64,000 nt of DNA from an uncultured Collinsella sp. (GCA_937896835.1 CALBOJ010000075.1:5903-69902), one strand, 5' to 3'; positions 1-64,000 are shown, counted from the stretch's first letter. Made by a program: numbers and translations. The notes: generated by a model not told the origin, from the sequence alone.

Positions 1-2
1 TG

Positions 3-1067
3 CTCGACGCCGGCAAGGACACGCTGTCGCTGGTGCCGTTTTTGTTGGTGACGTATCTTGCTCTCGAGACACTTGAGCACGTTGCGGGCGACCGCGTCAA
101 CGGCGCTATCAAGCGCGCCGGCGCTGCGGGTCCCGTGGTTGGCTCGCTGCTGGGCATGGTGCCGCAGTGCGGATTTTCGGCCATGGCAGCAACGCTGTAC
201 GCCGGCCGTGTCGTGACCTTGGGCACGTTGGTGGCGGTGTTCCTTTCGACCTCCGATGAGATGCTGCCGCTGTTGCTCGCCGAGCAGGTGCCCGTGCAGA
301 CCATGGCGATGCTTTTGGCTTCGAAGGCACTGATCGCGCTGGTCACGGGCTTTATCGTGGACGCCGCCATTCGCGGCCTGCGTCGTAACGCTCGCGCGCA
401 TGCGGCGATTCGCCGCACCGTGCTGGGAACCGCGGCCAACCCGGCCCACGTGAATTGCGCGCACGACGACCACACTGGCGGTGACATCATCGACGAGGTG
501 GCCGAGGCGGGCGTGAGCGCCGACCACATCCACGAGCTGTGCGAGCGCGACCATTGCGGTTGTGATGAAGACGAGGACGAGCACGAACACGGACATGGCC
601 ACGATCACGGTCATGAGGGCGAATATGAACACCATGATGGTCACGGTCACTCCCATTCCCACGAAGGGACGCCTGTCCTGTCGATTATCCGCAGCGCCAT
701 CTCCCACACCGTGCAGGTATCGGTATTCATTTTCCTGGTGACGCTGATTCTGGTTGCCGTGCTCGAGACGTTCGGCGAGTCCGCAATCGAGCAGTTCCTG
801 CGCGGCAACGAGACGCTTGCGGTCCTGGGCTCGGCACTCGTCGGCCTGATCCCCAACTGCTCGGCCAGCGTCGTCATCACGCAACTGTACCTGGAAGGCG
901 CGCTGCAGCTGGCCCCGATGCTCGCCGGCACGCTCATTTCCGCCGGCGTGGGTTATCTGGTGCTGTTCCGCACCAACCGCAGCGCCCGCGAAAATGCCGT
1001 GTTCCTGATCATGATGTACGTCATCGGCGCTGGCTGGGGCCTTATCCTTTCCGCCTTTGGGTTCTAA
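3..1067 (+). CDS. Putative 10-TM heavy-metal exporter (ArsP_2-like permease), 5' end probably outside the window
   Basis: ORF 33..1067, and the frame stays open to the window edge. Two multi-TM halves are separated by a His/Asp/Glu-rich loop (DEDEDEHEHGHGHDHGHEGEYEHHDGHGHSHSHE). The family call is from memory of the GMVPQCGFS-type N-terminal motif. Confidence 0.55.
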   Translation, partial: LDAGKDTLSLVPFLLVTYLALETLEHVAGDRVNGAIKRAGAAGPVVGSLLGMVPQCGFSAMAATLYAGRVVTLGTLVAVFLSTSDEMLPLLLAEQVPVQTMAMLLASKALIALVTGFIVDAAIRGLRRNARAHAAIRRTVLGTAANPAHVNCAHDDHTGGDIIDEVAEAGVSADHIHELCERDHCGCDEDEDEHEHGHGHDHGHEGEYEHHDGHGHSHSHEGTPVLSIIRSAISHTVQVSVFIFLVTLILVAVLETFGESAIEQFLRGNETLAVLGSALVGLIPNCSASVVITQLYLEGALQLAPMLAGTLISAGVGYLVLFRTNRSARENAVFLIMMYVIGAGWGLILSAFGF

Positions 1068-1160
1068 GTGGATGTTTGGGGCATGCCGTAAAACTAGGAC
1101 ATGCCATAAATTCCACCGCCATGACCTGGGCGTTGGATGCGCGTCAATCGGCAAAACAAA

Positions 1161-1197
1161 AAGGTAGATTTTTAGGCATGTCCCAAAAATCTACCTT
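1161..1197. terminator. AT-rich 13-bp-stem hairpin between convergent genes (bidirectional terminator candidate)
   Basis: aaggtagattttt / aaaaatctacctt flank an 11-nt loop, between the stop at 1067 (+) and the stop at 1200 (-). Confidence 0.6.
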
Positions 1198-1199
1198 GG

Positions 1200-1682
1200 T
1201 TAGTGCAGCAACTCGGTGAGGTTGCGTTTAAAGCGGACACGGTCTTCGCTGGTAAATGCCGCCGGTCCGCGAGTGCGTCCGCCGGTGCGGCGTACCTTCT
1301 TTTCCTCGTGGCGAATAAACAGCTGCATGTCGATAGTCGCCTTGTCGTACACGCGCCCGCGCACACCGATGGCGGCGGCATCGCGCCCGAGCACCATGCT
1401 CGCCAAGCCAATGTCCTGCGTCACGACCACGTCGCCCGCCTGCAGGCGTTCGACAATGGCAAAGTCGGCGCTGTCGGCGCCCACGCTCACGTCGAGCGTC
1501 GTGACCCAAAAGCCGCGTCGCGCGTGCTCGGCATCGCGCGGGTCGTCGCGGCGAATGTGCCGTTCCAGGTTTTGCGTGCTGTTGCCGGCGATAACAACGG
1601 CGACGCCCGCCCGCCGCGCGCAGTCAATCGACTCGCGCGTGACCGGGCAGGCGTCTGCATCAATAAAGAGCGTTCGTGGCAT
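1200..1682 (-). CDS. YaiI/YqxD family protein (UPF0178/DUF188)
   Basis: 160 aa. The N-terminus LFIDADACPV is typical of UPF0178. Its start abuts the stop of the upstream gene (1683). Confidence 0.75.
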   Translation of the reverse strand: MPRTLFIDADACPVTRESIDCARRAGVAVVIAGNSTQNLERHIRRDDPRDAEHARRGFWVTTLDVSVGADSADFAIVERLQAGDVVVTQDIGLASMVLGRDAAAIGVRGRVYDKATIDMQLFIRHEEKKVRRTGGRTRGPAAFTSEDRVRFKRNLTELLH

Positions 1683-2285
1683 CTAGCGCACCAGTTTGCC
1701 AAATTGAATAGCGCGAACAATCAGCGTTACGCCAAACACCAGCAGCGCGGCGCCGCTAAAGATGACGAGCATCTTGGCCGACCACAGCGGATAGATAAAC
1801 ACGAACATGCCGGCGATGATGGAAAGTGCGCCGCTCAGGATGGCGAGGGCGCGGTTGGACGAAAGCTCGGACTCCAGAATGGACATGACACCTTCGACAA
1901 TCCAGTCAAAGCCGGCCACGATAACCACCATCGTGGTGAGCGTCGCGGTCGAGAAGGCCTGGTTGCGCAGGATTATGACGCCGCCCAAGATAATGAGTAG
2001 GTTGGAGATGATGCTCGTCACGCGCCAGCCGGTGGGCAGCAGCGGCTCAAAAATGGCAGTGAACAGTCTGATGGCAGCAGTGATTACAAAGTAAAAACCC
2101 AGGACGGTCGTCAAAAAGACGAGGGACTTGGCGGGTGCAAAAAGCAGCGCGATACCAGCAATGAGTGCTAAGACGCCCGTGATGGCGTAGATCCAGCGTA
2201 CGGCCTTGACGGCTTTGCCCGCCATGCTTTTCTCGTCAAATCCAAACTGGCTCGATTTTTGGTCATCGTTCTTAAAGATGCCCAT
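1683..2285 (-). CDS. HdeD-family (DUF308) membrane protein
   Basis: The ATG at 2285 is preceded by GGAGA. The protein is repetitive with 6 TM segments, a DUF308-like pattern. The longer 233-aa ORF extension lacks an RBS. Confidence 0.65.
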   Translation of the reverse strand: MGIFKNDDQKSSQFGFDEKSMAGKAVKAVRWIYAITGVLALIAGIALLFAPAKSLVFLTTVLGFYFVITAAIRLFTAIFEPLLPTGWRVTSIISNLLIILGGVIILRNQAFSTATLTTMVVIVAGFDWIVEGVMSILESELSSNRALAILSGALSIIAGMFVFIYPLWSAKMLVIFSGAALLVFGVTLIVRAIQFGKLVR

Positions 2286-2549
2286 AATGTCTCCTTTCCG
2301 TGTGGTGTACGTCGCGTTCATTGCTCTCCGTGTGGCGTACGCCAAAAGTGCTGCAACAAGTATCGCCCAAGGGCGCCGATGCATGGGGCGGGAAGGACGA
2401 ATTGCCGCCCCACATTCCCGAATCGTTACTTTTGTTCCCGCTTCAGTGAGGATTAATCAACAGCTGTAGAACATTACGCCGCTGTATGTAATTGCCTACG
2501 TTTTAGGTTAGATTTTCCTAAGGACAATTGGCTTGTATTGGGGGTCCCT

Positions 2550-3221
2550 ATGAACGAAGCAGTTCCCGCGGCGCCGGTAAGCGCAGAATCGATGGCAAAG
2601 CAGGGTTGCGAAAAGCTCGGCTTGGACGCGTTTGATGCGCTGGTCCGTCGTGCCCGTACGTGCCGCCGTTTTGACGAGTCTATGCGCGTGCCGCGCGAGT
2701 TTTTGCTTGAGCTGGCGGAGCTGGCGCACCTGACCCCGTGTGGTGCCAATGCTCAGCGTCTTCGTTTTCATGTGGTGAGCGGTGCCGAGGATTGCGTGCG
2801 TGTATTTGATGAGCTTGCATGGGCCGGCGCGTTTAAGGATTGGCCGGGTCCTGCCGAGGGCGAGCGCCCGACCGGCTATATCGCGATTCTGGCCGAGCGC
2901 GCCGTTCCGGGCAAGCCTGCCGCTCCCATTACCGAGGTCGACACGGGCATTGCCGCGCAGACGATGATGCTCGCCGCCCGCAGCGCCACGCCCGAGGTGG
3001 CAGCCTGCATGTTCAAGGCCTTTACGCCCCCCGCGATCGAAGCCATGGGGCTCAATAACGACAAGTATGAGCTCAAGCTGATCATGGCGTTTGGCGTTCC
3101 GGCCGAGACACAGGTGATCGATGCGATCGATTCCAACCCCGACGGCTCCATCAATTATTGGCGCGACGAGGCGCAGGTGCACCACGTACCCAAGCGTCCG
3201 CTTGCCGACGTGCTGCTGTAG
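2550..3221 (+). CDS. Nitroreductase family protein
   Basis: RRFDES...LTPCGANAQRLRF is a nitroreductase-like signature. Start ATG at 2550, with an alternative TTG at 2538. Confidence 0.7.
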   Translation: MNEAVPAAPVSAESMAKQGCEKLGLDAFDALVRRARTCRRFDESMRVPREFLLELAELAHLTPCGANAQRLRFHVVSGAEDCVRVFDELAWAGAFKDWPGPAEGERPTGYIAILAERAVPGKPAAPITEVDTGIAAQTMMLAARSATPEVAACMFKAFTPPAIEAMGLNNDKYELKLIMAFGVPAETQVIDAIDSNPDGSINYWRDEAQVHHVPKRPLADVLL

Positions 3222-3251
3222 TTGTGCGTCGTTGCGGTGCAATCCGGCGGC

Positions 3252-3290
3252 AAAATCACCACAAAGGCTCCTGTCCCCTTTGTGGTGGTA
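3252..3290. terminator. Family-A palindromic hairpin repeat (terminator-like), diverged copy
   Basis: aaaatcaccacaaaggctcctgtcccctttgtggtggta, directly after the nitroreductase stop. Confidence 0.7.
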
Positions 3291-3304
3291 CGAGGGGAGG
3301 GTGT

Positions 3305-3847
3305 GTGGCAGATCTGTATTTGGTGCGGCATGGGCAGACTGAGCTCAATGTGCAGAGCATTTTGCAGGGCTGGCACGATTCGCCGCTTACGGCGCGCGGG
3401 CGCGAGCAGGCGCTGACGGCGCGTACGGCGTTTGCGGCGCGTGGCGTGGCCTTTGATCATGTGTATTCCTCGCCGTTGGGCCGGGCGCGGCATACGGCCG
3501 AGCTTATCGTTGGCGAGGGCCGTTCCATTGAGCTGGTCGATGACCTGCGTGAGTGGCATTTTGGCTCGCTGGAGGGCACATCAAATCGCGAGATGCCGCC
3601 GCAGCCCTGGGGCGATTATCCTGTTGCCTTTGGCGGCGAGTCGGAAGTGCAGCTTCAGTCGCGCATGGTCGCGGCGCTGTCCCGCATCATGGCCAGGCCG
3701 CAGCACGACTGCGTGCTGGCGGTTTCCCATGGCTCAGCCTGCCAGGAGTTTCTTGAGTATGTGACTGGCGGGGGAGAGCTGCCCGACAACGGTGCCGTGC
3801 TTCATTTTGGCTATTGCGACGGGGCGTTTTCGCTTTTGGGTTGGTAA
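3305..3847 (+). CDS. Histidine phosphatase family protein (phosphoglycerate-mutase-like)
   Basis: A GTG start follows GAGGGGAGG. The LYLVRHGQTELN catalytic RHG motif is near the N-terminus, and SHG occurs near the C-terminus. Confidence 0.8.
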   Translation: MADLYLVRHGQTELNVQSILQGWHDSPLTARGREQALTARTAFAARGVAFDHVYSSPLGRARHTAELIVGEGRSIELVDDLREWHFGSLEGTSNREMPPQPWGDYPVAFGGESEVQLQSRMVAALSRIMARPQHDCVLAVSHGSACQEFLEYVTGGGELPDNGAVLHFGYCDGAFSLLGW

Positions 3848-3864
3848 CGAACGAAAGGACCCCT

Positions 3865-4500
3865 ATGAATAAAGATCTGTATCTGGTCCGTCATGGACAG
3901 ACGATATTCAACCTTAAGCGTATCATTCAGGGGTGGAGTGATTCGCCGCTTACGCAGTTGGGTTGCGACCAGGCGGCGCGCGCCGGCATGTTTTTACGTG
4001 CGCGCGGCATTGAGCCCAATCATGCCTACACCTCTACGCTTCATCGCACCGAGCAGACTATCGCCAACTTGTGGCCGGGCTTGGCGTACGAGCGCCTGGA
4101 CGGCCTGCGTGAGTGGTTCTTTGGCGACTTTGAGGCCGAGCGCGTGATGCTTATGCCCGAGCGCCCGTGGCGCGACTTCTATCGGCAGTTTGGCGGCGAG
4201 GGCCAGATCCAGGTGCGCACGCGCATGGTGGCGACGCTGACCGATCTTATGCAGCGTCCGGACCATACGTGCGTGCTCGCGGTAAGTCATGGCTCAGCTA
4301 TCAAGGAGTTTTTGGACCACGTGCGGGGCGCGGCGGCCGACGAGCGCGAACGCGTGCCGGGCAACTGCTCAGTGCTGCATTTTGCGTTTGACGATGCGGC
4401 CGATACGTTTGAACTGGTCGAAGTCTTTACGCAGGAAGACTACGCGCGCGAGCTGGGGCTTGAACCGCTGGTGGCGACAGCGGGTCCGCGACGCGGGTAG
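3865..4500 (+). CDS. Histidine phosphatase family protein (tandem paralogue)
   Basis: MNKDLYLVRHGQTIFN. Same architecture as the preceding gene. The ATG at 3865 follows GAAAGGA. Confidence 0.8.
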   Translation: MNKDLYLVRHGQTIFNLKRIIQGWSDSPLTQLGCDQAARAGMFLRARGIEPNHAYTSTLHRTEQTIANLWPGLAYERLDGLREWFFGDFEAERVMLMPERPWRDFYRQFGGEGQIQVRTRMVATLTDLMQRPDHTCVLAVSHGSAIKEFLDHVRGAAADERERVPGNCSVLHFAFDDAADTFELVEVFTQEDYARELGLEPLVATAGPRRG

Positions 4501-4631
4501 CGTGGGTGTGGCGACGCAGGTCGCCGACATAATTGCTCCATGCGAAAGGGGCGGGGATGCATGTGCATGTATTGCATTCCCGCCCCCTGTTTGTTGAGCT
4601 GCCGATTTTTGTGCTGGGCGGTCTGGTCTTG

Positions 4632-5315
4632 CTAGAACCGCGCGACCTGGTGGGTGAGCAGGCCCATCGGGACCCGCTGCGCGGCGCCGCTGACCTGCGC
4701 GGCGGGGAAGAGCACGGCAACGGTAAAGTTGAACGGCTCCTTGCCGGTGTACGTTCCGGCGGCACGGGCCTCATCGGCTAGCAGCTGCGACGCCCCGGTC
4801 AGAGCGGCGGCGTAGGCGGGGTCGTCGGCCAGTGCCGGCTCCGGTGCTTGGTCGAGCATAGCGCGGATGGCCCCGACGGCGTCCTCGCGCTTGACCTCCC
4901 ACACGCGATGTGTGATGCCCGCGGGATCGGTGACGGCGTAGAGCGATGCGCCCTCTTTGGCAGCGCTCAAAATGATATCCATGACGGGCGACGCCTCGTA
5001 GGCGAGCGACACGGGGCGCGGCTGAACTTTGAGTTCGGCGATCGCGTGCGCAGCGGCGGCCACGTCAGCGCTGGCATCGCCCTTGCCGCCCGCAAGTACC
5101 CTCGTCGGGCAAATCGCCACGACGCCCGTCACGCGACCCGGCTCACCCGAGCATTCGTACACGTAATACGCCGCGCCTGGATCCTTGAGCATTAGGCCGT
5201 CAGCAATGGCGCCGCGCAGGGCGTCGTTGCCGCTCAGGATACCGCCCATCGCAGGCAGCGCCTCGAGCACACGGTCCTGAGCCGGGCGGATGCAGGGAAA
5301 CGGAAGTGCTTTCAT
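4632..5315 (-). CDS. Hypothetical protein, short and degenerate DUF1015-like
   Basis: 227 aa. The N-terminal PFPCIRPA and the later ...HRVWEV... resemble DUF1015, but the usual ADGHHR motif is replaced by ALADDPAY. Weak call. Confidence 0.35.
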   Translation of the reverse strand: MKALPFPCIRPAQDRVLEALPAMGGILSGNDALRGAIADGLMLKDPGAAYYVYECSGEPGRVTGVVAICPTRVLAGGKGDASADVAAAAHAIAELKVQPRPVSLAYEASPVMDIILSAAKEGASLYAVTDPAGITHRVWEVKREDAVGAIRAMLDQAPEPALADDPAYAAALTGASQLLADEARAAGTYTGKEPFNFTVAVLFPAAQVSGAAQRVPMGLLTHQVARF

Positions 5316-5354
5316 GGGCGGTCCTAACGCGCGAGTCGGTTTGTTCGCGGCTTA

Positions 5355-6605
5355 TTATGCCCCAACTTGGCCGTTCGCGTCCCAGAGCACGTTATCGGCG
5401 AGCGCGATTAGCACCTGCTGACAACGATTGATATCGGCGTGGGGCACATACTCGTTGGGCTTGTGCGCGAGCGCGAGCGATCCGGGGCCGTAGCTCATAC
5501 AGTTGCGGTTGCCCGTCTTGCCGGCAATGACGGCGGTATCGGTGTAGCCGGTAAAGAAGCCGACGGTCGTGTCCGCGTCCGTTACGTCATCGGCGGCACG
5601 CTTGAGCGCTGCTAGAAGGGGAGAGTTCGGGTCGCGCTCGATGGCGGGGCGGTCGCCCGTCACGGTGTAGCTGCCATGGCAACCGGGAACGGCGGCTTCG
5701 GCGACGGCGATGGCATGCTCGACCATATTGATTGCGGCGGCCGTATCGGTCGGCGGGGTCAGACGCATGTCGACCCAGACTTTGGCGCGGTCGGGTACGA
5801 CGTAGGGGCGATATCCGCCCTCGATTTGGCCAAACGTGATGGTCGAAGGCCCCAGCTCATCGTGCGCGGGCAGCGCCGCAAACGCGCGACGAAGCGAACA
5901 CACGACCTCGGCCATGGCGGCGACGGCATCCGCGCCCTTCCAAGGCTGGCTCGCATGCGCCGTCACGCCAGCCATTTCAATCTCGAACCACGTACGCCCC
6001 TTGTGCGCCACCTGGATCTGCCCGTCGGTGGGCTCGGTGTCCAGCACCCATTCGCGCGAGCCGACCCAGCCGGCATTGATGGCCGCCTCGGAGCCGCGCA
6101 TAAAGTCTTCCTCGTCGACCGAGCAGATGAGCGAAAAGCCGCGGCGTGGCAGCGCGCCATCCGCCGCCACGCGCTCGAGCGTATGGACCAGTGCGGCAAT
6201 GGCGCAGGCCAGGCCACCCTTCATATCGCAGGCACCGCGGCCATAGAGTTTATCGTCGCGCACAACCGCCCCAAGCGGTGCGATGTCTGCGTCCCAGCCA
6301 TCGCCCAAGGTGACGGTATCCATGTGGCAGATATAGACCAGCCGCGGCTCGTCGCTTTGGCCCGGCACGGTGACTTTAAGGTTGCGGCGCCCGGGCAGCA
6401 CTTCGAGCTCCTCAATCTGCACGGCATCGAGCGCAGAACTATCAAGTTGTGCCAGCTGCTGCTCAATGAGCCTCTTAATGAAGCGCTCAATTTCATCCTC
6501 ATACGCGCCCGGGTCTGAGCTGTCGATCCGCACGAGTCCTTGCGTAAGCCGCCAGGCAAAGTCCTCATCAACCATATGCAACCTCACAATCAGTTTGCTT
6601 TCCAA
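5355..6605 (-). CDS. M20 family metallopeptidase (ArgE/DapE-like deacylase)
   Basis: ICHMDTV and GRGACDMKGG motifs. TTG start at 6605, or ATG at 6575 with GAGG upstream. Confidence 0.8.
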   Translation of the reverse strand: MESKLIVRLHMVDEDFAWRLTQGLVRIDSSDPGAYEDEIERFIKRLIEQQLAQLDSSALDAVQIEELEVLPGRRNLKVTVPGQSDEPRLVYICHMDTVTLGDGWDADIAPLGAVVRDDKLYGRGACDMKGGLACAIAALVHTLERVAADGALPRRGFSLICSVDEEDFMRGSEAAINAGWVGSREWVLDTEPTDGQIQVAHKGRTWFEIEMAGVTAHASQPWKGADAVAAMAEVVCSLRRAFAALPAHDELGPSTITFGQIEGGYRPYVVPDRAKVWVDMRLTPPTDTAAAINMVEHAIAVAEAAVPGCHGSYTVTGDRPAIERDPNSPLLAALKRAADDVTDADTTVGFFTGYTDTAVIAGKTGNRNCMSYGPGSLALAHKPNEYVPHADINRCQQVLIALADNVLWDANGQVGA

Positions 6606-6729
6606 ACCGATTGTAAGCCTCCTGAGAGATCCGCGACGTGGGCGTGGCAGTATTTACCGTTCGCAGGCCGAGCCAGCGCGTTTGCCGTCCGAGCGGGTTC
6701 ACAAGCGACGCAGCGGGTACGTACCCTTC

Positions 6730-7779
6730 ATGGACGACATGCTGTGCGACATATCTGCCTTTCGGTATCACCGGATACCTCCACAGGTCTTGGCAATAAT
6801 GCCGGACCTGCCCGATTCTGCGGACGATCCGCGCAGGGAGCACCTATGTGAGCATCCGCTCGTCACGCATTTCCTGGGCACCCCGTTACACGTGTTGGCG
6901 CAGGGCAGCTGCGGACGTAAGGGCGATCGCATTGTCAGGCATGTTTGGAACGGGGAGAGGCCGTTTGATTCCGTGCGGCAGACGGAGTTTGGCCTCGATG
7001 TTGCGTCCCCACTCTTTACCCTGCTGACCCTGGCTTCCTCGGTCTCAAACGAGCGTCTAATCATGTGCATGTATGAGATGTGCGGCACCTTTGCCGTGTG
7101 CAAGATTGCACCTCAGGTAAAGTCGGCACTTGAGCAGGCATACGGGGGCCGGTGGGGTGACGCACGGTCGGGCTGGGAAAACGTAAAGGATGTCTCGGGG
7201 AATCCAACGGACTTGTGGAAACGACCTCCCTTGATCGAGCTCTCTGAGCTTACAGAGTTCGTCGATAAGGTCCGGGGGCTCCGCGGCGCTAAATCGTTCA
7301 TACGAGCCGCGAAATGCATTACGGGGGTGGCAGCATCGCCGCTCGAGGTCCAGGCTTCGATGCTGTTTGGCCTTACGAGGTTGCGCGGCGGCGAAGGGCT
7401 GAGCCTTACCAATAACGTTGAGATTCGTATGACGCGCAGCGCCCGCCTGATTTCGGGGCTTGATAGGCGCTATGCCGATATCCTGCTGGCAAATAAGGAC
7501 GGCAGCAGAGAGTGTCTGGTTGAATGCCAAGGTAAAGCCATTCACGGATCCATAGAATCCAAGATTTCGGACTCCGATCGAACGACGGCGCTGCAAGCGA
7601 TGGGATATCCCGTCATTCTGATGACCTATGGTCAGCTGGCCGACTCCGATGCCTTCCGCGTGGTGATGGAGCTCATCATGGCCTATCTCGATGTGCCGCT
7701 GAAAGACAAGACGCCGCGACAGCAGGAGCTCGAACGGCGGCTTCGTGAGGAGATTTTTATCGATTGGGCAGGAATGTAG
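6730..7779 (+). CDS. Hypothetical protein with a possible C-terminal DUF559/PD-(D/E)XK-like nuclease fold
   Basis: ATG at 6730; the longer ORF overlaps the M20 gene on the antisense strand. The C-terminal pattern YADILL...ECLVECQGKAIHG resembles DUF559-type endonuclease-like domains. This is a weak call made by eye. Confidence 0.3.
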   Translation: MDDMLCDISAFRYHRIPPQVLAIMPDLPDSADDPRREHLCEHPLVTHFLGTPLHVLAQGSCGRKGDRIVRHVWNGERPFDSVRQTEFGLDVASPLFTLLTLASSVSNERLIMCMYEMCGTFAVCKIAPQVKSALEQAYGGRWGDARSGWENVKDVSGNPTDLWKRPPLIELSELTEFVDKVRGLRGAKSFIRAAKCITGVAASPLEVQASMLFGLTRLRGGEGLSLTNNVEIRMTRSARLISGLDRRYADILLANKDGSRECLVECQGKAIHGSIESKISDSDRTTALQAMGYPVILMTYGQLADSDAFRVVMELIMAYLDVPLKDKTPRQQELERRLREEIFIDWAGM

Positions 7780-7854
7780 CCGCGCGGGTGGAAAACGGTC
7801 GCGCGGACTAGAGTTTTATGTCACAAAAAGACTTATATTTCGCCTTGGAGGGGC

Positions 7855-8039
7855 CTTAAAAATGCTATCTAGAATAAGTTGTTTCGGAAAATGGACAGTC
7901 AACTTACATTCGGCACATAGAGATCGATTTTTACCTACTAAAGTCCCTGATAAAGCTGTTTATCAAAGCGGGTGTGCTTAGCGACTTGAGCCTCACTATC
8001 GATTATCTGAAAAAACTTATTCTGGGTATCATTTTAAAG
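7855..8039. repeat. Imperfect 26-bp inverted-repeat pair enclosing 133 bp of AT-rich DNA (MITE-like or large stem-loop)
   Basis: cttaaaaatgctatctagaataagtt (7855-7880) against the reverse complement of aacttattctgggtatcattttaaag (8014-8039). 22 of 26 positions match by hand alignment. Confidence 0.6.
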
Positions 8040-8054
8040 TCGTCCGGAGCAACA

Positions 8055-8088
8055 AAATCGGCCCCCGTTTCGTGAAAACGGGGGCCGA
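8055..8088 (-). terminator. Intrinsic terminator downstream of serA
   Basis: The hairpin cggcccccgttt...aaacgggggccg is followed on the minus strand by TTTT. Confidence 0.8.
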
Positions 8089-8127
8089 ATGGGCTTCATG
8101 GCCTGCCTGGCAGGCTTGGCACCGGCG

Positions 8128-9291
8128 CTATTTGATCACACGCACGCGATACATCGACGGAATCTGCTTGAGAGCCTCGATGGTGCTGCTGTCCAGGTGC
8201 TCGTCGGTGTCGAACATAGTGTAGGCGTTCTCGCCAGCGGACTCGTTGGTCATGCGCTGCACGTTGGCGTTGTCCTTGGCGAGAATGGCCGTGATCTGGC
8301 CGATCATGTTGGGCACGTTGGCATGCAGGCAGGCAATGCGGCTTGCGGCGCGCGCCTTGCCCATGCTGCAGGCGGGGTAGTTGACGCTGTGCGCGATGTT
8401 GCCGTTTTCCAGGTAATCCTTGAGCTCGCTGATGGCCATGTCGGCGCAGTTGGCCTCGGCCTCGCCGGTGCCGGCGCCCGAATGCGTGGTGATAAACGTG
8501 TTGGGCATCTTGACGGTCTTGGGCGTGGCAAAGTCGCAGCTAAACCAGCTGAGCTTGCCCTCGCGCAGGGCAGCGTCGACGGCGTCCTCGTCAATGATGG
8601 TTTCGCGCGCGTAGTTGATGAGCACGGCGTCGGGCGCCAGCAGGTCGATCTGCTCGGTGCTGATCATGCCGATGGTATCGGCCTTGCTGGGCACGTGCAC
8701 GGTGAGGTAGTCGCAGCCGCGGCAGAGGTCCTCGAGCGTGCCCACGCGCTGCACCTCGCGACTCAGCACCCATGCGTGCTCGACGGAAATGAACGGGTCG
8801 TAGCCGTAGACGTCCATGCCCAGGTCGACACAGGCGTTGGCGACCTTGGAGCCCACGTTGCCCAGGCCGATGACGCCGATACGCTTGCCCTTGAGCTCGC
8901 GGCCCACAAAGGCCTTCTTGGCCTTTTCGGCATCGACCTGAATCTCGGGGTCGTCGGCGTTGTCACGCACCCAGTTCATCGATTGCACCACGCCGCGGCT
9001 CGAGAGCACCAACATGCCCAGGACGAGCTCCTTGACGGCGTTGCTGTTGGCGCCGGGGGAGTTAAAGACGACGACGCCCTTCTTGGCATACTCCTCGACG
9101 GGGATATTGTTGACGCCGGCACCGCAGCGGGCGATGGCGCGAATGCCCTCGGGCAGTTCGTAGCCGTGCAGGTCGGTCGAGCGCATCAGGATGGCGTCGG
9201 CCTCCTCGGCGGTGCTTACAAACTCGTAGCCCTCGCCAAACTCGACTTTGCCGTCTTTGGTGATGTCGTCGATGGTTTTGATCTTGCGCAT
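8128..9291 (-). CDS. serA: D-3-phosphoglycerate dehydrogenase
   Basis: 387 aa. 2-hydroxyacid dehydrogenase fold with GVIGLGNVG NAD motif and an ACT-like C-terminus. Adjacent to serC. Confidence 0.85.
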   Translation of the reverse strand: MRKIKTIDDITKDGKVEFGEGYEFVSTAEEADAILMRSTDLHGYELPEGIRAIARCGAGVNNIPVEEYAKKGVVVFNSPGANSNAVKELVLGMLVLSSRGVVQSMNWVRDNADDPEIQVDAEKAKKAFVGRELKGKRIGVIGLGNVGSKVANACVDLGMDVYGYDPFISVEHAWVLSREVQRVGTLEDLCRGCDYLTVHVPSKADTIGMISTEQIDLLAPDAVLINYARETIIDEDAVDAALREGKLSWFSCDFATPKTVKMPNTFITTHSGAGTGEAEANCADMAISELKDYLENGNIAHSVNYPACSMGKARAASRIACLHANVPNMIGQITAILAKDNANVQRMTNESAGENAYTMFDTDEHLDSSTIEALKQIPSMYRVRVIK

Positions 9292-9362
9292 GGAAAACTC
9301 CTTAGCAGGTTTTGATCTATACAGGGTGGTCTGAGATGGCTGGTCGGCCCGCGCGTTGCGGG

Positions 9363-10487
9363 CTAGTTAGATCGCGGACTCAAACTATGCTGCGCTTCGA
9401 AGTCCTTCATGTACGAGGCCAGTGCCTGCACGTCTTCCATGGTTACGGCGTTGTAAACGCTGGCGCGCATGCCGCCCACCAAGCGATGGCCCTTGACGTT
9501 TTGAATCTGGTGCTCGGCCGCGCCTGCGACAAAGGCGGCGTTGAGGCCGGCATCGTCGGTGCGGAAGGTGACGTTGGCGATGGAGCGGCTGTCGGCCTGT
9601 GTGGTGCCATGGAACAGCACGCTGTGCTCGAGCAGGTTATAGAGCAGGTTGGCCTTGGCCCAGTTGCGCTCGGCCATGGCGGCAAGTCCGCCGGTCTGCT
9701 CAACCCAGCGGAATACCTTGCCGCACACGTAGATACCAAAGGTGTTGGGCGTGTTGAGCATGGAGCCCTTGGCGGCCTGGGTCTTAAGGTCCAGGTACTG
9801 CGGCGTCTGCGCAAAAGCGGGGCCATCTGCGATGAGGTCGTCGCGCACGATGACCACGGTCACGCCCGCGGCGCCGGCGTTTTTCTGCGCACCGGCGTAG
9901 ATGAGCCCGTAGCGCTCAACGTCGAGCGGCTGCGACAGAAAGCAGCTCGAGACATCGGCGACCAGCGGCACGTCGTCGCAAGCGGGCAGCTCGTGGTACA
10001 TGGTGCCAAAGATGGTGTTGTTCTGGCAGATGTAGACGTAGTCGAGCCCGCCGCCCGCGGCCTCGGCGGCAATGCGCGCGTTGATGTCGACTATGGTGGG
10101 TATGCGGTCGAAATTGGTGTCCTCGGAGCTCGCGAGCAGCACGGCCTCGCCGTACTTGGCGGCCTCCTTGTACGCCTTGTTGGCAAAGTTGCCGGTCACG
10201 ACGTAGCCGGCGCGGCCGCGGCGCATGAGGTTCATGGGGATGCCCGCAAACTGCAGCGTGGCGCCGCCCTGCAAAAACAGGACACGGTAGTTGTCAGGGA
10301 TGCTCAGCAGGCGGCGCAGGGTTGCCTCGGCGTCGTCGATGATCTGCTGGTACATGCTAGATCGATGGCTCATCTCGAGCACGGACATGCCGCAACCGCG
10401 GTAGTCCATCATCTCGTCGGCGATCTCGGCGAGCACGCTGGTGGGCAGCGCGGCCGGGCCAGCTGAGAAGTTGTGCACACGTGCCAT
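9363..10487 (-). CDS. serC: Phosphoserine aminotransferase
   Basis: The N-terminus NFSAGPAALP is the SerC hallmark. 374 aa. Confidence 0.9.
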   Translation of the reverse strand: MARVHNFSAGPAALPTSVLAEIADEMMDYRGCGMSVLEMSHRSSMYQQIIDDAEATLRRLLSIPDNYRVLFLQGGATLQFAGIPMNLMRRGRAGYVVTGNFANKAYKEAAKYGEAVLLASSEDTNFDRIPTIVDINARIAAEAAGGGLDYVYICQNNTIFGTMYHELPACDDVPLVADVSSCFLSQPLDVERYGLIYAGAQKNAGAAGVTVVIVRDDLIADGPAFAQTPQYLDLKTQAAKGSMLNTPNTFGIYVCGKVFRWVEQTGGLAAMAERNWAKANLLYNLLEHSVLFHGTTQADSRSIANVTFRTDDAGLNAAFVAGAAEHQIQNVKGHRLVGGMRASVYNAVTMEDVQALASYMKDFEAQHSLSPRSN

Positions 10488-10617
10488 CTTCTAGTCTCCC
10501 TCGTAGTCGTTTGAACGTTCGGGATACTTTAGCACAGTGGAGCGCCAGGCGCGACCGCATCACGGTAAAACTCGAGTGCGCCGCTATGATTTACAGGATG
10601 GTTACATGGGGGAGGGC

Positions 10618-10791
10618 TTATCTCGAGGCTCGCATCCGATCCGCCTCGGCCTTCGCTTGTTTCCAGGGACGCACACGACCGTTGGTGAGGTCGTCATAAC
10701 CATGAGCGATGGTACGTTGAATGTGATCTTCGCGTTCCTGAATGGTAGTTAGCGCGCGCGTCTGATCAGAAATAGGCTTCATGACAGGCAT
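10618..10791 (-). CDS. Small hypothetical protein (57 aa), possibly antitoxin-like
   Basis: The ATG at 10791 has GGAG upstream. The C-terminal ...GYDDLTNGRVRPW... loosely resembles ParD/RelB-type antitoxin tails. No toxin partner is present. Confidence 0.35.
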   Translation of the reverse strand: MPVMKPISDQTRALTTIQEREDHIQRTIAHGYDDLTNGRVRPWKQAKAEADRMRASR

Positions 10792-11123
10792 ATGAAGCTC
10801 CTTACATAGAAGCATATGTATAACTCTATGTTGAATATAGCGGAGGATGGCGTTGGGCGTGTGCGTGCCTGCATTCGTAAGTGCGGTTGTCTGGCAAGTG
10901 TGATTTGGGGCGACCTCGTCAAAGCTTCTGAGCTGCGAAAATGACCGTTAACCGGATTTAATTTTGTTGCTCAACATTTGACACTCTGGGCGTGGTAACT
11001 TTTTTACCAACAGGTATGATTATTGTCATGTGCGCCGCACCTGCCTGCCGGGTTGCGGCGCACTTGTGACAGCCTTTGACACCCTTGGAGCGTGTACTGT
11101 GGATATAACCACAAAAAGCGTTC

Positions 11124-11133
11124 GGGGGGGGGG
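11124..11133 (+). repeat. G10 homopolymer at the brxA translation start
   Basis: ttc GGGGGGGGGG tgctc. The last G is the first base of the annotated GTG start. Confidence 0.95.
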
Positions 11134-11783
11134 TGCTCACCCGCGAGCAATTCCTCCCGCATGAGATGCGCATCGTCGCTGCCCTGCGTATACAGGGCGC
11201 AAGCGACGAGCAGGTCATTGTATGCGTAAAGAGCGAGAACCTCTTTCAATATCCCACGGAGCGCATGGTCGCCAACCGCGCAACCGTGTGCCTTCGCCGC
11301 CTCGACGCCATGGTGCCCACGGACGCCGCATGCGCCGCGCGCGGCATCGACCCCAATACCGCCGTCGAGGCCGCGTCATCCCTAACCAGCCTTATGGCAT
11401 CTGGCACTCCCACGCAGGCGGACCAGGCCATCTTCTACAGCATGATCTGCCGCTACGACATCGTGCGCGAGCTCGTGCTCGTCGAGGTAGGGGAGCGCCT
11501 GCAAAACTTTGATTATGCCTTTACGGCGGTTGACCTCAACGCCTTTATGACGCGCTTTACCACGGAGTATCCGGACGCCGCCCGCTGGACCGAGTCCACG
11601 GTCACGCGCATCAAAGGCTCGCTGCGCCAGACGCTCCGCCATGCCGGTCTTATCGGCGAGGGTCAGGGCCCGGAGTCCGAGCGCCTGTCACCACTCTTCC
11701 TCGATTCCGATGTCGAGCGAGCCTTGATTCAGCTGGGTGAGCAGTCGCTTATCGCGGCCCTTACCGGCAGGGCGGTGATGTAG
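11133..11783 (+). CDS. brxA: BREX protein BrxA (DUF1819-like)
   Basis: About 216 aa and first gene of the canonical six-gene order. Size and position fit BrxA. The start is uncertain (see the poly-G finding). Confidence 0.75.
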   Translation: MLTREQFLPHEMRIVAALRIQGASDEQVIVCVKSENLFQYPTERMVANRATVCLRRLDAMVPTDAACAARGIDPNTAVEAASSLTSLMASGTPTQADQAIFYSMICRYDIVRELVLVEVGERLQNFDYAFTAVDLNAFMTRFTTEYPDAARWTESTVTRIKGSLRQTLRHAGLIGEGQGPESERLSPLFLDSDVERALIQLGEQSLIAALTGRAVM

Positions 11784-11784
11784 C

Positions 11785-12477
11785 GTGGCTCCCGTCAACA
11801 GCGCCATCGACCCTGCTATCACCCCGGCGACGGACATCACCACCAATATCGGCATCCATTCCCGCCAGAGCGTCGTGGCGGCGCATGCCCGCTCCGAGCG
11901 CGCCCGCCAAGAATTTGAGCGCCGCGCGCAGCTCCTGCGTGAGTGCCTGTGCAGCGAGGACTTTTTGGCCAACAAGGGCATAGGTAACGAGATCGGCTTC
12001 CATACCTTCTGCTACGACCCTGCGCTGGAGTTTGAGGCGCGCGCGTTGTTTGACACCCTTTCACGCGATGCCGAGGCCGGCAAGCTCCCGTGCACGCTCA
12101 AGGTCGTAAACCTCTACGACGCCGTGCTGGCGATCCTCGAAAAGCGCCGTGTCCTCAAGGCCATTCCGCGCCAAGAGGAGCGCCGCGGCACCCAGCGTGT
12201 GCTTGAGGACGTGGCCAAGTTTTGTTCGCCCGAGAAGATCGCCGCGTTCATCCTCGAGCAAACCGAACCTCATGCACCTGGCGACGTCATTCTTCTGACC
12301 GGTGCCGGCGAGGTCTATCCCTTTTTTCGTATTCACACCCTTCTCGACTGCATGCAAGTCGATTTTTCCGACCTGCCGGTGATCGCCGCCTATCCAGGCA
12401 GCTTCAACGGCTCTTCTTTCCAGCTCTTTAACCGTCTGCCGGCCGATAACTACTACCGCGCCATCGATATCTCGTAA
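11785..12477 (+). CDS. brxB: BREX protein BrxB (DUF1788-like)
   Basis: The GTG start lies 1 nt after the brxA stop. The region IGNEIGFHTFCYDP ... GAGEVYPFFRIHTLL is typical of DUF1788. An alternative GTG start is at 11875. Confidence 0.8.
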   Translation: MAPVNSAIDPAITPATDITTNIGIHSRQSVVAAHARSERARQEFERRAQLLRECLCSEDFLANKGIGNEIGFHTFCYDPALEFEARALFDTLSRDAEAGKLPCTLKVVNLYDAVLAILEKRRVLKAIPRQEERRGTQRVLEDVAKFCSPEKIAAFILEQTEPHAPGDVILLTGAGEVYPFFRIHTLLDCMQVDFSDLPVIAAYPGSFNGSSFQLFNRLPADNYYRAIDIS

Positions 12478-12555
12478 GCACGGCTCCCCGCAGGCAAGTC
12501 CCTGTCGCCGGTAACAACCCTTTGCCATAACGTTCCCAAACCCAAAGGAGCACCC

Positions 12556-15500
12556 ATGGACAACACGATCATTCGCGACCTCTTTGCAAAAGACATCAAC
12601 CGCTCCATCAACGGCGTGGTCAAGGTCCAGGATTCAAAAGATGGGTCCATCCGCCAGGAGCTTGACGAGTACGTGGTGACGCGCGAGTTGCAGAGGCACT
12701 TTGCCACGTTCTTCAAGGCCTACGGCGATGCCATCGATGCACGCACCGACAAGATCGGCGTGTGGATCAGTGGTTTCTTCGGTTCCGGTAAATCGCACTT
12801 CCTCAAGATGCTGAGCTACCTGCTCGAGAATCGCCAGATCGGCGGCAAGAGCGCCATCCGCTACTTTGACGGCAAAATCGTCGACCCCATGGTCGCGGCT
12901 GCCATGGAGCGCGCCTGCTCGGTGCCCACGCAGGCCATCCTCTTTAACATCGATAGCAAGGCGGGCCAGTGGAAGCAGGGCGATACGGCTCCCACGGCGC
13001 TGCTTCGCGGCTTTGAGCGCATGTTCTACGAGGCGCGCAGCTTCTACGGCGAGGACCTCAAGCTTGCAAAGCTCGAGGACTACATCGATTCCCTGGGCAA
13101 GACCCAGGAGTTCCGCGAGGCCTTTGAGCGCGTCAACGGCGAGTCCTGGCTCCAGGCCCGCGACACCTACAGCTACTTTGAGGACGACGTCGTCGAGGTG
13201 CTGCAGAGCGTGCTCGGCATGAGCGAAAAGGCCGCATGGAACTGGCTCGAGGGTTCTGAGGACGAGGTTTTGGCCCCCGATGTCTTTGCCAAAAAGGTCA
13301 AGGATTACGTGGACGCTCAGGCAGCGGCCCACGGTGGCAACTTCCGTTTGCTCTTTATGGTCGATGAGGTGGGTCAGTTTATTACAAACGACCAGGACCC
13401 AAGCCTTATGCTGAGCCTTCAGACCATCGTCGAGGAGCTGGGTGCCGCCTGCGGTGGCCGCGTGTGGGTGATGGTCACGAGCCAGGAGGCCATCGACAAC
13501 CTGAGCCTGCCCGTGGGCAACGACTTTTCAAAGATCCAAGGCCGCTTCAATACCCGCCTTTCGCTCTCCAGCTCCAGCGTGGACGAGGTCATCCAACGCC
13601 GTGTGCTCGAGAAGACCGCGCCGGCGGCCGATATGCTTGCACAGGTCTACGAGCAAGACGCCGCCGTTCTCAAAAACAACTTTACCTTTGAGGGGGGCTC
13701 GCGCTCCGACCTTGCCGGCTTCGCCAACTCCAAGGATTTTGTGGCCAGCTACCCGTTTGTGGGCTACCAGTTTAAGCTTCTGCCCGACGTGATGACCGAG
13801 GTACGCAAGCATGGTGTTAAGGCCAAGCATATGTCCACGGGCGAGCGCTCCATGCTGAGCGCGTTTCAGGAGAGCGCTCAGGCCATCCAGCATGACCAGA
13901 CCGGTGCGCTCGTGCCGTTCTGGCGCTTCTTCGACACTATCTCCAAAGATCTTGAGCACGGCATCAGCCAGGTGGTTGACCGCGCGGTCCGTGCGGCCGA
14001 GAACGCGGAGGGCCTTGAACCCTACGACGTCCAGGTGCTCAAGCTCCTGTACTCGATCCGCTACATCGGCTACGTCAAGGCCACGGTCGAGAACATCTCC
14101 ATCCTTATGATCGATAGCCTGGACGTGGACAAGCGCGCCCTTAAGGACCGCGTCAAGGAATCTCTCGCCCGCTTGGAGCGCGAGAGCTACGTGGCACGCC
14201 AGGGCGATACCTATAGCTTCCTCACCGACAAGGAGCAGGAGATAGCGCAGGAGATCGCACGCACCCCGATCGATAACGCGAAGGTGATTGAGTACATCAA
14301 GAAGCGCCTGTTCGAAAGCATCTACACTGCGCGCAAACTCAACCGCGGGACCAACGACTTCCCCTTTGACCGCTACGTGGATGGCTCGATTCATGGATCC
14401 AACATGGGCGGCATGGAACTATCCGTGGTGACCATGGCCAGCAATCTGGGCCGTGCGGACGATGCCGAGCTGGCATTGAAATCCGTGGATAAGGCCATCG
14501 TGGCCTTGAGCGACGAGGTGGATTATTGGGCCCCACTCGTCAACGCCGCTAAGATTCGCATGTACGCCCAGACGCGCAACCTGCAGGAGCTACCGCCGAG
14601 TACCCGCCAGATCGTCGAGGCCAAAATGCGCGAGAAGGACTTTAACGAGAAAGAGGCTGACGCCCTTTTGGCTGAGGCGGTGCTCCATGCACGATGCGCC
14701 GTCAACGGGCGCATGATTGAGATCCGTGCTGCCAAACCCGCCCAGGTCTTTGAGCAGGTGCTGGCGCAGCTGTGCGATGTGGTCTTTGAAAAGGCCGGCT
14801 ATATCGGCGCGCCGGTCACGAGCGATTCCGATATCCGCTCCACTCTGGCGGGCAACGTTCAAGCGGGGCTCGCTGGCATGAACGCGGGTAACACGCGTGC
14901 GCTCAAGGAGGTTGAGGACTACCTCAAAGTGCAGCACCAGCGCCATCTGGATACCGCTATGGGCGATATCCAGCGCCAGTACCAGCAAAGGCCCTTTGGC
15001 TGGCGCGAGGTCGACATCGCAAATGTGGTGGCGCAGCTTGTGGTGGAGCAGCGCGCGCAGGTGCTGTTTGGCGGCCAGACGGTTCAAGCTAACGATAGCC
15101 GCATGGTGGCGCTCCTGCGCAAGGATGCCGATAAGGCCCAGGTGCGCTTGCGCGTGCGCATGAGCGACCGGTTGCTGCGCGCCACGGGCGAGCTCATGCG
15201 TGATCTGTTTGATCTCAAGACCGTGCCCTCCAACGAGGATAAGCTCGTGGCCGAGCTCAAAGAGCGCCTTGAGGGCTTGCGCGAGGCGTGCCTCGCCATG
15301 GCACGCGACTACTACACGGGCATCAAGCCGGCCTACCCGTATCCCGGTGAGGACGAGTGCGAGAAGATGCGCTCGGAGGTGGCCGACGTCCTTAAGGACC
15401 AGAACGAGGCCGAGGCGTTCTTGACCACGTTCACCAAGCATGAGGAGCGTTTGCTCGATGCCAAGGAAGACTTTGATAAGGTGGTTGAGTTCTTCGAGTC

Positions 15501-16218
15501 CAACCAGCGAACAGCGTTTGACCACGCCAAGGATTTCTTGAGCCGCACCGAGGGTATCGAGTATGCCTCCGATGACATTCCCAGCGCGGTTGAGAATGTG
15601 GCAAAGGTGCGTGAGGTTCTCAAAGATCCCAAGCCCTACGGCCGCATTAAAGACCTGCAGCCGCTTATGGATCCCGTCGAGGACGACATGAAAAAGCTGC
15701 TGGGCATCCGCCGCAATGAGTTTTTGTGCCGAATCGAGAGCGATCTGCAAGACCTGCAGGCACAGGCTGAGAGTCAAAAGGGCTTTGTCAATCAAGCCAA
15801 GGATGCCATAGCAGACGCCGGCGCCAAATACGAGTCGTTCAAAAACCGTGCCCACAGTGCTCAAAGCCTCAACGAGCTGAGTGTTGCCGCGACTAACTGG
15901 GCCAACTGGCTCAGCGCAGCAACCAACGGGATGTACGACGTTGTGGATGCGGCCCGCATGCGTATGGACAACGAGCGCCGCACCACCGAGGTCACGAGTA
16001 CGGGTGAGGTGGTCAAGAAGATCTCCAACAAGGCCGTTGCGTCGTCAGCGCCCACGCCTGCACCCGTGCCCCAGCGCAAGATCAAGACTGTGCGCCGCGC
16101 CGATCTGGCCAAGCCGAGTCGTCTCTTGTCCGCAGGGGACGTGGAGCGCTACGTGGACGACCTGCGCTCCCGCCTTATGCAGGCGCTCGCTGCAAACGAC
16201 GAGATCCGTATCAACTAA
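12556..16218 (+). CDS. brxC: BREX ATPase BrxC (P-loop, about 1220 aa)
   Basis: Walker A GFFGSGKSHFLK near residue 75. Size and position match BrxC/PglY-type ATPases. Confidence 0.9.
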   Translation: MDNTIIRDLFAKDINRSINGVVKVQDSKDGSIRQELDEYVVTRELQRHFATFFKAYGDAIDARTDKIGVWISGFFGSGKSHFLKMLSYLLENRQIGGKSAIRYFDGKIVDPMVAAAMERACSVPTQAILFNIDSKAGQWKQGDTAPTALLRGFERMFYEARSFYGEDLKLAKLEDYIDSLGKTQEFREAFERVNGESWLQARDTYSYFEDDVVEVLQSVLGMSEKAAWNWLEGSEDEVLAPDVFAKKVKDYVDAQAAAHGGNFRLLFMVDEVGQFITNDQDPSLMLSLQTIVEELGAACGGRVWVMVTSQEAIDNLSLPVGNDFSKIQGRFNTRLSLSSSSVDEVIQRRVLEKTAPAADMLAQVYEQDAAVLKNNFTFEGGSRSDLAGFANSKDFVASYPFVGYQFKLLPDVMTEVRKHGVKAKHMSTGERSMLSAFQESAQAIQHDQTGALVPFWRFFDTISKDLEHGISQVVDRAVRAAENAEGLEPYDVQVLKLLYSIRYIGYVKATVENISILMIDSLDVDKRALKDRVKESLARLERESYVARQGDTYSFLTDKEQEIAQEIARTPIDNAKVIEYIKKRLFESIYTARKLNRGTNDFPFDRYVDGSIHGSNMGGMELSVVTMASNLGRADDAELALKSVDKAIVALSDEVDYWAPLVNAAKIRMYAQTRNLQELPPSTRQIVEAKMREKDFNEKEADALLAEAVLHARCAVNGRMIEIRAAKPAQVFEQVLAQLCDVVFEKAGYIGAPVTSDSDIRSTLAGNVQAGLAGMNAGNTRALKEVEDYLKVQHQRHLDTAMGDIQRQYQQRPFGWREVDIANVVAQLVVEQRAQVLFGGQTVQANDSRMVALLRKDADKAQVRLRVRMSDRLLRATGELMRDLFDLKTVPSNEDKLVAELKERLEGLREACLAMARDYYTGIKPAYPYPGEDECEKMRSEVADVLKDQNEAEAFLTTFTKHEERLLDAKEDFDKVVEFFESNQRTAFDHAKDFLSRTEGIEYASDDIPSAVENVAKVREVLKDPKPYGRIKDLQPLMDPVEDDMKKLLGIRRNEFLCRIESDLQDLQAQAESQKGFVNQAKDAIADAGAKYESFKNRAHSAQSLNELSVAATNWANWLSAATNGMYDVVDAARMRMDNERRTTEVTSTGEVVKKISNKAVASSAPTPAPVPQRKIKTVRRADLAKPSRLLSAGDVERYVDDLRSRLMQALAANDEIRIN

Positions 16219-16284
16219 CCCGCGGAGCCACCGGTGCCAAAGCGCGCACCGGTGGCTTATGGCGTTTAGAAAGGCTCATCAACC

Positions 16285-18801
16285 ATGAACGATTCTGCTC
16301 TTAAGAGCTTCTGCACCTGGGCCCGTACGGAGCTCATCAAAGGCGTGGAGGCGCAGATGGTGCGCTACGGCATCACCGAACCTGCACCCGCGCCCGTTGG
16401 GTCCGAGACCGTTAGCGGCCTGCCCCTAAGTCCGGCTGAGATTGAGCAACGCGACGAACTGCTGCGCATGCAGGCAGAGGTGGGTCACGAGGTGCTGCGC
16501 GACCGTGCGGCCTACACCTGGTTCAACCGCATCGTGGCCATTCGCTTTATGGATGCACGCGGATGGCTTCCCAGCCGCATGCGCATACTAAGTCGTGCGG
16601 ACGGCAGCCATGGTAGCGAGGCCGTGGAGAACGCACTGGACGTGGAGATAGCGACGGCCGATGCCGATCGCATAGCCGAGCTCAAGATGGCGGGCTTGGA
16701 TGAACCGCTGTGGCGCTACCTGTTTGTTGCTCAGTGCGAGGAGCTTGCCGATTGCCTACCGGGCGTCTTTGAACGCGTGGGCGGAGCCATGGAGCTGCTG
16801 TTGCCCCAGGGCCTCATGATGTCCGACGGCGTGGTGGGCAAGCTCAATGCCGTCCTCACTGACGAGGACTGGCGCAAGGGCGTGACCGTTCTGGGCTGGA
16901 TGTATCAGTACTACAACGCTGACGTTAAAGACGAGTTCTTCAAGTCCAAGCGCAAGGCAGCGGCGGCGGACATCGCGCCCGCCACGCAGCTCTTCACCCC
17001 CGAGTGGATCGTGCGTTACATGGTCGAGAACTCGCTCGGCCGTCTGTGGATGCTCAATAACCCGGGGAGTTCGCTGCGCGAGCGCATGGAATATTACATC
17101 GAGCCCGATGCTGAGCACGAGGACTTCATACGCATCTCGAGCCCCGAGGAGATAACCCTCTGTGACCCCGCATGCGGCTCGGGCCATATCCTGGTCTATG
17201 CGTTCGAATTGCTCTTCCATATGTACGAGGAGCGCGGCTATCGTGAGCGCGAAATTCCCGAGCTCATTCTTACTAAAAACCTCGCTGGCATGGAGATCGA
17301 TCCCCGTGCAGCGCAGATCGCGGAACTGGCGCTTGCCATGTGCGCCCGCGAGCACGATCGTCGCTTTTTCAAGCGCGCCGTGCGCGCCGACGTTACCGCG
17401 CTCTCGAGCATCCCGCTGGGAGAGGACGAGCTCCCGGGCAACAAGAAGCTCGCCGAGGAGCTGAGCCATTTGGGCGAGATCGGTTCGCTGCTCAATCCTT
17501 CAGAGGACGAGATCGACGAGCTCAAGGCTGCCGTCGCGAGTTGTTCCGATGACCTTTTTGCCGCTACGGCCAAAACTAAGCTCGAAAGCGCTGCCGCCAT
17601 CTGCGAGAAGCTGTCCCGTCGTTTTACCTGCACCGTTGCGAATCCTCCGTATATGGGCAGCAGCAGCTTTAATCCATTCATGAGCAAGTGGGTCAAGAGA
17701 AATTATCCCGACGTGAAGAGTGACCTGTTCTCTTCGTTCATCGTGCGCATTATGGACTTTGCTGGCGAGCACGGCGAAGTCGGAATGATGACTCCATTTG
17801 TTTGGATGTTTATCGGTAGCTACGAGAAGCTTCGAAATAGGCTTATCGATGACAAGACCCTAACCACGCTCATTCAGCTCGAGTATTCTGGCTTTGCAGG
17901 GGCAACCGTGCCCATCTGCACGTTTACCTATCACAATTCGCATATCGATGGTTATAAAGGCGGATACGTTCGTCTTGCCGATTTTACTGGCCCCGCGGTT
18001 CAGGCTCCCAAGGCGCTGGAGGCCATCCAAAACCCCGACTGTGGCTGGTTCTACCGCCGCAACGCCGACACCTTCAAACAAATCCCCGGCACCCCCATAG
18101 CCTACTGGGCCAGCGATGCTCTTGTTGAATCGTTCACAAAAGGAAAGAGGCTCGATGCCATTGCTACTCCGCGACAGGGCTTGGCAACGAGCGATAATGG
18201 CCGCTTTTTGAGGAAATGGTGGGAAGTGGTGCCTTCCAACACATCGCGAGATTGCAGTGGCAGGCCCGAGGCAAAGCAAAGTGGTTCCCGTTGGTTTCCG
18301 ATTATTCGGGGCGGCTCCTATCGAAAGTGGTGGGGTGACTACGATGAGGTGGTTAATTGGTTTGATGACGGTCGGGAGATGAAGGAAGCAATTCTGTCCA
18401 AGTATACCTATCTCTCTACACCTGATTTTGTGATCAAGAACCAGAACGACTATTTCAAGCCCGCAGTTTCCTGGTCTAAAATTTCTTCCAGCCTCGCCTC
18501 CTTTAGGTTTGCACCTCGAGGGATGCTTTTTGAGGTAGCTGGAGCATGTCTTTTTGCGGAGCCGAATGAGCTTCGATACATCCAGGCTTTCTGCAACTGT
18601 TCCATTGCCGAAATTGATTTGGCGTTTATGTCGCCGACTCTAAACTTTGAGGTAGGCCAAATCGGTCAGTTACCGATCATCCAAGATAAGGCCGCCGAAC
18701 CGACTGTTTGTTCACTCGTTGAAGACTCTCGCTCAATTTCAAAGGCTGACTATGACTCGTTTGAAACTTCTTGGGATTTCAAGCGTCATCCTTTAATTTA
18801 G
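16285..18801 (+). CDS. pglX: BREX adenine methyltransferase PglX, N-terminal fragment (N-domain, MTase and TRD; 838 aa)
   Basis: SAM motif I CDPACGSGHIL and catalytic motif IV NPPYMG. Ends ...SWDFKRHPLI followed by TAG. Confidence 0.9.
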   Translation: MNDSALKSFCTWARTELIKGVEAQMVRYGITEPAPAPVGSETVSGLPLSPAEIEQRDELLRMQAEVGHEVLRDRAAYTWFNRIVAIRFMDARGWLPSRMRILSRADGSHGSEAVENALDVEIATADADRIAELKMAGLDEPLWRYLFVAQCEELADCLPGVFERVGGAMELLLPQGLMMSDGVVGKLNAVLTDEDWRKGVTVLGWMYQYYNADVKDEFFKSKRKAAAADIAPATQLFTPEWIVRYMVENSLGRLWMLNNPGSSLRERMEYYIEPDAEHEDFIRISSPEEITLCDPACGSGHILVYAFELLFHMYEERGYREREIPELILTKNLAGMEIDPRAAQIAELALAMCAREHDRRFFKRAVRADVTALSSIPLGEDELPGNKKLAEELSHLGEIGSLLNPSEDEIDELKAAVASCSDDLFAATAKTKLESAAAICEKLSRRFTCTVANPPYMGSSSFNPFMSKWVKRNYPDVKSDLFSSFIVRIMDFAGEHGEVGMMTPFVWMFIGSYEKLRNRLIDDKTLTTLIQLEYSGFAGATVPICTFTYHNSHIDGYKGGYVRLADFTGPAVQAPKALEAIQNPDCGWFYRRNADTFKQIPGTPIAYWASDALVESFTKGKRLDAIATPRQGLATSDNGRFLRKWWEVVPSNTSRDCSGRPEAKQSGSRWFPIIRGGSYRKWWGDYDEVVNWFDDGREMKEAILSKYTYLSTPDFVIKNQNDYFKPAVSWSKISSSLASFRFAPRGMLFEVAGACLFAEPNELRYIQAFCNCSIAEIDLAFMSPTLNFEVGQIGQLPIIQDKAAEPTVCSLVEDSRSISKADYDSFETSWDFKRHPLI

Positions 18802-18869
18802 CTGTCTTGTTAGGACTCACCTATCTTTAACAAAAGAACGTCATTGGATAGATTGGATTGAAATTAAAT

Positions 18870-19016
18870 ATGTCTGAAAAAAAGAAAGATGACAAGAAAA
18901 GAAAAGATGAAGGGGCGGGAGCAAAGAAGCCGGTCACGATTCCTGGACCCATAACAAGGTTAACGCAATTTACTTATGAAAAACCGGCGGGTTTACCTGA
19001 TCGAAAAACCAAGTAG
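18870..19016 (+). CDS. Small Lys-rich ORF (48 aa) inside the pglX insertion
   Basis: Hand translation gives MSEKKKDDKKRKDEGAGAKKPVTIPGPITRLTQFTYEKPAGLPDRKTK. The SD is weak. The stop lies 15 nt before the next ATG. Confidence 0.35.
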   Translation: MSEKKKDDKKRKDEGAGAKKPVTIPGPITRLTQFTYEKPAGLPDRKTK

Positions 19017-19030
19017 TAAAGGTGACTTTC

Positions 19031-19621
19031 ATGGGCAAAAAGAACAAGCGACATGACGTCGATAAAAGCGCTCTCTCCAAGGAGGGGCAGATTAGCGATT
19101 ACTTGAGAGACATTATTCTTTCCTCACTTGAATTTGAAAAAGAGAGGGGGGATAGCTTAAATCGCTACGTTGATAACCTCATGGTTACCATCACGATTCT
19201 GTCCGTTGCGTACCTGGCACCTCTCGACTATATTTCAAATATTCAAGGTCTTGAGGAAGTTTATGGGATTTCAACGAGGCAAATACTGTTTGTCTATTTG
19301 ATTCTTCTTGGTCTTCTTGGCTGTGCTCTTGTTATAGCTGTCAGTGCAATATTTTTAAGGAGCAATATTGCACTCGCATCTCCTTCTGAACAATTTGATA
19401 GGTATTCGACTACTTACAAAGAGGCTTGCGACGAGGGCGGGCAAATTAGGGAACGGGACTTGCTTAAGTCCTACTGCTCTTCCCTAAACATTACCTATCG
19501 GGCTTACCTTTTGAAACATAACAACATGTGGAAGCGATTGAAAATATCAACTGGCCTGACTGTCCTGTCATTAATCATGGCATTCGTTTTTCTGTCCCAT
19601 CTTTTATTGACTTTATTGTAG
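19031..19621 (+). CDS. Three-TM membrane protein (196 aa) inside the pglX insertion, family unknown
   Basis: ATG at 19031 with AAGG 8 nt upstream. Hydrophobic segments are NLMVTITILSVAYLAPL, ILFVYLILLGLLGCALVIAVSAIFL and GLTVLSLIMAFVFLSHLLLTLL. Codon usage is very AT-rich. Confidence 0.6.
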   Translation: MGKKNKRHDVDKSALSKEGQISDYLRDIILSSLEFEKERGDSLNRYVDNLMVTITILSVAYLAPLDYISNIQGLEEVYGISTRQILFVYLILLGLLGCALVIAVSAIFLRSNIALASPSEQFDRYSTTYKEACDEGGQIRERDLLKSYCSSLNITYRAYLLKHNNMWKRLKISTGLTVLSLIMAFVFLSHLLLTLL

Positions 19622-19797
19622 TTGTCGTCTCTCACTTATGGGATTTATTGATAGCCAGACTTGTCCTGAAGATATCGGTCGAGCATCGGAAGGCTTTCGC
19701 TGTTTTTCAGCTCACGAGTCTTGGTGTTTATTGATTGATGGAATGGGCTCGGGTTTTCCAACTTCTACTGTATTGATAAATTGAAAGGTCTGTAGTT

Positions 19798-20766
19798 ATG
19801 GCCACTTTACTTCAAGATAAATACGAGGCCCGCAAGGCTGAGGTCAACGAGCGGTTTGAGCAGCTTCGCGCTAACGAGGAAGAGCTCAACCGAATCTTTG
19901 CCAAGATCTACAACATGGAGGGCGAAGTGCCCATCGAGGTCGAGGATAAGTACGTTTCGGTGGCGCGCATCTTCGATACCGCCGACGAGATTCCCGAGAG
20001 CTATAAGGGCAACAAATACGTGCGTACCAAGCGCGACGAGATCAGCTCGCTCATAAGCTATGCCGTGGGCTGTATGTTTGGCCGCTATTCGCTGGATGTG
20101 GACGGGCTGGTCCTGGCCGATCAGGGCGCCACGGTCGACGACTATCTGGCAAAGATGCCCAACCCTGACCACGTGACCTTTATGCCCGATGGCGACAACG
20201 TGTTGCCCATTACCGATGACGAGTACTTTGACGACGACATCGTGCGCTATTTTATTGACTTTGTGCGTACCGTGTACGGCGAGGAGACGCTCGAGCAGAA
20301 CCTGGCCTTTATTGCCGAGGTGCTCGGCGGCAAGGGCACCTCGCGTGAGGTCATCCGCACCTACTTTTTGAAGGACTTCTTTAAGGACCACTGTCAGACC
20401 TACAAGAAGCGCCCTATCTACTGGCTGTTCGACAGCGGCAAAAAGAACGGCTTCAAGTGCCTTGTTTACATGCATCGCTATCAGCCCGACCTGTTGGCTC
20501 GCATCCGCACCGACTATGTGCATGAGCAGCAGGAGCGTTACCGTGCCCAGATCGGCTATGCCAACGATGCCCTTGCCAGTGCCGAGCGCGGCGAGCGCGT
20601 GCGCTTGGATAAGCGCGTGAAAAAGCTCAATGACCAGCTCAAAGAGACCATTGGCTACGAGGAGAAGCTGCACCACTTGGCAGACCAGATGATTAAGATC
20701 GACCTGGATGATGGCGTTAAGGTCAACTACGCCAAGTTTCAGGATGTGCTGGCAAAGATTAAGTAA
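19798..20766 (+). CDS. pglX: PglX C-terminal fragment (322 aa)
   Basis: Contains RFEQLRANEEELNRIF, typical of the PglX/type IIG C-terminal region. It has its own ATG with GAAAGG 9 nt upstream, and an in-frame stop at 19777. Same reading frame as the N fragment. Confidence 0.85.
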   Translation: MATLLQDKYEARKAEVNERFEQLRANEEELNRIFAKIYNMEGEVPIEVEDKYVSVARIFDTADEIPESYKGNKYVRTKRDEISSLISYAVGCMFGRYSLDVDGLVLADQGATVDDYLAKMPNPDHVTFMPDGDNVLPITDDEYFDDDIVRYFIDFVRTVYGEETLEQNLAFIAEVLGGKGTSREVIRTYFLKDFFKDHCQTYKKRPIYWLFDSGKKNGFKCLVYMHRYQPDLLARIRTDYVHEQQERYRAQIGYANDALASAERGERVRLDKRVKKLNDQLKETIGYEEKLHHLADQMIKIDLDDGVKVNYAKFQDVLAKIK

Positions 20767-20789
20767 CTGCAAATACGGTAAGGATATTC

Positions 20790-23498
20790 ATGCCCAAGAT
20801 CGATGTAGAAGAACAGCTCAAGCTGCGTTTTTTGCAGCCGTTGTCCCCATGCGCGCCGCGCCGTGTTGTGGTTTGGCACGATGCGGACGGTGAGTTTGCT
20901 CCTGAGTTTGAGCGATTGGCCGCCGAGGGTTTCGACGGCGCGGGGGCCGATGATGGCGTTATGCCCGCCCACGGTGACTTTGAGCGCCCGGTGCGGTTTG
21001 TTGAAGCCTGCGAGGGCCGCATGTTTGCCGTTAAGAAGCTCATCAACCGCGATGACCTTGCGAACGATATCTTGTTGTATCGCCGTTGCCCGCGCGGCAG
21101 GCTTGAGGGTGATTGGCTTGCCGATGTTGAGCTGTATGCCGATCAGTTCCAGGCTGACTATCTTTCGCTTTTGGCCGATCAGCTGGGTATCGAGAATGTC
21201 GACGCCGTGCGTGAGAGTCTGCGCGAGCACAAGACGTTCTTTGATGCCAAGACCCGCTGCGCTAAGTTTGCCGCGTGTGTTCCGCATGCCGCGGGCGTAT
21301 CCGATATCGAGCTTGGAATCCTTACGGTGATCTTTGGCGGCAAGGAGCCGGGCGACGCGCGGCCCGCGTTTGTGCTGCGCGGCTGCATGGCCACACTGCT
21401 GCACGAGGGCCCCGAGGCGCTGGCTGCGCTGGTGGATAAGTACAGCTTGCGCGACGTCCTCTCTGCCTTTATGCTGCGCTGCTATGGGTTTGATGGGCCG
21501 CTGTACGAGCGCGACTCACTGCTTATGCTTGCATCCCATGTGCTCCTTACGGCGGCATCCACCGCGCTTCCCGAGGGGGCGCTCAAGGGACTCGAAAGCT
21601 ATGTGGCTCCCGCCTACGGCCCCTATTGTCTTGAGGCGGTGCGTACGTGGGACCAGGCCGCCGATGCCCAGGCATCGAGCGAGGACCTATTTGAGATCTG
21701 CCGTTTGGTAGAGGATGCCCGTGGACTCTTTGCGCGGTTCGAGACCCTGCCAATCGATGCGTTGGTCTCGCTTGACGTGTTCCCGTGCGTCAACGAGGCT
21801 GTGCTCTCACAGTTGTTCAGCTCGTTTGCTCAGGGCGCGGACCGTGTTGAGAGTGCGCGCGCATTTGCTGCGCGCCGTTGCGACCTAAGCTGGTACCGTC
21901 GTGTTGAGAGCTACTTTGACCTACTTGCTGCCGTGGCCGATATGTGCTCTTTTAGGCAGACACACGCGGGTGGGTTCCATCTGGCGCAACCCCAGCAGGT
22001 GTGGGATGCCTACACGTCCGATTGGTATGCCATGGACGCTGCCTATCGCCACATGTGCACCGCGTATCTGCGGGTGCGCTCCGTCGAGTGCGATGCGCTC
22101 GAGGAACCTGCCCGCGCTGTGGCGGACTGGGCGGAGAATCTCTACAGTAACTGGTTCTTGGCGGATGCCAATGCCTGCTGGGCGGTCGCTGCGCAAGGGG
22201 AGTGGGCCGATTGCGGCTACATCGATGGCCCTGCACGGCAGGATGAGTTCTACTGGCATGTGCTGCCCACCTTTGTGGGCTCTGCCAAGACGACGGTCGT
22301 TATCGTAAGCGACGCGCTGCGCTATGAGGTGGCCCGTGATGTCGCGGCGCTTCTCGAGCGCGAGCGCGGCGGCAACGTCAGGGTTTCTAGCATGCAGGCG
22401 GTCTTTCCCTCCATCACCGAGGTGGGCATGCCCGCGCTGCTGCCGCACCAAGCGCTTGAACTTGCAGCGGATGGCTCGCTTGTGTTGGCTGACGGCATGC
22501 CCACCGCAACGACTCCGCAGCGCGAGGCCGTGCTTGCCCACGTTGAGTCTACGGCCCGCGCTTTGCGCTCGAGCGCATACCTCAACATGGCGGGAACCGA
22601 GCGCAAGGCGCTGCTCAAGGACTCCAAGCTCGTTTATCTCTACCACAACAAGATCGATGCTACGGGCGAGAAGGCCGCTACGCAGGATGACATCTTCGAT
22701 GCCTGTGCGGACACCGTGGAGGAACTTGCTGCGTTGGCGCGTCGCGTGTGCACCGACGCCCCGGGCGCGCGTGTTGTTATAACGGCGGACCACGGCTTTA
22801 TCTACACGCGTCGGGAGCTCAGCGAGTGCCAGATGCTCGGCAAGCCGGACCTTCCCGTCCTTGACGCTCCCGTCATGTACGGCAAACGTCATCTGGTGGC
22901 GCCCAACGAGGCCGTGGGCGAGCTTTCGTACGAGGTGCGTGGGGTGTTTGTTAATGTTAACATGGGACGTTTGGGTGCCGGTTTTGAGGGGTTTGCCCCG
23001 CGCGAGAACGTGCACTTCAAGCGTCCCGGCGGCACTAACAACTACGTCCACGGCGGCATGAGCCTGCAGGAGCTCTGCGTGCCCGTTATCGGTTTTTGGC
23101 GTGCGCGCTCGGGTTCCAAGGACTTTGTCGACACGCGCGCGGCGACGCTGCGCGTGCTAAGCGAGGGACGCCGAGTGACCAACTCGCTCTTCTCGGTCAA
23201 CTTGATCCAGGAAGAGCCTGCCCAAGGTAAGGTCTTGCCGTGCGAGTACGAGCTGGTGTTTACCGATGCAAGTGGCAACGAGGTGAGCGATACGGTCAAG
23301 GCGCATGCCAACAAGACTTCTGTTAACTCGCAGGAGCGCGTGGTGCATGCCAAGTTTGCGTTGCATGCAGCGGATGGATTCTCGGCCAAGGGTCCGTACT
23401 ATCTGGTCTGCCGCGAGCGCGAGACGGGCAAGATTGTTTGGCGCGAGACGTACACCATCGCTGTTTCGTTTGCCCCTGTTGCTGACTTTGGTTTTTAG
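20790..23498 (+). CDS. pglZ: BREX alkaline-phosphatase-superfamily protein PglZ
   Basis: 902 aa. The N-terminal RRVVVWHDADGEF and the central ITADHGF metal-site-like motif fit PglZ. Position after pglX. Confidence 0.9.
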   Translation: MPKIDVEEQLKLRFLQPLSPCAPRRVVVWHDADGEFAPEFERLAAEGFDGAGADDGVMPAHGDFERPVRFVEACEGRMFAVKKLINRDDLANDILLYRRCPRGRLEGDWLADVELYADQFQADYLSLLADQLGIENVDAVRESLREHKTFFDAKTRCAKFAACVPHAAGVSDIELGILTVIFGGKEPGDARPAFVLRGCMATLLHEGPEALAALVDKYSLRDVLSAFMLRCYGFDGPLYERDSLLMLASHVLLTAASTALPEGALKGLESYVAPAYGPYCLEAVRTWDQAADAQASSEDLFEICRLVEDARGLFARFETLPIDALVSLDVFPCVNEAVLSQLFSSFAQGADRVESARAFAARRCDLSWYRRVESYFDLLAAVADMCSFRQTHAGGFHLAQPQQVWDAYTSDWYAMDAAYRHMCTAYLRVRSVECDALEEPARAVADWAENLYSNWFLADANACWAVAAQGEWADCGYIDGPARQDEFYWHVLPTFVGSAKTTVVIVSDALRYEVARDVAALLERERGGNVRVSSMQAVFPSITEVGMPALLPHQALELAADGSLVLADGMPTATTPQREAVLAHVESTARALRSSAYLNMAGTERKALLKDSKLVYLYHNKIDATGEKAATQDDIFDACADTVEELAALARRVCTDAPGARVVITADHGFIYTRRELSECQMLGKPDLPVLDAPVMYGKRHLVAPNEAVGELSYEVRGVFVNVNMGRLGAGFEGFAPRENVHFKRPGGTNNYVHGGMSLQELCVPVIGFWRARSGSKDFVDTRAATLRVLSEGRRVTNSLFSVNLIQEEPAQGKVLPCEYELVFTDASGNEVSDTVKAHANKTSVNSQERVVHAKFALHAADGFSAKGPYYLVCRERETGKIVWRETYTIAVSFAPVADFGF

Positions 23499-23509
23499 GA
23501 GTGTGCCCT

Positions 23510-25849
23510 ATGTTTGATAGCCATGATGACGATCTGTGGGAAGTTCCCTCGATTGATGTGAATGTGCCGGTGGAGACTGTGCCCGCGGTGGAGGCTGTGC
23601 CCGCTGAGGCCGTGGCGCCCGACGAGGAGGCTGCGCCCGCCGATGCCGTGGCGCCCACCGATGACGAGCTTTCGACCGATGACTATGCCCAAACCGTGGC
23701 CGACGCTCCCGAGGACGACGGTTACGACATGGATGGACTGGACGGCAAGCTGCTCGAGCACTTTGGTGGCAAAATCGTGCGCAAGGACCTGACGGCCCTT
23801 ATGAAGCGCGGCGCCAACGTGCCCACCTTTGTGCTGGAGTACCTGCTGGGCATGTACTGCTCAACCGACGACGAGGATGCCGTGGCGGAGGGCCTGGAGC
23901 GCATCCGCAAGATTCTCACCGATAACTATGTGCGCCCCGACGAGTCCGAGCGCATTAAGTCCAAGATTCGCGAGCTGGGTCGCTTTACCATCATCGATAA
24001 GGTGACGGCCAAGCTCGACGAATACAAAGACATCTACGTGGCGTCGTTTGCCAATCTGACCATTGAGCCGTTTGTGATGCCGGCCGAGTACGTGCGCGAC
24101 TATTCCAAGATTCTGCAGGGCGGTATTTGGTGCATCATGAGCATCGAGTATCGTCATCCCATGGAAGAGGAAGACGAGTTTGGCATGGAGGTCTTTGGCG
24201 ATGATGCGCCGCGCCGCTCCAAGGCCAAGCGCAAAAAGCGCGGACCCGAGGACTCTCCGTTTAGCGTGGCGTCGCTCACGCCCATTCAGATGCCCAACCT
24301 GGACCTGGATGCCATGATCGACGAGCGCCAGTATTTCTCGCGCGACGAGTGGCTCAACATGCTGTTGCGCTCTGCCGGCTATGAGCCCAGCGAGCTTTCG
24401 GAGAAGGAGCGCCTGCATTTTATCGAGCGTATGGTGCCGCTGATCGAGCGCAACTACAATCTGTGCGAGCTTGGTCCCCGTGGCACCGGCAAGAGCCATA
24501 TCTACAAAGAGGTTTCGCCCTACGCCATTTTGCTTTCGGGCGGGCAGACCACCACGGCCAACCTGTTCGGCCGCATGAACTCCATGCGCGCCGATCGCGT
24601 GGGCTTGGTGGGTCACTGGGATTGCGTGACGTTCGACGAGGTCGCCGGCATGCGCTTTAAGGACACCAATGCCGTGCAGATCATGAAGGACTATATGGCG
24701 AGTGGCAGCTATGCGCGTGGCCGCGACCAGATCAATGCCGATGCCTCCATGGTCTTTGAGGGCAACATCAACGACACCGTGCAAAATGTCCTTAAGACCA
24801 CGCACCTGTTTGATCCGTTCCCGCCGGAGTTTAACAACGATTCGGCCTTCTTCGACCGTATCCACTATTACCTGCCGGGTTGGGAGATTCCCAAGATGCG
24901 CTCGAGCCTGCTGACCGGGCATTATGGCCTGATCACCGACTGCCTGTCGGAGTTTTGCAAAGAGATGCGCCGCAAGGACTTTACGCACCATATCGACCGT
25001 TACTTCCGCTTTAACAGCGACTTCAACAAGCGCGACGAAATCGCCGTGCGCAAGACCTTTAGCGGCCTCGCCAAGCTGCTGTTCCCCGACGAGGCCATGG
25101 ACAAGGATGACGTGCGCTGGCTGCTGGACTACGCCATCGAGGGCCGTCGCCGCGTAAAGGAGCAGCTCAAGATTATGGCGGGCGTCGAGTTTATCGACGT
25201 CAACCTGGGCTATATGGATGCCGACAATCCGCAGGACGTGCACGTGGTGCGCGTGCCGGAGCAGTCCGAGGATACGTTGATTCCCGATGGCCCGCTGCTG
25301 TCCGGTCACGTGTTTGGCGTGGGTAGGTCGCAGGGCGGCGAGGTTGCCGTGTACAAGCTGGAGAACAAGGCTGTCGCCGGCGAGTGCAAGTTTAAGCACG
25401 AGGGCGTTGCCTTTAACAAGCCGGTGCGCGATACGCTGGAGGCCGCGTTCGACAACTTTGTGAACCTGGCGAACCGTGTGGCGCCGGGCATGCACATTGG
25501 CTCAAAGGACTACCTGCTGTTCTATAACGACCTGCAGAGCAAGGGTCTGTCCGAAGAAGTCTCGCTTGCCGAGTTTGTGGGCCTGTGCTCCGCGGCGTGC
25601 AACCGCCCGGTAATGTCCGCGCTGGCGGTTCCGGGAATCTTGCGCATGTCGGGCTCTATGGACGAGATTCGCGGGCTCGAGGACATTATGCGCGTGGCCA
25701 AAAACGCCGGCGCCAAGCGCGTGATATTGCCGCTGAGCGCCATCGCGGGCCTGCAGAGCGTTTCCTCCGAGATTATCTCGGGGTTGAGCCCGGCGTTCTA
25801 CATGGATGGCGACCCGGTCGATGCCGCGAAGAAGGCGTTGGATCTGTAG
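23510..25849 (+). CDS. brxL: BREX Lon-like protease/ATPase BrxL
   Basis: Walker A ELGPRGTGKSH and a C-terminal Lon-protease-like region. ATG at 23510, 8 nt after AGGAG. Acidic Pro/Ala-rich N-terminal extension. Confidence 0.9.
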   Translation: MFDSHDDDLWEVPSIDVNVPVETVPAVEAVPAEAVAPDEEAAPADAVAPTDDELSTDDYAQTVADAPEDDGYDMDGLDGKLLEHFGGKIVRKDLTALMKRGANVPTFVLEYLLGMYCSTDDEDAVAEGLERIRKILTDNYVRPDESERIKSKIRELGRFTIIDKVTAKLDEYKDIYVASFANLTIEPFVMPAEYVRDYSKILQGGIWCIMSIEYRHPMEEEDEFGMEVFGDDAPRRSKAKRKKRGPEDSPFSVASLTPIQMPNLDLDAMIDERQYFSRDEWLNMLLRSAGYEPSELSEKERLHFIERMVPLIERNYNLCELGPRGTGKSHIYKEVSPYAILLSGGQTTTANLFGRMNSMRADRVGLVGHWDCVTFDEVAGMRFKDTNAVQIMKDYMASGSYARGRDQINADASMVFEGNINDTVQNVLKTTHLFDPFPPEFNNDSAFFDRIHYYLPGWEIPKMRSSLLTGHYGLITDCLSEFCKEMRRKDFTHHIDRYFRFNSDFNKRDEIAVRKTFSGLAKLLFPDEAMDKDDVRWLLDYAIEGRRRVKEQLKIMAGVEFIDVNLGYMDADNPQDVHVVRVPEQSEDTLIPDGPLLSGHVFGVGRSQGGEVAVYKLENKAVAGECKFKHEGVAFNKPVRDTLEAAFDNFVNLANRVAPGMHIGSKDYLLFYNDLQSKGLSEEVSLAEFVGLCSAACNRPVMSALAVPGILRMSGSMDEIRGLEDIMRVAKNAGAKRVILPLSAIAGLQSVSSEIISGLSPAFYMDGDPVDAAKKALDL

Positions 25850-25927
25850 GGGTGCGAGCGTGCGGGGCGTCCGGTGCTCGGGCGTTCCGCGAACATGTTG
25901 GTGCGTAGTGCGTGAGGAGGCCTTGCC

Positions 25928-27280
25928 ATGGCGGACGAGCGTTCTGTTGGTGAGCTGCTCGACGAGCTGTTTGGCTTTGAGTCGGTGGCCAAGCGTCAGA
26001 CGGCGCTTGAGCAGTACAATCGCGGGGAGCTGGTGCGCAAGGCGCGCTCCCGCGAGCTGCTGGGCGTGATCGAGGGCGTTGAGACTGCCGAGCGCGCTGC
26101 ACGCGAGTCTGCCGTGCAGGCCGTCGACAGATATGTACGCCGCGTTGAGGCCGAGTCGCTTGCGCGCGCTCGCAGGCAGGTGGGCGTTGTTGGTCCGTTG
26201 CAGATGGAGCGGCGCTACGCTGCCTTTTTGCGCATGGAGGACAAGGCCGAGCTGTTGGCCCGCTTGGAGCAGACGCTTGCGTTTATCGAGGTAAAGTTGC
26301 GTGCCAATACGGCGGACAGGGTTCGTGCGGCATACGATGCTGCGGGGGCTTTGGTGTTGCAGGGCGCGGCGCGTCTGAGTGACGTGCGCGTTGTGGATGC
26401 CGCACCCTTGGATGCCGATCTGCTATGCACGCAGCTGGAGCAGCTGCGTTGCGCCGCCGATACAACGGACCTTGCCGGCATGATCACAGCGACGTTTGAG
26501 TCCGAGCTGAGTGCGACCGGCCCGCAGGGTGCTGACGCGTTTGCGAGTGATTTGGCTGGCGATGTGGCGCTGGAGTGCGAGCTTACTAATGTGCGCGGCG
26601 CTGCGCAGCGAGCGCGCTTGGCAGCCCAAGCGTATCGGGCCGAACGCGCTGCCCGCGTTGCAGGGAGCACGGTGGAGCCGGTATCGTTGCCGGGGCTTGT
26701 TTGCATTACGTGCGAGACGGGGTGCGATGCCGGGGAGCTTGCCGAGTTGCTCGCTCAGGTTAAGAAGTCGTTTGAGGCCTATAGGCGCGTTGTTACCGAC
26801 GGCGGGTTGTTCTGTGCCTTTGGTGCCGGTTCGCCGCATGGGATTTGCCGCGGCAGTAGCTATTTCGACTACGATGATCGGTTTGACGAAGACGTGTTGG
26901 TGGGCGAGTATGACGGTGCTACCAGGCACAATGTTCGGCGCGAAGTTGCGATTCCCGAGCTTGTGGACGAGGCTTCGGCCGACGGCGGCAACTCGCTCGA
27001 GGTTGCCGTGGCGCGCATGCGTGAGTTTAACGGACGGCGCTACGATGGTGTGCTGGACGAGGATCCCGCGCGCCATGTGAATGCGTTTTGGTATGGACTC
27101 AAAAAGCTCAGCCAGTATTGCGAGGCCGCCGTGCGTGTGGACGAGCGTGCTTGGGATTGCTTTATCGATAAGGTGCAGTTTGCCTACGACGAGCCCGTGG
27201 GGCGTTTGGCCACACAGATGGATGACAAGCAGGTTGCGGCTTTTGTTGCCGCCGTGAATGTGCTCGGCGCTGCCGAGTAG
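25928..27280 (+). CDS. Hypothetical protein (450 aa): Ala/Arg/Glu-rich helical N-half, Cys-containing C-half
   Basis: ATG with GAGGAGG 7 nt upstream, 79 nt after the brxL stop. High-GC codon usage like the host. Cys cluster CITCETGC. No family recognised. Confidence 0.6.
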   Translation: MADERSVGELLDELFGFESVAKRQTALEQYNRGELVRKARSRELLGVIEGVETAERAARESAVQAVDRYVRRVEAESLARARRQVGVVGPLQMERRYAAFLRMEDKAELLARLEQTLAFIEVKLRANTADRVRAAYDAAGALVLQGAARLSDVRVVDAAPLDADLLCTQLEQLRCAADTTDLAGMITATFESELSATGPQGADAFASDLAGDVALECELTNVRGAAQRARLAAQAYRAERAARVAGSTVEPVSLPGLVCITCETGCDAGELAELLAQVKKSFEAYRRVVTDGGLFCAFGAGSPHGICRGSSYFDYDDRFDEDVLVGEYDGATRHNVRREVAIPELVDEASADGGNSLEVAVARMREFNGRRYDGVLDEDPARHVNAFWYGLKKLSQYCEAAVRVDERAWDCFIDKVQFAYDEPVGRLATQMDDKQVAAFVAAVNVLGAAE

Positions 27281-27307
27281 GTGCCTGATCCGGTAAGGGG
27301 TTTCACC

Positions 27308-27499
27308 ATGAAGATCGATGTTGATGTTGACCAGCTGCGCGAGGGTTTGCTCGACCGTGCGGGGAGTGCAGCCGGCGTGGGCTTTCCGGCTGCCATGCTC
27401 GACGTGGTAGATATCGAGGACGAGTCGCCCCAAGAGCTGCTGGCACGAGCCGAGCGCGAAGGCCTCGATCTCCGCGACTTTGCCGTCGATGACGATTAG
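27308..27499 (+). CDS. Small, highly acidic hypothetical protein (63 aa)
   Basis: ATG with AAGGGG 7 nt upstream, 28 nt after the preceding stop. MKIDVDVDQLREGLLDR...DLRDFAVDDD. About one third of residues are Asp or Glu. Confidence 0.5.
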   Translation: MKIDVDVDQLREGLLDRAGSAAGVGFPAAMLDVVDIEDESPQELLARAEREGLDLRDFAVDDD

Positions 27500-27502
27500 C
27501 AA

Positions 27503-27531
27503 TGTGACAAAGGGACAGTCCCTTTGTTACA
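27503..27531 (+). terminator. Hairpin after the last BREX-operon gene (variant of family A)
   Basis: tgtgacaaaggga cag tccctttgttaca. No clear T-run follows. Confidence 0.45.
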
Positions 27532-27564
27532 TGGGGGACTGAGGCGACTTTCCGCATACGCATG

Positions 27565-27594
27565 AAAATGCCGGGGGACATCCCCCGGCTCTTG
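27565..27594 (-). terminator. GC-stem hairpin terminator downstream of the DUF3800 gene (direct-repeat copy 1)
   Basis: aaaatgccgggggacatcccccggctcttg. On the minus strand the stem gccggggg/cccccggc is followed by ATTTT. Confidence 0.7.
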
Positions 27595-27650
27595 GAGGTC
27601 CCTCTATTCGAGGGTACCGGAATCTATATAGCAGAAGCCGCGTGCCGGGT

Positions 27651-28328
27651 CTACACGAGAAGTTTCGCCCGAATCTTTCTAAGATGATTTTTCTTGAAAT
27701 CACGATAGTTTCCAAAGAAGATTTGCTCGGTATTTGATTGCTCGGAGTGTTCATATTTAATTTGCGCTAGTTCGATTTCGCAGATGTAGTCAGCAATTTG
27801 CTGCAGCCTAAAGAGCTTCGGGTCACATTCTTTATAAATGACCGTCTGCCTTCCGAGGACGTATTCGAATGCGGCGTGAAGGATGGCCGTTACCTCGTTT
27901 TGCCCGTCGTCGTAATAGATTTTGACAGCGTCATAGCTTTGGAAACACTGAAGTCTGTCGAACAAAAAGAGGATTAAGTCACGACGCATTCTTGCGAACA
28001 TAGTCGCATCGCTTTTGAACTTGTTTCTTTGGTAGCTGAACGTCATGTATGTGACGGGGCATTTGTTGGCAAATGTTGCAAAACTCGACAAAAGGCGATT
28101 CCGCAAGTGGGTGTCCATGCCCCTGTAGGATTCATTGCCATGCATCAGGGGATTCATGTGCAGGGGGATATCGGGAAGCCCACGCGATCTAAGCGCGTGT
28201 TCGTAGCGATAAATAATCTCAGCAACTGAAGCTGACTGGTCATGGAAAACAAGCGTAACGAGATAGTACTTAGCGCTTTGCCCTCCGTAGTTGCCGGATT
28301 CGTCGACGAAGACGGAAAGCTCCCTCAT
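27651..28328 (-). CDS. DUF3800 family protein
   Basis: The N-terminal VFVDESGNYG motif is typical of DUF3800. 225 aa. Visibly AT-rich relative to its neighbours. Confidence 0.7.
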   Translation of the reverse strand: MRELSVFVDESGNYGGQSAKYYLVTLVFHDQSASVAEIIYRYEHALRSRGLPDIPLHMNPLMHGNESYRGMDTHLRNRLLSSFATFANKCPVTYMTFSYQRNKFKSDATMFARMRRDLILFLFDRLQCFQSYDAVKIYYDDGQNEVTAILHAAFEYVLGRQTVIYKECDPKLFRLQQIADYICEIELAQIKYEHSEQSNTEQIFFGNYRDFKKNHLRKIRAKLLV

Positions 28329-28349
28329 GATGCAGTCTCCCTAAAAACA

Positions 28350-28378
28350 AAAATGCCGGGGGGATCCCCCGGCCCTTG
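28350..28378 (-). terminator. GC-stem hairpin in the DUF3800 leader (direct-repeat copy 2)
   Basis: aaaatgccggggggatcccccggcccttg. Near-identical to 27565-27594. On the minus strand it is followed by ATTTTTGTTTTT and lies 22 nt upstream of the ATG. Confidence 0.7.
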
Positions 28379-28442
28379 ACTGCCCTCCATAAAGGAACGC
28401 AACCCTTTTATACCACGAGACGAGGAGTCTATTCAAGTAGAA

Positions 28443-28471
28443 ATTATAATGACCAAACACATGTTCGTCAA
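28443..28471 (-). promoter_or_regulatory. Near-consensus sigma-70-type promoter for the DUF3800 gene
   Basis: The minus strand reads TTGACG, a 17-nt spacer, then TATAAT. This predicts a leader of about 108 nt containing the 28350-28378 hairpin. Confidence 0.6.
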
Positions 28472-28535
28472 TCTACCTGCGGGTATGGGAATATGAAAAA
28501 GGGGCTGCCCTTTGCCATATTACTGCCTCTGGCCC

Positions 28536-30137
28536 CTATGACGCCAGGGTGGCGATGACGGCTTCATCGCCGGCGTATATGAGGGTGTTGCCGTCGGGGA
28601 TGATCGTTTGGCCTTCGCGCTTGAGCATCACGACGATGAACGGGTGCTTGCCCTGCGGCACGTCGCGCAGGCGCTGACCGGCCAGGCGACCGTGGGGCGT
28701 CACGGTGACCTCGCGCAGCGTAACCTCGGCACGCTCTTCGAACGTTGGGGCTGCCATCACCAGAAGGTCGCCTTCCTCGATGACGGTATCGCCGTTGGGC
28801 AGTACCGGGTGCGCCCCGTCGCGCAGCACCAAGACCACGAGCATGTCCGTCGCGCTGCCAATATCGGCGAGCGAGCGCCCGGCAAACGGATGGCCCGCGC
28901 CTACCTTGAGCTTAACGAACGACATGCCGTCCTCGTCGCGGTAGTCGTTAAAGGTGCGGCGCACGTCGCCGGCCGCATCGATCATATCGAGTTTCTTCGC
29001 CACCGCCGGCAGTAGCGAACCCTGCACCACAATGCTCGATACGGCAATCACAAACACCAGGTCAAATAGGTCGTGTCCGCCGGGAACGCCGGCCACCACA
29101 GCAAAGAGGCTAAAGACGACCGAAGCCGCGCCGCGCAAGCCCGCCCAGCTTACGAGCGCAACCTGGCGAGGGCTCGTCTTAAAGGGCGCCAGCAGCAGAC
29201 CGACGGCGATGGGGCGGCTCGCAAAGAGCATAAACGCCATGAGCGCCAGGCCGGGTAGCAGCATTTGCGGCAGGCGCGCGGGCGTGACGAGCAGGCCGAG
29301 CAAGAAGAAGATCGTCATCTCGGCCATCTCGGTAAGGGTGTCAAAGAAGTGCGCCATCTCGACCTTGCCGGTGATGTCGCTCGCGCCCAGCACAATGCCT
29401 GCCAGGTATACGGCCAAAAAGCCGTTGCCGCCCAGGTAGCTCGGCAGTGCGTAGGCGACGATCGCCACGGCGAACAAAAAGATAGTCTGCGCGCCCTCGG
29501 CCGTTGCGTGTGCGCGCTCAATCAGGCGGCTGGATATCCAGCCGATGGCAAGGCCCAGCCCCACGCCCAGGATGATCTGCTTGGCCAGCAGCACGGGAAT
29601 GTCGATGTTGCCACCCGCCGCGAGGGTGGCGAGTACCGCGGTGAGCATGTAGGCGACGGGGTCGTTGGGGCCCGATTCGACCTCGAGCAGCGAGTCGGTG
29701 CCGCCCTTTAGCGACAGGTTGTGCTCGCGCAGCACGCTAAAGACGCTCGCCGCGTCGGTCGACGCCACGACCGAGCCCAGCAGCAGGCCGCCGATCCAGT
29801 CGAAGCCCAGTACGAAGTGGGCGAACACGCCGGTGATGCCGGCAGTGATGACGACGCCGAGCGTGCTCAGCAGCACCGCCGGCGCAGCGACGGGCTTGGC
29901 GCGGTCGATATTGGTGTTAAAGCCGCCGTAGAACATGATGAACAGCAGCGCCGTGCTGCAGACGGTTTCGGTGAGCGCGTAGTCGCTAAAGTCGATGTGC
30001 GCCGGACCGTTGACGCCGAGCAGCATGCCGAGCGCAATAAAGATGAGCAGGGTGGGGAAGGGGAGTTTTTTGCCGACGGGTTTGATGGTCAGGCACAAAA
30101 TGATGACGAGGCCGATAAAGAGAAGTATCTGGTTCAT
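28536..30137 (-). CDS. K+/H+ antiporter (CPA1/NhaP2-type) with C-terminal RCK_C/TrkA-C domains
   Basis: 533 aa. 12-13 TM segments followed by two soluble repeats (...VLVLRDG..., ...VVMLKREG...). Confidence 0.8.
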   Translation of the reverse strand: MNQILLFIGLVIILCLTIKPVGKKLPFPTLLIFIALGMLLGVNGPAHIDFSDYALTETVCSTALLFIMFYGGFNTNIDRAKPVAAPAVLLSTLGVVITAGITGVFAHFVLGFDWIGGLLLGSVVASTDAASVFSVLREHNLSLKGGTDSLLEVESGPNDPVAYMLTAVLATLAAGGNIDIPVLLAKQIILGVGLGLAIGWISSRLIERAHATAEGAQTIFLFAVAIVAYALPSYLGGNGFLAVYLAGIVLGASDITGKVEMAHFFDTLTEMAEMTIFFLLGLLVTPARLPQMLLPGLALMAFMLFASRPIAVGLLLAPFKTSPRQVALVSWAGLRGAASVVFSLFAVVAGVPGGHDLFDLVFVIAVSSIVVQGSLLPAVAKKLDMIDAAGDVRRTFNDYRDEDGMSFVKLKVGAGHPFAGRSLADIGSATDMLVVLVLRDGAHPVLPNGDTVIEEGDLLVMAAPTFEERAEVTLREVTVTPHGRLAGQRLRDVPQGKHPFIVVMLKREGQTIIPDGNTLIYAGDEAVIATLAS

Positions 30138-30390
30138 GGATAGTGTCCGCTCCTGGGTGGTTGGCGTGGCACGGTCAGTTGTCTGCGGTTATTTGTACCC
30201 AAAGGTGGTGGGTTTATGGGGGCGGATTACGGGCGTGCGCGATATCGTCATAGACGGCTGCCGTCTTTGCCTCTGCTCGGAAACCCTTTCCAGCTTTATT
30301 GCAACGGAGTACAATGGGTAACGTTTAAGTTCAACTTGAAGTTTTAGTTGCGGCACCGGGCTTCGGCCGCAATGCAAGGAGAGGCGTACC

Positions 30391-31230
30391 ATGGCAATCT
30401 ATGTGACATCTGATGCTCACGGGCACGTGTGTGCGCTTGACGAGGCCCTGTCTAAGATCTCGCTGACGTCCGACGACACGCTGTACGTGCTGGGCGACAT
30501 GATCGATCGCGGGCCCGATCCGGTCGGCGTTATTAAGCTCGTGCGCTCGCTGCCCAACGCCCACGTGTTCAAGGGCAATCACGAGCAGATCATGCTCGAT
30601 GCCATCATTGGCCAGGATCCGCTCGATGCCGAGACCTGGGATATCAACGGTGGCTGGACGACGCGCGAGCAGCTCAACGACATGGAATTTGAGGCATACG
30701 AGGAGCTCGTGCGATGGATGGCCGCGCTTCCGCTCTACGCGGTGGCCGAGACCGAGGAGCGCCCGTACCTGCTGGTGCATGCCGGCATCCAGACCGAGGC
30801 GGCGCGCGCGTTTTTGCTTGAGCATGGTGTCGATTGCGGTGACGGCAGGGGAGCGGTCGATGCCGATAGCGAGCTGCTGCGGCAAATGCTCGCCGTGCAG
30901 TCGTCCGATGACCTGCTGTGGATTCGTCACGGCTATTGGGATGCGCCGACGGGACTGCTTTCTGCCGAGGGCGAGGGGCCGGTCGTGGTGAGCGGCCACA
31001 CGCCAACGGTGTCGCTCGGGCGTTATTGCGAGGTAGGTGGCCTTGCGGGACTCGATGAGGAGTCGGGCCGCGGGCAGATTGTGCGTCTGGGTGGCGAGGA
31101 TACCGCCGGTGTGCCCGATCGCATCGACATCGACTGCGCTGCCGCCACCGGCTCCGAGTTCGGTCGCGTGGGCATCCTGCGTCTGGACGACGGGGCGGAG
31201 TTCTATGCGAACATCAACCCTGGAGAATAA
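30391..31230 (+). CDS. Metallophosphoesterase (PPP-family Ser/Thr phosphatase/ApaH-like)
   Basis: Motifs SDAHG, GDMIDRGPD and GNHE. Confidence 0.8.
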   Translation: MAIYVTSDAHGHVCALDEALSKISLTSDDTLYVLGDMIDRGPDPVGVIKLVRSLPNAHVFKGNHEQIMLDAIIGQDPLDAETWDINGGWTTREQLNDMEFEAYEELVRWMAALPLYAVAETEERPYLLVHAGIQTEAARAFLLEHGVDCGDGRGAVDADSELLRQMLAVQSSDDLLWIRHGYWDAPTGLLSAEGEGPVVVSGHTPTVSLGRYCEVGGLAGLDEESGRGQIVRLGGEDTAGVPDRIDIDCAAATGSEFGRVGILRLDDGAEFYANINPGE

Positions 31231-31425
31231 CCTTGTTCCGCCGTTCTACCGAACGGCGGTCACGTTGACGCTGCGCAGCCCCGAAGCACCCCACCTTGTC
31301 GCTCAAACCGTCGCTCGCGTACCGAAGTACGCGTCGCTCCTCCTTCGCGCCAACCTGGGGCACTTCGAGACTGCTCGCTGTCGGTGCCAAAACATCGACG
31401 TTTCTTTTCTTCAAATTGATTCGAA

Positions 31426-33000
31426 TTAGGCGCCGTAGGGGTTGCGGTCGCGCTCGATGCGCTGGCGGATGTGGGCGTACTCGATTATCAGCAGCACCAG
31501 GAGTAGGGCCATGATGGCTAGGTAGCTCACCACGGCGCCCATCAGACCCAGCAGCTTAATCAGGATCACCGGCAGCACTACGCTTACGGCGAAGCAGATC
31601 AGGTAGATTTTGGTGACGTCGCCGGCATGGCGCAGCACCGTGATGATGGCGTAGATAAAGTCGATGGCCGCGGTGACGCCGCCGGCGACAACCATCAGCA
31701 GTGCCAGCGTACGGTAGCGTTCAAAGCTGAGGCCGTACATAAAGCTCATGAGGGGAATACCGGGACCTGCCATAAATGCGGCGCACACGCTGGTGATGAC
31801 CACGATCAGTGCCATAACGGCAACAATAATCAGGTCAAAGCGGCGACGCTTGCGCGGATTCGTCCAAATGCTCGACAGACGCAGAAGCTGCGGTTTATAG
31901 ACAAATCCGATGCTCAACAAAATGGCCTGCGCTGGAAAGAACAGGGCATTAAAGTACAGCTGATACTTGTAGGCCAGCGTGCCTTCCATCACGAACTTGG
32001 GCATGCTCTCGATTAGGTTGAACAGGAGCAGCGCGCCAAAAAGCGGGGCGCACTGGATAAACAGGTGACCGACCTCGCGCAGGCTCACGCGGCGCGATTT
32101 TTCGGTTTCGAGCAGGGCGAGCGGCGCGGTGACCAGCACGAGCGAGGCGATCGCGGTAACACCCATGGCCATGGCGGCGATGGGCATGCTGCGCGTGAGG
32201 AACAGTGCCACGCTAAAGACCGCGATGACGCCGACGGATCGTAGCGTTTGGCTCATGCCGGCCAGGTAGAGTTTGTCGGCCTGCTGCAGGCGGCCCTCGT
32301 ACACGTCGGCAATGCCGTCGATCACCTTATACAGGTAGACGCCCAGGCCGATTGTGGCCATCTGCGCATCGTAGCCGCGGGCGCTGCTGTATACCAGGCC
32401 GCATGCCAGCGCGAGCGCTCCGCAGATCCAGCGGTTGAGCTGGTAAGAGGCAAAGGACGTCTTTTCGTCGATGTCCGAGACCTGGAAATTGCGCACGCCG
32501 TAGTTGCACGCGATCATGATGAGCGTGCCGGTGACAAAGGCGATGGAGAATTTGCCAGCCTCCTCGGCGCCCACGAGCTGTGTGGACACGATGGTGAGCA
32601 ACGGAAACGCCATGCCCCACACGGCGGTGCCCAGGGTATTCCAAAGGTAGTCGCGACGGGTGGCGTGATCTTCGTACTCGGCTTCTTGCGTGGAGAAGCC
32701 GCCGCCGTAGACGGCTCCGAGCAGGCGGTTCCACCAGGCATTGACCATGCGGTGGATGGGGCCGGGCTGGCGATCGCGCTCGCGGCGACGGCGTGTGACC
32801 TGGCTGCTGTCGGGACCGCCGGCGTTACGCTGGCTTAGCTCTTGGATTCGTGCGAGCTCCTCGGCGGTGTGCGATGCGGGGAACAGGCCGTTCTCGATGC
32901 GTCCGCCCTGCCCGTGCGCCCCGTCCGATACGGTGGGGTCGGCGACGCCATTGCGGCGGGCGATGGCGCGGCGAATGCTATCGATGGGCGTGATGCTCAA
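31426..33000 (-). CDS. Polysaccharide/oligosaccharide flippase-like membrane protein (MOP/Wzx-like)
   Basis: Multi-TM protein with a roughly 130-aa cytoplasmic N-extension. The proposed TTG start at 33000 has GAAAGGA upstream. The longer ORF to 33291 runs through an intergenic repeat array. Confidence 0.5.
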   Translation of the reverse strand: MSITPIDSIRRAIARRNGVADPTVSDGAHGQGGRIENGLFPASHTAEELARIQELSQRNAGGPDSSQVTRRRRERDRQPGPIHRMVNAWWNRLLGAVYGGGFSTQEAEYEDHATRRDYLWNTLGTAVWGMAFPLLTIVSTQLVGAEEAGKFSIAFVTGTLIMIACNYGVRNFQVSDIDEKTSFASYQLNRWICGALALACGLVYSSARGYDAQMATIGLGVYLYKVIDGIADVYEGRLQQADKLYLAGMSQTLRSVGVIAVFSVALFLTRSMPIAAMAMGVTAIASLVLVTAPLALLETEKSRRVSLREVGHLFIQCAPLFGALLLFNLIESMPKFVMEGTLAYKYQLYFNALFFPAQAILLSIGFVYKPQLLRLSSIWTNPRKRRRFDLIIVAVMALIVVITSVCAAFMAGPGIPLMSFMYGLSFERYRTLALLMVVAGGVTAAIDFIYAIITVLRHAGDVTKIYLICFAVSVVLPVILIKLLGLMGAVVSYLAIMALLLVLLIIEYAHIRQRIERDRNPYGA

Positions 33001-33107
33001 AGCGGAGTCCTTTCTATTGCTGCGCTCTAGTATAGACGCGACGGTGTTCGTTCGTGTTTTTGAACAGGTTGTTCGATAATTTCGGCGGCGCCATTCAGTA
33101 GACGGCA

Positions 33108-33215
33108 TTTGGGGACGTTCCTTATGTGCCGGCACTTTGGGAACGTCCCTAAGTGCCGGCATCCGGGGTCGCTCCTTGGTTGTTGCCTGTTCAAGAGTGT
33201 CCCTAACGACTAGGC
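33108..33215. repeat. Family-B repeat array: four tandem degenerate units of about 27 bp
   Basis: The units are tttggggacgttccttatgtgccggca, ctttgggaacgtccctaagtgccggca, tccggggtcgctccttggttgttgcct and gttcaagagtgtccctaacgactaggc. They lie in a divergent intergenic region. Confidence 0.75.
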
Positions 33216-33352
33216 CGCTTGCGTGCGATTTTTGACCGTTGGGCGGGCGCTTCGCCGTTGCCGCAAAAACGTTTTTGCATATCGGGTACAACGGGCTTTA
33301 CGTGAGTAAAGTGCGCGCCTCGTCCACGTGTCGCGCTTTTAAAGGAGGCCCC

Positions 33353-35023
33353 ATGCCAGGTATTACCCCTGCAGAAGTTCTGTCCAACTTTGGCATTACG
33401 CTGGTCGAAGATCCTGCCGAGAACCAGCCCCGCCTGCTGGTCGACCTGCCGGCAGCCGAGCTCGTCGAGCACGCCATCCGTCGCAACGAAGGTCGTATGG
33501 CCTCCAACGGCGCGCTGGTGATCGAGACGGGGGAGCGCACTGGCCGCTCGCCTAATGACCGCTTTATCGTTGACACCCCCGATGTTCACGACAAGATTGC
33601 CTGGGGTGCCGTCAACCGCCCGCTGTCTGTCGAGAGCTACGAGGCCATCAAGGCCGGCATCGTCGACTATCTCAACGAGCGCGACGTGTTCGTCACTCGC
33701 GGTATGGCCGGTGCCGACCGCAACCATACGCGTCGTCTGCTTGTCGCCTGCGAGCGTGCCAGCCAGGCGCTCTTTATTAAGCAGATGCTCGCCCGCCCGC
33801 TTGCCCGTGAAATCGCACGCACCGGCGAGCCGGACTTCTGTGTGCTCGCCGCGCCGGGCTACCAGTGCGATCCCGCCATCAAGGGCCTCAACTCCAGCGC
33901 CGCCGTGGTCATTAACTTCCAGGAGCGCGTGATTCTGGTCGCCGGCACCGGCTACTCCGGCGAGATCAAAAAGTCCATTTTCAGCGTCATGAATTACCTG
34001 CTGCCCGTCGAGGACGACGTGCTGCCCATGCACTGCTCGGCCAGTATGGATCCCGTCACGCACGAGACCGCCGTGTTCTTTGGCCTGTCCGGCACCGGCA
34101 AGACCACGCTTTCGGCCAATCCCACGCGCCTGCTGATCGGCGACGACGAGCACGGCTGGTCTGACATGGGCATCTTTAACATCGAGGGTGGCTGCTACGC
34201 CAAATGCGAGGGCCTGGACGCCTTCCACGAGCCCGAGATCTTCAACGCTGTCCGCTTTGGCGCGATCTGCGAAAACGTGGTGCTCGACGAGAACCGCAAG
34301 CCCAACTACGACGACATCTCGATCACGCACAACACGCGCGTGGCATACCCTGTGGAGCACATTCCCAACGCGTGGACCAAGGGCATGGGCACCACTCCAA
34401 GCGTCGTGCTGTTCCTGACCTGCGATGCCTTTGGCGTGCTGCCGCCCATCTCACGCCTGACGGCCGATGCCGCCATGTACCACTTCGTGACGGGCTTTAC
34501 GGCCAAGATCCCCGGCACCGAGGTCGGCGTCACCGAGCCCACGCCCACGTTCTCTTCGCTGTTTGGCGAGCCGTTTATGCCGCTCGACCCCATGGTCTAT
34601 GCCAAGATGCTCGGTGAGCGCATCGCCGACGGCCGCACGCGTGTGTACCTGGTCAACACCGGCTGGATCGGCGGCGGCTACGGCGTGGGCCATCGCATCG
34701 AGCTTGCCTACACGCGCGCCCTGGTGGCCCGCGCCCTCGACGGTACCATCGAGGACAGCGAATTCGTGCATGACGATATCTTTAACGTCGACATTCCCAC
34801 CACGTGCCACGGCGTGCCCGACGGCATCCTGGTGCCGCGCCAGTACTGGCAGAGCACCGCGCGCTACGACGAGGCGGCGCACAACTTGGCCGTGATGTTC
34901 GAGGAGAACTTCGAGAAGAAGTACTCGCACCTGCCCGAGTCCGTAAAGGCCGCCGGTCCGCACGCTCAGGTGCACGCCGACGCCCGTCATCGCGGCCGCG
35001 GCCTGCTGGGACTCCGACACTAG
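33353..35023 (+). CDS. pckA: Phosphoenolpyruvate carboxykinase (ATP)
   Basis: ATG at 33353 after AAAGGAGG. Kinase-1a motif FFGLSGTGKTTLS. About 556 aa. Confidence 0.9.
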   Translation: MPGITPAEVLSNFGITLVEDPAENQPRLLVDLPAAELVEHAIRRNEGRMASNGALVIETGERTGRSPNDRFIVDTPDVHDKIAWGAVNRPLSVESYEAIKAGIVDYLNERDVFVTRGMAGADRNHTRRLLVACERASQALFIKQMLARPLAREIARTGEPDFCVLAAPGYQCDPAIKGLNSSAAVVINFQERVILVAGTGYSGEIKKSIFSVMNYLLPVEDDVLPMHCSASMDPVTHETAVFFGLSGTGKTTLSANPTRLLIGDDEHGWSDMGIFNIEGGCYAKCEGLDAFHEPEIFNAVRFGAICENVVLDENRKPNYDDISITHNTRVAYPVEHIPNAWTKGMGTTPSVVLFLTCDAFGVLPPISRLTADAAMYHFVTGFTAKIPGTEVGVTEPTPTFSSLFGEPFMPLDPMVYAKMLGERIADGRTRVYLVNTGWIGGGYGVGHRIELAYTRALVARALDGTIEDSEFVHDDIFNVDIPTTCHGVPDGILVPRQYWQSTARYDEAAHNLAVMFEENFEKKYSHLPESVKAAGPHAQVHADARHRGRGLLGLRH

Positions 35024-35038
35024 CGTTGCTTCAGACCC

Positions 35039-35079
35039 AAAACCACCATAAAGGGGACAGGCACCTTTGTGGTGGTTTT
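35039..35079. terminator. Family-A palindromic hairpin repeat (loop in inverted orientation)
   Basis: aaaaccaccataaaggggacaggcacctttgtggtggtttt, after the pckA stop. Confidence 0.8.
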
Positions 35080-35250
35080 ACTCGCGCGGATGACTCGGGT
35101 TACAATACGCCTGACATATTGCCCCCTTCTCCGGATGGGGGCAGCGTAAGCGCTCTTGTGGCGGCACCGTAGGACTTTGAAGGTGGCCGTCGTAAGGGCG
35201 CTTTTTGTTTAGGCGCCCTCGCTCGGGCGCGCACGATGAAGGGAGAGCGC

Positions 35251-35970
35251 ATGAAGAGCTTTATTGCCGAGGATTCGTTTTGGGAGCTATTTCCGCAGGC
35301 GGCTGTCGGTGTTGTGGTCGTAAAGGGCATGAAGCCCGCGGCTCAGATTCCTCAAGAGGACGTGGATGCGATTGCGGCGTTGCTCGACCGCGCCAATATC
35401 GACGCGGAGCGTCATCTGACCAGCGATACTATCAGCGAGAACGCACCGGTCAAGGCATGGCGCGAGGCTTATCGGCTGTTCAAGACCAAAAAGGGCGCGC
35501 GTTGCTCAATTGAGAACCTGCTCAAGCGCGTGCTCAAGGGCAAACCGGTGGGCCACATTACGCCCGCGGTGGACATCTACAACACGGTGTCGCTGACCTA
35601 CGCGCTGCCCGTTGGCGGCGAGGACCTGCATACGATTGAGGGGGATCTTCGCTTGAAGGTGACTGACGGCGGCGATGCGTTCCTGCCACTTGGCGAGGAA
35701 ACGGATGACCCGACGCTGCCCGGCGAGCTCGCCTACATCGATGATGCGGGCGCCGTATGCCGCTGCTGGAACTGGCGCGATGGCGTTCGCACGGCGCTGT
35801 CCGACGATTCGGCCGATGCATTCCTGGCGATTGAGTGCGTGGAGCCCGAGCGGATGGGGGATTGCCAGGCTGCCGTTGATCGTCTCGCCGAGTTGCTCGA
35901 GCGCTATCTGGGAGCGACGGTTGTCGTTAAGACGCTTGTGACCCGCGACAATCCCTGCGTGGAACTGTAA
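35251..35970 (+). CDS. B3/B4 tRNA-binding-domain protein
   Basis: MKSFIAEDSFWELFPQAAVGVVVVKG resembles the B3_4 domain family. The ATG follows GGGAGAG. Confidence 0.65.
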   Translation: MKSFIAEDSFWELFPQAAVGVVVVKGMKPAAQIPQEDVDAIAALLDRANIDAERHLTSDTISENAPVKAWREAYRLFKTKKGARCSIENLLKRVLKGKPVGHITPAVDIYNTVSLTYALPVGGEDLHTIEGDLRLKVTDGGDAFLPLGEETDDPTLPGELAYIDDAGAVCRCWNWRDGVRTALSDDSADAFLAIECVEPERMGDCQAAVDRLAELLERYLGATVVVKTLVTRDNPCVEL

Positions 35971-35998
35971 CGACGCCTGCGGATCATGTTCGCCGGTC

Positions 35999-36040
35999 AA
36001 AACCACCACAAAGGTGCCTGTCCCCTTTGTGGTGGTTTTT
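35999..36040. terminator. Family-A palindromic hairpin repeat
   Basis: aaaaccaccacaaaggtgcctgtcccctttgtggtggttttt. Confidence 0.8.
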
Positions 36041-36143
36041 ATGTTGATGGGTTAACAAATGGGATATTTGGGTATGGGTGTTGCCTCGTGCGGCTAAGAT
36101 GTTTACCCGTTAGCATCATGTAAGCGAAAGGCGGTCGTCTCCC

Positions 36144-36593
36144 ATGCAGCAGAACGACGAGACACGTTTCGAGGACTTTGTCGGACTGATCAGCGGGCTC
36201 TACAAGGAGATCCAGCGCATTAAGACATCCGAGGGCGCAAGGCTGGGCCTCAAGGGCTCCGACGTTATGTGCCTGTACTATCTTGAGCGCAGCAAGGACG
36301 GCCTGACTGGCGCTGACCTGGCTCGCATGGCAGGCGTGACCCGTGCCGCCGTCTCGCGCACGCTCGCGCATCTGGAGGAGGGCGGCTACGTCGAGGTCGA
36401 TGATTCGGGCGACGCCGCCGTTAAGTATCGTGCTCCGGTGCGCCTGACCGCTCTGGGCGGCGAGAGCATGAGCGAGGCGGACCGCATCATTCGCGAGGTG
36501 CTCGACACCACCGGTAAGGCTATGGGTGTGGAGCAGCGCGAGCAGATGTATGCGTCGCTGCGTACGATTCTCAACACCCTGCGTGAGATCTAA
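36144..36593 (+). CDS. MarR family transcriptional regulator
   Basis: 149 aa with a winged-helix pattern (...LTGADLARMAGVTRAAVSRTLAHLEEGGYV...). Confidence 0.8.
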   Translation: MQQNDETRFEDFVGLISGLYKEIQRIKTSEGARLGLKGSDVMCLYYLERSKDGLTGADLARMAGVTRAAVSRTLAHLEEGGYVEVDDSGDAAVKYRAPVRLTALGGESMSEADRIIREVLDTTGKAMGVEQREQMYASLRTILNTLREI

Positions 36594-36712
36594 GGCCGCC
36601 AAGGCATTTGCTTCCCATTAAAAACTGCATAGTCCCGTTTGAGCGCGTATGCCGTGCCGGGGCATTGCTGTCAAAATTCCCCGCGCGGGACCTGCGCAAG
36701 AAAGGATTCGTT

Positions 36713-37567
36713 ATGTCCGTCCGCATTATTACCGATTCCGCAAGCGATATGTCGCCGGCGGAGCACCCCGCTCTGCGCGTTCTGCCGCTGTCCGTCACCT
36801 TTGGCACCGATGTGTATATGGATGGCGTCGACATCGATCACCAGCGCTTTTACGAGATGCTTGTGGAGCGCGATGAGCTGCCCAAGACCGGCCAGGTCAA
36901 CCCGTACGCGTTTTCGCAGGCGATTGCCGAGGCGCGTGAGGCCGGCGATGAGGCTGTGATTATTACCGTGGGCGCTAAGCTTTCGGGCACCAATCAGAGT
37001 GCCCGCACCGCACTTGCCGAGGCGCCGGGCGGCGACATGTTCGTCGTGGACAGCAATAACGTGACCTTGGGCGAGCGCGTGCTGGTCGAGTATGCGCTGC
37101 GCCTGGTGGACGAGGGCCAGGGCGCGGCTCAGGTTGCGGCGGCTGTCGAGGCCGTGCGCGACCGCGTGGTCGTCATCGGCCTGCTCGAGACGTTGGAGTA
37201 CCTGGTGCGCGGCGGTCGCCTGTCTGCTGCGGCCGGTGCCGTGGGTACGCTGCTCAACGTAAAGCCCGTGGTGGCTGCCGAGGACGGTCTGATCGTGCAG
37301 CTGGGCAAGGCGCGCGGTTCCAAGAACGGCCGTAACCTGCTCAACCAGAAGGTCGAAAAGGCGGGCGGCATCGACTTTTCCATGCCGCTGGCGCTCGGCT
37401 ATACGGGCCTTTCGGATGCGGTGCTCAAGAAGTATATCGAGGACAGCGCGGCACTGTGGGCTGGCCACACCGAGGGCGAACTGCCCGTTCACACCATCGG
37501 CGCCACCATCGGCACCCATGTAGGCCCCGGCGCCGTAGCCGTAGCCTTCTTCCAGCCCGTTAACTAG
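36713..37567 (+). CDS. DegV family fatty-acid-binding protein
   Basis: MSVRIITDSASD is the DegV N-terminal hallmark. ATG at 36713 after AAAGGA. Confidence 0.85.
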   Translation: MSVRIITDSASDMSPAEHPALRVLPLSVTFGTDVYMDGVDIDHQRFYEMLVERDELPKTGQVNPYAFSQAIAEAREAGDEAVIITVGAKLSGTNQSARTALAEAPGGDMFVVDSNNVTLGERVLVEYALRLVDEGQGAAQVAAAVEAVRDRVVVIGLLETLEYLVRGGRLSAAAGAVGTLLNVKPVVAAEDGLIVQLGKARGSKNGRNLLNQKVEKAGGIDFSMPLALGYTGLSDAVLKKYIEDSAALWAGHTEGELPVHTIGATIGTHVGPGAVAVAFFQPVN

Positions 37568-37577
37568 CCCACCTGCC

Positions 37578-37615
37578 AAAACCACCACAAAGGGCGGGCA
37601 CCTTTGTGGTGGTTT
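37578..37615. terminator. Family-A palindromic hairpin repeat (variant loop)
   Basis: aaaaccaccacaaagggcgggcacctttgtggtggttt. Confidence 0.75.
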
Positions 37616-37644
37616 ATGCTATTCCGGGTGGAAGGGAGCGAGCA

Positions 37645-37965
37645 ATGGCGTCTGAGGGCTTTTTTGATCGGGTGTACGAGGTGGTCGAGCAGATTCCCGA
37701 GGGGATGGTCGCCACCTACGGTCAGGTGGCGCTGCTTGCCGGTCGTCCACGAAGTGCGCGGTACGTGGGGTATGCCCTGCATGGCAATCCGCGCCCCGGC
37801 GAGATTCCCTGTCACCGCGTGGTGTTTGCCGATGGCCGCATATGCGATGGTTTTGCTTTTGGCGGTCCCGATGCTCAACGTGAGCTTTTGCTAGGGGAGG
37901 GTGTGGCGTTTAAGGACGACATGCACGTCGACTTGGTCGCCTGTCGCTGGCCTGCAGGGCTCTAG
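37645..37965 (+). CDS. MGMT-family DNA-binding domain protein (methylated-DNA-protein-cysteine methyltransferase-like)
   Basis: ATYGQVA...GEIPCHRVV, containing the PCHR active-site motif. It is short (106 aa) and single-domain. Confidence 0.75.
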   Translation: MASEGFFDRVYEVVEQIPEGMVATYGQVALLAGRPRSARYVGYALHGNPRPGEIPCHRVVFADGRICDGFAFGGPDAQRELLLGEGVAFKDDMHVDLVACRWPAGL

Positions 37966-37981
37966 CGGCTCTGCCGTGGTT

Positions 37982-38020
37982 AAAACCACCACAAAGGTGC
38001 CTGTCCCCTTTGTGGTGGTT
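37982..38020. terminator. Family-A palindromic hairpin repeat
   Basis: aaaaccaccacaaaggtgcctgtcccctttgtggtggtt. Confidence 0.8.
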
Positions 38021-38198
38021 CTAGTTTACCTGAGCTAACTTATGGAGAAGCTATGGGGGAACATATTGACGCTACAAAGTAAACCACGGTGAACTATATT
38101 GTTTTCAGCAACAGAGCAGGCAATAGGCGATGAAAAAGCCTGCCCTGTTGAGTTTGATTCGCATTCCTCCCCTCTGTGCGATTCAACGGTGTACTTCG

Positions 38199-38240
38199 GG
38201 AACAGGCCCGCTGGCAACTATCTGCCAGCGGGCCTGTTCC
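38199..38240. terminator. Perfect 18-bp-stem hairpin downstream of trpS
   Basis: ggaacaggcccgctggca actatc tgccagcgggcctgttcc. A second hairpin, cggtgagg..cctcaccg, follows at 38245-38268. Confidence 0.6.
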
Positions 38241-38292
38241 TGTTTCGGTGAGGATTCAGCCTCACCGTCTATGTTGTGCGAAGGCGCTTTGC

Positions 38293-39342
38293 CTAGTACA
38301 CCATGCCCATGGCGTCCTGAACCTCGGCCAGGGTCTGCTCGGCAATCTCGTTGGCGCGACGGTTGCCCTCGTGCAGCACGTCCTTCACATAGTCCAGATC
38401 GTTCTCATAGCGCTGACGACGCTCGCGGATCGGCGCGAAGTACTCGTTGACGGCCTCGGTCACGTACTTCTTGAGCTGGCCGGAGCCGCCCATGCCAATC
38501 TCCTCGGCAATCTCGACCTCGGAACGGCCGGTGCAGATGGCGGCGGTTGAAAGCAGGCCGGACACGCCGGGGCGATTCTCGGGATCGAACGTGATCATGC
38601 GCTCGGAGTCGGTCTGGCTCTTCTTGATGCGCTTGGCCGTCTCCTCGGCGGTCATCGAGATGTTAATGGCGTTGCCGTAGCTCTTGCTCATCTTGCGCCC
38701 GTCCAGGCCGGGCAGCAGCGGGGTCTCGGACAGCAGCGCGTCGACCTCGGGGAACACCTTGCCGTAACGGTTGTTAAAGCGGCGGGCGATGGTGCGGGTG
38801 AGCTCGATGTGCGGCAGCTGGTCGCGACCGACGGGCACCACATTGCCCTTGCAGAACAGGATGTCGCAGGCCTGGTGCACCGGGTAGGTGAGCAGAAGGC
38901 CGGTGAGCTCGTGGCCCGAGGCCTCCATCTCGGCCTTGACCGTGGGGTTGCGCGCCAGCTCGGCCTCGGAGACCAGCGACAGGAACGGCAGCATGAGCTG
39001 GTTTGCGGCGGGTACGGCGGAGTGCGCGTAGATCATGGTCTTGTCGGGGTCGATGCCGCAGGCAAGGTAGTCCATGACCATGTTGTACACGTTGTCCTGG
39101 ATGTGCTCGGTCGTATCGCGGTCAGTGATGACTTGGTAGTCGGCGATGAGCACGTTGGTCTTGGCGCCCATGTTCTGCAGCTCAACACGGCCCTTGAGGG
39201 TGCCGAAGTAGTGACCCAGGTGCAGACGGCCGGTGGGGCGGTCGCCGGTGAGCATGGTGAACTTCTCGGGCGTTTTGGCCAGGCCCTCGCGAATGGCGTT
39301 GCTCTTTTGCAGCGCGACTTCGTAGCTGTTCTCGTTTGGCAT
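38293..39342 (-). CDS. trpS: Tryptophan--tRNA ligase
   Basis: HIGH-type motif GRLHLGHY and KMSKS motif. ATG at 39342 after AGGAG. Confidence 0.9.
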   Translation of the reverse strand: MPNENSYEVALQKSNAIREGLAKTPEKFTMLTGDRPTGRLHLGHYFGTLKGRVELQNMGAKTNVLIADYQVITDRDTTEHIQDNVYNMVMDYLACGIDPDKTMIYAHSAVPAANQLMLPFLSLVSEAELARNPTVKAEMEASGHELTGLLLTYPVHQACDILFCKGNVVPVGRDQLPHIELTRTIARRFNNRYGKVFPEVDALLSETPLLPGLDGRKMSKSYGNAINISMTAEETAKRIKKSQTDSERMITFDPENRPGVSGLLSTAAICTGRSEVEIAEEIGMGGSGQLKKYVTEAVNEYFAPIRERRQRYENDLDYVKDVLHEGNRRANEIAEQTLAEVQDAMGMVY

Positions 39343-39503
39343 GATTGCTCCTAACGTATGTTCATGGGTCAAGATGATAACGCGTTTATTGGAGGGTCGG
39401 GGCGTAAGTACGCGAGGGGCGGGAGAGCGGCGGCATGTGCGATGGGCGCGGCGTGGCTGCGCGTTTGGCCGGCGGCGCCTGGGCGCATCCTCGGCAGCTT
39501 ACC

Positions 39504-40703
39504 CTAGCGCCTGTGGTGGCGCTCCTCCCTGCGTTCTTCTGCCGCCTGCTCCTCCTGCTTAAAGGCGGGATCGTCGGGGGTGACGAGCTCGTCCTCGTGC
39601 GTGCGCTTGTTGTAATGGTGGCGCAGCACGGGCTCAAACAGGTGCAGGTGCTTGGCAAAGGCCGCCGAGCCAATGGCGAGTACGGTAAAGATGAGCACGC
39701 GCATGGGCACCTCGACCTGGTTAATCGCGGCGGCGCCGGCCGAAAGCATGATGCACCAGGCGTAGATGAGCAGCACTGCCTGCTTTTGGTTGTAGCCCTC
39801 TTGGATCAGGCGGTGGTGGATGTGGCCCTTGTCGGCCTGCCCGATGCTAATGTGGGCGCGCTTGCGGCGCACGATGGCGCTAAACGTGTCGATGATGGGC
39901 ACGCCGGCAACGATGAGCGGGATGATAAGCGAGGTGAGCGCGGCGGTGCGGCTCACGTTGAGCAGCGAGATGGAGCCCAGTGCAAAGCCCAGAAGCAACG
40001 ACCCCGAGTCGCCCAAGAAGATGCTTGCGGGGTTGAAGTTGTAGCGCAAAAAGGCCAGGCAAGCGCCAAAGAGCGCAATGGAGAGCGCGGCGGCGTCGAT
40101 GCGGCCCGAGAGAACGGCCATCGAAAACATGGTGAACGACGCGATGCCGCAGATGCCCGTGGCCAAGCCGTCGAGGCCGTCGATGAGGTTAATGATGTTG
40201 GTGAATGCCACCAGATAGATCACGGTGATGGGGTAGGCGAGCCATCCGAGCATGATCTCGCCGGGGGCAAACGGGTTGACGATGACGCCGATCCGCAGGC
40301 CGCCGATACAGGCGATAAGCGCGGCGAGGACCTGTCCGGCTAGCTTTTGCTTGGGCTTGAGCTGGAAGACGTCGTCGATAGCGCCGGTCGCAAAGATGAC
40401 GGTAAAGGAGAGCGCCAGCATGGGATAGCTAATGTGAAGGCGCGGGTGCGGCACCAGGACGGGCGGCCAGCCTAGGTGCCAGGTGCCTAGGATTTGCACA
40501 ATACAGGCAACGACCAGGCCCAAAAACACCGCCGTTCCGCCCAAACGCGGGATGGGCTTGGTGTTGATGCGGCGCTTAGAAGGATAGTCGACGGCGTCGA
40601 GCTTAATTGCCAAGCGCTTGACCAGGGGCACCGTGAGGAAGGTCGTGATAAAGGCCGCCGCTGCCACGCATAGATACGGTATGTAGCTCGGGGATGAAGC
40701 CAT
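39504..40703 (-). CDS. Glycosyltransferase family 4 (MraY/WecA-like polyprenyl-phosphate sugar-1-phosphate transferase)
   Basis: ...PSKRRINTKPIPRLGG..., NLIDGLDGLA and multiple TM segments. ATG at 40703. Confidence 0.8.
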   Translation of the reverse strand: MASSPSYIPYLCVAAAAFITTFLTVPLVKRLAIKLDAVDYPSKRRINTKPIPRLGGTAVFLGLVVACIVQILGTWHLGWPPVLVPHPRLHISYPMLALSFTVIFATGAIDDVFQLKPKQKLAGQVLAALIACIGGLRIGVIVNPFAPGEIMLGWLAYPITVIYLVAFTNIINLIDGLDGLATGICGIASFTMFSMAVLSGRIDAAALSIALFGACLAFLRYNFNPASIFLGDSGSLLLGFALGSISLLNVSRTAALTSLIIPLIVAGVPIIDTFSAIVRRKRAHISIGQADKGHIHHRLIQEGYNQKQAVLLIYAWCIMLSAGAAAINQVEVPMRVLIFTVLAIGSAAFAKHLHLFEPVLRHHYNKRTHEDELVTPDDPAFKQEEQAAEERREERHHRR

Positions 40704-41227
40704 GAATCTAAAAACCGCCAAGCGTCGAAGGAAAAGGTCAAAGGTTGCTAAGCGCAAAGGGCATAGCCGAACCATGATACTCGACCAAGGGGGGTGCATG
40801 GAATTGCACGCAGCGATAATCACGCGCTTACCAGATATTGGGATGTTGTCGATGGATTGTCGGGATACCGGCGGGGATCCATATGGGCTGTAATGGTGGT
40901 TTTCGGCAAATAAAAACCACCCCCCACGTTACGAAAATGAACCCACCTAAAACAGGTGGGTGCCCTCATCGACTGTTCCAGCGTCCTTAACAACGAAGGA
41001 TACCTGTACTAGGTACGACTGTGTGGGCTCCCTAAATAAACGCGACGGTTCACCCAGTTGCTCCGCGGGGGGCGGAATACCTACATCATAAAGCGGCACT
41101 CTATCGATTCCAGTCTTGACATTACAAAAATCGTGTCGGACGATTACGGCGCCTTGGACTCGAGCCGTCTGTGCGGTTGGTCCCTTAACGTTTGAGCTGC
41201 TGAATCGTTGTTTTGGAGCATGTTTTT

Positions 41228-42166
41228 ATGCCGACGCCGTTGACCGAACTTTTTTCGCCCGCCTGCCATTTGTGTCCGCGCCGTTGCGGTGCGGTGCGCG
41301 ACGAGGGTGCGCACGGCGTATGCGGTGCCGATGACACGCTCAAGGTGGCCCGCGCGGCGCTCCATATGTGGGAGGAGCCGCCTATCTCGGGCGAGGCCGG
41401 TTCGGGCACGATCTTCTTTAGCGGCTGCTCGCTCAAATGTATCTATTGCCAGAACCACGAGATCTCGACGGGCAATTTCGGGCTTGAGATTTCGCCCGAG
41501 CGCCTGGTCGAGATTATGCTGGAGCTGCAGGACCAAGGTGCCAATAACATCAATCTGGTGACGGCGACGCATTATGCTCACCTGCTGCCGGCCGCGATTG
41601 CCGCAGCTCGGGAGCGCGGACTGGTCATTCCAATCGTCTACAACACGAGCGGTTATGAGCGTGCGAGTGCCGTGGCGGCGCTCGGCGATTTGGTCGACGT
41701 GTGGCTTACCGACTTTAAGTATGCCAATGCGGCGCTTGCGCAGTCACTCTCTCATATTAAGGACTACCCGCGCGTGGCTGTGTCGGGTCTGGCCCAGATG
41801 GCGCGCGAAATTGAGCGCCGCGGGGGAGAGCTGGTAGACGGGGACGGGCTCATGAAGCGCGGCATAATCGTGCGTCATCTGGTGCTGCCGGGGCATGCGG
41901 ACGATTCGTGCCGCGTGTTGGACCTGGTGTGGCAGACGGTGGGCGACGTGCCGATCTCGGTCATGAACCAGTACACGCCCAATGCCCTCATGCGCGAACA
42001 AGGCGGCGACCTGGCGCGCGCCGTGACGCGCGAGGAGTACGAGCAGGTGCTCGACCATGCCGACGACCTGGGCTTTACGACGATGTTTTGGCAAGAAGGC
42101 GGAGCGGTAGACGAGAGCTTCACCCCGGCGTTCGACACCACCGGCGTCCTCACCAGCGCAAAGTAG
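41228..42166 (+). CDS. Radical SAM protein (PflX/pyruvate-formate-lyase-activase-like)
   Basis: CxxxCxxC cluster motif in GCSLKCIYCQN. N-terminal CHLCPRRCG. Confidence 0.8.
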   Translation: MPTPLTELFSPACHLCPRRCGAVRDEGAHGVCGADDTLKVARAALHMWEEPPISGEAGSGTIFFSGCSLKCIYCQNHEISTGNFGLEISPERLVEIMLELQDQGANNINLVTATHYAHLLPAAIAAARERGLVIPIVYNTSGYERASAVAALGDLVDVWLTDFKYANAALAQSLSHIKDYPRVAVSGLAQMAREIERRGGELVDGDGLMKRGIIVRHLVLPGHADDSCRVLDLVWQTVGDVPISVMNQYTPNALMREQGGDLARAVTREEYEQVLDHADDLGFTTMFWQEGGAVDESFTPAFDTTGVLTSAK

Positions 42167-42317
42167 TGCGCTCGCCGATGTTTTTTCTGGGACGGGGATT
42201 AAAAAATCATCGAGAGGATCGCCTGCTCGAAAAGTTGTCAAAATAGCCGCGTCCCAAAAAGACTGGGTATTGGGCGTTGACAGTTGGCGAGCCGTAGGTA
42301 AAATATCAACTTGTCTT

Positions 42318-42390
42318 GGGGACGTAGCTCAGTTGGGAGAGCGCTGCCGTCGCATGGCAGAGGCCGAGGGTTCGACTCCCTTCGTCTCCA
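42318..42390 (+). tRNA. tRNA-Ala (anticodon CGC)
   Basis: Hand-folded cloverleaf with a G3:U70 pair and anticodon loop gtCGCat. CCA is not encoded. Confidence 0.85.
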
Positions 42391-42454
42391 CCCTTGGATT
42401 TGATAAGCCGCTGACATTGTGTCGGCGGCTTTTTTTAAAAGAAAGGGCTGTACC

Positions 42455-42895
42455 ATGGCCAAGCTTGAGTCCCAACCACTGTCTGCCGAGGAACGCGCCG
42501 AGTTGGAAGAGCTCCGCGCCGAGAAAGCTCGTCGCGAGGCCCAGGAAGAGGCACGCCGCGAGCGTGAGGAGCTGGCCGCCCTGCGTGCCGAGCGTGCGAA
42601 GGCCGAGGAGGCCGCCGCGAACGTCGCCCCCGCGCCCAAGCCCGCCGCCGCGAAGCCCGCGCCCACCGCACCTAAACCTCAGCCTAAAAAGGTCGCTCGT
42701 TCCAAGTCCGTCGAGCCCAAGCCGAGCCGTGACGAGATGACCTTTGCCCAGCGCATGGTTACCTCCAAGGAGCCTACGGGCGAGAACGAGATCCCTGGGA
42801 TGGCGCCGGCTCAAAAAATCATCATTGTTCTTGCCCTCATCGCGTTTGTCATCTTTATGGGCTACACGATCCTGACCAGCATGGGCCTGCTCTAG
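42455..42895 (+). CDS. Hypothetical tail-anchored membrane protein
   Basis: Charged coiled-coil (EEARREREELAALRAERAKAEE), a Pro/Ala/Lys-rich linker and a C-terminal TM segment. Confidence 0.5.
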   Translation: MAKLESQPLSAEERAELEELRAEKARREAQEEARREREELAALRAERAKAEEAAANVAPAPKPAAAKPAPTAPKPQPKKVARSKSVEPKPSRDEMTFAQRMVTSKEPTGENEIPGMAPAQKIIIVLALIAFVIFMGYTILTSMGLL

Positions 42896-42979
42896 CCCAT
42901 TCGCGCTGGGTGCCATGCCCGAACACTCTGCCCTTTTCCAACCCTCAGCCTCTGCACAACGCATCCGAAAGGTCGCCCC

Positions 42980-44485
42980 ATGGCTTTGACCGACATCTCG
43001 CATCCCACCGACATTGCAATGCTCACCGATCTGTACGAGCTCACTATGGCCCAGGGCCTGTGGGAGAGCGGCAAGGCCAATGAGCAGGGTTGTTTTACCG
43101 CGTTTTACCGCGACCATCCTTTTGGCAGCGCCTATGCCGTCATGTGCGGCACCGCCGAACTGCCCGAGCTGGTCGAGAATCTGCGCTTTACGCCCGAGGA
43201 CATCGACTACCTCGCCTCGCTCCAGGCCCCGGCCGGCGGCGCGATGTTCAAGCCTGCATTCCTCGACTACCTGCGCGATTTTCGTGCACATGTAAACATC
43301 GACGCCGTCCCCGAGGGCGAGCTCGTCTTTCCGCGCGAACCCATGGTTCGCGTCACCGGTCCCGCGCTGGAGTGCCAGCTGCTCGAAACGGCGCTGCTCA
43401 ACATCGTCGGCTTCCAGACGCTTGTCGCCACCAAGACGGCGCGCGTGGTGCTGGCGGCGGACGGCCGTCCCGTTGCCGAGTTTGGCCTGCGCCGCGCCCA
43501 GGGTCCCGATGGCGGGCTGGCCGTCGCGCGCGCGAGCTACGTTGCCGGCTGCTCCTCTACGTCCAATGTGCTCGCCGGCCGCCGCTACGGTATTCCCGTC
43601 TTTGGCACGCATGCGCACAGCTGGGTGATGAGCTTCGATTCCGAGCTCGAGGCCTTCCGCGCCTTTGCCAAGTCGAGCCCCAAGAATTGCACGCTGCTCA
43701 TCGACACCTACGACGTACGCGAGGGTTGCGAGCATGCCATTACGGTTGCCAAGGAGATGGAAGCGGTGGGCGAGCGCCTGTCGGCCATTCGCATCGACTC
43801 CGGCGACCTCGCCAAGCTCTCCAAGTATGTGCGCGGCCGTTTTGATGCCGAGGGCCTGCCCTATGTGGGGATCTCGGTTTCTAACGATTTGGATGAGTAC
43901 ACGATTCAGTCGCTGCTCGACCAGGGCGCGCCTATCGATAGCTTTGGCGTGGGCACCAAGCTCGCGACCTGCTACGACCAGCCGGCGCTGGGCGGCGTGT
44001 ACAAGCTCGCCGCCCGCCGTGCGAGTGAGACGGACCCGTGGACGCCGGTGGTCAAGCTCTCCGAGCAGCCCTACAAGCGCACGATCCCGGGTGTGCAACG
44101 CGTGCGCCGTTATTACGACGGCTTTGGCGGCCCGGTCTGCGACATGATCTACGACGAGGACCATCTGGCGGGGGAGGGCGCCGCGCGCGGCAATACCCTC
44201 GTGGCCGTGAATGATGCCGCTCTGGTGACCGACGTGTCCGAACTTGAGTATCGCGAGCTGCTGGTGCCGATCGTGCGCGATGGCAGTGCGGTGGCTCCGC
44301 GTGAGAGCATCCAGGACGCGCGCGAGCGTTGCGCCTGGGCACTTGACCATCTGGACGCAGCTTTCAAGCGCTTCCTGTACCCGCAGACCTATGTGGTGGG
44401 TATGGAGCAGGGCCTGGCTCAGGTGCGCGACGAGCTCGTGCGCAAGAACATGGCTGCGGCTTCGGCCTTCCCCTGGGCAAAATGA
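42980..44485 (+). CDS. pncB: Nicotinate phosphoribosyltransferase
   Basis: N-terminal TDLYELTMAQG. 501 aa, with FGTHAHSW. Confidence 0.85.
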   Translation: MALTDISHPTDIAMLTDLYELTMAQGLWESGKANEQGCFTAFYRDHPFGSAYAVMCGTAELPELVENLRFTPEDIDYLASLQAPAGGAMFKPAFLDYLRDFRAHVNIDAVPEGELVFPREPMVRVTGPALECQLLETALLNIVGFQTLVATKTARVVLAADGRPVAEFGLRRAQGPDGGLAVARASYVAGCSSTSNVLAGRRYGIPVFGTHAHSWVMSFDSELEAFRAFAKSSPKNCTLLIDTYDVREGCEHAITVAKEMEAVGERLSAIRIDSGDLAKLSKYVRGRFDAEGLPYVGISVSNDLDEYTIQSLLDQGAPIDSFGVGTKLATCYDQPALGGVYKLAARRASETDPWTPVVKLSEQPYKRTIPGVQRVRRYYDGFGGPVCDMIYDEDHLAGEGAARGNTLVAVNDAALVTDVSELEYRELLVPIVRDGSAVAPRESIQDARERCAWALDHLDAAFKRFLYPQTYVVGMEQGLAQVRDELVRKNMAAASAFPWAK

Positions 44486-44588
44486 TCCGAAGGGGACGGA
44501 GGAAAACGGATCATTTTCGTCCGTTCCGCACCAGGCGCCCCGACTGCCCCAGCTCGCCCGAACGCTCGACATTCGATTGGTTTGACGT

Positions 44589-45716
44589 ATGACGACTTCT
44601 TATAAAACGATGGTGGTAAAGATCGGTTCGTCCACGGTGGTGGGCGCCGACGGCAAGGTCAACCGCGCCTTTATCGGCGGGCTTGCCGACCAGGCCGCAG
44701 CGCTGCGCGAGCTCGGCTGGCGCCTGGTCGTGGTGAGCTCGGGCGCTATCGCCTGTGGCTATCCCGTGCTGGGCTTCGACCGCAAGCCGGTCGGCGACCT
44801 GCCGAGCCTGCAGGCCTGCGCCTCGGCCGGTCAGTGCATCATCTCGTCGGCCTACGACGAGGAGTTCCATGCGCGCGACCTGCTCACCTCGCTCGTGCTG
44901 CTCACGCGTCACGACACGGCGCGCCGCACGTCCTACCTGCACGCGCGCGACGCCCTGCTGCGCCTGGTGGAGCTGGGCGTGGTGCCGGTCGTCAACGAGA
45001 ACGATACCGTCACCGTCGATGAGATCAAGTTCGGCGACAACGACACGCTGGCGGCGCTTGTGAGCTGCCTGGTTTCTGCCGATCTGTGCGTGACGCTCTC
45101 GGACATCGATGGCCTCTACACCGCCAATCCGCATGAGGATCCGACGGCCGAGTTTATCCCGGTCGTGCATAAGATCGATGCCAAGATTATCGCCTCGGCG
45201 GGCGATTCTTCCACATCGGTGGGTACGGGCGGCATGATCACCAAGATTCGCGCGAGCCGCATTCTCATGACGGCGGGCATTCAAAGCGTGATTTGCTCGG
45301 GCGAGGAGCCCGATGCGCTCGTGCGTCTGGCCCGCGGCGAGAGCGTGGGTACGCTGTTCGATCCGCCGGCGGAGCGCCTGGACATTGCGCCGCGCAAGTT
45401 GTGGATCGCACTGGGTGACAAGGCGCATGGCTCGGTGACGGTCGATGATGGCGCCGCGAAGGCGCTGGTCAGCCGCGGATCGTCGCTGCTCGCGGTGGGT
45501 ATTCGCGAGGTCGATGGCCAGTTTGCCGAGGGCGATGTGCTCGACGTGTGCGACCCGAGCGGCATGGTTGTCGCCCGTGGTATCGCCGAGGCCGATTCGG
45601 ACGTGCTGGAGCTTGCAGCCGGCCGCCGCCAGGACCAGATTGCCAGCAACCGCCTGCTCGCAGACCTGGCCGAGAAGCCCGCGATCCATAGGGACAACTT
45701 GATAGTGTTCGCCTAA
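44589..45716 (+). CDS. proB: Glutamate 5-kinase (with PUA domain)
   Basis: VVKIGSS..., VSSGAI and VNENDTV motifs. 375 aa. Confidence 0.9.
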   Translation: MTTSYKTMVVKIGSSTVVGADGKVNRAFIGGLADQAAALRELGWRLVVVSSGAIACGYPVLGFDRKPVGDLPSLQACASAGQCIISSAYDEEFHARDLLTSLVLLTRHDTARRTSYLHARDALLRLVELGVVPVVNENDTVTVDEIKFGDNDTLAALVSCLVSADLCVTLSDIDGLYTANPHEDPTAEFIPVVHKIDAKIIASAGDSSTSVGTGGMITKIRASRILMTAGIQSVICSGEEPDALVRLARGESVGTLFDPPAERLDIAPRKLWIALGDKAHGSVTVDDGAAKALVSRGSSLLAVGIREVDGQFAEGDVLDVCDPSGMVVARGIAEADSDVLELAAGRRQDQIASNRLLADLAEKPAIHRDNLIVFA

Positions 45717-45852
45717 CCAATTGACGCTGCAAACGCCCCTAAGCGGCAATCTGACGTTCAATCGTCGGGCATGACCAAAAGGTCAATGCCCTCCTCTTTC
45801 ACGTCACCTTGCTCGCTTAGGGGCGTTTTCGCTTTCTGTCCTCTACCAGCGG

Positions 45853-45918
45853 CATTGTCGTTGCCGGCACTTGGGGACGTTCCTATTGTGCCGGCAGACG
45901 GGGACACTCCTTTGCTAG
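45853..45918. repeat. Family-B repeat units (dispersed copy)
   Basis: ...gttgccggca cttggggacgttcctattgtgccggca gacggggacactcctttgctag. Overlaps the stop codon of the hydrolase gene. Confidence 0.7.
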
Positions 45919-47333
45919 AAGATCTGGCGCAGGTCTCCGCGGTTGAGGGCTTCGTCGAAGAGGTGCTTGAACACCACGCTGCCGTGCAAGCCGTCGTGCT
46001 CGAACTCGTTGGTCACCCAGGCATGCGAGTTGCCCACGCGGCTGAGCGTATCGAGCTGCATGCCCGAGTCCACGTACATGTCATCGAAGTACACCGCGGC
46101 CTGCAGGGGCACCTCGTTGCACGCCAGGCGCTGCGGGTCGTAGATCTTGTCCCAGCTTGTGTCTTCCATAAGCAGATCCATCGCCGGCTTGAAGGGCTTA
46201 AGTTCGGGCATCTGCTCAAACATCCACGGGAACATGGCCTCGCCGGTAAACATGAGCGGTCGCGTGAGCGTGTCGAACTCGGCACGATGGGCCTTCTCTT
46301 CTGCCGCGGCCCAGCGAATGGGCATGGTGTCGCCGTCGGCGTAGATGAACTCCTGAAGCGTCCAGTACAGCGGATTCGTGCGCGTGTTGGTGCGCTCGAA
46401 GGCGCGCATCAAAAAGCTGTCGGATACCGAGGCGCCGCAGGCCAGCGTGCCGTCGCCGTCAACAAAAGCATGATCGATAATCCAATGCATGCGCTCAAAG
46501 CTCGGCTTCATGCCAAAGTCGCTGCCCATGAGCTGCAGGCGTTCGACCGTCATCGGCGAGCCGTCGGGTAGCACGGGCTTTTGCTCCTCGAGGGCATCTG
46601 CCAGGGCCGCCACGCGCTCGACGTCGGCGGGGTAGCGGTTGTAATACTGCTGCGTCTTGGCAGCCATGCGCGGGAAGGTGTGCGCGTAGACCTCGCTTGC
46701 GCTCGCCGGTACGTGGGGGATGCCGCCGCAGGTAAAGCTTGCCGCCACGCCCTCGGGGAAGAGCGACAGGTAGCTCAGCGTCAAAAAGCCGCCGTAGCTC
46801 TGCCCGAGCGTGACCCAGGGCCTGCCGCCAAAGCCCACCAGGCGCAGGTACTCAAAATCGCGCACGATGGAGCTGGCGAGGTGGCGCTTGAGGAAGTCCG
46901 CCTGCGAGCGGTCCGCATCGGCGCCGGCTGCCTCGGCACGCTCGCCCAGTGCGGCAATCGTGCGTCCGTCTACACAGCTGCTGCGTCCGGTGCCGCGCTG
47001 GTCGGGCAGGACGACGCGGAAGTGCTTGACGGCCTCCTCGATCCAGCCGTCGCTTGTGGGTGACAGCGGACGCGGGCTCTCGCCGCCGGGGCCGCCCTGC
47101 AAAAACAGGAGCAGTGGCAGATCGTCGTTGATGCGGTCGGGCGCGCAAACCACACGGTAGAAGAGCTTGATGCTCTCGGGCGCACCTGCGATGGGCGCCG
47201 GCATGGCGCCGCGGCGCATGGTGCTGCCGACGGCCAGGAGCATCGGCTCCAGGCCGCGCCAGTCGAGGGGGACGTCGATGCTGTGGTCCTCGACATACAG
47301 GCCGGGGACGTGGTACGAAGTGATGAGGGCCAT
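45915..47333 (-). CDS. Alpha/beta hydrolase, S33 prolyl-aminopeptidase-like
   Basis: LQGGPGGES and the nucleophile motif GQSYGG. ATG at 47333. Confidence 0.7.
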   Translation of the reverse strand: MALITSYHVPGLYVEDHSIDVPLDWRGLEPMLLAVGSTMRRGAMPAPIAGAPESIKLFYRVVCAPDRINDDLPLLLFLQGGPGGESPRPLSPTSDGWIEEAVKHFRVVLPDQRGTGRSSCVDGRTIAALGERAEAAGADADRSQADFLKRHLASSIVRDFEYLRLVGFGGRPWVTLGQSYGGFLTLSYLSLFPEGVAASFTCGGIPHVPASASEVYAHTFPRMAAKTQQYYNRYPADVERVAALADALEEQKPVLPDGSPMTVERLQLMGSDFGMKPSFERMHWIIDHAFVDGDGTLACGASVSDSFLMRAFERTNTRTNPLYWTLQEFIYADGDTMPIRWAAAEEKAHRAEFDTLTRPLMFTGEAMFPWMFEQMPELKPFKPAMDLLMEDTSWDKIYDPQRLACNEVPLQAAVYFDDMYVDSGMQLDTLSRVGNSHAWVTNEFEHDGLHGSVVFKHLFDEALNRGDLRQIF

Positions 47334-47445
47334 GTGAGTCTTCCGTTCGTTGCGGTGTTTCGGGTTGACCAATTCTACCGCCGCGGGCGAGGCCATGCGC
47401 AAATCGGCTACCATGGTTGCAAACTTCTAGGAGAAAGGGCCGCCC

Positions 47446-48732
47446 ATGTCGGTCGATATAGCCACGTATGTCCACGATCTTGCCGTTGCCGCTAAGGCAG
47501 CGTCGGCCTCGCTTGCCACGGCGAGCGACGAGCAGCGCCAGGAGGCCGTGCGCGCCATGGCCGCAGCACTGCGCAACGGTGTCGACTCCATCGTTGCCGC
47601 CAACGAGCTCGATATGTCCGCCGCGCGCGATGCGGGGACCTCGGCGGGGCTCCTCGACCGTCTGCTGCTGACGCCCGAGCGCGTTGAGGGTATGGCCGCC
47701 GGCCTGGAGAAGCTCGCCGAGCTGCCCGATCCTGTCGGCCGCGTGCTCGACCACCGCGTGCTCGCAAGCGGCGTGGACCTCACCCGCGTGAGCGTGCCGT
47801 TGGGCCTGGTCGCCATGGTGTACGAGGCGCGCCCCAACGTGACGGCCGACGCCGCGGGCATCTGCATCCGCACCGGCAACGCCTGCATTCTGCGCGGCGG
47901 CTCGCTGGCCTATCACTCGTGTGCCATGATTTCTGAGCTGCTGGCCGATGCGCTCGAGACCAAGGGCTTCCCGCGCGAGGCTATCTCGATGATCGAGTCC
48001 ACCGACCGCGAGGCCACTGGCGAGCTCATGAAGCTCCGCGGTATTGTCGACGTACTCATTCCGCGCGGCGGTGCAGGCCTGATCCAGCGCTGCGTGCGCG
48101 AGTCGCTTGTGCCGGTGATCGAGACGGGCACGGGCAACTGTCATATCTACGTGCATGAGTCCGCCGACTTTGATAAGGCGCTCAACATTATCGTTAATGC
48201 CAAGACCCAGCGTGTAGGCGTGTGCAATGCCGCCGAGTCGCTGCTGGTCGACCATGCTGTGGCCAATGTGTTTTTGCCTGCGGTCGTTGCCGTGCTGCAC
48301 GACCACGGCGTGTTCATTCACGGCGACGAGGCCACGTGCGCCGCATGCGCCGACGCCGGGCTTGCCGAGGGCGATGACTACGTTGCCGCGACTGAGGAGG
48401 ACTGGGGTCGCGAGTATCTGGCGCTCGAGATGAGCGTGAAGGTCGTGGCGAACGAGGACGAGGCCATCGCGCACATCAACCGCTACGGCACGATGCACTC
48501 CGAGGCCATCGTTGCAGAGGACACGGATGCTTGCGAGCGCTTCCTGGACGAGGTCGATGCCTCGGCCGTGTATGCCAACGCCAGCACGCGCTTTACCGAC
48601 GGCGGCGAGTTTGGCCTGGGCGCCGAGATTGGCATCTCGACCCAAAAGCTCCACGCCCGCGGCCCCTTTGCCGCCGAGGCCCTCACCACCTACAAATACA
48701 AGCTCCGAGGCACCGGCCAGGTCCGCCCCTAA
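47446..48732 (+). CDS. proA: Glutamate-5-semialdehyde dehydrogenase
   Basis: 428 aa aldehyde dehydrogenase fold with ...VCNAAESLLV.... Close to proB. Confidence 0.9.
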   Translation: MSVDIATYVHDLAVAAKAASASLATASDEQRQEAVRAMAAALRNGVDSIVAANELDMSAARDAGTSAGLLDRLLLTPERVEGMAAGLEKLAELPDPVGRVLDHRVLASGVDLTRVSVPLGLVAMVYEARPNVTADAAGICIRTGNACILRGGSLAYHSCAMISELLADALETKGFPREAISMIESTDREATGELMKLRGIVDVLIPRGGAGLIQRCVRESLVPVIETGTGNCHIYVHESADFDKALNIIVNAKTQRVGVCNAAESLLVDHAVANVFLPAVVAVLHDHGVFIHGDEATCAACADAGLAEGDDYVAATEEDWGREYLALEMSVKVVANEDEAIAHINRYGTMHSEAIVAEDTDACERFLDEVDASAVYANASTRFTDGGEFGLGAEIGISTQKLHARGPFAAEALTTYKYKLRGTGQVRP

Positions 48733-48745
48733 CGCCCGCGCAAAC

Positions 48746-48787
48746 AAAAACCACCACAAAGGTGCCTGTCCCCTTTGTGATGGTTTT
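48746..48787. terminator. Family-A palindromic hairpin repeat between convergent genes
   Basis: aaaaaccaccacaaaggtgcctgtcccctttgtgatggtttt. Confidence 0.8.
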
Positions 48788-48791
48788 GGAA

Positions 48792-49391
48792 TTAAGCCTG
48801 AAAGGTGTCGCGGTCGGGGGCGAAGGACTGCATGGCCGCGATGGTACGGTCGAAGAGCTCGGGGAGCTCCCAGCCCAGCATCTCGGCACCCTGCGTAATC
48901 ACGTCGCGCGAGCAGCCGGCGGCAAAGCGCTTGTCCTTGAACTTTTTCTTGAGCGACTTGGTCGTAAAGTCCATGACGCTCTTACTCGGACGCATGATGA
49001 CGGCAGCACCGATCAAGCCGGTGAGCTCGTCGCAGGCAAACAGGATCTTTTCCATCTGCAGCTCGGGCTTGGGCAGCGAGGTGTTGAAGTCCGACGTGTG
49101 CGTCTGAATGGCGCGAATGAGATCGGGAGAGGCGCCCTCGCCTTCAAGGATCTCGGCCGCATAGATGGTGTGGTTCATGGGGTCGTCCTCATGCTCCTCC
49201 CAATCTAGGTCGTGCAGCAGACCGACGATGCCCCAAAACTCCTCGTTCTCGGGGTCGAACTCGCGCGCAAAGTAGCGCATGGTGCCCTCGACCGTTTCGC
49301 CGTGGGTGATGTGGAACGGGTCCTTATTGTGCTCGTTGAGCAATTCGAACGCACGGTCGCGGGTGATTCCGGCGGAAAGTGGCTCTGCCAT
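48792..49391 (-). CDS. HD-domain phosphohydrolase
   Basis: H...HD pattern (HITHGE ... GLLHDLDWE). 199 aa. Confidence 0.75.
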   Translation of the reverse strand: MAEPLSAGITRDRAFELLNEHNKDPFHITHGETVEGTMRYFAREFDPENEEFWGIVGLLHDLDWEEHEDDPMNHTIYAAEILEGEGASPDLIRAIQTHTSDFNTSLPKPELQMEKILFACDELTGLIGAAVIMRPSKSVMDFTTKSLKKKFKDKRFAAGCSRDVITQGAEMLGWELPELFDRTIAAMQSFAPDRDTFQA

Positions 49392-49452
49392 AAAAGACTC
49401 CTTGTGCTCGCAGGTATCGCTAAGAATGAATACTACTAGAACGACTAGAACG

Positions 49453-49495
49453 AAAAAACCACCACAAAGGTGCCTGTCCCCTTTGTGGTGGTTTT
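49453..49495. terminator. Family-A palindromic hairpin repeat
   Basis: aaaaaaccaccacaaaggtgcctgtcccctttgtggtggttttt, just downstream of the CarD-family gene. Confidence 0.8.
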
Positions 49496-49508
49496 TGGCG
49501 CGGATGGG

Positions 49509-49994
49509 TTAGTTGAGGGCGGCTTGGGCTAGGCGGGCTTCGGCGGCCTCCTCGGTGACGCCCAATGCCACGGCGAACTCCTCGATGGAGCGGCGCTTGG
49601 CTTCCTTGAGTACACGCATATAGTAAGAGCTGGGCTTTTTATCGGCTTCCTCGGCCTGGCGAATGCGGTGCATCATGGTCTTTGCCACGCGGACCGTCTC
49701 GGGCGCGCCCAGCTTGAGCTGCTGCTTAAAGTGTGTCTCTTCAAGCGAGCTGTTGCGCTCGGTAAAGGTGTCGCACTCCAGCTCGCCATAGTGGCTCAGC
49801 AGATGCTCGGCATCTTGCTGAGAGATGGCGGCATGCAGACGGTCGGCCTGCGCCACGGGGTACATAAGGATCGTCTGCGCATGCCCCTGCTTGGCCTCGA
49901 GCAACAACATGGGCTGCGGCGTGTCGTCCCTAAAACCGACGACGGTGCAGACTCCCTGACCCGGATGAATGACGTGTTGACCGATTGAGAACAT
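49509..49994 (-). CDS. CarD/CdnL family RNA-polymerase-binding transcription regulator
   Basis: MFSIGQHVIHPGQGVCTVVGF is a CarD_CdnL_TRCF-like N-terminus. Confidence 0.75.
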   Translation of the reverse strand: MFSIGQHVIHPGQGVCTVVGFRDDTPQPMLLLEAKQGHAQTILMYPVAQADRLHAAISQQDAEHLLSHYGELECDTFTERNSSLEETHFKQQLKLGAPETVRVAKTMMHRIRQAEEADKKPSSYYMRVLKEAKRRSIEEFAVALGVTEEAAEARLAQAALN

Positions 49995-50336
49995 GCTACC
50001 TCCAACTTATACGAATTTACGTATGTCTAGAATAACACGCTGACGTGCGCAAATCCTCGCTTTATGCAGGAAAAGCACACAACTCTGATAGGTAAGAGTA
50101 TTCGATAAAAGACACAGCTCATTCACACCTTTATGCATTTTCAACGCGTGCATAATCTGCAGGCAGACCGGCATCTTTGAGTGACTCCATACAAGCTGTA
50201 GTCAATTTTGTGCATATGCAATTTCGATTGGCTTTACCCTGCGACAGTGCCCCTCGCTTGTGATAGAGTGCTACAAACTCTGGCTTTTGCCCTACGAGTG
50301 ACCAAGAGCTCGGGGGCTTTAACACAAGGAGGATCT

Positions 50337-52190
50337 ATGCCCGAGAAGATTGAAGAGCTGGTACGCGCTGCGCTTGCTGCGGCCCAGGAGGCCGGCGACC
50401 TTTCCGCATTTGAACTTGACGATTGCGCTATCGAGCGACCGGCTGACACTTCTCATGGCGAGTGGACCTCTACCATGGCCCTGAAGTCCGCCAAGCTGGC
50501 CCACTGCGCCCCGCGCAAGATCGCCGAGGCCATCGTTGCCCATATGCCCGAGGATCCCGCGATCGAGAAGGTTGAGATCGCAGGCCCCGGTTTCATCAAC
50601 TTCTACCTCTCCGTTGCCGTTAAGAATGCCATCTTTGGCGAGGCTCGCGAGAAGGGCATGGACTTCGCTAAGTCCAACGTCGGTGGTGGCCTGAAGACCC
50701 AGGTCGAGTTCGTTTCCGCCAACCCCGTCGGCCCCATGCACATCGGCCACGGCCGCTGGGCCGCGCTGGGCGATTCGCTCTGCCGCGTTATGGACCACGC
50801 CGGCTATGAGATCCAGCGTGAGTTCTACATCAATGACCACGGCTCTCAGATGAACACCTTCGGCAACTCCATCAGCACGCGCTATATGCAGCTTGCCGAC
50901 ATCATCGCCAAGCAGGGCGTTGATATCGACGAGGCTCACAAGCTGCTGATCGCCGACCGTGACGCCTTTGTTGCCGACGAGAACGACGAGCACCCCGAGA
51001 CCCATCCGTATCAGGACAACTTTGCCGAGACCTTGGGCAAGGACTCTTACGGCGGCGACTACATCATCGACGAGGCCGCCGAGTTCTGGCGCACCGACGG
51101 CGATAAGTGGGTCAACGCCGATCCTCAGGAGCGCATGGAGAGCTTCCGCGAGCGCGGCTATGTAAAGATGGTCGATAACATGCGCGACCTCTGCCACGCC
51201 GTCAACTGCGACTTCGATCGTTGGTACTCCGAGCGCTCGCTGTATGTGAAGGACACCGAGGGCGAGACCGCCGGCACCTCCGCCGTCGACCGCGCTTTTG
51301 AGAAGCTCGACAAGATGGGCTACCTCTACACCAAGGACGGCGCCCTGTGGTTCCGCTCCACCGATCTGGGCGACGACAAGGACCGCGTCCTGATCAAGTC
51401 CGACGGCGAGTACACCTACTTCGCCTCCGACGTCGCCTATCACTGGGATAAGTTCCAGCGCGTCGATCACGTCATCGACATCTGGGGCGCCGACCACCAC
51501 GGTTACATCGAGCGCGTACGCTGCGTCTGCGACGCTCTGGGTTACCCCGGCAAGTTTGAGGTTCTGCTGGGCCAGCTCGTCAACCTGCTGCGTAACGGCA
51601 AGCCCGTCCGTATGTCCAAGCGCAAGGGCACCATGGTGACCCTGCAGGAGCTCGTCGACGAGGTCGGCTCCGATGCCGCTCGCTACACGCTCATCTCCAA
51701 GAGCTCCAACCAGATGGTCGACTTCGACATCGAGGCCGTTAAGAAGCGCGACAACTCCAACCCGGTCTATTACGTGCAGTATGCTCACGCCCGCGTGTGC
51801 TCCATCCTGCGCCGTGCCGCCGACGTTACCGCCGAGCAGGCCGACGAGATGGGCATGAAGGCCGTTGCCGCCAAGGCCATCGGTGAGAACGTCGATTACT
51901 CGCTGCTGACCGACCCGACCGAGCTCGCCCTTTCGCGCAAGCTCAACGAGCTCACCGACCTGATCGCCAGCTGTGCTCGCGATCGCGCTCCGTTCCGTCT
52001 GACCCACTTTGCCGAGGAGCTCGCCGGCGACTTCCACAGCTTCTACGCTGCCTGCCAGGTTCTGCCGAGCGAGGGCCGTCCCGTCGACCCCGAGCTTTCG
52101 CGCGCCCGTCTGGCAGCTTGCGACGCTGTCCGCGTGACGCTCGCCCTGGTGCTTACCCTCGTTGGCGTTTCCGCGCCCGAGCAGATGTAA
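50337..52190 (+). CDS. argS: Arginine--tRNA ligase
   Basis: ATG after AAGGAGG. FVSANPVGPMHIGHGR (HIGH) and MSKRKG (KMSK) motifs. Confidence 0.9.
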   Translation: MPEKIEELVRAALAAAQEAGDLSAFELDDCAIERPADTSHGEWTSTMALKSAKLAHCAPRKIAEAIVAHMPEDPAIEKVEIAGPGFINFYLSVAVKNAIFGEAREKGMDFAKSNVGGGLKTQVEFVSANPVGPMHIGHGRWAALGDSLCRVMDHAGYEIQREFYINDHGSQMNTFGNSISTRYMQLADIIAKQGVDIDEAHKLLIADRDAFVADENDEHPETHPYQDNFAETLGKDSYGGDYIIDEAAEFWRTDGDKWVNADPQERMESFRERGYVKMVDNMRDLCHAVNCDFDRWYSERSLYVKDTEGETAGTSAVDRAFEKLDKMGYLYTKDGALWFRSTDLGDDKDRVLIKSDGEYTYFASDVAYHWDKFQRVDHVIDIWGADHHGYIERVRCVCDALGYPGKFEVLLGQLVNLLRNGKPVRMSKRKGTMVTLQELVDEVGSDAARYTLISKSSNQMVDFDIEAVKKRDNSNPVYYVQYAHARVCSILRRAADVTAEQADEMGMKAVAAKAIGENVDYSLLTDPTELALSRKLNELTDLIASCARDRAPFRLTHFAEELAGDFHSFYAACQVLPSEGRPVDPELSRARLAACDAVRVTLALVLTLVGVSAPEQM

Positions 52191-52238
52191 TCTGCGGGTC
52201 ATTTGACCGTGTAGGTTTGGTTTAACTGAGCCCTATAA

Positions 52239-52269
52239 GCCCGATCTCCTACGGAGGTCGGGCTTTTTT
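52239..52269 (+). terminator. Intrinsic terminator of argS
   Basis: gcccgatctcc tac ggaggtcgggc followed by TTTTTT. Confidence 0.85.
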
Positions 52270-52324
52270 CGCAAACGCCGACGTATTGATGAATTTGGAA
52301 CTGCTGGAAATACGAAACTATGCC

Positions 52325-52463
52325 AGTTTACTACGATGAATTGAGGAATTCTAACCACGCCGGCGTTTTGCTAAAAAGTGCAAGGCATCTACCTGCGGTT
52401 TTAGTTCAACAAGTTTCGGAGTGGTCGCGGTTGAGCGATTCATCGTAGTAAACCGCCATAGTT
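52325..52463. repeat. 26-bp inverted-repeat pair (24/26 match) in the rho upstream region
   Basis: aactatgccagtttactacgatgaat (52325-52350) against attcatcgtagtaaaccgccatagtt (52438-52463), enclosing 87 nt of lower-GC sequence. Confidence 0.7.
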
Positions 52464-52497
52464 TTGGCGGAGGCAGTCAGATTTGTGGGTGGCAAAC

Positions 52498-52547
52498 AAA
52501 GAGTGTCCCTTTTGACTAGTCGTTTAAGAACGTCCCCAATGACTAAG
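52498..52547. repeat. Family-B repeat units (dispersed copy)
   Basis: aaagagtgtcccttttgactagtcg tttaagaacgtccccaatgactaag. Compare unit 4 at 33189-33215. Confidence 0.6.
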
Positions 52548-52718
52548 TTGCAGGTGGCGGCGGTTGTGTTACACTAACGCTGCGTAGTTGACGCAATCAT
52601 CTCGATACAGATCAATGATGTCCGTCGTTTTGAACGGAACTAGACTGTTTAGCCGCCCTGAAGGTTTATGCAGGGAGCATGTGATCACAGGGCTTGAAAA
52701 GAAAGTTGAGCAAACACT

Positions 52719-55292
52719 GTGTCTGATCAACAGCAAGAAAACGAAATAACGACGACGCAGGCCGCTCCCGCTGCACCGGTTGCGTCGGACCAGGTCGCGG
52801 CGCCCGCTCAAGCCTCGGCTCCTGAGACGCCTAAGGCTGCTTCGACGCCTATGCCTGTAGCGGCTGAGAAGGCCGTGCCTGCAACTGGTGAGGAGGCTGC
52901 TCCGGCAAAGCCCAAGCGCATGCGCCGCACGGCCAAGCCTGCCGCTGACGGCGAGGAGGTCACCAAGCCAAAGCGCCGTACCACGCGCACGACGCGCGCC
53001 AAGCTCACCGTTGCAGCTGACTCCTCGGCGCCGATTTCCGATGAGGTCGCGCAGGCACGTGCGTTGGCGCAGATTAGCGAGGCTCAGGTGGTGCGCGCCC
53101 GCCGTCGTGCTGCCGAGCGCGAGGCCGCGGCTCTGACCGAGCTTGCAGCTCCGTCTGTACTCGAGACTCCTGCCGCCACCGAGGTTCTTGCCGCCGACCA
53201 GCCGACCGAGAAGCCGGCACCGCGCACACACCGTCGCACGGCTGCTAAGGCCGAGCAGGTTGCTGAACAGGTAACCCCCGAGCCCACTGAGGCTTCGGTC
53301 CGTTCCGCGGCAGGGGAGGGCACATCGCCTGTTGAGCCCGCTGCGCCTGTCGAGGCCAGCGAAGTTCCCGTTGTCGATCCGGCTTTGCGCCCGCACCGTC
53401 GCGGTCGCAAGCCCAAGGCCTTTGTCGAGGCCGAGAAGGCCGCAGCCGCAGCCGCTGCCGCTCGGGATGCTGCGGCGACTGCCAAGTCCTCAACTGCTGC
53501 CGATGCACCCGTCCAGGATGCCACGACTTCCGAGGCCGTTTCTGCCGATGCCGAGCCCGCCGACGTCCGTCCCGGTCGCAGCCGTCGCACTGCTGCTAAG
53601 CGCACGTCCAAGGCTAAGGCTGCCAAGAAGGGTGCGTCCGAGGATTCCGCCGAGACGACCGCCGATGCATCGACTGATGCGGTCGAGCCCCAGGACGTCG
53701 AACAGCCTGCATCCGAGAAGCCCAAGCGCGGTCGCAAGAAGTCCGTTAAGGCCAAGGCCGCCGAGCAGCATGCTGATGTCGAAGCGCAGGTTGATTCTGG
53801 CGCCGAGGCCAATGACGCCGCTGCGGCCAATGTTGACACCACCGCAACCGATGGTGCCGCCCCCGCCGAGGGCGAAGACGGCGCTCGCCCCAACCGTCGC
53901 CAGCACAAGCGCAACGAGGAGCGCAACGAGCGCAAGGACGAGCGCAACAACGACCGTCGCAACCGCCAGCGCGATCGCAAGCAACGCAACAAGGAGCGTA
54001 ATGCCGCTCCCACCGAGCCAACGCTTTCGCGCGAGGAGCTTGCGGCCATGAAGGTCGCCGAGCTGCGCGAGAAGGCAAAAGAGTTCGAGATCGAGACGAC
54101 CGGCAAAAAGAAGGCTGAGCTCGTCGAGGAAATCTACGTCACCGCTGCGAAGGCCGAGGGCTTCCGCGACATCAAGGGCATTCTGCAGATTCGCCCGGAC
54201 AGCTCCGGCATCATCCACGCCCATGGCTACATGAAGTCCAACGACGACGCCTTCGTGCCCGCCTACCTCATCCGCTCCGCGCGCCTGCGCACGGGCGACG
54301 TCATCGAGGGCTCGCTGCGTCCTTCGCGCGGCGGCGACAAGCGCGCCGGCCTCGCCAAAATCACGACCGTCAACGGTCTGGACCCCGAGCAGATTCGCAA
54401 CCGTCCCAAGTTCGGCGACCTCACCCCGGTCTATCCCAACGAGCCGCTGCGCATGGAGCACGGCAAGGACTCTATTACCGGTCGCGCCATCGACATCGTG
54501 TCACCGATCGGCAAGGGCCAGCGTGGCCTGATCGTGTCCCCGCCCAAGGCCGGCAAGACCACGATCCTCAAGAAGATCTGCCAGTCCATCTCGATTAACA
54601 ACCCCGAGGTGCACCTCATCTGCCTGCTCGTCGACGAGCGCCCCGAAGAGGTCACCGATATGCAGCGTTCTATCAAGGGTGAGGTTGTGGCGTCGACCTT
54701 CGATATGCCTGCCGACAACCACACCCGCGTGGCAGAGCTCGTCATCGAGCGCGCCAAGCGCATCGTAGAGCTGGGTGGCGACGTCGTGGTGGTGCTCGAC
54801 TCCATCACGCGCCTCGCCCGCGCCTACAACTTGGCGGCGCCCGCCTCAGGCCGCATCCTTTCGGGCGGCGTCGATTCGGCGGCATTGTATCCGCCCAAGC
54901 GCTTCCTGGGTGCAGCCCGCAATATCGAGAACGGCGGCTCGCTCACCATCCTGGCCTCTGCCCTCATCGACACCGGTTCCAAGATGGACGAGGTCATTTT
55001 CGAGGAGTTCAAGGGCACCGGCAACATGGAGCTTAAGCTCGACCGCGACCTGGCCGACCGCCGCATCTTCCCGGCTATCGACCCCGTTGCCTCCGGTACG
55101 CGTAACGAGGACCTGTTGGTCGACGAGCAGATGCGCCCGTTTGTCTTTGGTCTGCGTCGCATTCTTGCCGGCATGAACAACACCGAGCGCGCGGCCGCAT
55201 CGTTTATCAAGGGTCTTAAGGGCACCAACACCAACCAGGAGTTCCTGGTGCGTTCGGCCAAAAAACACAGCGACTACGAGCAGACGTTTTAG
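52719..55292 (+). CDS. rho: Transcription termination factor Rho with a long low-complexity N-terminal extension
   Basis: The C-terminal ~420 aa is canonical: Rho_N helix MKVAELREKAKEFEI, Walker A PPKAGKT. The preceding ~430 aa are Ala/Pro/Glu/Lys/Arg-rich. The GTG start at 52719 is uncertain. Confidence 0.85.
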   Translation: MSDQQQENEITTTQAAPAAPVASDQVAAPAQASAPETPKAASTPMPVAAEKAVPATGEEAAPAKPKRMRRTAKPAADGEEVTKPKRRTTRTTRAKLTVAADSSAPISDEVAQARALAQISEAQVVRARRRAAEREAAALTELAAPSVLETPAATEVLAADQPTEKPAPRTHRRTAAKAEQVAEQVTPEPTEASVRSAAGEGTSPVEPAAPVEASEVPVVDPALRPHRRGRKPKAFVEAEKAAAAAAAARDAAATAKSSTAADAPVQDATTSEAVSADAEPADVRPGRSRRTAAKRTSKAKAAKKGASEDSAETTADASTDAVEPQDVEQPASEKPKRGRKKSVKAKAAEQHADVEAQVDSGAEANDAAAANVDTTATDGAAPAEGEDGARPNRRQHKRNEERNERKDERNNDRRNRQRDRKQRNKERNAAPTEPTLSREELAAMKVAELREKAKEFEIETTGKKKAELVEEIYVTAAKAEGFRDIKGILQIRPDSSGIIHAHGYMKSNDDAFVPAYLIRSARLRTGDVIEGSLRPSRGGDKRAGLAKITTVNGLDPEQIRNRPKFGDLTPVYPNEPLRMEHGKDSITGRAIDIVSPIGKGQRGLIVSPPKAGKTTILKKICQSISINNPEVHLICLLVDERPEEVTDMQRSIKGEVVASTFDMPADNHTRVAELVIERAKRIVELGGDVVVVLDSITRLARAYNLAAPASGRILSGGVDSAALYPPKRFLGAARNIENGGSLTILASALIDTGSKMDEVIFEEFKGTGNMELKLDRDLADRRIFPAIDPVASGTRNEDLLVDEQMRPFVFGLRRILAGMNNTERAAASFIKGLKGTNTNQEFLVRSAKKHSDYEQTF

Positions 55293-55606
55293 ACCATAAC
55301 TGCGTGCAAAGCTGCCATAAGAATGGGCAATAGGGCCAGGGTTTTATATCCCGGCCCTTTCTTTATGGTGCCACTCGGCAACATTTTTTGACCTTATGAC
55401 CGACAAGCAGCGGTTTTCGAGCCACAATCCGGCATCGCCGCTTGCAATCGGAGGGTCGGTTTCGCATAATAACTTTTAAGCTTCGCGACGGAAAACGCAG
55501 ATGAAACGAACCATATACCGTTGCTTTGGGGCATAGCCCCGCTTCATCTTCTCTCGCGCAGCCAACTGAATGATGCGATTTGGGTGCTGGAAGATGGGGA
55601 GAGCTC

Positions 55607-57007
55607 ATGGCTTCTTCTGATGCAACACAACGAGCAGTCCTTGCCGGACTTTCGTGCGGGATCGGCCTTGCCGCTCCCGTGGTTATGTATGCCGCGACGC
55701 TGCCGTTTTCGTCGGCGAACGAGACGGTCGTGGCGGGTGCAGTTCCCTTCGCCGTGGGCGCGGTGGCGGGCGTGGGTATCTATGCCGCCTCGCTGGGTAT
55801 CTCCGAGTATCGTGCGCAGCGTGAAGAGCGTCTGTTCCAGCCCGATGCCATGGGCGGTGCCGCCAATCTCAATCAGCATCAAAGCGAGTTCAAGACCGCC
55901 TCGATTCCAGCTCAGCAGCAGGATGCGATTCCGTACGCTGCGGCTTCTGCTTCTCAGGCTCAGTCGGAGCAGTCTACCTCGGCATTCCTTTCCGGCCTGA
56001 CTGGTGCGTTCCAGCGCCGTCATGCCGATGATGGTGTCCCTACCATCGCTCGAGCCGCAGATGCTATGGACGAGGCCGAGGCTTGGTCCATGATCGACAG
56101 CATGCTCGACGACGATTCGCCGGTGAGCTGCGACCCTGCACGCTCGCGCGACGTCTATCAAGTCGCCATCGACGAGCTCACCAACGGCGGGCAGACCGGC
56201 TCCTTCAATCGCGATGATATCGCCGCCGCGGCACGCGCCGTGTCGGGCTCCCAGGCCGCCCCTGCGGGCAGCACGGCGGCTTTCGTGGCACTCGTTGCCA
56301 ATGCGGCGGTCAATAACGCCTACAGCGCTACCTCGGCGGACGCGAACGCTTCTGCCGATAATTCGTACGTTGATGAAGCCATGACCGCGGACGAGGAGGC
56401 TGTTGCCGCCCGCCGTGCCGCCGAAAGCTCGCTTTGGGGCGCTCCTGCCCAGCAGCAGGCGGCTGAGGCTGCGCCGTACAATGCAAACCTCGCCAGCATG
56501 CCTATCATCTCCGGTGCCGCGGGCATCGATCTCGATGACCTCGATGAGCCTGCAGCCATCACCGCATCGATTGATGCCCAAGATCGCATCGACACCGGCG
56601 ACCTTCCGGACGCCTCGCTCGAGGTTGATGTCCCCATGGCCGATTACTCGGGCCACGAGGGTATGTGGGCCGCCGCCACCGCGATTCTGGATGAGATTGA
56701 CGAGCCTGCTCCTGTTTCAGCCCCCGCTCCCGTCGCTGCCCCTCAGCCTGCTGCCCCCGCCTATGTCGGCCGTCACAGCGCTGTGTTCCCCGAGGATACT
56801 GCCCGTATCTCGCGTGAGAGCATCGAGCGGGCCGAGGCTATTGCCGCCGGCATTATGGAAAATCGTCGTCACGAGCGCGTCAATCAGATCCTCGAGGAAG
56901 AGATCGAGCGTCTTCAGTCCTCTACCGCCAAGCGTACGGGCCGTGCTTATCTGAGCGTTATCGAGGGCGGTACCGCCAGCTTCGCGCCGCTCCGTGCGGA
57001 GGCATAA
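55607..57007 (+). CDS. Hypothetical Ala-rich membrane-anchored protein
   Basis: ATG after GGGGAGAG. Two N-terminal TM segments followed by a long low-complexity acidic, Ala-rich region. Confidence 0.45.
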   Translation: MASSDATQRAVLAGLSCGIGLAAPVVMYAATLPFSSANETVVAGAVPFAVGAVAGVGIYAASLGISEYRAQREERLFQPDAMGGAANLNQHQSEFKTASIPAQQQDAIPYAAASASQAQSEQSTSAFLSGLTGAFQRRHADDGVPTIARAADAMDEAEAWSMIDSMLDDDSPVSCDPARSRDVYQVAIDELTNGGQTGSFNRDDIAAAARAVSGSQAAPAGSTAAFVALVANAAVNNAYSATSADANASADNSYVDEAMTADEEAVAARRAAESSLWGAPAQQQAAEAAPYNANLASMPIISGAAGIDLDDLDEPAAITASIDAQDRIDTGDLPDASLEVDVPMADYSGHEGMWAAATAILDEIDEPAPVSAPAPVAAPQPAAPAYVGRHSAVFPEDTARISRESIERAEAIAAGIMENRRHERVNQILEEEIERLQSSTAKRTGRAYLSVIEGGTASFAPLRAEA

Positions 57008-57014
57008 CTTCTGC

Positions 57015-57464
57015 ATGGTTAAGATCAATCGAAAATGGGCGGTCGTAACCTGCCTGATGGCGCTCTTGATCTGGGGCAATTCGCTGGTTCCCGGCTCGGG
57101 GTCGGGCTCACTGAGCCTAACGGTCATGGAAGCTATCCGCGGTTTCCTGCACGGCGTGGGACTTCCATATGAATGGGTGACCAACTTTGTTGTTCGTAAG
57201 TGCGCGCATTTTACCGAGTATTTGGTGCTCGGCATCCTGGCAACGCACGCCTTTGATTTTGAGGGCCGACGCACCTTTGACGTGCTGCTGCCCACGGCAG
57301 TGTTCCTGCTGCTGATTCCCTCGATCGACGAGACGATTCAGCTCTTTGTGCCGGGACGCGCCGGCATGATCACCGATGTGATGATCGACTGCTGTGGAGC
57401 GGCAACGGGCGTTGTGCTCCGATATCTCTTACGGTCGCTGATGTGCGCCAAAAAGGCCGCCTAA
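57015..57464 (+). CDS. VanZ family protein
   Basis: ...RKCAHFTEYLVLGIL... and a four-TM pattern typical of VanZ-like proteins. Confidence 0.7.
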   Translation: MVKINRKWAVVTCLMALLIWGNSLVPGSGSGSLSLTVMEAIRGFLHGVGLPYEWVTNFVVRKCAHFTEYLVLGILATHAFDFEGRRTFDVLLPTAVFLLLIPSIDETIQLFVPGRAGMITDVMIDCCGAATGVVLRYLLRSLMCAKKAA

Positions 57465-57579
57465 GGACGCATTGTTTGGTCCTAGGCGGCCTTTTTTATT
57501 GGAGGGCTTATATGAGGTGTGGCGGCGTCGTTCCATAGGTCGGATTTGCCGGGTGCGCCACGCCCTGTGGGTGCGTCTG

Positions 57580-58467
57580 TTACTGAAGCGCCTGTGCGCC
57601 TAGGGCCAGGCAGCCCATGATGCCCTGCTTGCCCTCGAGGCTGTTGTTGACGATGTAGGTATCGATGTCGTTGACCTCGGGCGTGACGATATAGCCGTTG
57701 AGCATCTCGGCGCACTTCTTGCGCGCGAGCGGCACGATGGGGGTGTGGTCGGCCACGCCGCCGCCGATGACGATCTTCTGCGGCGCATAGCACAGGATGT
57801 AGGTCATGAGCGCCTGCGCCAGATAGCCGGCGAGCAGATCCATGGCCTCCGGGTCATCGGCCATGTCTCCGGCGCTCTTGCCATCCCAGCGCCTTTTAAC
57901 GCCGGGGCCGGCGATGAGGCCCTCGAGGCAGTTGTCGTGGAAGGGGCAGGCGCTGTGCTCGCCAATGGTGTCGCGCGGGTCGCGCGTGACCAGGATGTGA
58001 CCGGCCTCGGGATGCATCATGCCGTGCACGAGCTTACCGCCCGAGAGCACGCCAGCGCCCACGCCGGTACCGATGGTCAGATACACCACGTCAGTGAGGC
58101 CCTGGGCGCAACCAAAGGTGACCTCGCCCAGGCAGGCGACGTTGACGTCGGTGTCGTAGCCGCAGGGAATATTGAGCTCGTTTTGGATGGTGCCCAGCAG
58201 GTCAAAGTAGCGCCATGCCGTTTTGGGCGTCTCCAGGATCTTGCCGTATTGGGGCGAGGCGGGGTTGACTGCGGTGGGGCCAAAGGCGCCGATGCCCAGC
58301 GCGGCGATGCCCTTGTTCGCAAACCATGCGTTGACGGCCTCGACGGTCTCCTGCGGGGTCGTGGTCGCGATCTGCTCGCACTCCAGGACCATACCGTCTG
58401 CATAGCCCGTGGCGCAGACCATCTTGGTGCCGCCGGCCTCGAGCGCTCCGATAAGCTGCTCTGCCAT
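57580..58467 (-). CDS. ROK family sugar kinase (fructokinase/glucokinase-like)
   Basis: N-terminal ALEAGGTKMVCA and LTIGTGVGAG, plus a Cys/His zinc motif region. ATG at 58467 after GAGAGGAA. Confidence 0.8.
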   Translation of the reverse strand: MAEQLIGALEAGGTKMVCATGYADGMVLECEQIATTTPQETVEAVNAWFANKGIAALGIGAFGPTAVNPASPQYGKILETPKTAWRYFDLLGTIQNELNIPCGYDTDVNVACLGEVTFGCAQGLTDVVYLTIGTGVGAGVLSGGKLVHGMMHPEAGHILVTRDPRDTIGEHSACPFHDNCLEGLIAGPGVKRRWDGKSAGDMADDPEAMDLLAGYLAQALMTYILCYAPQKIVIGGGVADHTPIVPLARKKCAEMLNGYIVTPEVNDIDTYIVNNSLEGKQGIMGCLALGAQALQ

Positions 58468-58604
58468 AGTATTCCTCTCTGGGACGAGTTGCTCCGTGAC
58501 TAAAGTATAGCGCTCAAAAAAATAAATGAGGTCGCTATAAAAAGAAACCTCGTGGCCCAACGGGTTCACGAGGTTTCTTTAGTGCCTTTAGTTACTGACC
58601 GTCC

Positions 58605-59786
58605 TTACCCGCGCGGTTCGATTTTATCACGCAGAGACTTGAGGTTCTCCAGTGCCGCGTTAAGCGTCTCGTCTCGTTTGGCAAAGTGGAAACGAATCAG
58701 ATGGTTGACGGGCTCGCGGAAGAAGCTCGAGCCGGGCACGGCGCCCACGCCCACCTTGGAGGCCAAATCCTCGCAGAAGTCGAGGTCGCTGTTATAGCCA
58801 AACTCCGAGATATCCATCATCACGTAGTAGGCGCCCTGCGGCACGTTGTGCGTGAGTCCGATGCTGTCGAGTCCCTGACAGAATAGGTCGCGCTTGGCGG
58901 TGTAGAGGTCGAGGACCTCCTGGTAATAGCTGTCGTCGAAGTTGAGGGCGGTGACGACGGCCTCTTGCAGGGGAGCGGCGGCGCCCACGGTGAGGAAGTC
59001 GTGAACCTTTTTGATGCGCTCGGTGATTTCGGCAGGAGCGATGGTGTAGCCCAGGCGCCAGCCGGTGATGGAGTAGGTCTTGGATAGCGAGCTGCAACTG
59101 ATGGTGCGCTCAAACATGCCGGGCAGCGTGGCCATGTACACGTGCTCGTGGGGCGCGTAGACGATGTGCTCGTAGACCTCGTCGGTGATGCAGTAGGCGT
59201 CATACTTTTTGCACAGGTCGGCGATAAGGGTGAGCTCCTCGCGGGTAAAGACCTTGCCGCAGGGGTTGGACGGGTTGCATAGAACGATCGCCTTGGGATC
59301 GTTGTCGCGGAAGGCCGCCTCCAGGACCTCACGGTCAAAGTCAAAGGTGGGCGGGTTGAGCGGCACGTAGATAGGCTCCGCACCCGAAAGGATCGTGTCG
59401 GCGCCGTAGTTCTCGTAGAATGGCGAGAAGATGACGACCTTGTCGCCGGGGTTCGTGACCGTCATCATGGCGGCCATCATGGCCTCGGTGGAGCCGCAGG
59501 TGACCACGATGTTCTCGTTGGGGTTGATCGGCATGCCCATAAAGTGCTCCTGCTTGGCGGCAAGCGCCTCGCGCATGGCCTGGGAGCCCCAGGTGATGGA
59601 GTACTGGTGGTAAAGCGGCTTGGGGTCGGTGGCAATGGTGCTGAGGCTATCGAGCAGCTGCGCCGGGGGATCGAAATCGGGGAAGCCCTGCGACAGGTTG
59701 ACGGCACCATACTTGTTGGAGATGCGCGTCATGCGGCGGATGACCGAATCGGTAAACGCCGCCGTGCGGTTGGAGAGTTCTTTCAT
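58605..59786 (-). CDS. Pyridoxal-phosphate-dependent aminotransferase (class I/II)
   Basis: ...NLSQGFPDFDPP... and SLSKTYSITGWRLGY (PLP-lysine motif). ATG at 59786 after GAAAGGA. Confidence 0.85.
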   Translation of the reverse strand: MKELSNRTAAFTDSVIRRMTRISNKYGAVNLSQGFPDFDPPAQLLDSLSTIATDPKPLYHQYSITWGSQAMREALAAKQEHFMGMPINPNENIVVTCGSTEAMMAAMMTVTNPGDKVVIFSPFYENYGADTILSGAEPIYVPLNPPTFDFDREVLEAAFRDNDPKAIVLCNPSNPCGKVFTREELTLIADLCKKYDAYCITDEVYEHIVYAPHEHVYMATLPGMFERTISCSSLSKTYSITGWRLGYTIAPAEITERIKKVHDFLTVGAAAPLQEAVVTALNFDDSYYQEVLDLYTAKRDLFCQGLDSIGLTHNVPQGAYYVMMDISEFGYNSDLDFCEDLASKVGVGAVPGSSFFREPVNHLIRFHFAKRDETLNAALENLKSLRDKIEPRG

Positions 59787-59949
59787 GCCTATCCTTTCGA
59801 GCATTGGGTGGAGCAAGTTTACTCCTATGGAACCGGTGGGATTTGCTCGAAACGGGCTCGAAAAACTCTTTTCAAAATTCTTGAAAATTGGGGCTTGCAT
59901 CGCGTGGCGTTCCTTGCAATAATAGTCGAGCGCGAAGCGCACAGGACAC

Positions 59950-60027
59950 GGTGGGTGTAGCTCAGTTGGCTAGAGCGACGGGTTGTGGTCCCGTAGGTCG
60001 AGGGTTCGAGTCCCTTTACCCACCCCA
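59950..60027 (+). tRNA. tRNA-His (anticodon GTG) with encoded G-1 and CCA
   Basis: Hand-folded cloverleaf with anticodon loop ttGTGgt. G-1 pairs with C73. Confidence 0.85.
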
Positions 60028-60049
60028 GTTCTTGCTTCGTGTTGATATC

Positions 60050-60125
60050 GGGTCGTTAGCTCAGTTGGTAGAGCAGGGGACTCTTAATCCCAAGGTCCAG
60101 GGTTCGACCCCCTGACGGCCCACCA
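60050..60125 (+). tRNA. tRNA-Lys (anticodon CTT), copy 1, CCA encoded
   Basis: Hand-folded cloverleaf with anticodon loop ctCTTaa. Confidence 0.85.
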
Positions 60126-60168
60126 CACGATATCTCCTCTAAAGTCCGCTACGACGGACTTTAGCTTT

Positions 60169-60244
60169 GGGTCGTTAGCTCAGTTGGTAGAGCAGGGGAC
60201 TCTTAATCCCAAGGTCCAGGGTTCGACCCCCTGACGGCCCACCA
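60169..60244 (+). tRNA. tRNA-Lys (anticodon CTT), copy 2, identical to copy 1
   Basis: The 76 nt are identical to 60050-60125. The two copies are separated by the hairpin ctaaagtccg..cggactttag. Confidence 0.85.
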
Positions 60245-60253
60245 AAGATTGTT

Positions 60254-60286
60254 AAGACGGTCAACTTCGGTTGGCCGTCTTTTTTA
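60254..60286 (+). terminator. Intrinsic terminator after the tRNA cluster
   Basis: aagacggtcaac ttcg gttggccgtctt followed by TTTTT. Confidence 0.8.
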
Positions 60287-60327
60287 TTAACCTCGCATGA
60301 GGCCGAACCCGTAAGGGCACAGACGCT

Positions 60328-61188
60328 TTACAAGTCGAGCCTGCCCTGGGGGTCGGTGAATCCGTCTGTACCCTCCTTGAGCTTTTTCTCGTCTTCTTTC
60401 ACGCGACGTTCGAGCTTCTTTGTATCTTCGGCAGGCGGTAGGTTCTCGGGTACAATTCCGCGGTCGATGAGGCTGCCACGCACGCTTGTGTTGTTCTCGA
60501 CGTGCTCTTGCTTGATCTTGTCCAGACCGTACAGGTCGTGTTCCTCGGCGTTGAAGGCCGTCATCGAGTTCGTAAGGTCCTTTGCTTTGATGAGGACATC
60601 GGCTAACCTGTCCGCCAATGCCGCGCTCTTGGGTATGCCGAGCTGCTGCTTCATTTCCGCCGTGCTTCTGCCGCCGAATAACGCTTCATCGCCCTTCGAC
60701 TTGATGATCGCGAATCCTTTGGAGTCCACGCCGCGTTTGAATGCAATACCCGAGAGCTGTTTCTCTGAATCGGATAGCGAGTGGCGCGCCTGTAAGCGCT
60801 GAATCTCTGCGAAGCGCTGCTCTATGAGCTCTTGGCGGCGCGTCTGCACGGCAAAGTATGCTTGGGCGAGTGCAATCTCTGGCTTGTTTGAATCTCCGTT
60901 CTGGGCGATTAAATAGCATGCATAGCGCGTAAGCTTGTAGTCTTTAACCGCACGAGCGGCGACACCGGCAGTTACCATTTTCGTGGTGTCACGAAAATGG
61001 GAATCAACTGGAGTTTTATTTGTTTCGCACGAGACTTTTGCCCTCTTAACAACTTCGGCGAAGTTCTCCCATCGAGTGTATCCCATGGGTTCCATTAAAT
61101 CGCGTGCGAGCCAATACTCAACGCCGTCTTCCACATTGGCGTAGCTATCAAGTTTGACACGCCACTTCTCGATATCTCTACTGTCCAT
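60328..61188 (-). CDS. dinD: DNA-damage-inducible protein D (DinD-like, BRO-N-type N-terminal domain)
   Basis: N-terminal ...EYWLARDLMEPMGYTRWENFAEVVKRAK... and ...YFAVQTRRQEL... match the DinD family as I recall it. Lower GC than its neighbours. SD GAGGAGGAG. Confidence 0.7.
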   Translation of the reverse strand: MDSRDIEKWRVKLDSYANVEDGVEYWLARDLMEPMGYTRWENFAEVVKRAKVSCETNKTPVDSHFRDTTKMVTAGVAARAVKDYKLTRYACYLIAQNGDSNKPEIALAQAYFAVQTRRQELIEQRFAEIQRLQARHSLSDSEKQLSGIAFKRGVDSKGFAIIKSKGDEALFGGRSTAEMKQQLGIPKSAALADRLADVLIKAKDLTNSMTAFNAEEHDLYGLDKIKQEHVENNTSVRGSLIDRGIVPENLPPAEDTKKLERRVKEDEKKLKEGTDGFTDPQGRLDL

Positions 61189-61349
61189 ATCTCCTCCTCG
61201 CTGGTCTATTGTCTATGCAGGCTTTGCACGCTCTGTATTCGGAATAAGGATACGCTGCCGTGCGGACACGAATGGGCCCCGTGCCACTTCGAGCTCACGG
61301 GGCCCATAGATATCGATTAGTTGTGTTCTGCTTTAGATAGGTGTCCAGT

Positions 61350-62876
61350 TTAATTCGCTCGATAGTGCGAGCCCAGGCTTTCGGTTCGGTTGCGCATGGC
61401 TTTGACCATTTCCTGTGCTAGTTGAATCTGCGACTGTATGCGGGCGAGCGCAGCGATTTCGCTGTCGTTGGCATGCGGCTTATTTAGAGCTGTGGCATCA
61501 TCTTGAATGTTTTCAAGCTCGTGTAGTGCCTCGGATAGGCCTGTTTCGGTCCTGTTGATCATGCAATAGGTGCTCATCGTGTGCCTTAGGCTGTGTGTCA
61601 GGCGTTCGGCATCTGTTGCGGCTATGCCGTACTGGGGGAGGGCGATATCCGCCTTCAGGGCTGTCTCGGGCTCTTTCTGTGCTGCTTGGGCTGCCGATGC
61701 GCCTGCGATGCGCCCGAACACGATGCCGTTGGCGCTTGACAAGCCACCAATGCGGTCGGCGCCGTGCATGCCGCCTGTCGCCTCGCCGCAAGCGTAGAGG
61801 CCCTCAACGCCCGTTTGCGCGGTCTTATCGATCTTGATGCCGCCGTTAGCGGCGTGGGCATACATCGCAACGCGCATCTCGTCAGTCGGGGCGATGCCGT
61901 GCTCGTCTTGCAGCCAGGTGGCAAAGGTCTGCACAAACTCTGGGACATCCTCGCGGGGAAAGTCGTAGTGGAGTGCCAGGCCTTCGACACCTGCCTGATC
62001 GATGACGAGATCGATGGCGCTGGAAGCCAGGCGCGAAGTGAAGGGACCGTATCCGGAGCGTTGCTCAAGCAGGTCGTCCAGCTTGTCGTCGGCAATATCT
62101 ACCGGCTGGTCTACATGTACGTAGCGCCAGGTTTTCTCGTTGAAGACCAGGTTGCGCTTGGGCTCGATGAAACCGGGCATCATCTGCATGAACTCTATAT
62201 TAGTAAGTGTTGCGCCGTGCGCCAGCGCGATGGCCTGCGAGGAGCTGAGCACATCAGCCGACGTAAGGCTGCGCTCGAACAGGCCGCCTGTGCCACCGGT
62301 TGCGATGATCGTGGCCTTGGCAGCAAAGGGCACGATTCGATTTTCGGTGAGGTCGTAGAGCACGGTTCCGGTTATTCTACCGTTCGTGTCCTCAACAAGG
62401 TCGATAAGCTCATAGCGGGGGAGCAGGCGAATGCCGAGTGACTCGATTCGGGCTGTCAGAGCGTCCTCAAGGGGTTTGCGGGTGAGGCCGCGCCACATGC
62501 GCGTCTTGTGGTCAAAGCAGGGGATAAACTGCTTTTGCTGGGCGCTCTCGGCGCTTTGCGGACGCTGGAGCTCAACGCCCAGGTCTTGCTCGAGCCATTC
62601 AATTGCCTGGGGAATGCCGCGGACAAACGTCTGGACAAGCTCGGGGTCGGCGACGCCGCCACCAACGGTCTGGATGGTGTCGATGAGGTCTTGTTCGTCG
62701 TCTTCGTTAACGGGTCCGATAAGCCCCAGGCCCCAGGTTCCGGGGAAGAAGCTCGATCCACTCATAGTCTTGCCGGCGCTTGCCACAGTGACGGTTGCAC
62801 CCGTGCGTGCCGCTTCGATGGCGGCGCAAAGTCCCGCAATGCCAGATCCAATTACCAGTACATCAGTCGATTCCAT
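61350..62876 (-). CDS. FAD-dependent oxidoreductase (fumarate reductase/L-aspartate oxidase flavoprotein-like)
   Basis: N-terminal dinucleotide fold DVLVIGSGIAGLCAA and a later GLYACGE motif. ATG at 62876. Confidence 0.75.
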   Translation of the reverse strand: MESTDVLVIGSGIAGLCAAIEAARTGATVTVASAGKTMSGSSFFPGTWGLGLIGPVNEDDEQDLIDTIQTVGGGVADPELVQTFVRGIPQAIEWLEQDLGVELQRPQSAESAQQKQFIPCFDHKTRMWRGLTRKPLEDALTARIESLGIRLLPRYELIDLVEDTNGRITGTVLYDLTENRIVPFAAKATIIATGGTGGLFERSLTSADVLSSSQAIALAHGATLTNIEFMQMMPGFIEPKRNLVFNEKTWRYVHVDQPVDIADDKLDDLLEQRSGYGPFTSRLASSAIDLVIDQAGVEGLALHYDFPREDVPEFVQTFATWLQDEHGIAPTDEMRVAMYAHAANGGIKIDKTAQTGVEGLYACGEATGGMHGADRIGGLSSANGIVFGRIAGASAAQAAQKEPETALKADIALPQYGIAATDAERLTHSLRHTMSTYCMINRTETGLSEALHELENIQDDATALNKPHANDSEIAALARIQSQIQLAQEMVKAMRNRTESLGSHYRAN

Positions 62877-63132
62877 CGGATTCCTTTCTCGTCCGGCGCA
62901 TTGTCGCACGGGTGATCGGCAATGGGGCCGCAAAGACTCGGCAAATCGGTAAAGGGCAAATATGGCAGGTGGGCGTCATGGACGTTCTGACGCTCCGTCT
63001 CATCACATCTCGTATTTCGCCCCAACTGATATATCGGCATTAGCTGCCCTGCGACAGCGTAAACAAAAAGAGCCGCTACCCCGAAAGGCAGCGGCTCCAA
63101 AGCTCAACTATGTGAGCATCGCGCGGGCGCGA

Positions 63133-64000
63133 CTAGGCCTTGAGGGCCTCCTCGACGGCGACAGCGCAGGCGACGGTGGCACCGACCATGGGGTTATTGC
63201 CCATGCCGATGAGACCCATCATGTCGACGTGCGCAGGCACGGAGGAAGAACCGGCGAACTGGGCGTCGGAGTGCATACGGCCCATGGTGTCGGTCATGCC
63301 GTAAGAGGCAGGGCCGGCGCCCATGTTGTCCGGGTGCAGGGTACGGCCAGTGCCGCCACCAGAAGCGACGGAGAAGTACTTCTTGCCAGCCTCGAGGCGC
63401 TCCTTCTTGTAGGTGCCGGCGACGGGGTGCTGGAAGCGCGTGGGGTTGGTGGAGTTACCGGTGATCGAGATGTCGACGTTCTCGTGCCACATGATGGCAA
63501 CGCCCTCGCGGACGTCGTCGGAGCCGTAGCAGTTAACGGCAGCGCGGGGACCATCGGAGTAGGGGATGGTCTCGACGACCTTGAGCTCGCCCGTGTAGTA
63601 GTCGAACTGGGTCTTCACGTAGGTGAAGCCGTTGATGCGGGCGATGATCTGAGCGGCGTCCTTGCCCAGACCGTTGAGGATAACGCGCAGCGGCTTCTTG
63701 CGAGCCTTGTTGGCGTTCAGAGCCAGGCCGATAGCGCCCTCAGCGGCAGCGAAGGACTCGTGGCCAGCCAGGAAGGCGAAGCACTCGGTGTCGTCGGAGA
63801 GCAGCATAGCGCCCAGGTTGCCGTGGCCCAGACCGACCTTGCGGTCCTCGGCGACGGAGCCGGGAACGGTGAAGGCCTGGATGCCCTCGCCGATGATGGC
63901 GGCAGCCTCAGAAGCGGTCTTGGCGCCACGCTTGACAGCGAGAGCGCAACCGAGGGTGTAGGCCCACTCGGCGTTCTGGAAGGCGATGGACTGGGTGTTG
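63133..64000 (-). CDS. GGGtGRT protein, 5' end beyond the right window edge
   Basis: Contains the eponymous SGGGTGRT motif. By hand translation the reading frame stays open from 63807 to the window end (...AEDRKVGLGHGNLGAMLLS...). Confidence 0.8.
   Translation of the reverse strand, partial: NTQSIAFQNAEWAYTLGCALAVKRGAKTASEAAAIIGEGIQAFTVPGSVAEDRKVGLGHGNLGAMLLSDDTECFAFLAGHESFAAAEGAIGLALNANKARKKPLRVILNGLGKDAAQIIARINGFTYVKTQFDYYTGELKVVETIPYSDGPRAAVNCYGSDDVREGVAIMWHENVDISITGNSTNPTRFQHPVAGTYKKERLEAGKKYFSVASGGGTGRTLHPDNMGAGPASYGMTDTMGRMHSDAQFAGSSSVPAHVDMMGLIGMGNNPMVGATVACAVAVEEALKA

Follow-up and report, generated by a model that had tools for sequence, protein, structure and literature searches.

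A conserved, probably functional two-gene form of the type 1 BREX methyltransferase PglX in Collinsella, split around a bay of exchangeable cargo genes

Type 1 PglX (BrxX) is known as a single chain, as in E. coli HS BrxX (PDB 9EWZ) and Salmonella PglX (PDB 8C45, 8Q56). Among other defence systems, the gene of the anticodon nuclease PrrC lies inside the EcoprrI type Ic R-M locus, between hsd genes, and PrrC stays latent under its R-M system until a phage anti-restriction factor releases it. Half-size or split HsdS subunits of type I R-M enzymes assemble through coiled-coil spacers.

In PglX a double-helical spacer after the TRD has been described, and the analogy to the HsdS spacer has been drawn for this two-helix region (PMC12839542). 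PglX of Brevibacterium casei (NZ_CP068173.1) is split, with the N-terminus and variable middle in one CDS and the constant C-terminus downstream; the authors read this split, cut "where the variable region ends", as functional (Milman et al., NAR 2023, PMC9881135). Effectors embedded in such operons have also been described: Pgl operons contain HEPN genes (pEK499_p136, RloC; Anantharaman 2013, PMC3710099), BREX loci contain nucleases such as Shedu, HEPN, and OLD (NAR 2026, PMC12839542), and BrxU in pEFER is an accessory effector embedded in the BREX/Pgl operon (PMC8565348). The searched text of these embedded-effector reports does not mention a slot inside pglX, a pglX thereby made into two genes, or a slot hypervariable within one genus. 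A fixed intragenic cargo slot was not found described in the literature, and a Collinsella literature search on BREX m6A methylation or phage exclusion returned no relevant paper.

The window (the whole 64,000-nucleotide stretch analysed, from an uncultured Collinsella sp.) carries a complete type 1 BREX locus. All six core genes have Pfam matches in the canonical order, with pglX present as two ORFs, and by Pfam the BREX genes other than pglX are all intact. The parts, all on the + strand, are:

11133..11783, +, brxA (Pfam BrxA PF08849, 6e-32)
11785..12477, +, brxB (Pfam BrxB PF08747, 1.6e-32)
12556..16218, +, brxC, 1220 aa (Pfam BrxC domains PF25796, PF25792, PF25791)
16285..18801, +, pglX-N, 838 aa (PADLOC PDLC02521, 3e-270; NF033452, 861 bits)
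17749..18735, +, variable TRD module in pglX-N (blastn breaks between alleles, TRD clustering, GC)
18739..18801, +, conserved left anchor, ~60 nt at the 3' end of pglX-N with the stop codon, shared by every allele (16 allele types aligned)
18802..19797, +, cargo bay, 996 bp, GC 0.39-0.43 (cargo type 5 of 14)
18870..19016, +, small Lys-rich ORF, 48 aa (ORF list; NCBI gene call in locus L009)
19031..19621, +, cargo gene, 196-aa predicted membrane protein (three hydrophobic segments)
19783..19788, +, Shine-Dalgarno (SD)-like GAAAGG of pglX-C (9 nt before the ATG)
19798..20766, +, pglX-C, 322 aa (PDLC02521, 1e-122; residues 891-1195 of BrxX 9EWZ)
20790..23498, +, pglZ, 902 aa (Pfam PglZ PF08665, 3e-44)
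23501..25849, +, brxL, 782 aa (Pfam BrxL_N and BrxL_ATPase)

The original prediction described pglX as two ORFs, an N part ending ...SWDFKRHPLI-TAG and a C part with its own ATG, GAAAGG, and upstream in-frame stop, and all of these were found (the stop is a TAA at 19777-19779). [quoted passage not shown] The exact protein is NCBI CUP17014.1, "PglX [Collinsella aerofaciens]", present on 222 contigs. PglX-C supplies the second post-TRD helix and everything else in the C-terminal domain (CTD). The two proteins cover the PglX profiles consecutively: positions 1-869 and 877-1170 of the 1174 in PDLC02521 (PADLOC), and 1-899 and 906-1209 of the 1210 in NF033452 (NCBIfam). A single polypeptide of ~1200 aa above the NF033452 cutoff is absent; the two ORFs lie 996 bp apart, and the cutoff of 500 bits is passed by N alone (861) and failed by C (390).

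When aligned with E. coli BrxX, N residue 838 pairs with BrxX 870 and C residue 20 with BrxX 891, which places the cut at 870|~872 in BrxX numbering. The stretch from HP[LF] to the RF motif measures 20 residues in concatenated N+C, compared with 19-61 in 49 aligned intact homologues. Very little sequence had been expected to be lost; the profiles, the BrxX alignment, and this linker indicate that no PglX residue is missing, and a deletion at the junction was looked for and not found. An AF2 model of concatenated N+C reached a pLDDT of 91.7 and superposed on Salmonella PglX 8Q56 with a TM of 0.90 (the input was the fused sequence with an alignment of intact homologues, which tests completeness and not chain-chain binding). 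The NTD-MTase-TRD-CTD fold, with SAM motif I (DPACGSGH) and NPPY, is complete in concatenated N+C. Around the break (838|839) the model predicts helix 805-823, coil 824-842, and helix 843-875, and the cut accordingly falls, in the model, between the two post-TRD helices, in a loop of variable length. GC is ~0.6 in the flanks versus 0.39-0.43 in the gap, with the dip beginning inside PglX-N at ~17600, in the TRD part (TRD module: 0.46-0.56).

The break point is fixed. In all Collinsella species-level genomes having both flanks (71/71 species representatives) PglX-N ends at the same residue, ...SFETSWDFKRHPL[VIL]-stop, within the terminal pattern ...SFETSW[DG]F...PL[VIL]-stop, and the stop codon at this position varies (TAG in 66, TAA in 3, TGA in 2). 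The 322-codon pglX-C ORF is intact with its ATG in 81/81 Collinsella loci, each with an SD-like core at most 25 nt upstream, and in an alignment of 16 allele types conservation within the gap is confined to the ~17 nt before this ATG. The dN/dS of pglX-C is 0.065, compared with 0.12 for nt 1-1464 of pglX-N and 0.12 for pglZ (dS 0.22-0.28); purifying selection on pglX-C is at least as strong as on pglZ. The exact pglX-C protein recurs in 524 indexed blocks of the assembly collection, so the split is no single-isolate lesion; a relative is encoded in 514 GTDB species genomes. The pglX-N ORF is disrupted in 3 of about 67 Collinsella loci (L028, L039, L043), either through MAG errors or through real decay.

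The same break is present outside Collinsella, in lineages of ~50% GC. In loci L091, L098-L100, and L102 the N protein ends DWD[AS]YETSWDFK..PL[LV]-stop, and L104 has a variant end, ...DWDAFETSVDFTRHPLV-stop. The C proteins of these six loci (295-329 aa) are 60-64% identical to that of the window, while N identity is only ~36% (measured in L098-L100 and L102), and one to five genes separate N from C. Two loci are arranged differently: L095 has a C-like gene directly after brxC with no N in between, and L096 has the order C, then N. In every complete locus examined pglX-N and pglX-C co-occur.

The gap DNA had been taken for one particular insertion, but it proved to be a slot with many alternative contents. 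Clustering separated the Collinsella alleles into 14 cargo types and 15 TRD types in reshuffled combinations; the window combines TRD type 1 with cargo type 5, and cargo sequences are unrelated from one allele type to another. Inter-allele blastn alignments stop at nt 1464 or ~1830 of pglX-N and restart at ~2450, so that the TRD module spans about nt 1465-2450, with a conserved island at ~nt 1725-1850. Sister alleles carry Shedu SduA (full-length match, 1.9e-82) or a RiboL-PSP HEPN protein (score above the Pfam cutoff), and the L091 bay contains an SpbK-like TIR protein plus Shedu. An invariant R-N-x-x-A-H motif marks the dominant Collinsella cargo family, which is related to proteins with weak PF18736 pEK499_p136 matches; of 5 distant relatives sampled, 4 likewise lie between pglX-N and pglX-C, in four other lineages. 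The gap is a conserved slot whose small, mostly defence-type genes are swapped among strains.

Traces of this exchange are visible in four alleles (L036, L012, L083, L087) whose TRD and cargo are 99.3-100% identical to those of the window. Mismatch density leaps from 11 nt into pglX-C onward and also jumps upstream of ~17400. TRD and cargo travel jointly between Collinsella lineages, in tracts of ~2.4 kb. No recombinase or flanking repeats were found around the cargo, and no Rfam family matched in the gap. The original prediction also attached weight to the shared frame of the two ORFs. Its arithmetic is right (3513 = 3 x 1171), but most sister alleles are out of frame and L005, an otherwise identical allele with a frameshifted cargo, has a gap 1 bp shorter, so the shared frame is a coincidence.

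The window's own cargo ORF is embedded in the BREX operon, between pglX-N and pglX-C on the same strand. AAAGGTG precedes its ATG by 7 nt, and a start at the GTG at 19022 instead would give 199 aa. The predicted transmembrane (TM) segments are residues 50-68, 84-110, and 170-196. The exact protein (CUP16989.1) occurs on 548 contigs and only near-identical homologues were found: there was no match in Pfam, PADLOC, PHROG, or NCBIfam, including to any effector domain (nuclease, HEPN, TIR, etc.), and none among phage, plasmid, and IMG/VR sequences. Substitutions in the window's gap are too few for a test of selection (the 196-aa ORF shows 3 synonymous changes and 1 non-synonymous one). The small Lys-rich ORF, a coding candidate only, would reach 52 aa if started from the TTG at 18858, and it matched no family in Pfam, PADLOC, or PHROG. 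Packing is looser than in most alleles: the small ORF lies 68 nt after the N stop, and the pglX-C ATG 176 nt after the cargo stop. Near 19688-19710 a weak hairpin with a T-run behind it could lessen read-through into pglX-C, pglZ, and brxL.

Recent pseudogenization, the alternative offered by the original prediction, would mean that an insertion broke pglX and that the BREX locus is dead or dying. AT-rich, foreign-looking DNA does interrupt pglX, a few loci have extra N disruptions, and NCBI annotates the C part merely as a hypothetical protein, a label due to its score being below the NF033452 cutoff. However, the break is identical in 71/71 Collinsella species representatives and in lineages with 36% N identity, C has a dN/dS of 0.065 at a dS of 0.28 with ORF and SD-like core intact in 81/81 loci, no residues are lost, and the remaining BREX genes are intact. 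Neither relaxed selection nor sporadic occurrence nor an arbitrary break position was found, and this explanation, already contradicted by the fixed break, the selection on C, and the intact ORFs, is extremely improbable. Equally hard to credit is a self-mobile gap (IS, MITE, group I/II intron, intein or split intein) whose removal restores single-chain PglX. Its foreign composition and clean cut, in the same frame in the window allele, would fit, but it has no transposase, recombinase, terminal or direct repeats, or target-site duplication, and there is no Rfam intron match. The cargo types share no sequence for a common RNA structure and most alleles are out of frame; N and C abut without extra residues for intein halves, intein blocks are lacking, and the stop codon, SD-like core, and ATG are all conserved. 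A phase-variable specificity switch, in which the split serves to exchange the TRD end of PglX-N by programmed inversion, as proposed for B. casei, is scarcely more plausible. A PglX split at the end of the variable region has been reported in an inversion context (PMC9881135), and TRDs are hypervariable in Collinsella too. Yet within 21 kb (10500-31500) there are no inverted partial pglX copies, significant inverted repeats, or recombinase, no integrase was found among the called genes, and the variation among strains is replacement via homologous recombination tracts.

It is unlikely, though less so than the preceding cases, that PglX-N alone is the working methyltransferase and the 322-aa protein an independent BREX component or cargo helper. 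Such a role would agree with C being more conserved than N, with the arrangements in L095 and L096, and with the description of the CTD as BREX-specific and a possible interaction surface for BREX proteins (PMC11842806). Against it, the CTD of E. coli BrxX makes DNA contacts (R1145 and K1152), and charge-reversal mutants including CTD K1076E/K1077E abolish defence (PMC11842806). N and C together also reproduce the complete fold, in which the cut falls into a loop joining two packed helices, and both genes always occur together in complete loci. Somewhat less doubtful, but still not favoured, is the split as a functional coupling device, more than a handy site for recombination, in which PglX-N/PglX-C assembly acts as a tripwire or guard and the nested gene is an abortive-infection (Abi) effector. 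The nested gene product (HEPN, Shedu, TIR, or the three-TM protein) would be kept inactive by, or stoichiometrically tied to, the assembled methyltransferase, and would fire when a phage anti-BREX factor binds PglX. One such factor, Ocr, binds the TRD and CTD. If this were true, split-PglX BREX would be a distinct subtype with a swappable second line of defence built in, and the 196-aa membrane protein of the window a new Abi effector encoded by a single gene.

The locus is probably best explained as a type 1 BREX system whose methyltransferase is encoded, in a conserved arrangement, by two genes, with a cargo bay, cargo exchange, and an accessory effector. The fixed break, the selection, and the swappable slot argue for a selected design and not a broken gene. 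The original proposal of a functional split PglX around nested cargo gains support from the fixed break, the intact C, and the 524 blocks, with selection as the sign of function; the interruption of a single isolate, which would have spoken against it, was sought and not found. PglX-N and PglX-C would be translated separately from one, presumably co-transcribed, operon and rejoin non-covalently into a complete PglX that methylates DNA and takes part in defence. The bay is bounded by the invariably placed stop codon of pglX-N and by the equally fixed ribosome-binding site and ATG of pglX-C. It holds small genes of AT-rich composition, most of them known or candidate anti-phage effectors, which are exchanged via homologous recombination in the conserved flanks, often with the adjoining TRD. 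The window's three-TM protein would be a co-expressed accessory effector of BREX (a backup of the abortive-infection type), and the 48-aa basic peptide is possibly a second product of the bay.

A two-gene PglX suggests that the CTD can work as its own polypeptide, and it offers a natural two-piece enzyme in which to dissect the role of the CTD and its BREX partners. A fixed-position, hypervariable slot in an essential defence gene is also a compact, searchable catalogue of candidate anti-phage effectors; several of the 14 Collinsella cargo types, the window's among them, are without a known family. Since the TRD travels with the cargo, the specificity of BREX would diversify as a unit with its backup effector, and this in an abundant human gut commensal (the Collinsella aerofaciens group). 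Annotation pipelines name the N part alone and leave C hypothetical, and defence-system finders may therefore score such loci as incomplete or degraded.

Compared with single-chain PglX/BrxX, the Collinsella pair has all of NTD, MTase (NPPY), TRD, and CTD (34% identity), and the operon keeps the order brxA-brxB-brxC-pglX-pglZ-brxL, but it is encoded by two ORFs that lie 1 kb apart and enclose one or two genes. By its published description the B. casei PglX, likewise from Actinomycetota, is divided in the same way, one CDS covering the N-terminus and variable middle and another the constant C-terminus; its split is tied to programmed inversions, whereas Collinsella lacks inverted repeats and recombinase and its gap holds exchangeable cargo. 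The published BREX-embedded effectors are also small defence genes inside the operon, flanked by core genes and with a proposed backup or suicide role, but they lie between core genes; the Collinsella slot is inside pglX and the window cargo has no nuclease domain. PrrC/EcoprrI similarly nests a suicide-effector gene among modification-dependent defence genes, between hsd genes and not within one as in Collinsella, where the link between cargo and PglX is a candidate only. As in split HsdS, the specificity module is parted at a two-helix spacer and modular TRD exchange is possible; PglX belongs to another protein family, and its halves would probably join via the two helices.

The type 1 BREX cluster of the window is complete and lies on the + strand (11133-25849), in a genome from a member of the Collinsella aerofaciens complex. 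The features that matter here are:

11133-11783, + strand: brxA
11785-12477, + strand: brxB
12556-16218, + strand: brxC
16285-18801, + strand: PglX-like ORF of 838 aa (PglX-N)
18870-19016, + strand: Lys-rich 48-aa ORF of uncertain status, upstream of the next
19031-19621, + strand: 196-aa main cargo ORF, with AAAGGTG 7 nt before the ATG
19798-20766, + strand: ORF of 322 aa (PglX-C)
20790-23498, + strand: pglZ
23501-25849, + strand: brxL

The break in pglX was correctly described by the original prediction in all its coordinates. PglX-N ends with ...SWDFKRHPLI-TAG at 18801 and PglX-C starts with the ATG at 19798, with GAAAGG at 19783-19788 (9 nt before the ATG) and an in-frame TAA at 19777. The interruption of about 1 kb, noted as AT-rich, measures 996 bp and has a GC content of 39-43%, against roughly 60% in the surroundings. 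The GC drop starts at about 17600, within the part of PglX-N that encodes the target recognition domain (TRD) and before the gap itself. Over PglX-N, gap and PglX-C, locus L009 of another assembly (GCA_024125125.1) matches the window with 99.96-100% identity.

In public annotation PglX-N is named PglX, and PglX-C appears as "hypothetical protein", or as "YeeA" in JGI (NCBI records behind the homologues P0068 and P0109). PglX-C alone scores 390 bits against the NCBIfam model NF033452, which has a cutoff of 500; automated defence finders may therefore report a truncated pglX in these BREX loci. Immediately 3' of brxL, an ORF of 450 aa (25928-27280, + strand) is present in every Collinsella locus examined. 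It has no match in Pfam, PADLOC or NCBIfam, and when compared with the 460-aa gene that follows brxL in a gut-metagenome locus (L091) the two were unrelated.

The expectation that very little sequence was lost at the junction holds: alignment to PglX models and homologues shows that nothing is missing. On the PADLOC model PDLC02521 (1174 positions) PglX-N covers 1-869 and PglX-C 877-1170; on NF033452 (1210 positions) they cover 1-899 and 906-1209. Aligned to the solved E. coli BrxX, residue 838 of PglX-N corresponds to BrxX 870 and residue 20 of PglX-C to BrxX 891. The stretch from the HP[LF] motif to the RF motif spans 19-61 residues in 49 intact homologues and 20 in PglX-N + PglX-C, the same as in the intact homologue P0147. 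The AlphaFold2 model of the concatenated halves (pLDDT 91.7, pTM 0.81) superimposes over its full length on Salmonella PglX 8Q56 with a TM score of 0.90; its input was a single fused chain aligned to intact homologues, and so it demonstrates completeness and not binding. In this model a coil (824-842) separates two helices (805-823 and 843-875), which places the break (838|839) in a loop between them. BrxX domains have been delimited as NTD 1-210, MTD 211-650, TRD 651-837 and CTD 838-1205 (PMC11842806), and the cut therefore lies about 33 residues inside the CTD. The region 3' of the TRD has been described as a double-helical spacer resembling the HsdS coiled coil (PMC12839542), and we infer that the cut falls within this spacer. 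PADLOC has several partial PglX models (593, 607, 707 and 722 positions), of which those of 607 and 593 positions adjoin near PglX-N residues 578-587. This suggests that the databases also contain PglX fragments cut near the hinge between methyltransferase and TRD.

The split is abundant. The exact 322-aa PglX-C occurs in 524 indexed blocks of the assembly collection, and in ten out of ten places examined it follows PglX-N (838 aa) and a 196-aa gene (175 aa in one of them, L005). The best 120 clusters homologous to PglX-C are all exactly 322 aa long with 97-98% identity; the small number with a named organism come from Collinsella. In GTDB (one genome per species) 514 genomes encode relatives of PglX-C; the best 80 all belong to Collinsella or to unnamed Coriobacteriaceae. 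These 80 and the window (81 loci) were parsed, and the end of PglX-N was judged in the 71 with enough upstream sequence. All 71 carry the same split, with the N ORF ending at the identical residue (...[DN]SFETSW[DG]F...PL[VIL]) and directly followed by a stop codon (TAG in 66, TAA in 3, TGA in 2). In all 81 loci the C ORF is intact (322 codons) and starts with ATG, with a Shine-Dalgarno-like core at most 25 nt upstream. No uninterrupted allele was found among the parsed Collinsella loci, and the gap is 664-1311 bp in those with an intact N ORF.

A recently inactivated BREX had been offered as the alternative to a functional split enzyme. Some features resemble decay: the N ORF is disrupted by a premature stop or frameshift in 3 of about 67 loci (L028, L039, L043), the type 5 cargo of L005 (9235-9762) is frameshifted by a 1-bp deletion (175/178 aa versus 196/199), and cargo ORFs are truncated in several other alleles; many of the compared genomes are MAGs, where errors and real decay of these N and cargo ORFs look the same. 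Against inactivation stand the fixed break, the intact PglX-C in every locus and its dN/dS of 0.065, compared with 0.12 for both the conserved first 1464 nt of PglX-N and pglZ, at a dS of 0.22-0.28 (pairwise Nei-Gojobori estimates, which ignore recombination and phylogeny). Because the intact ORF, the start signals and the constraint were kept across such synonymous divergence, PglX-C is not a dead remnant, and its purifying selection speaks for the split as a maintained form. The shared reading frame of the two halves, to which the original prediction gave weight, proved accidental. The frames differ in most alleles, and a single deleted base in the gap sets L005 apart from the window. Read-through, excision or splicing, of which the common frame could have been a sign, was rejected for the same reason.

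The content of the slot between the halves is highly diverse. Across alleles only the last ~60 nt of PglX-N, ~17 nt with the ribosome-binding site of PglX-C, and PglX-C itself are conserved near the gap, and the sequence between these anchors is unrelated among allele types. Clustering gave 14 cargo types at the DNA level (all 40-48% GC) and 15 TRD types. They are reshuffled: TRD type 1 is paired with cargos 3, 4 and 5, cargo 1 with TRDs 2, 3, 6 and 11, and cargo 7 with TRDs 4, 8, 10 and 12. In most alleles the cargo ORF starts 0-12 nt from the stop of PglX-N. The cargo proteins belong to at least 12 unrelated families and include bona fide defence genes. One is a full-length Shedu SduA (PADLOC PDLC00398, 1.9e-82; Pfam SduA_C above cutoff), one is a RiboL-PSP HEPN protein (PF18735, 53 bits with a cutoff of 28), and several are predicted membrane proteins. 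The dominant family (166-284 aa) occurs in 41 of the 71 loci and has R-N-x-x-A-H, a HEPN-type Rx4H signature, as its sole invariant motif. It is probably a HEPN family, judging by this motif, by the PF18736 ("HEPN pEK499 p136") labels on some relatives, which are precomputed, and by matches in our own scan, which lie below threshold.

The window itself carries cargo type 5 with TRD type 1. Its 196-aa cargo protein has three hydrophobic segments (50-68, 84-110 and 170-196) and appears to be an orphan. Among 5.8 billion sequences and clusters its only homologues were near-identical ones at the same locus; it has no family match in Pfam, PADLOC, PHROGs or NCBIfam and no match in INPHARED phages, PLSDB plasmids or IMG/VR. 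The exact protein is common (548 contigs). An exact look-up of the 199-aa version with a GTG start gave no match, because gene callers take the ATG start of the 196-aa form. For an analysis of selection the cargo offered only 8 variable sites in 12 alleles, too few to be informative. A single-sequence AlphaFold2 model was all-helical, with a pLDDT of 62 that was too poor for a fold search.

No transposase, recombinase, flanking repeats or inverted pglX copies were found at the locus. A structured RNA in the gap, such as an intron, was rejected, since the only Rfam match at E<=1 was a chance miRNA match. The promoter and terminator search of the gap gave no more matches than shuffled controls, with none convincing on the + strand; a weak hairpin with a T-run is visible by eye near 19688-19710.

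The pattern of variation is that expected of a slot refilled by homologous recombination in the conserved flanks. In five compared loci (L012, L013, L036, L083, L087) the gap is 99.3-100% identical to that of the window and PglX-C only 92-95%; the TRD part of PglX-N is also nearly identical in the first four. Mismatches against the window are virtually absent between roughly 17400 and 19800, and their density rises sharply from 19809-19923 on, which is 11-125 nt inside PglX-C. In L036 the density is higher upstream of about 17400 as well. TRD and cargo were thus transferred together in the recent past, as a single tract of ~2.4 kb, into backgrounds that had diverged, and the reshuffled TRD-by-cargo table shows that the 60-nt anchor separating the two is a crossover site as well. 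Among the 80 Collinsella genome contigs, six stop 100-800 bp upstream of pglX-C, in the cargo/TRD region (L021, L029, L033, L037, L066, L072), as would be the case if metagenome assemblies broke where co-existing strains carry different cassettes.

A second replaceable slot lies beside BREX. Downstream, a DUF3800-like 225-aa gene (27651-28328, - strand in the window) is found on the opposite strand in two compared loci, L001 and L002 (17854-18531). An inversion between strains was rejected: the proteins are 42% identical, the DNA is unalignable and the segment is about 834 versus 1019 bp. The gene was replaced by a homologue in the opposite orientation.

Outside Collinsella, most proteins returned by the search with PglX-C against 50%-identity representatives were full-length PglX (1130-1280 aa); identity in the C region was 60-68% for the closest intact proteins. 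Two C-only proteins start at the same residue, P0133 (329 aa) and P0191 (326 aa). The source of P0133 is L091 (49% GC), where the order is brxC, PglX-N, an SpbK-like TIR protein (PADLOC PDLC03825, 4e-63), a 118-aa chimeric ORF, Shedu SduA, PglX-C, pglZ, brxL. Its PglX-N has 827 aa and ends with DWDAYETSWDFKKHPLL-stop. The chimeric ORF (6409-6765), which stands between the TIR/SpbK-like and Shedu cassettes, joins a nearly unchanged copy of the initial ~102 PglX-C residues to a motif like the end of PglX-N (...AYETSRDFKKYLLI-stop). It looks like a scar left when cassettes were stacked through recombination in the flanks.

A profile search with the dominant cargo family found 129 clusters, and five distant members were examined by locus. 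Four are nested between the two pglX parts of BREX loci (48-53% GC where measured), in which PglX-N has 835-874 aa and PglX-C 295-313 aa. The PglX-C of all four is 60-64% identical to that of the window; PglX-N is ~36% identical and the middle gene is AT-rich (32-38% GC), as measured in L098/L099, L100 and L102. In one of these four loci the slot holds three genes, among them one for a DUF1016/YhcG nuclease. The distant nested loci therefore indicate that the split at the same residue with a nested small gene is an old, recurrent architecture, the slot content of which has diversified in Collinsella.

Several other arrangements were observed. In L098 the cassettes between the two pglX parts are stacked (3916-6000), and two nearly identical 66-aa ORFs have PglX-C-like starts (MGKLISAKY and MGRLTSKKY). 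A series of AACTTGCGAC-like short repeats stands in front of each of these ORFs, and L091 has a comparable series upstream of its pglX-C (7800-8000). None was seen in the Collinsella window; these series may be a regulatory or recombination site. The fifth distant RNxxAH (HEPN-like) member (L106, L107, 5607-6176) is non-BREX; its element is rich in integrases and has an HTH_3 gene beside it, so the family is also carried by mobile elements. On a short metagenomic contig of 32% GC (L095, 1-5467) a PglX-C-like gene of 326 aa (48% identity) begins 11 nt after a BrxC-like ORF and precedes pglZ; pglX-N is absent between the BrxC-like ORF and this gene and is either elsewhere or differently arranged. 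The order is permuted on a 3.5-kb metagenomic contig of 48.5% GC (L096, 52-3234), where a 295-aa PglX-C-like gene precedes a 738-aa PglX-N-like gene ending with ...GDWDESETSQDFKRSPLL-stop; both are cut at the points seen in the window. In P0174 (L097, a 2-kb contig) the C-start is fused to TelA.

A working model can be proposed for the maintained split. PglX-N, cargo, PglX-C, pglZ and brxL would be co-transcribed, and the PglX halves would associate, plausibly via the two helices flanking the cut, into a complex that methylates and defends. The three-TM cargo of the window may act as an accessory effector of abortive-infection type. By analogy with PrrC and EcoprrI, the split interface might also serve as a guard or tripwire that ties the nested effector to PglX integrity, which we consider improbable.

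A literature search on Collinsella BREX or its methylome gave nothing relevant. A fixed embedding position inside pglX, PglX as a two-subunit enzyme across lineages and a hypervariable cargo bay within one genus go unmentioned in the searchable text of PMC3710099, PMC9881135 and PMC12839542. These papers describe related arrangements. Pgl operons that encode PglX, PglY, PglZ and a Lon-type ATPase in some cases also contain HEPN genes of the pEK499_p136 and RloC types (Anantharaman et al. 2013, PMC3710099). A 2026 survey reported auxiliary nucleases (Shedu-type, HEPN, OLD and others) beside or inside BREX loci and proposed them as backup effectors (PMC12839542). In one BREX-1 locus of Brevibacterium casei PglX is encoded by two CDSs, the first for its N-terminus and middle, the second, located downstream, for its C-terminus (Milman et al. 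2023, PMC9881135), a split which its authors read as a middle varied by inversions between constant ends.
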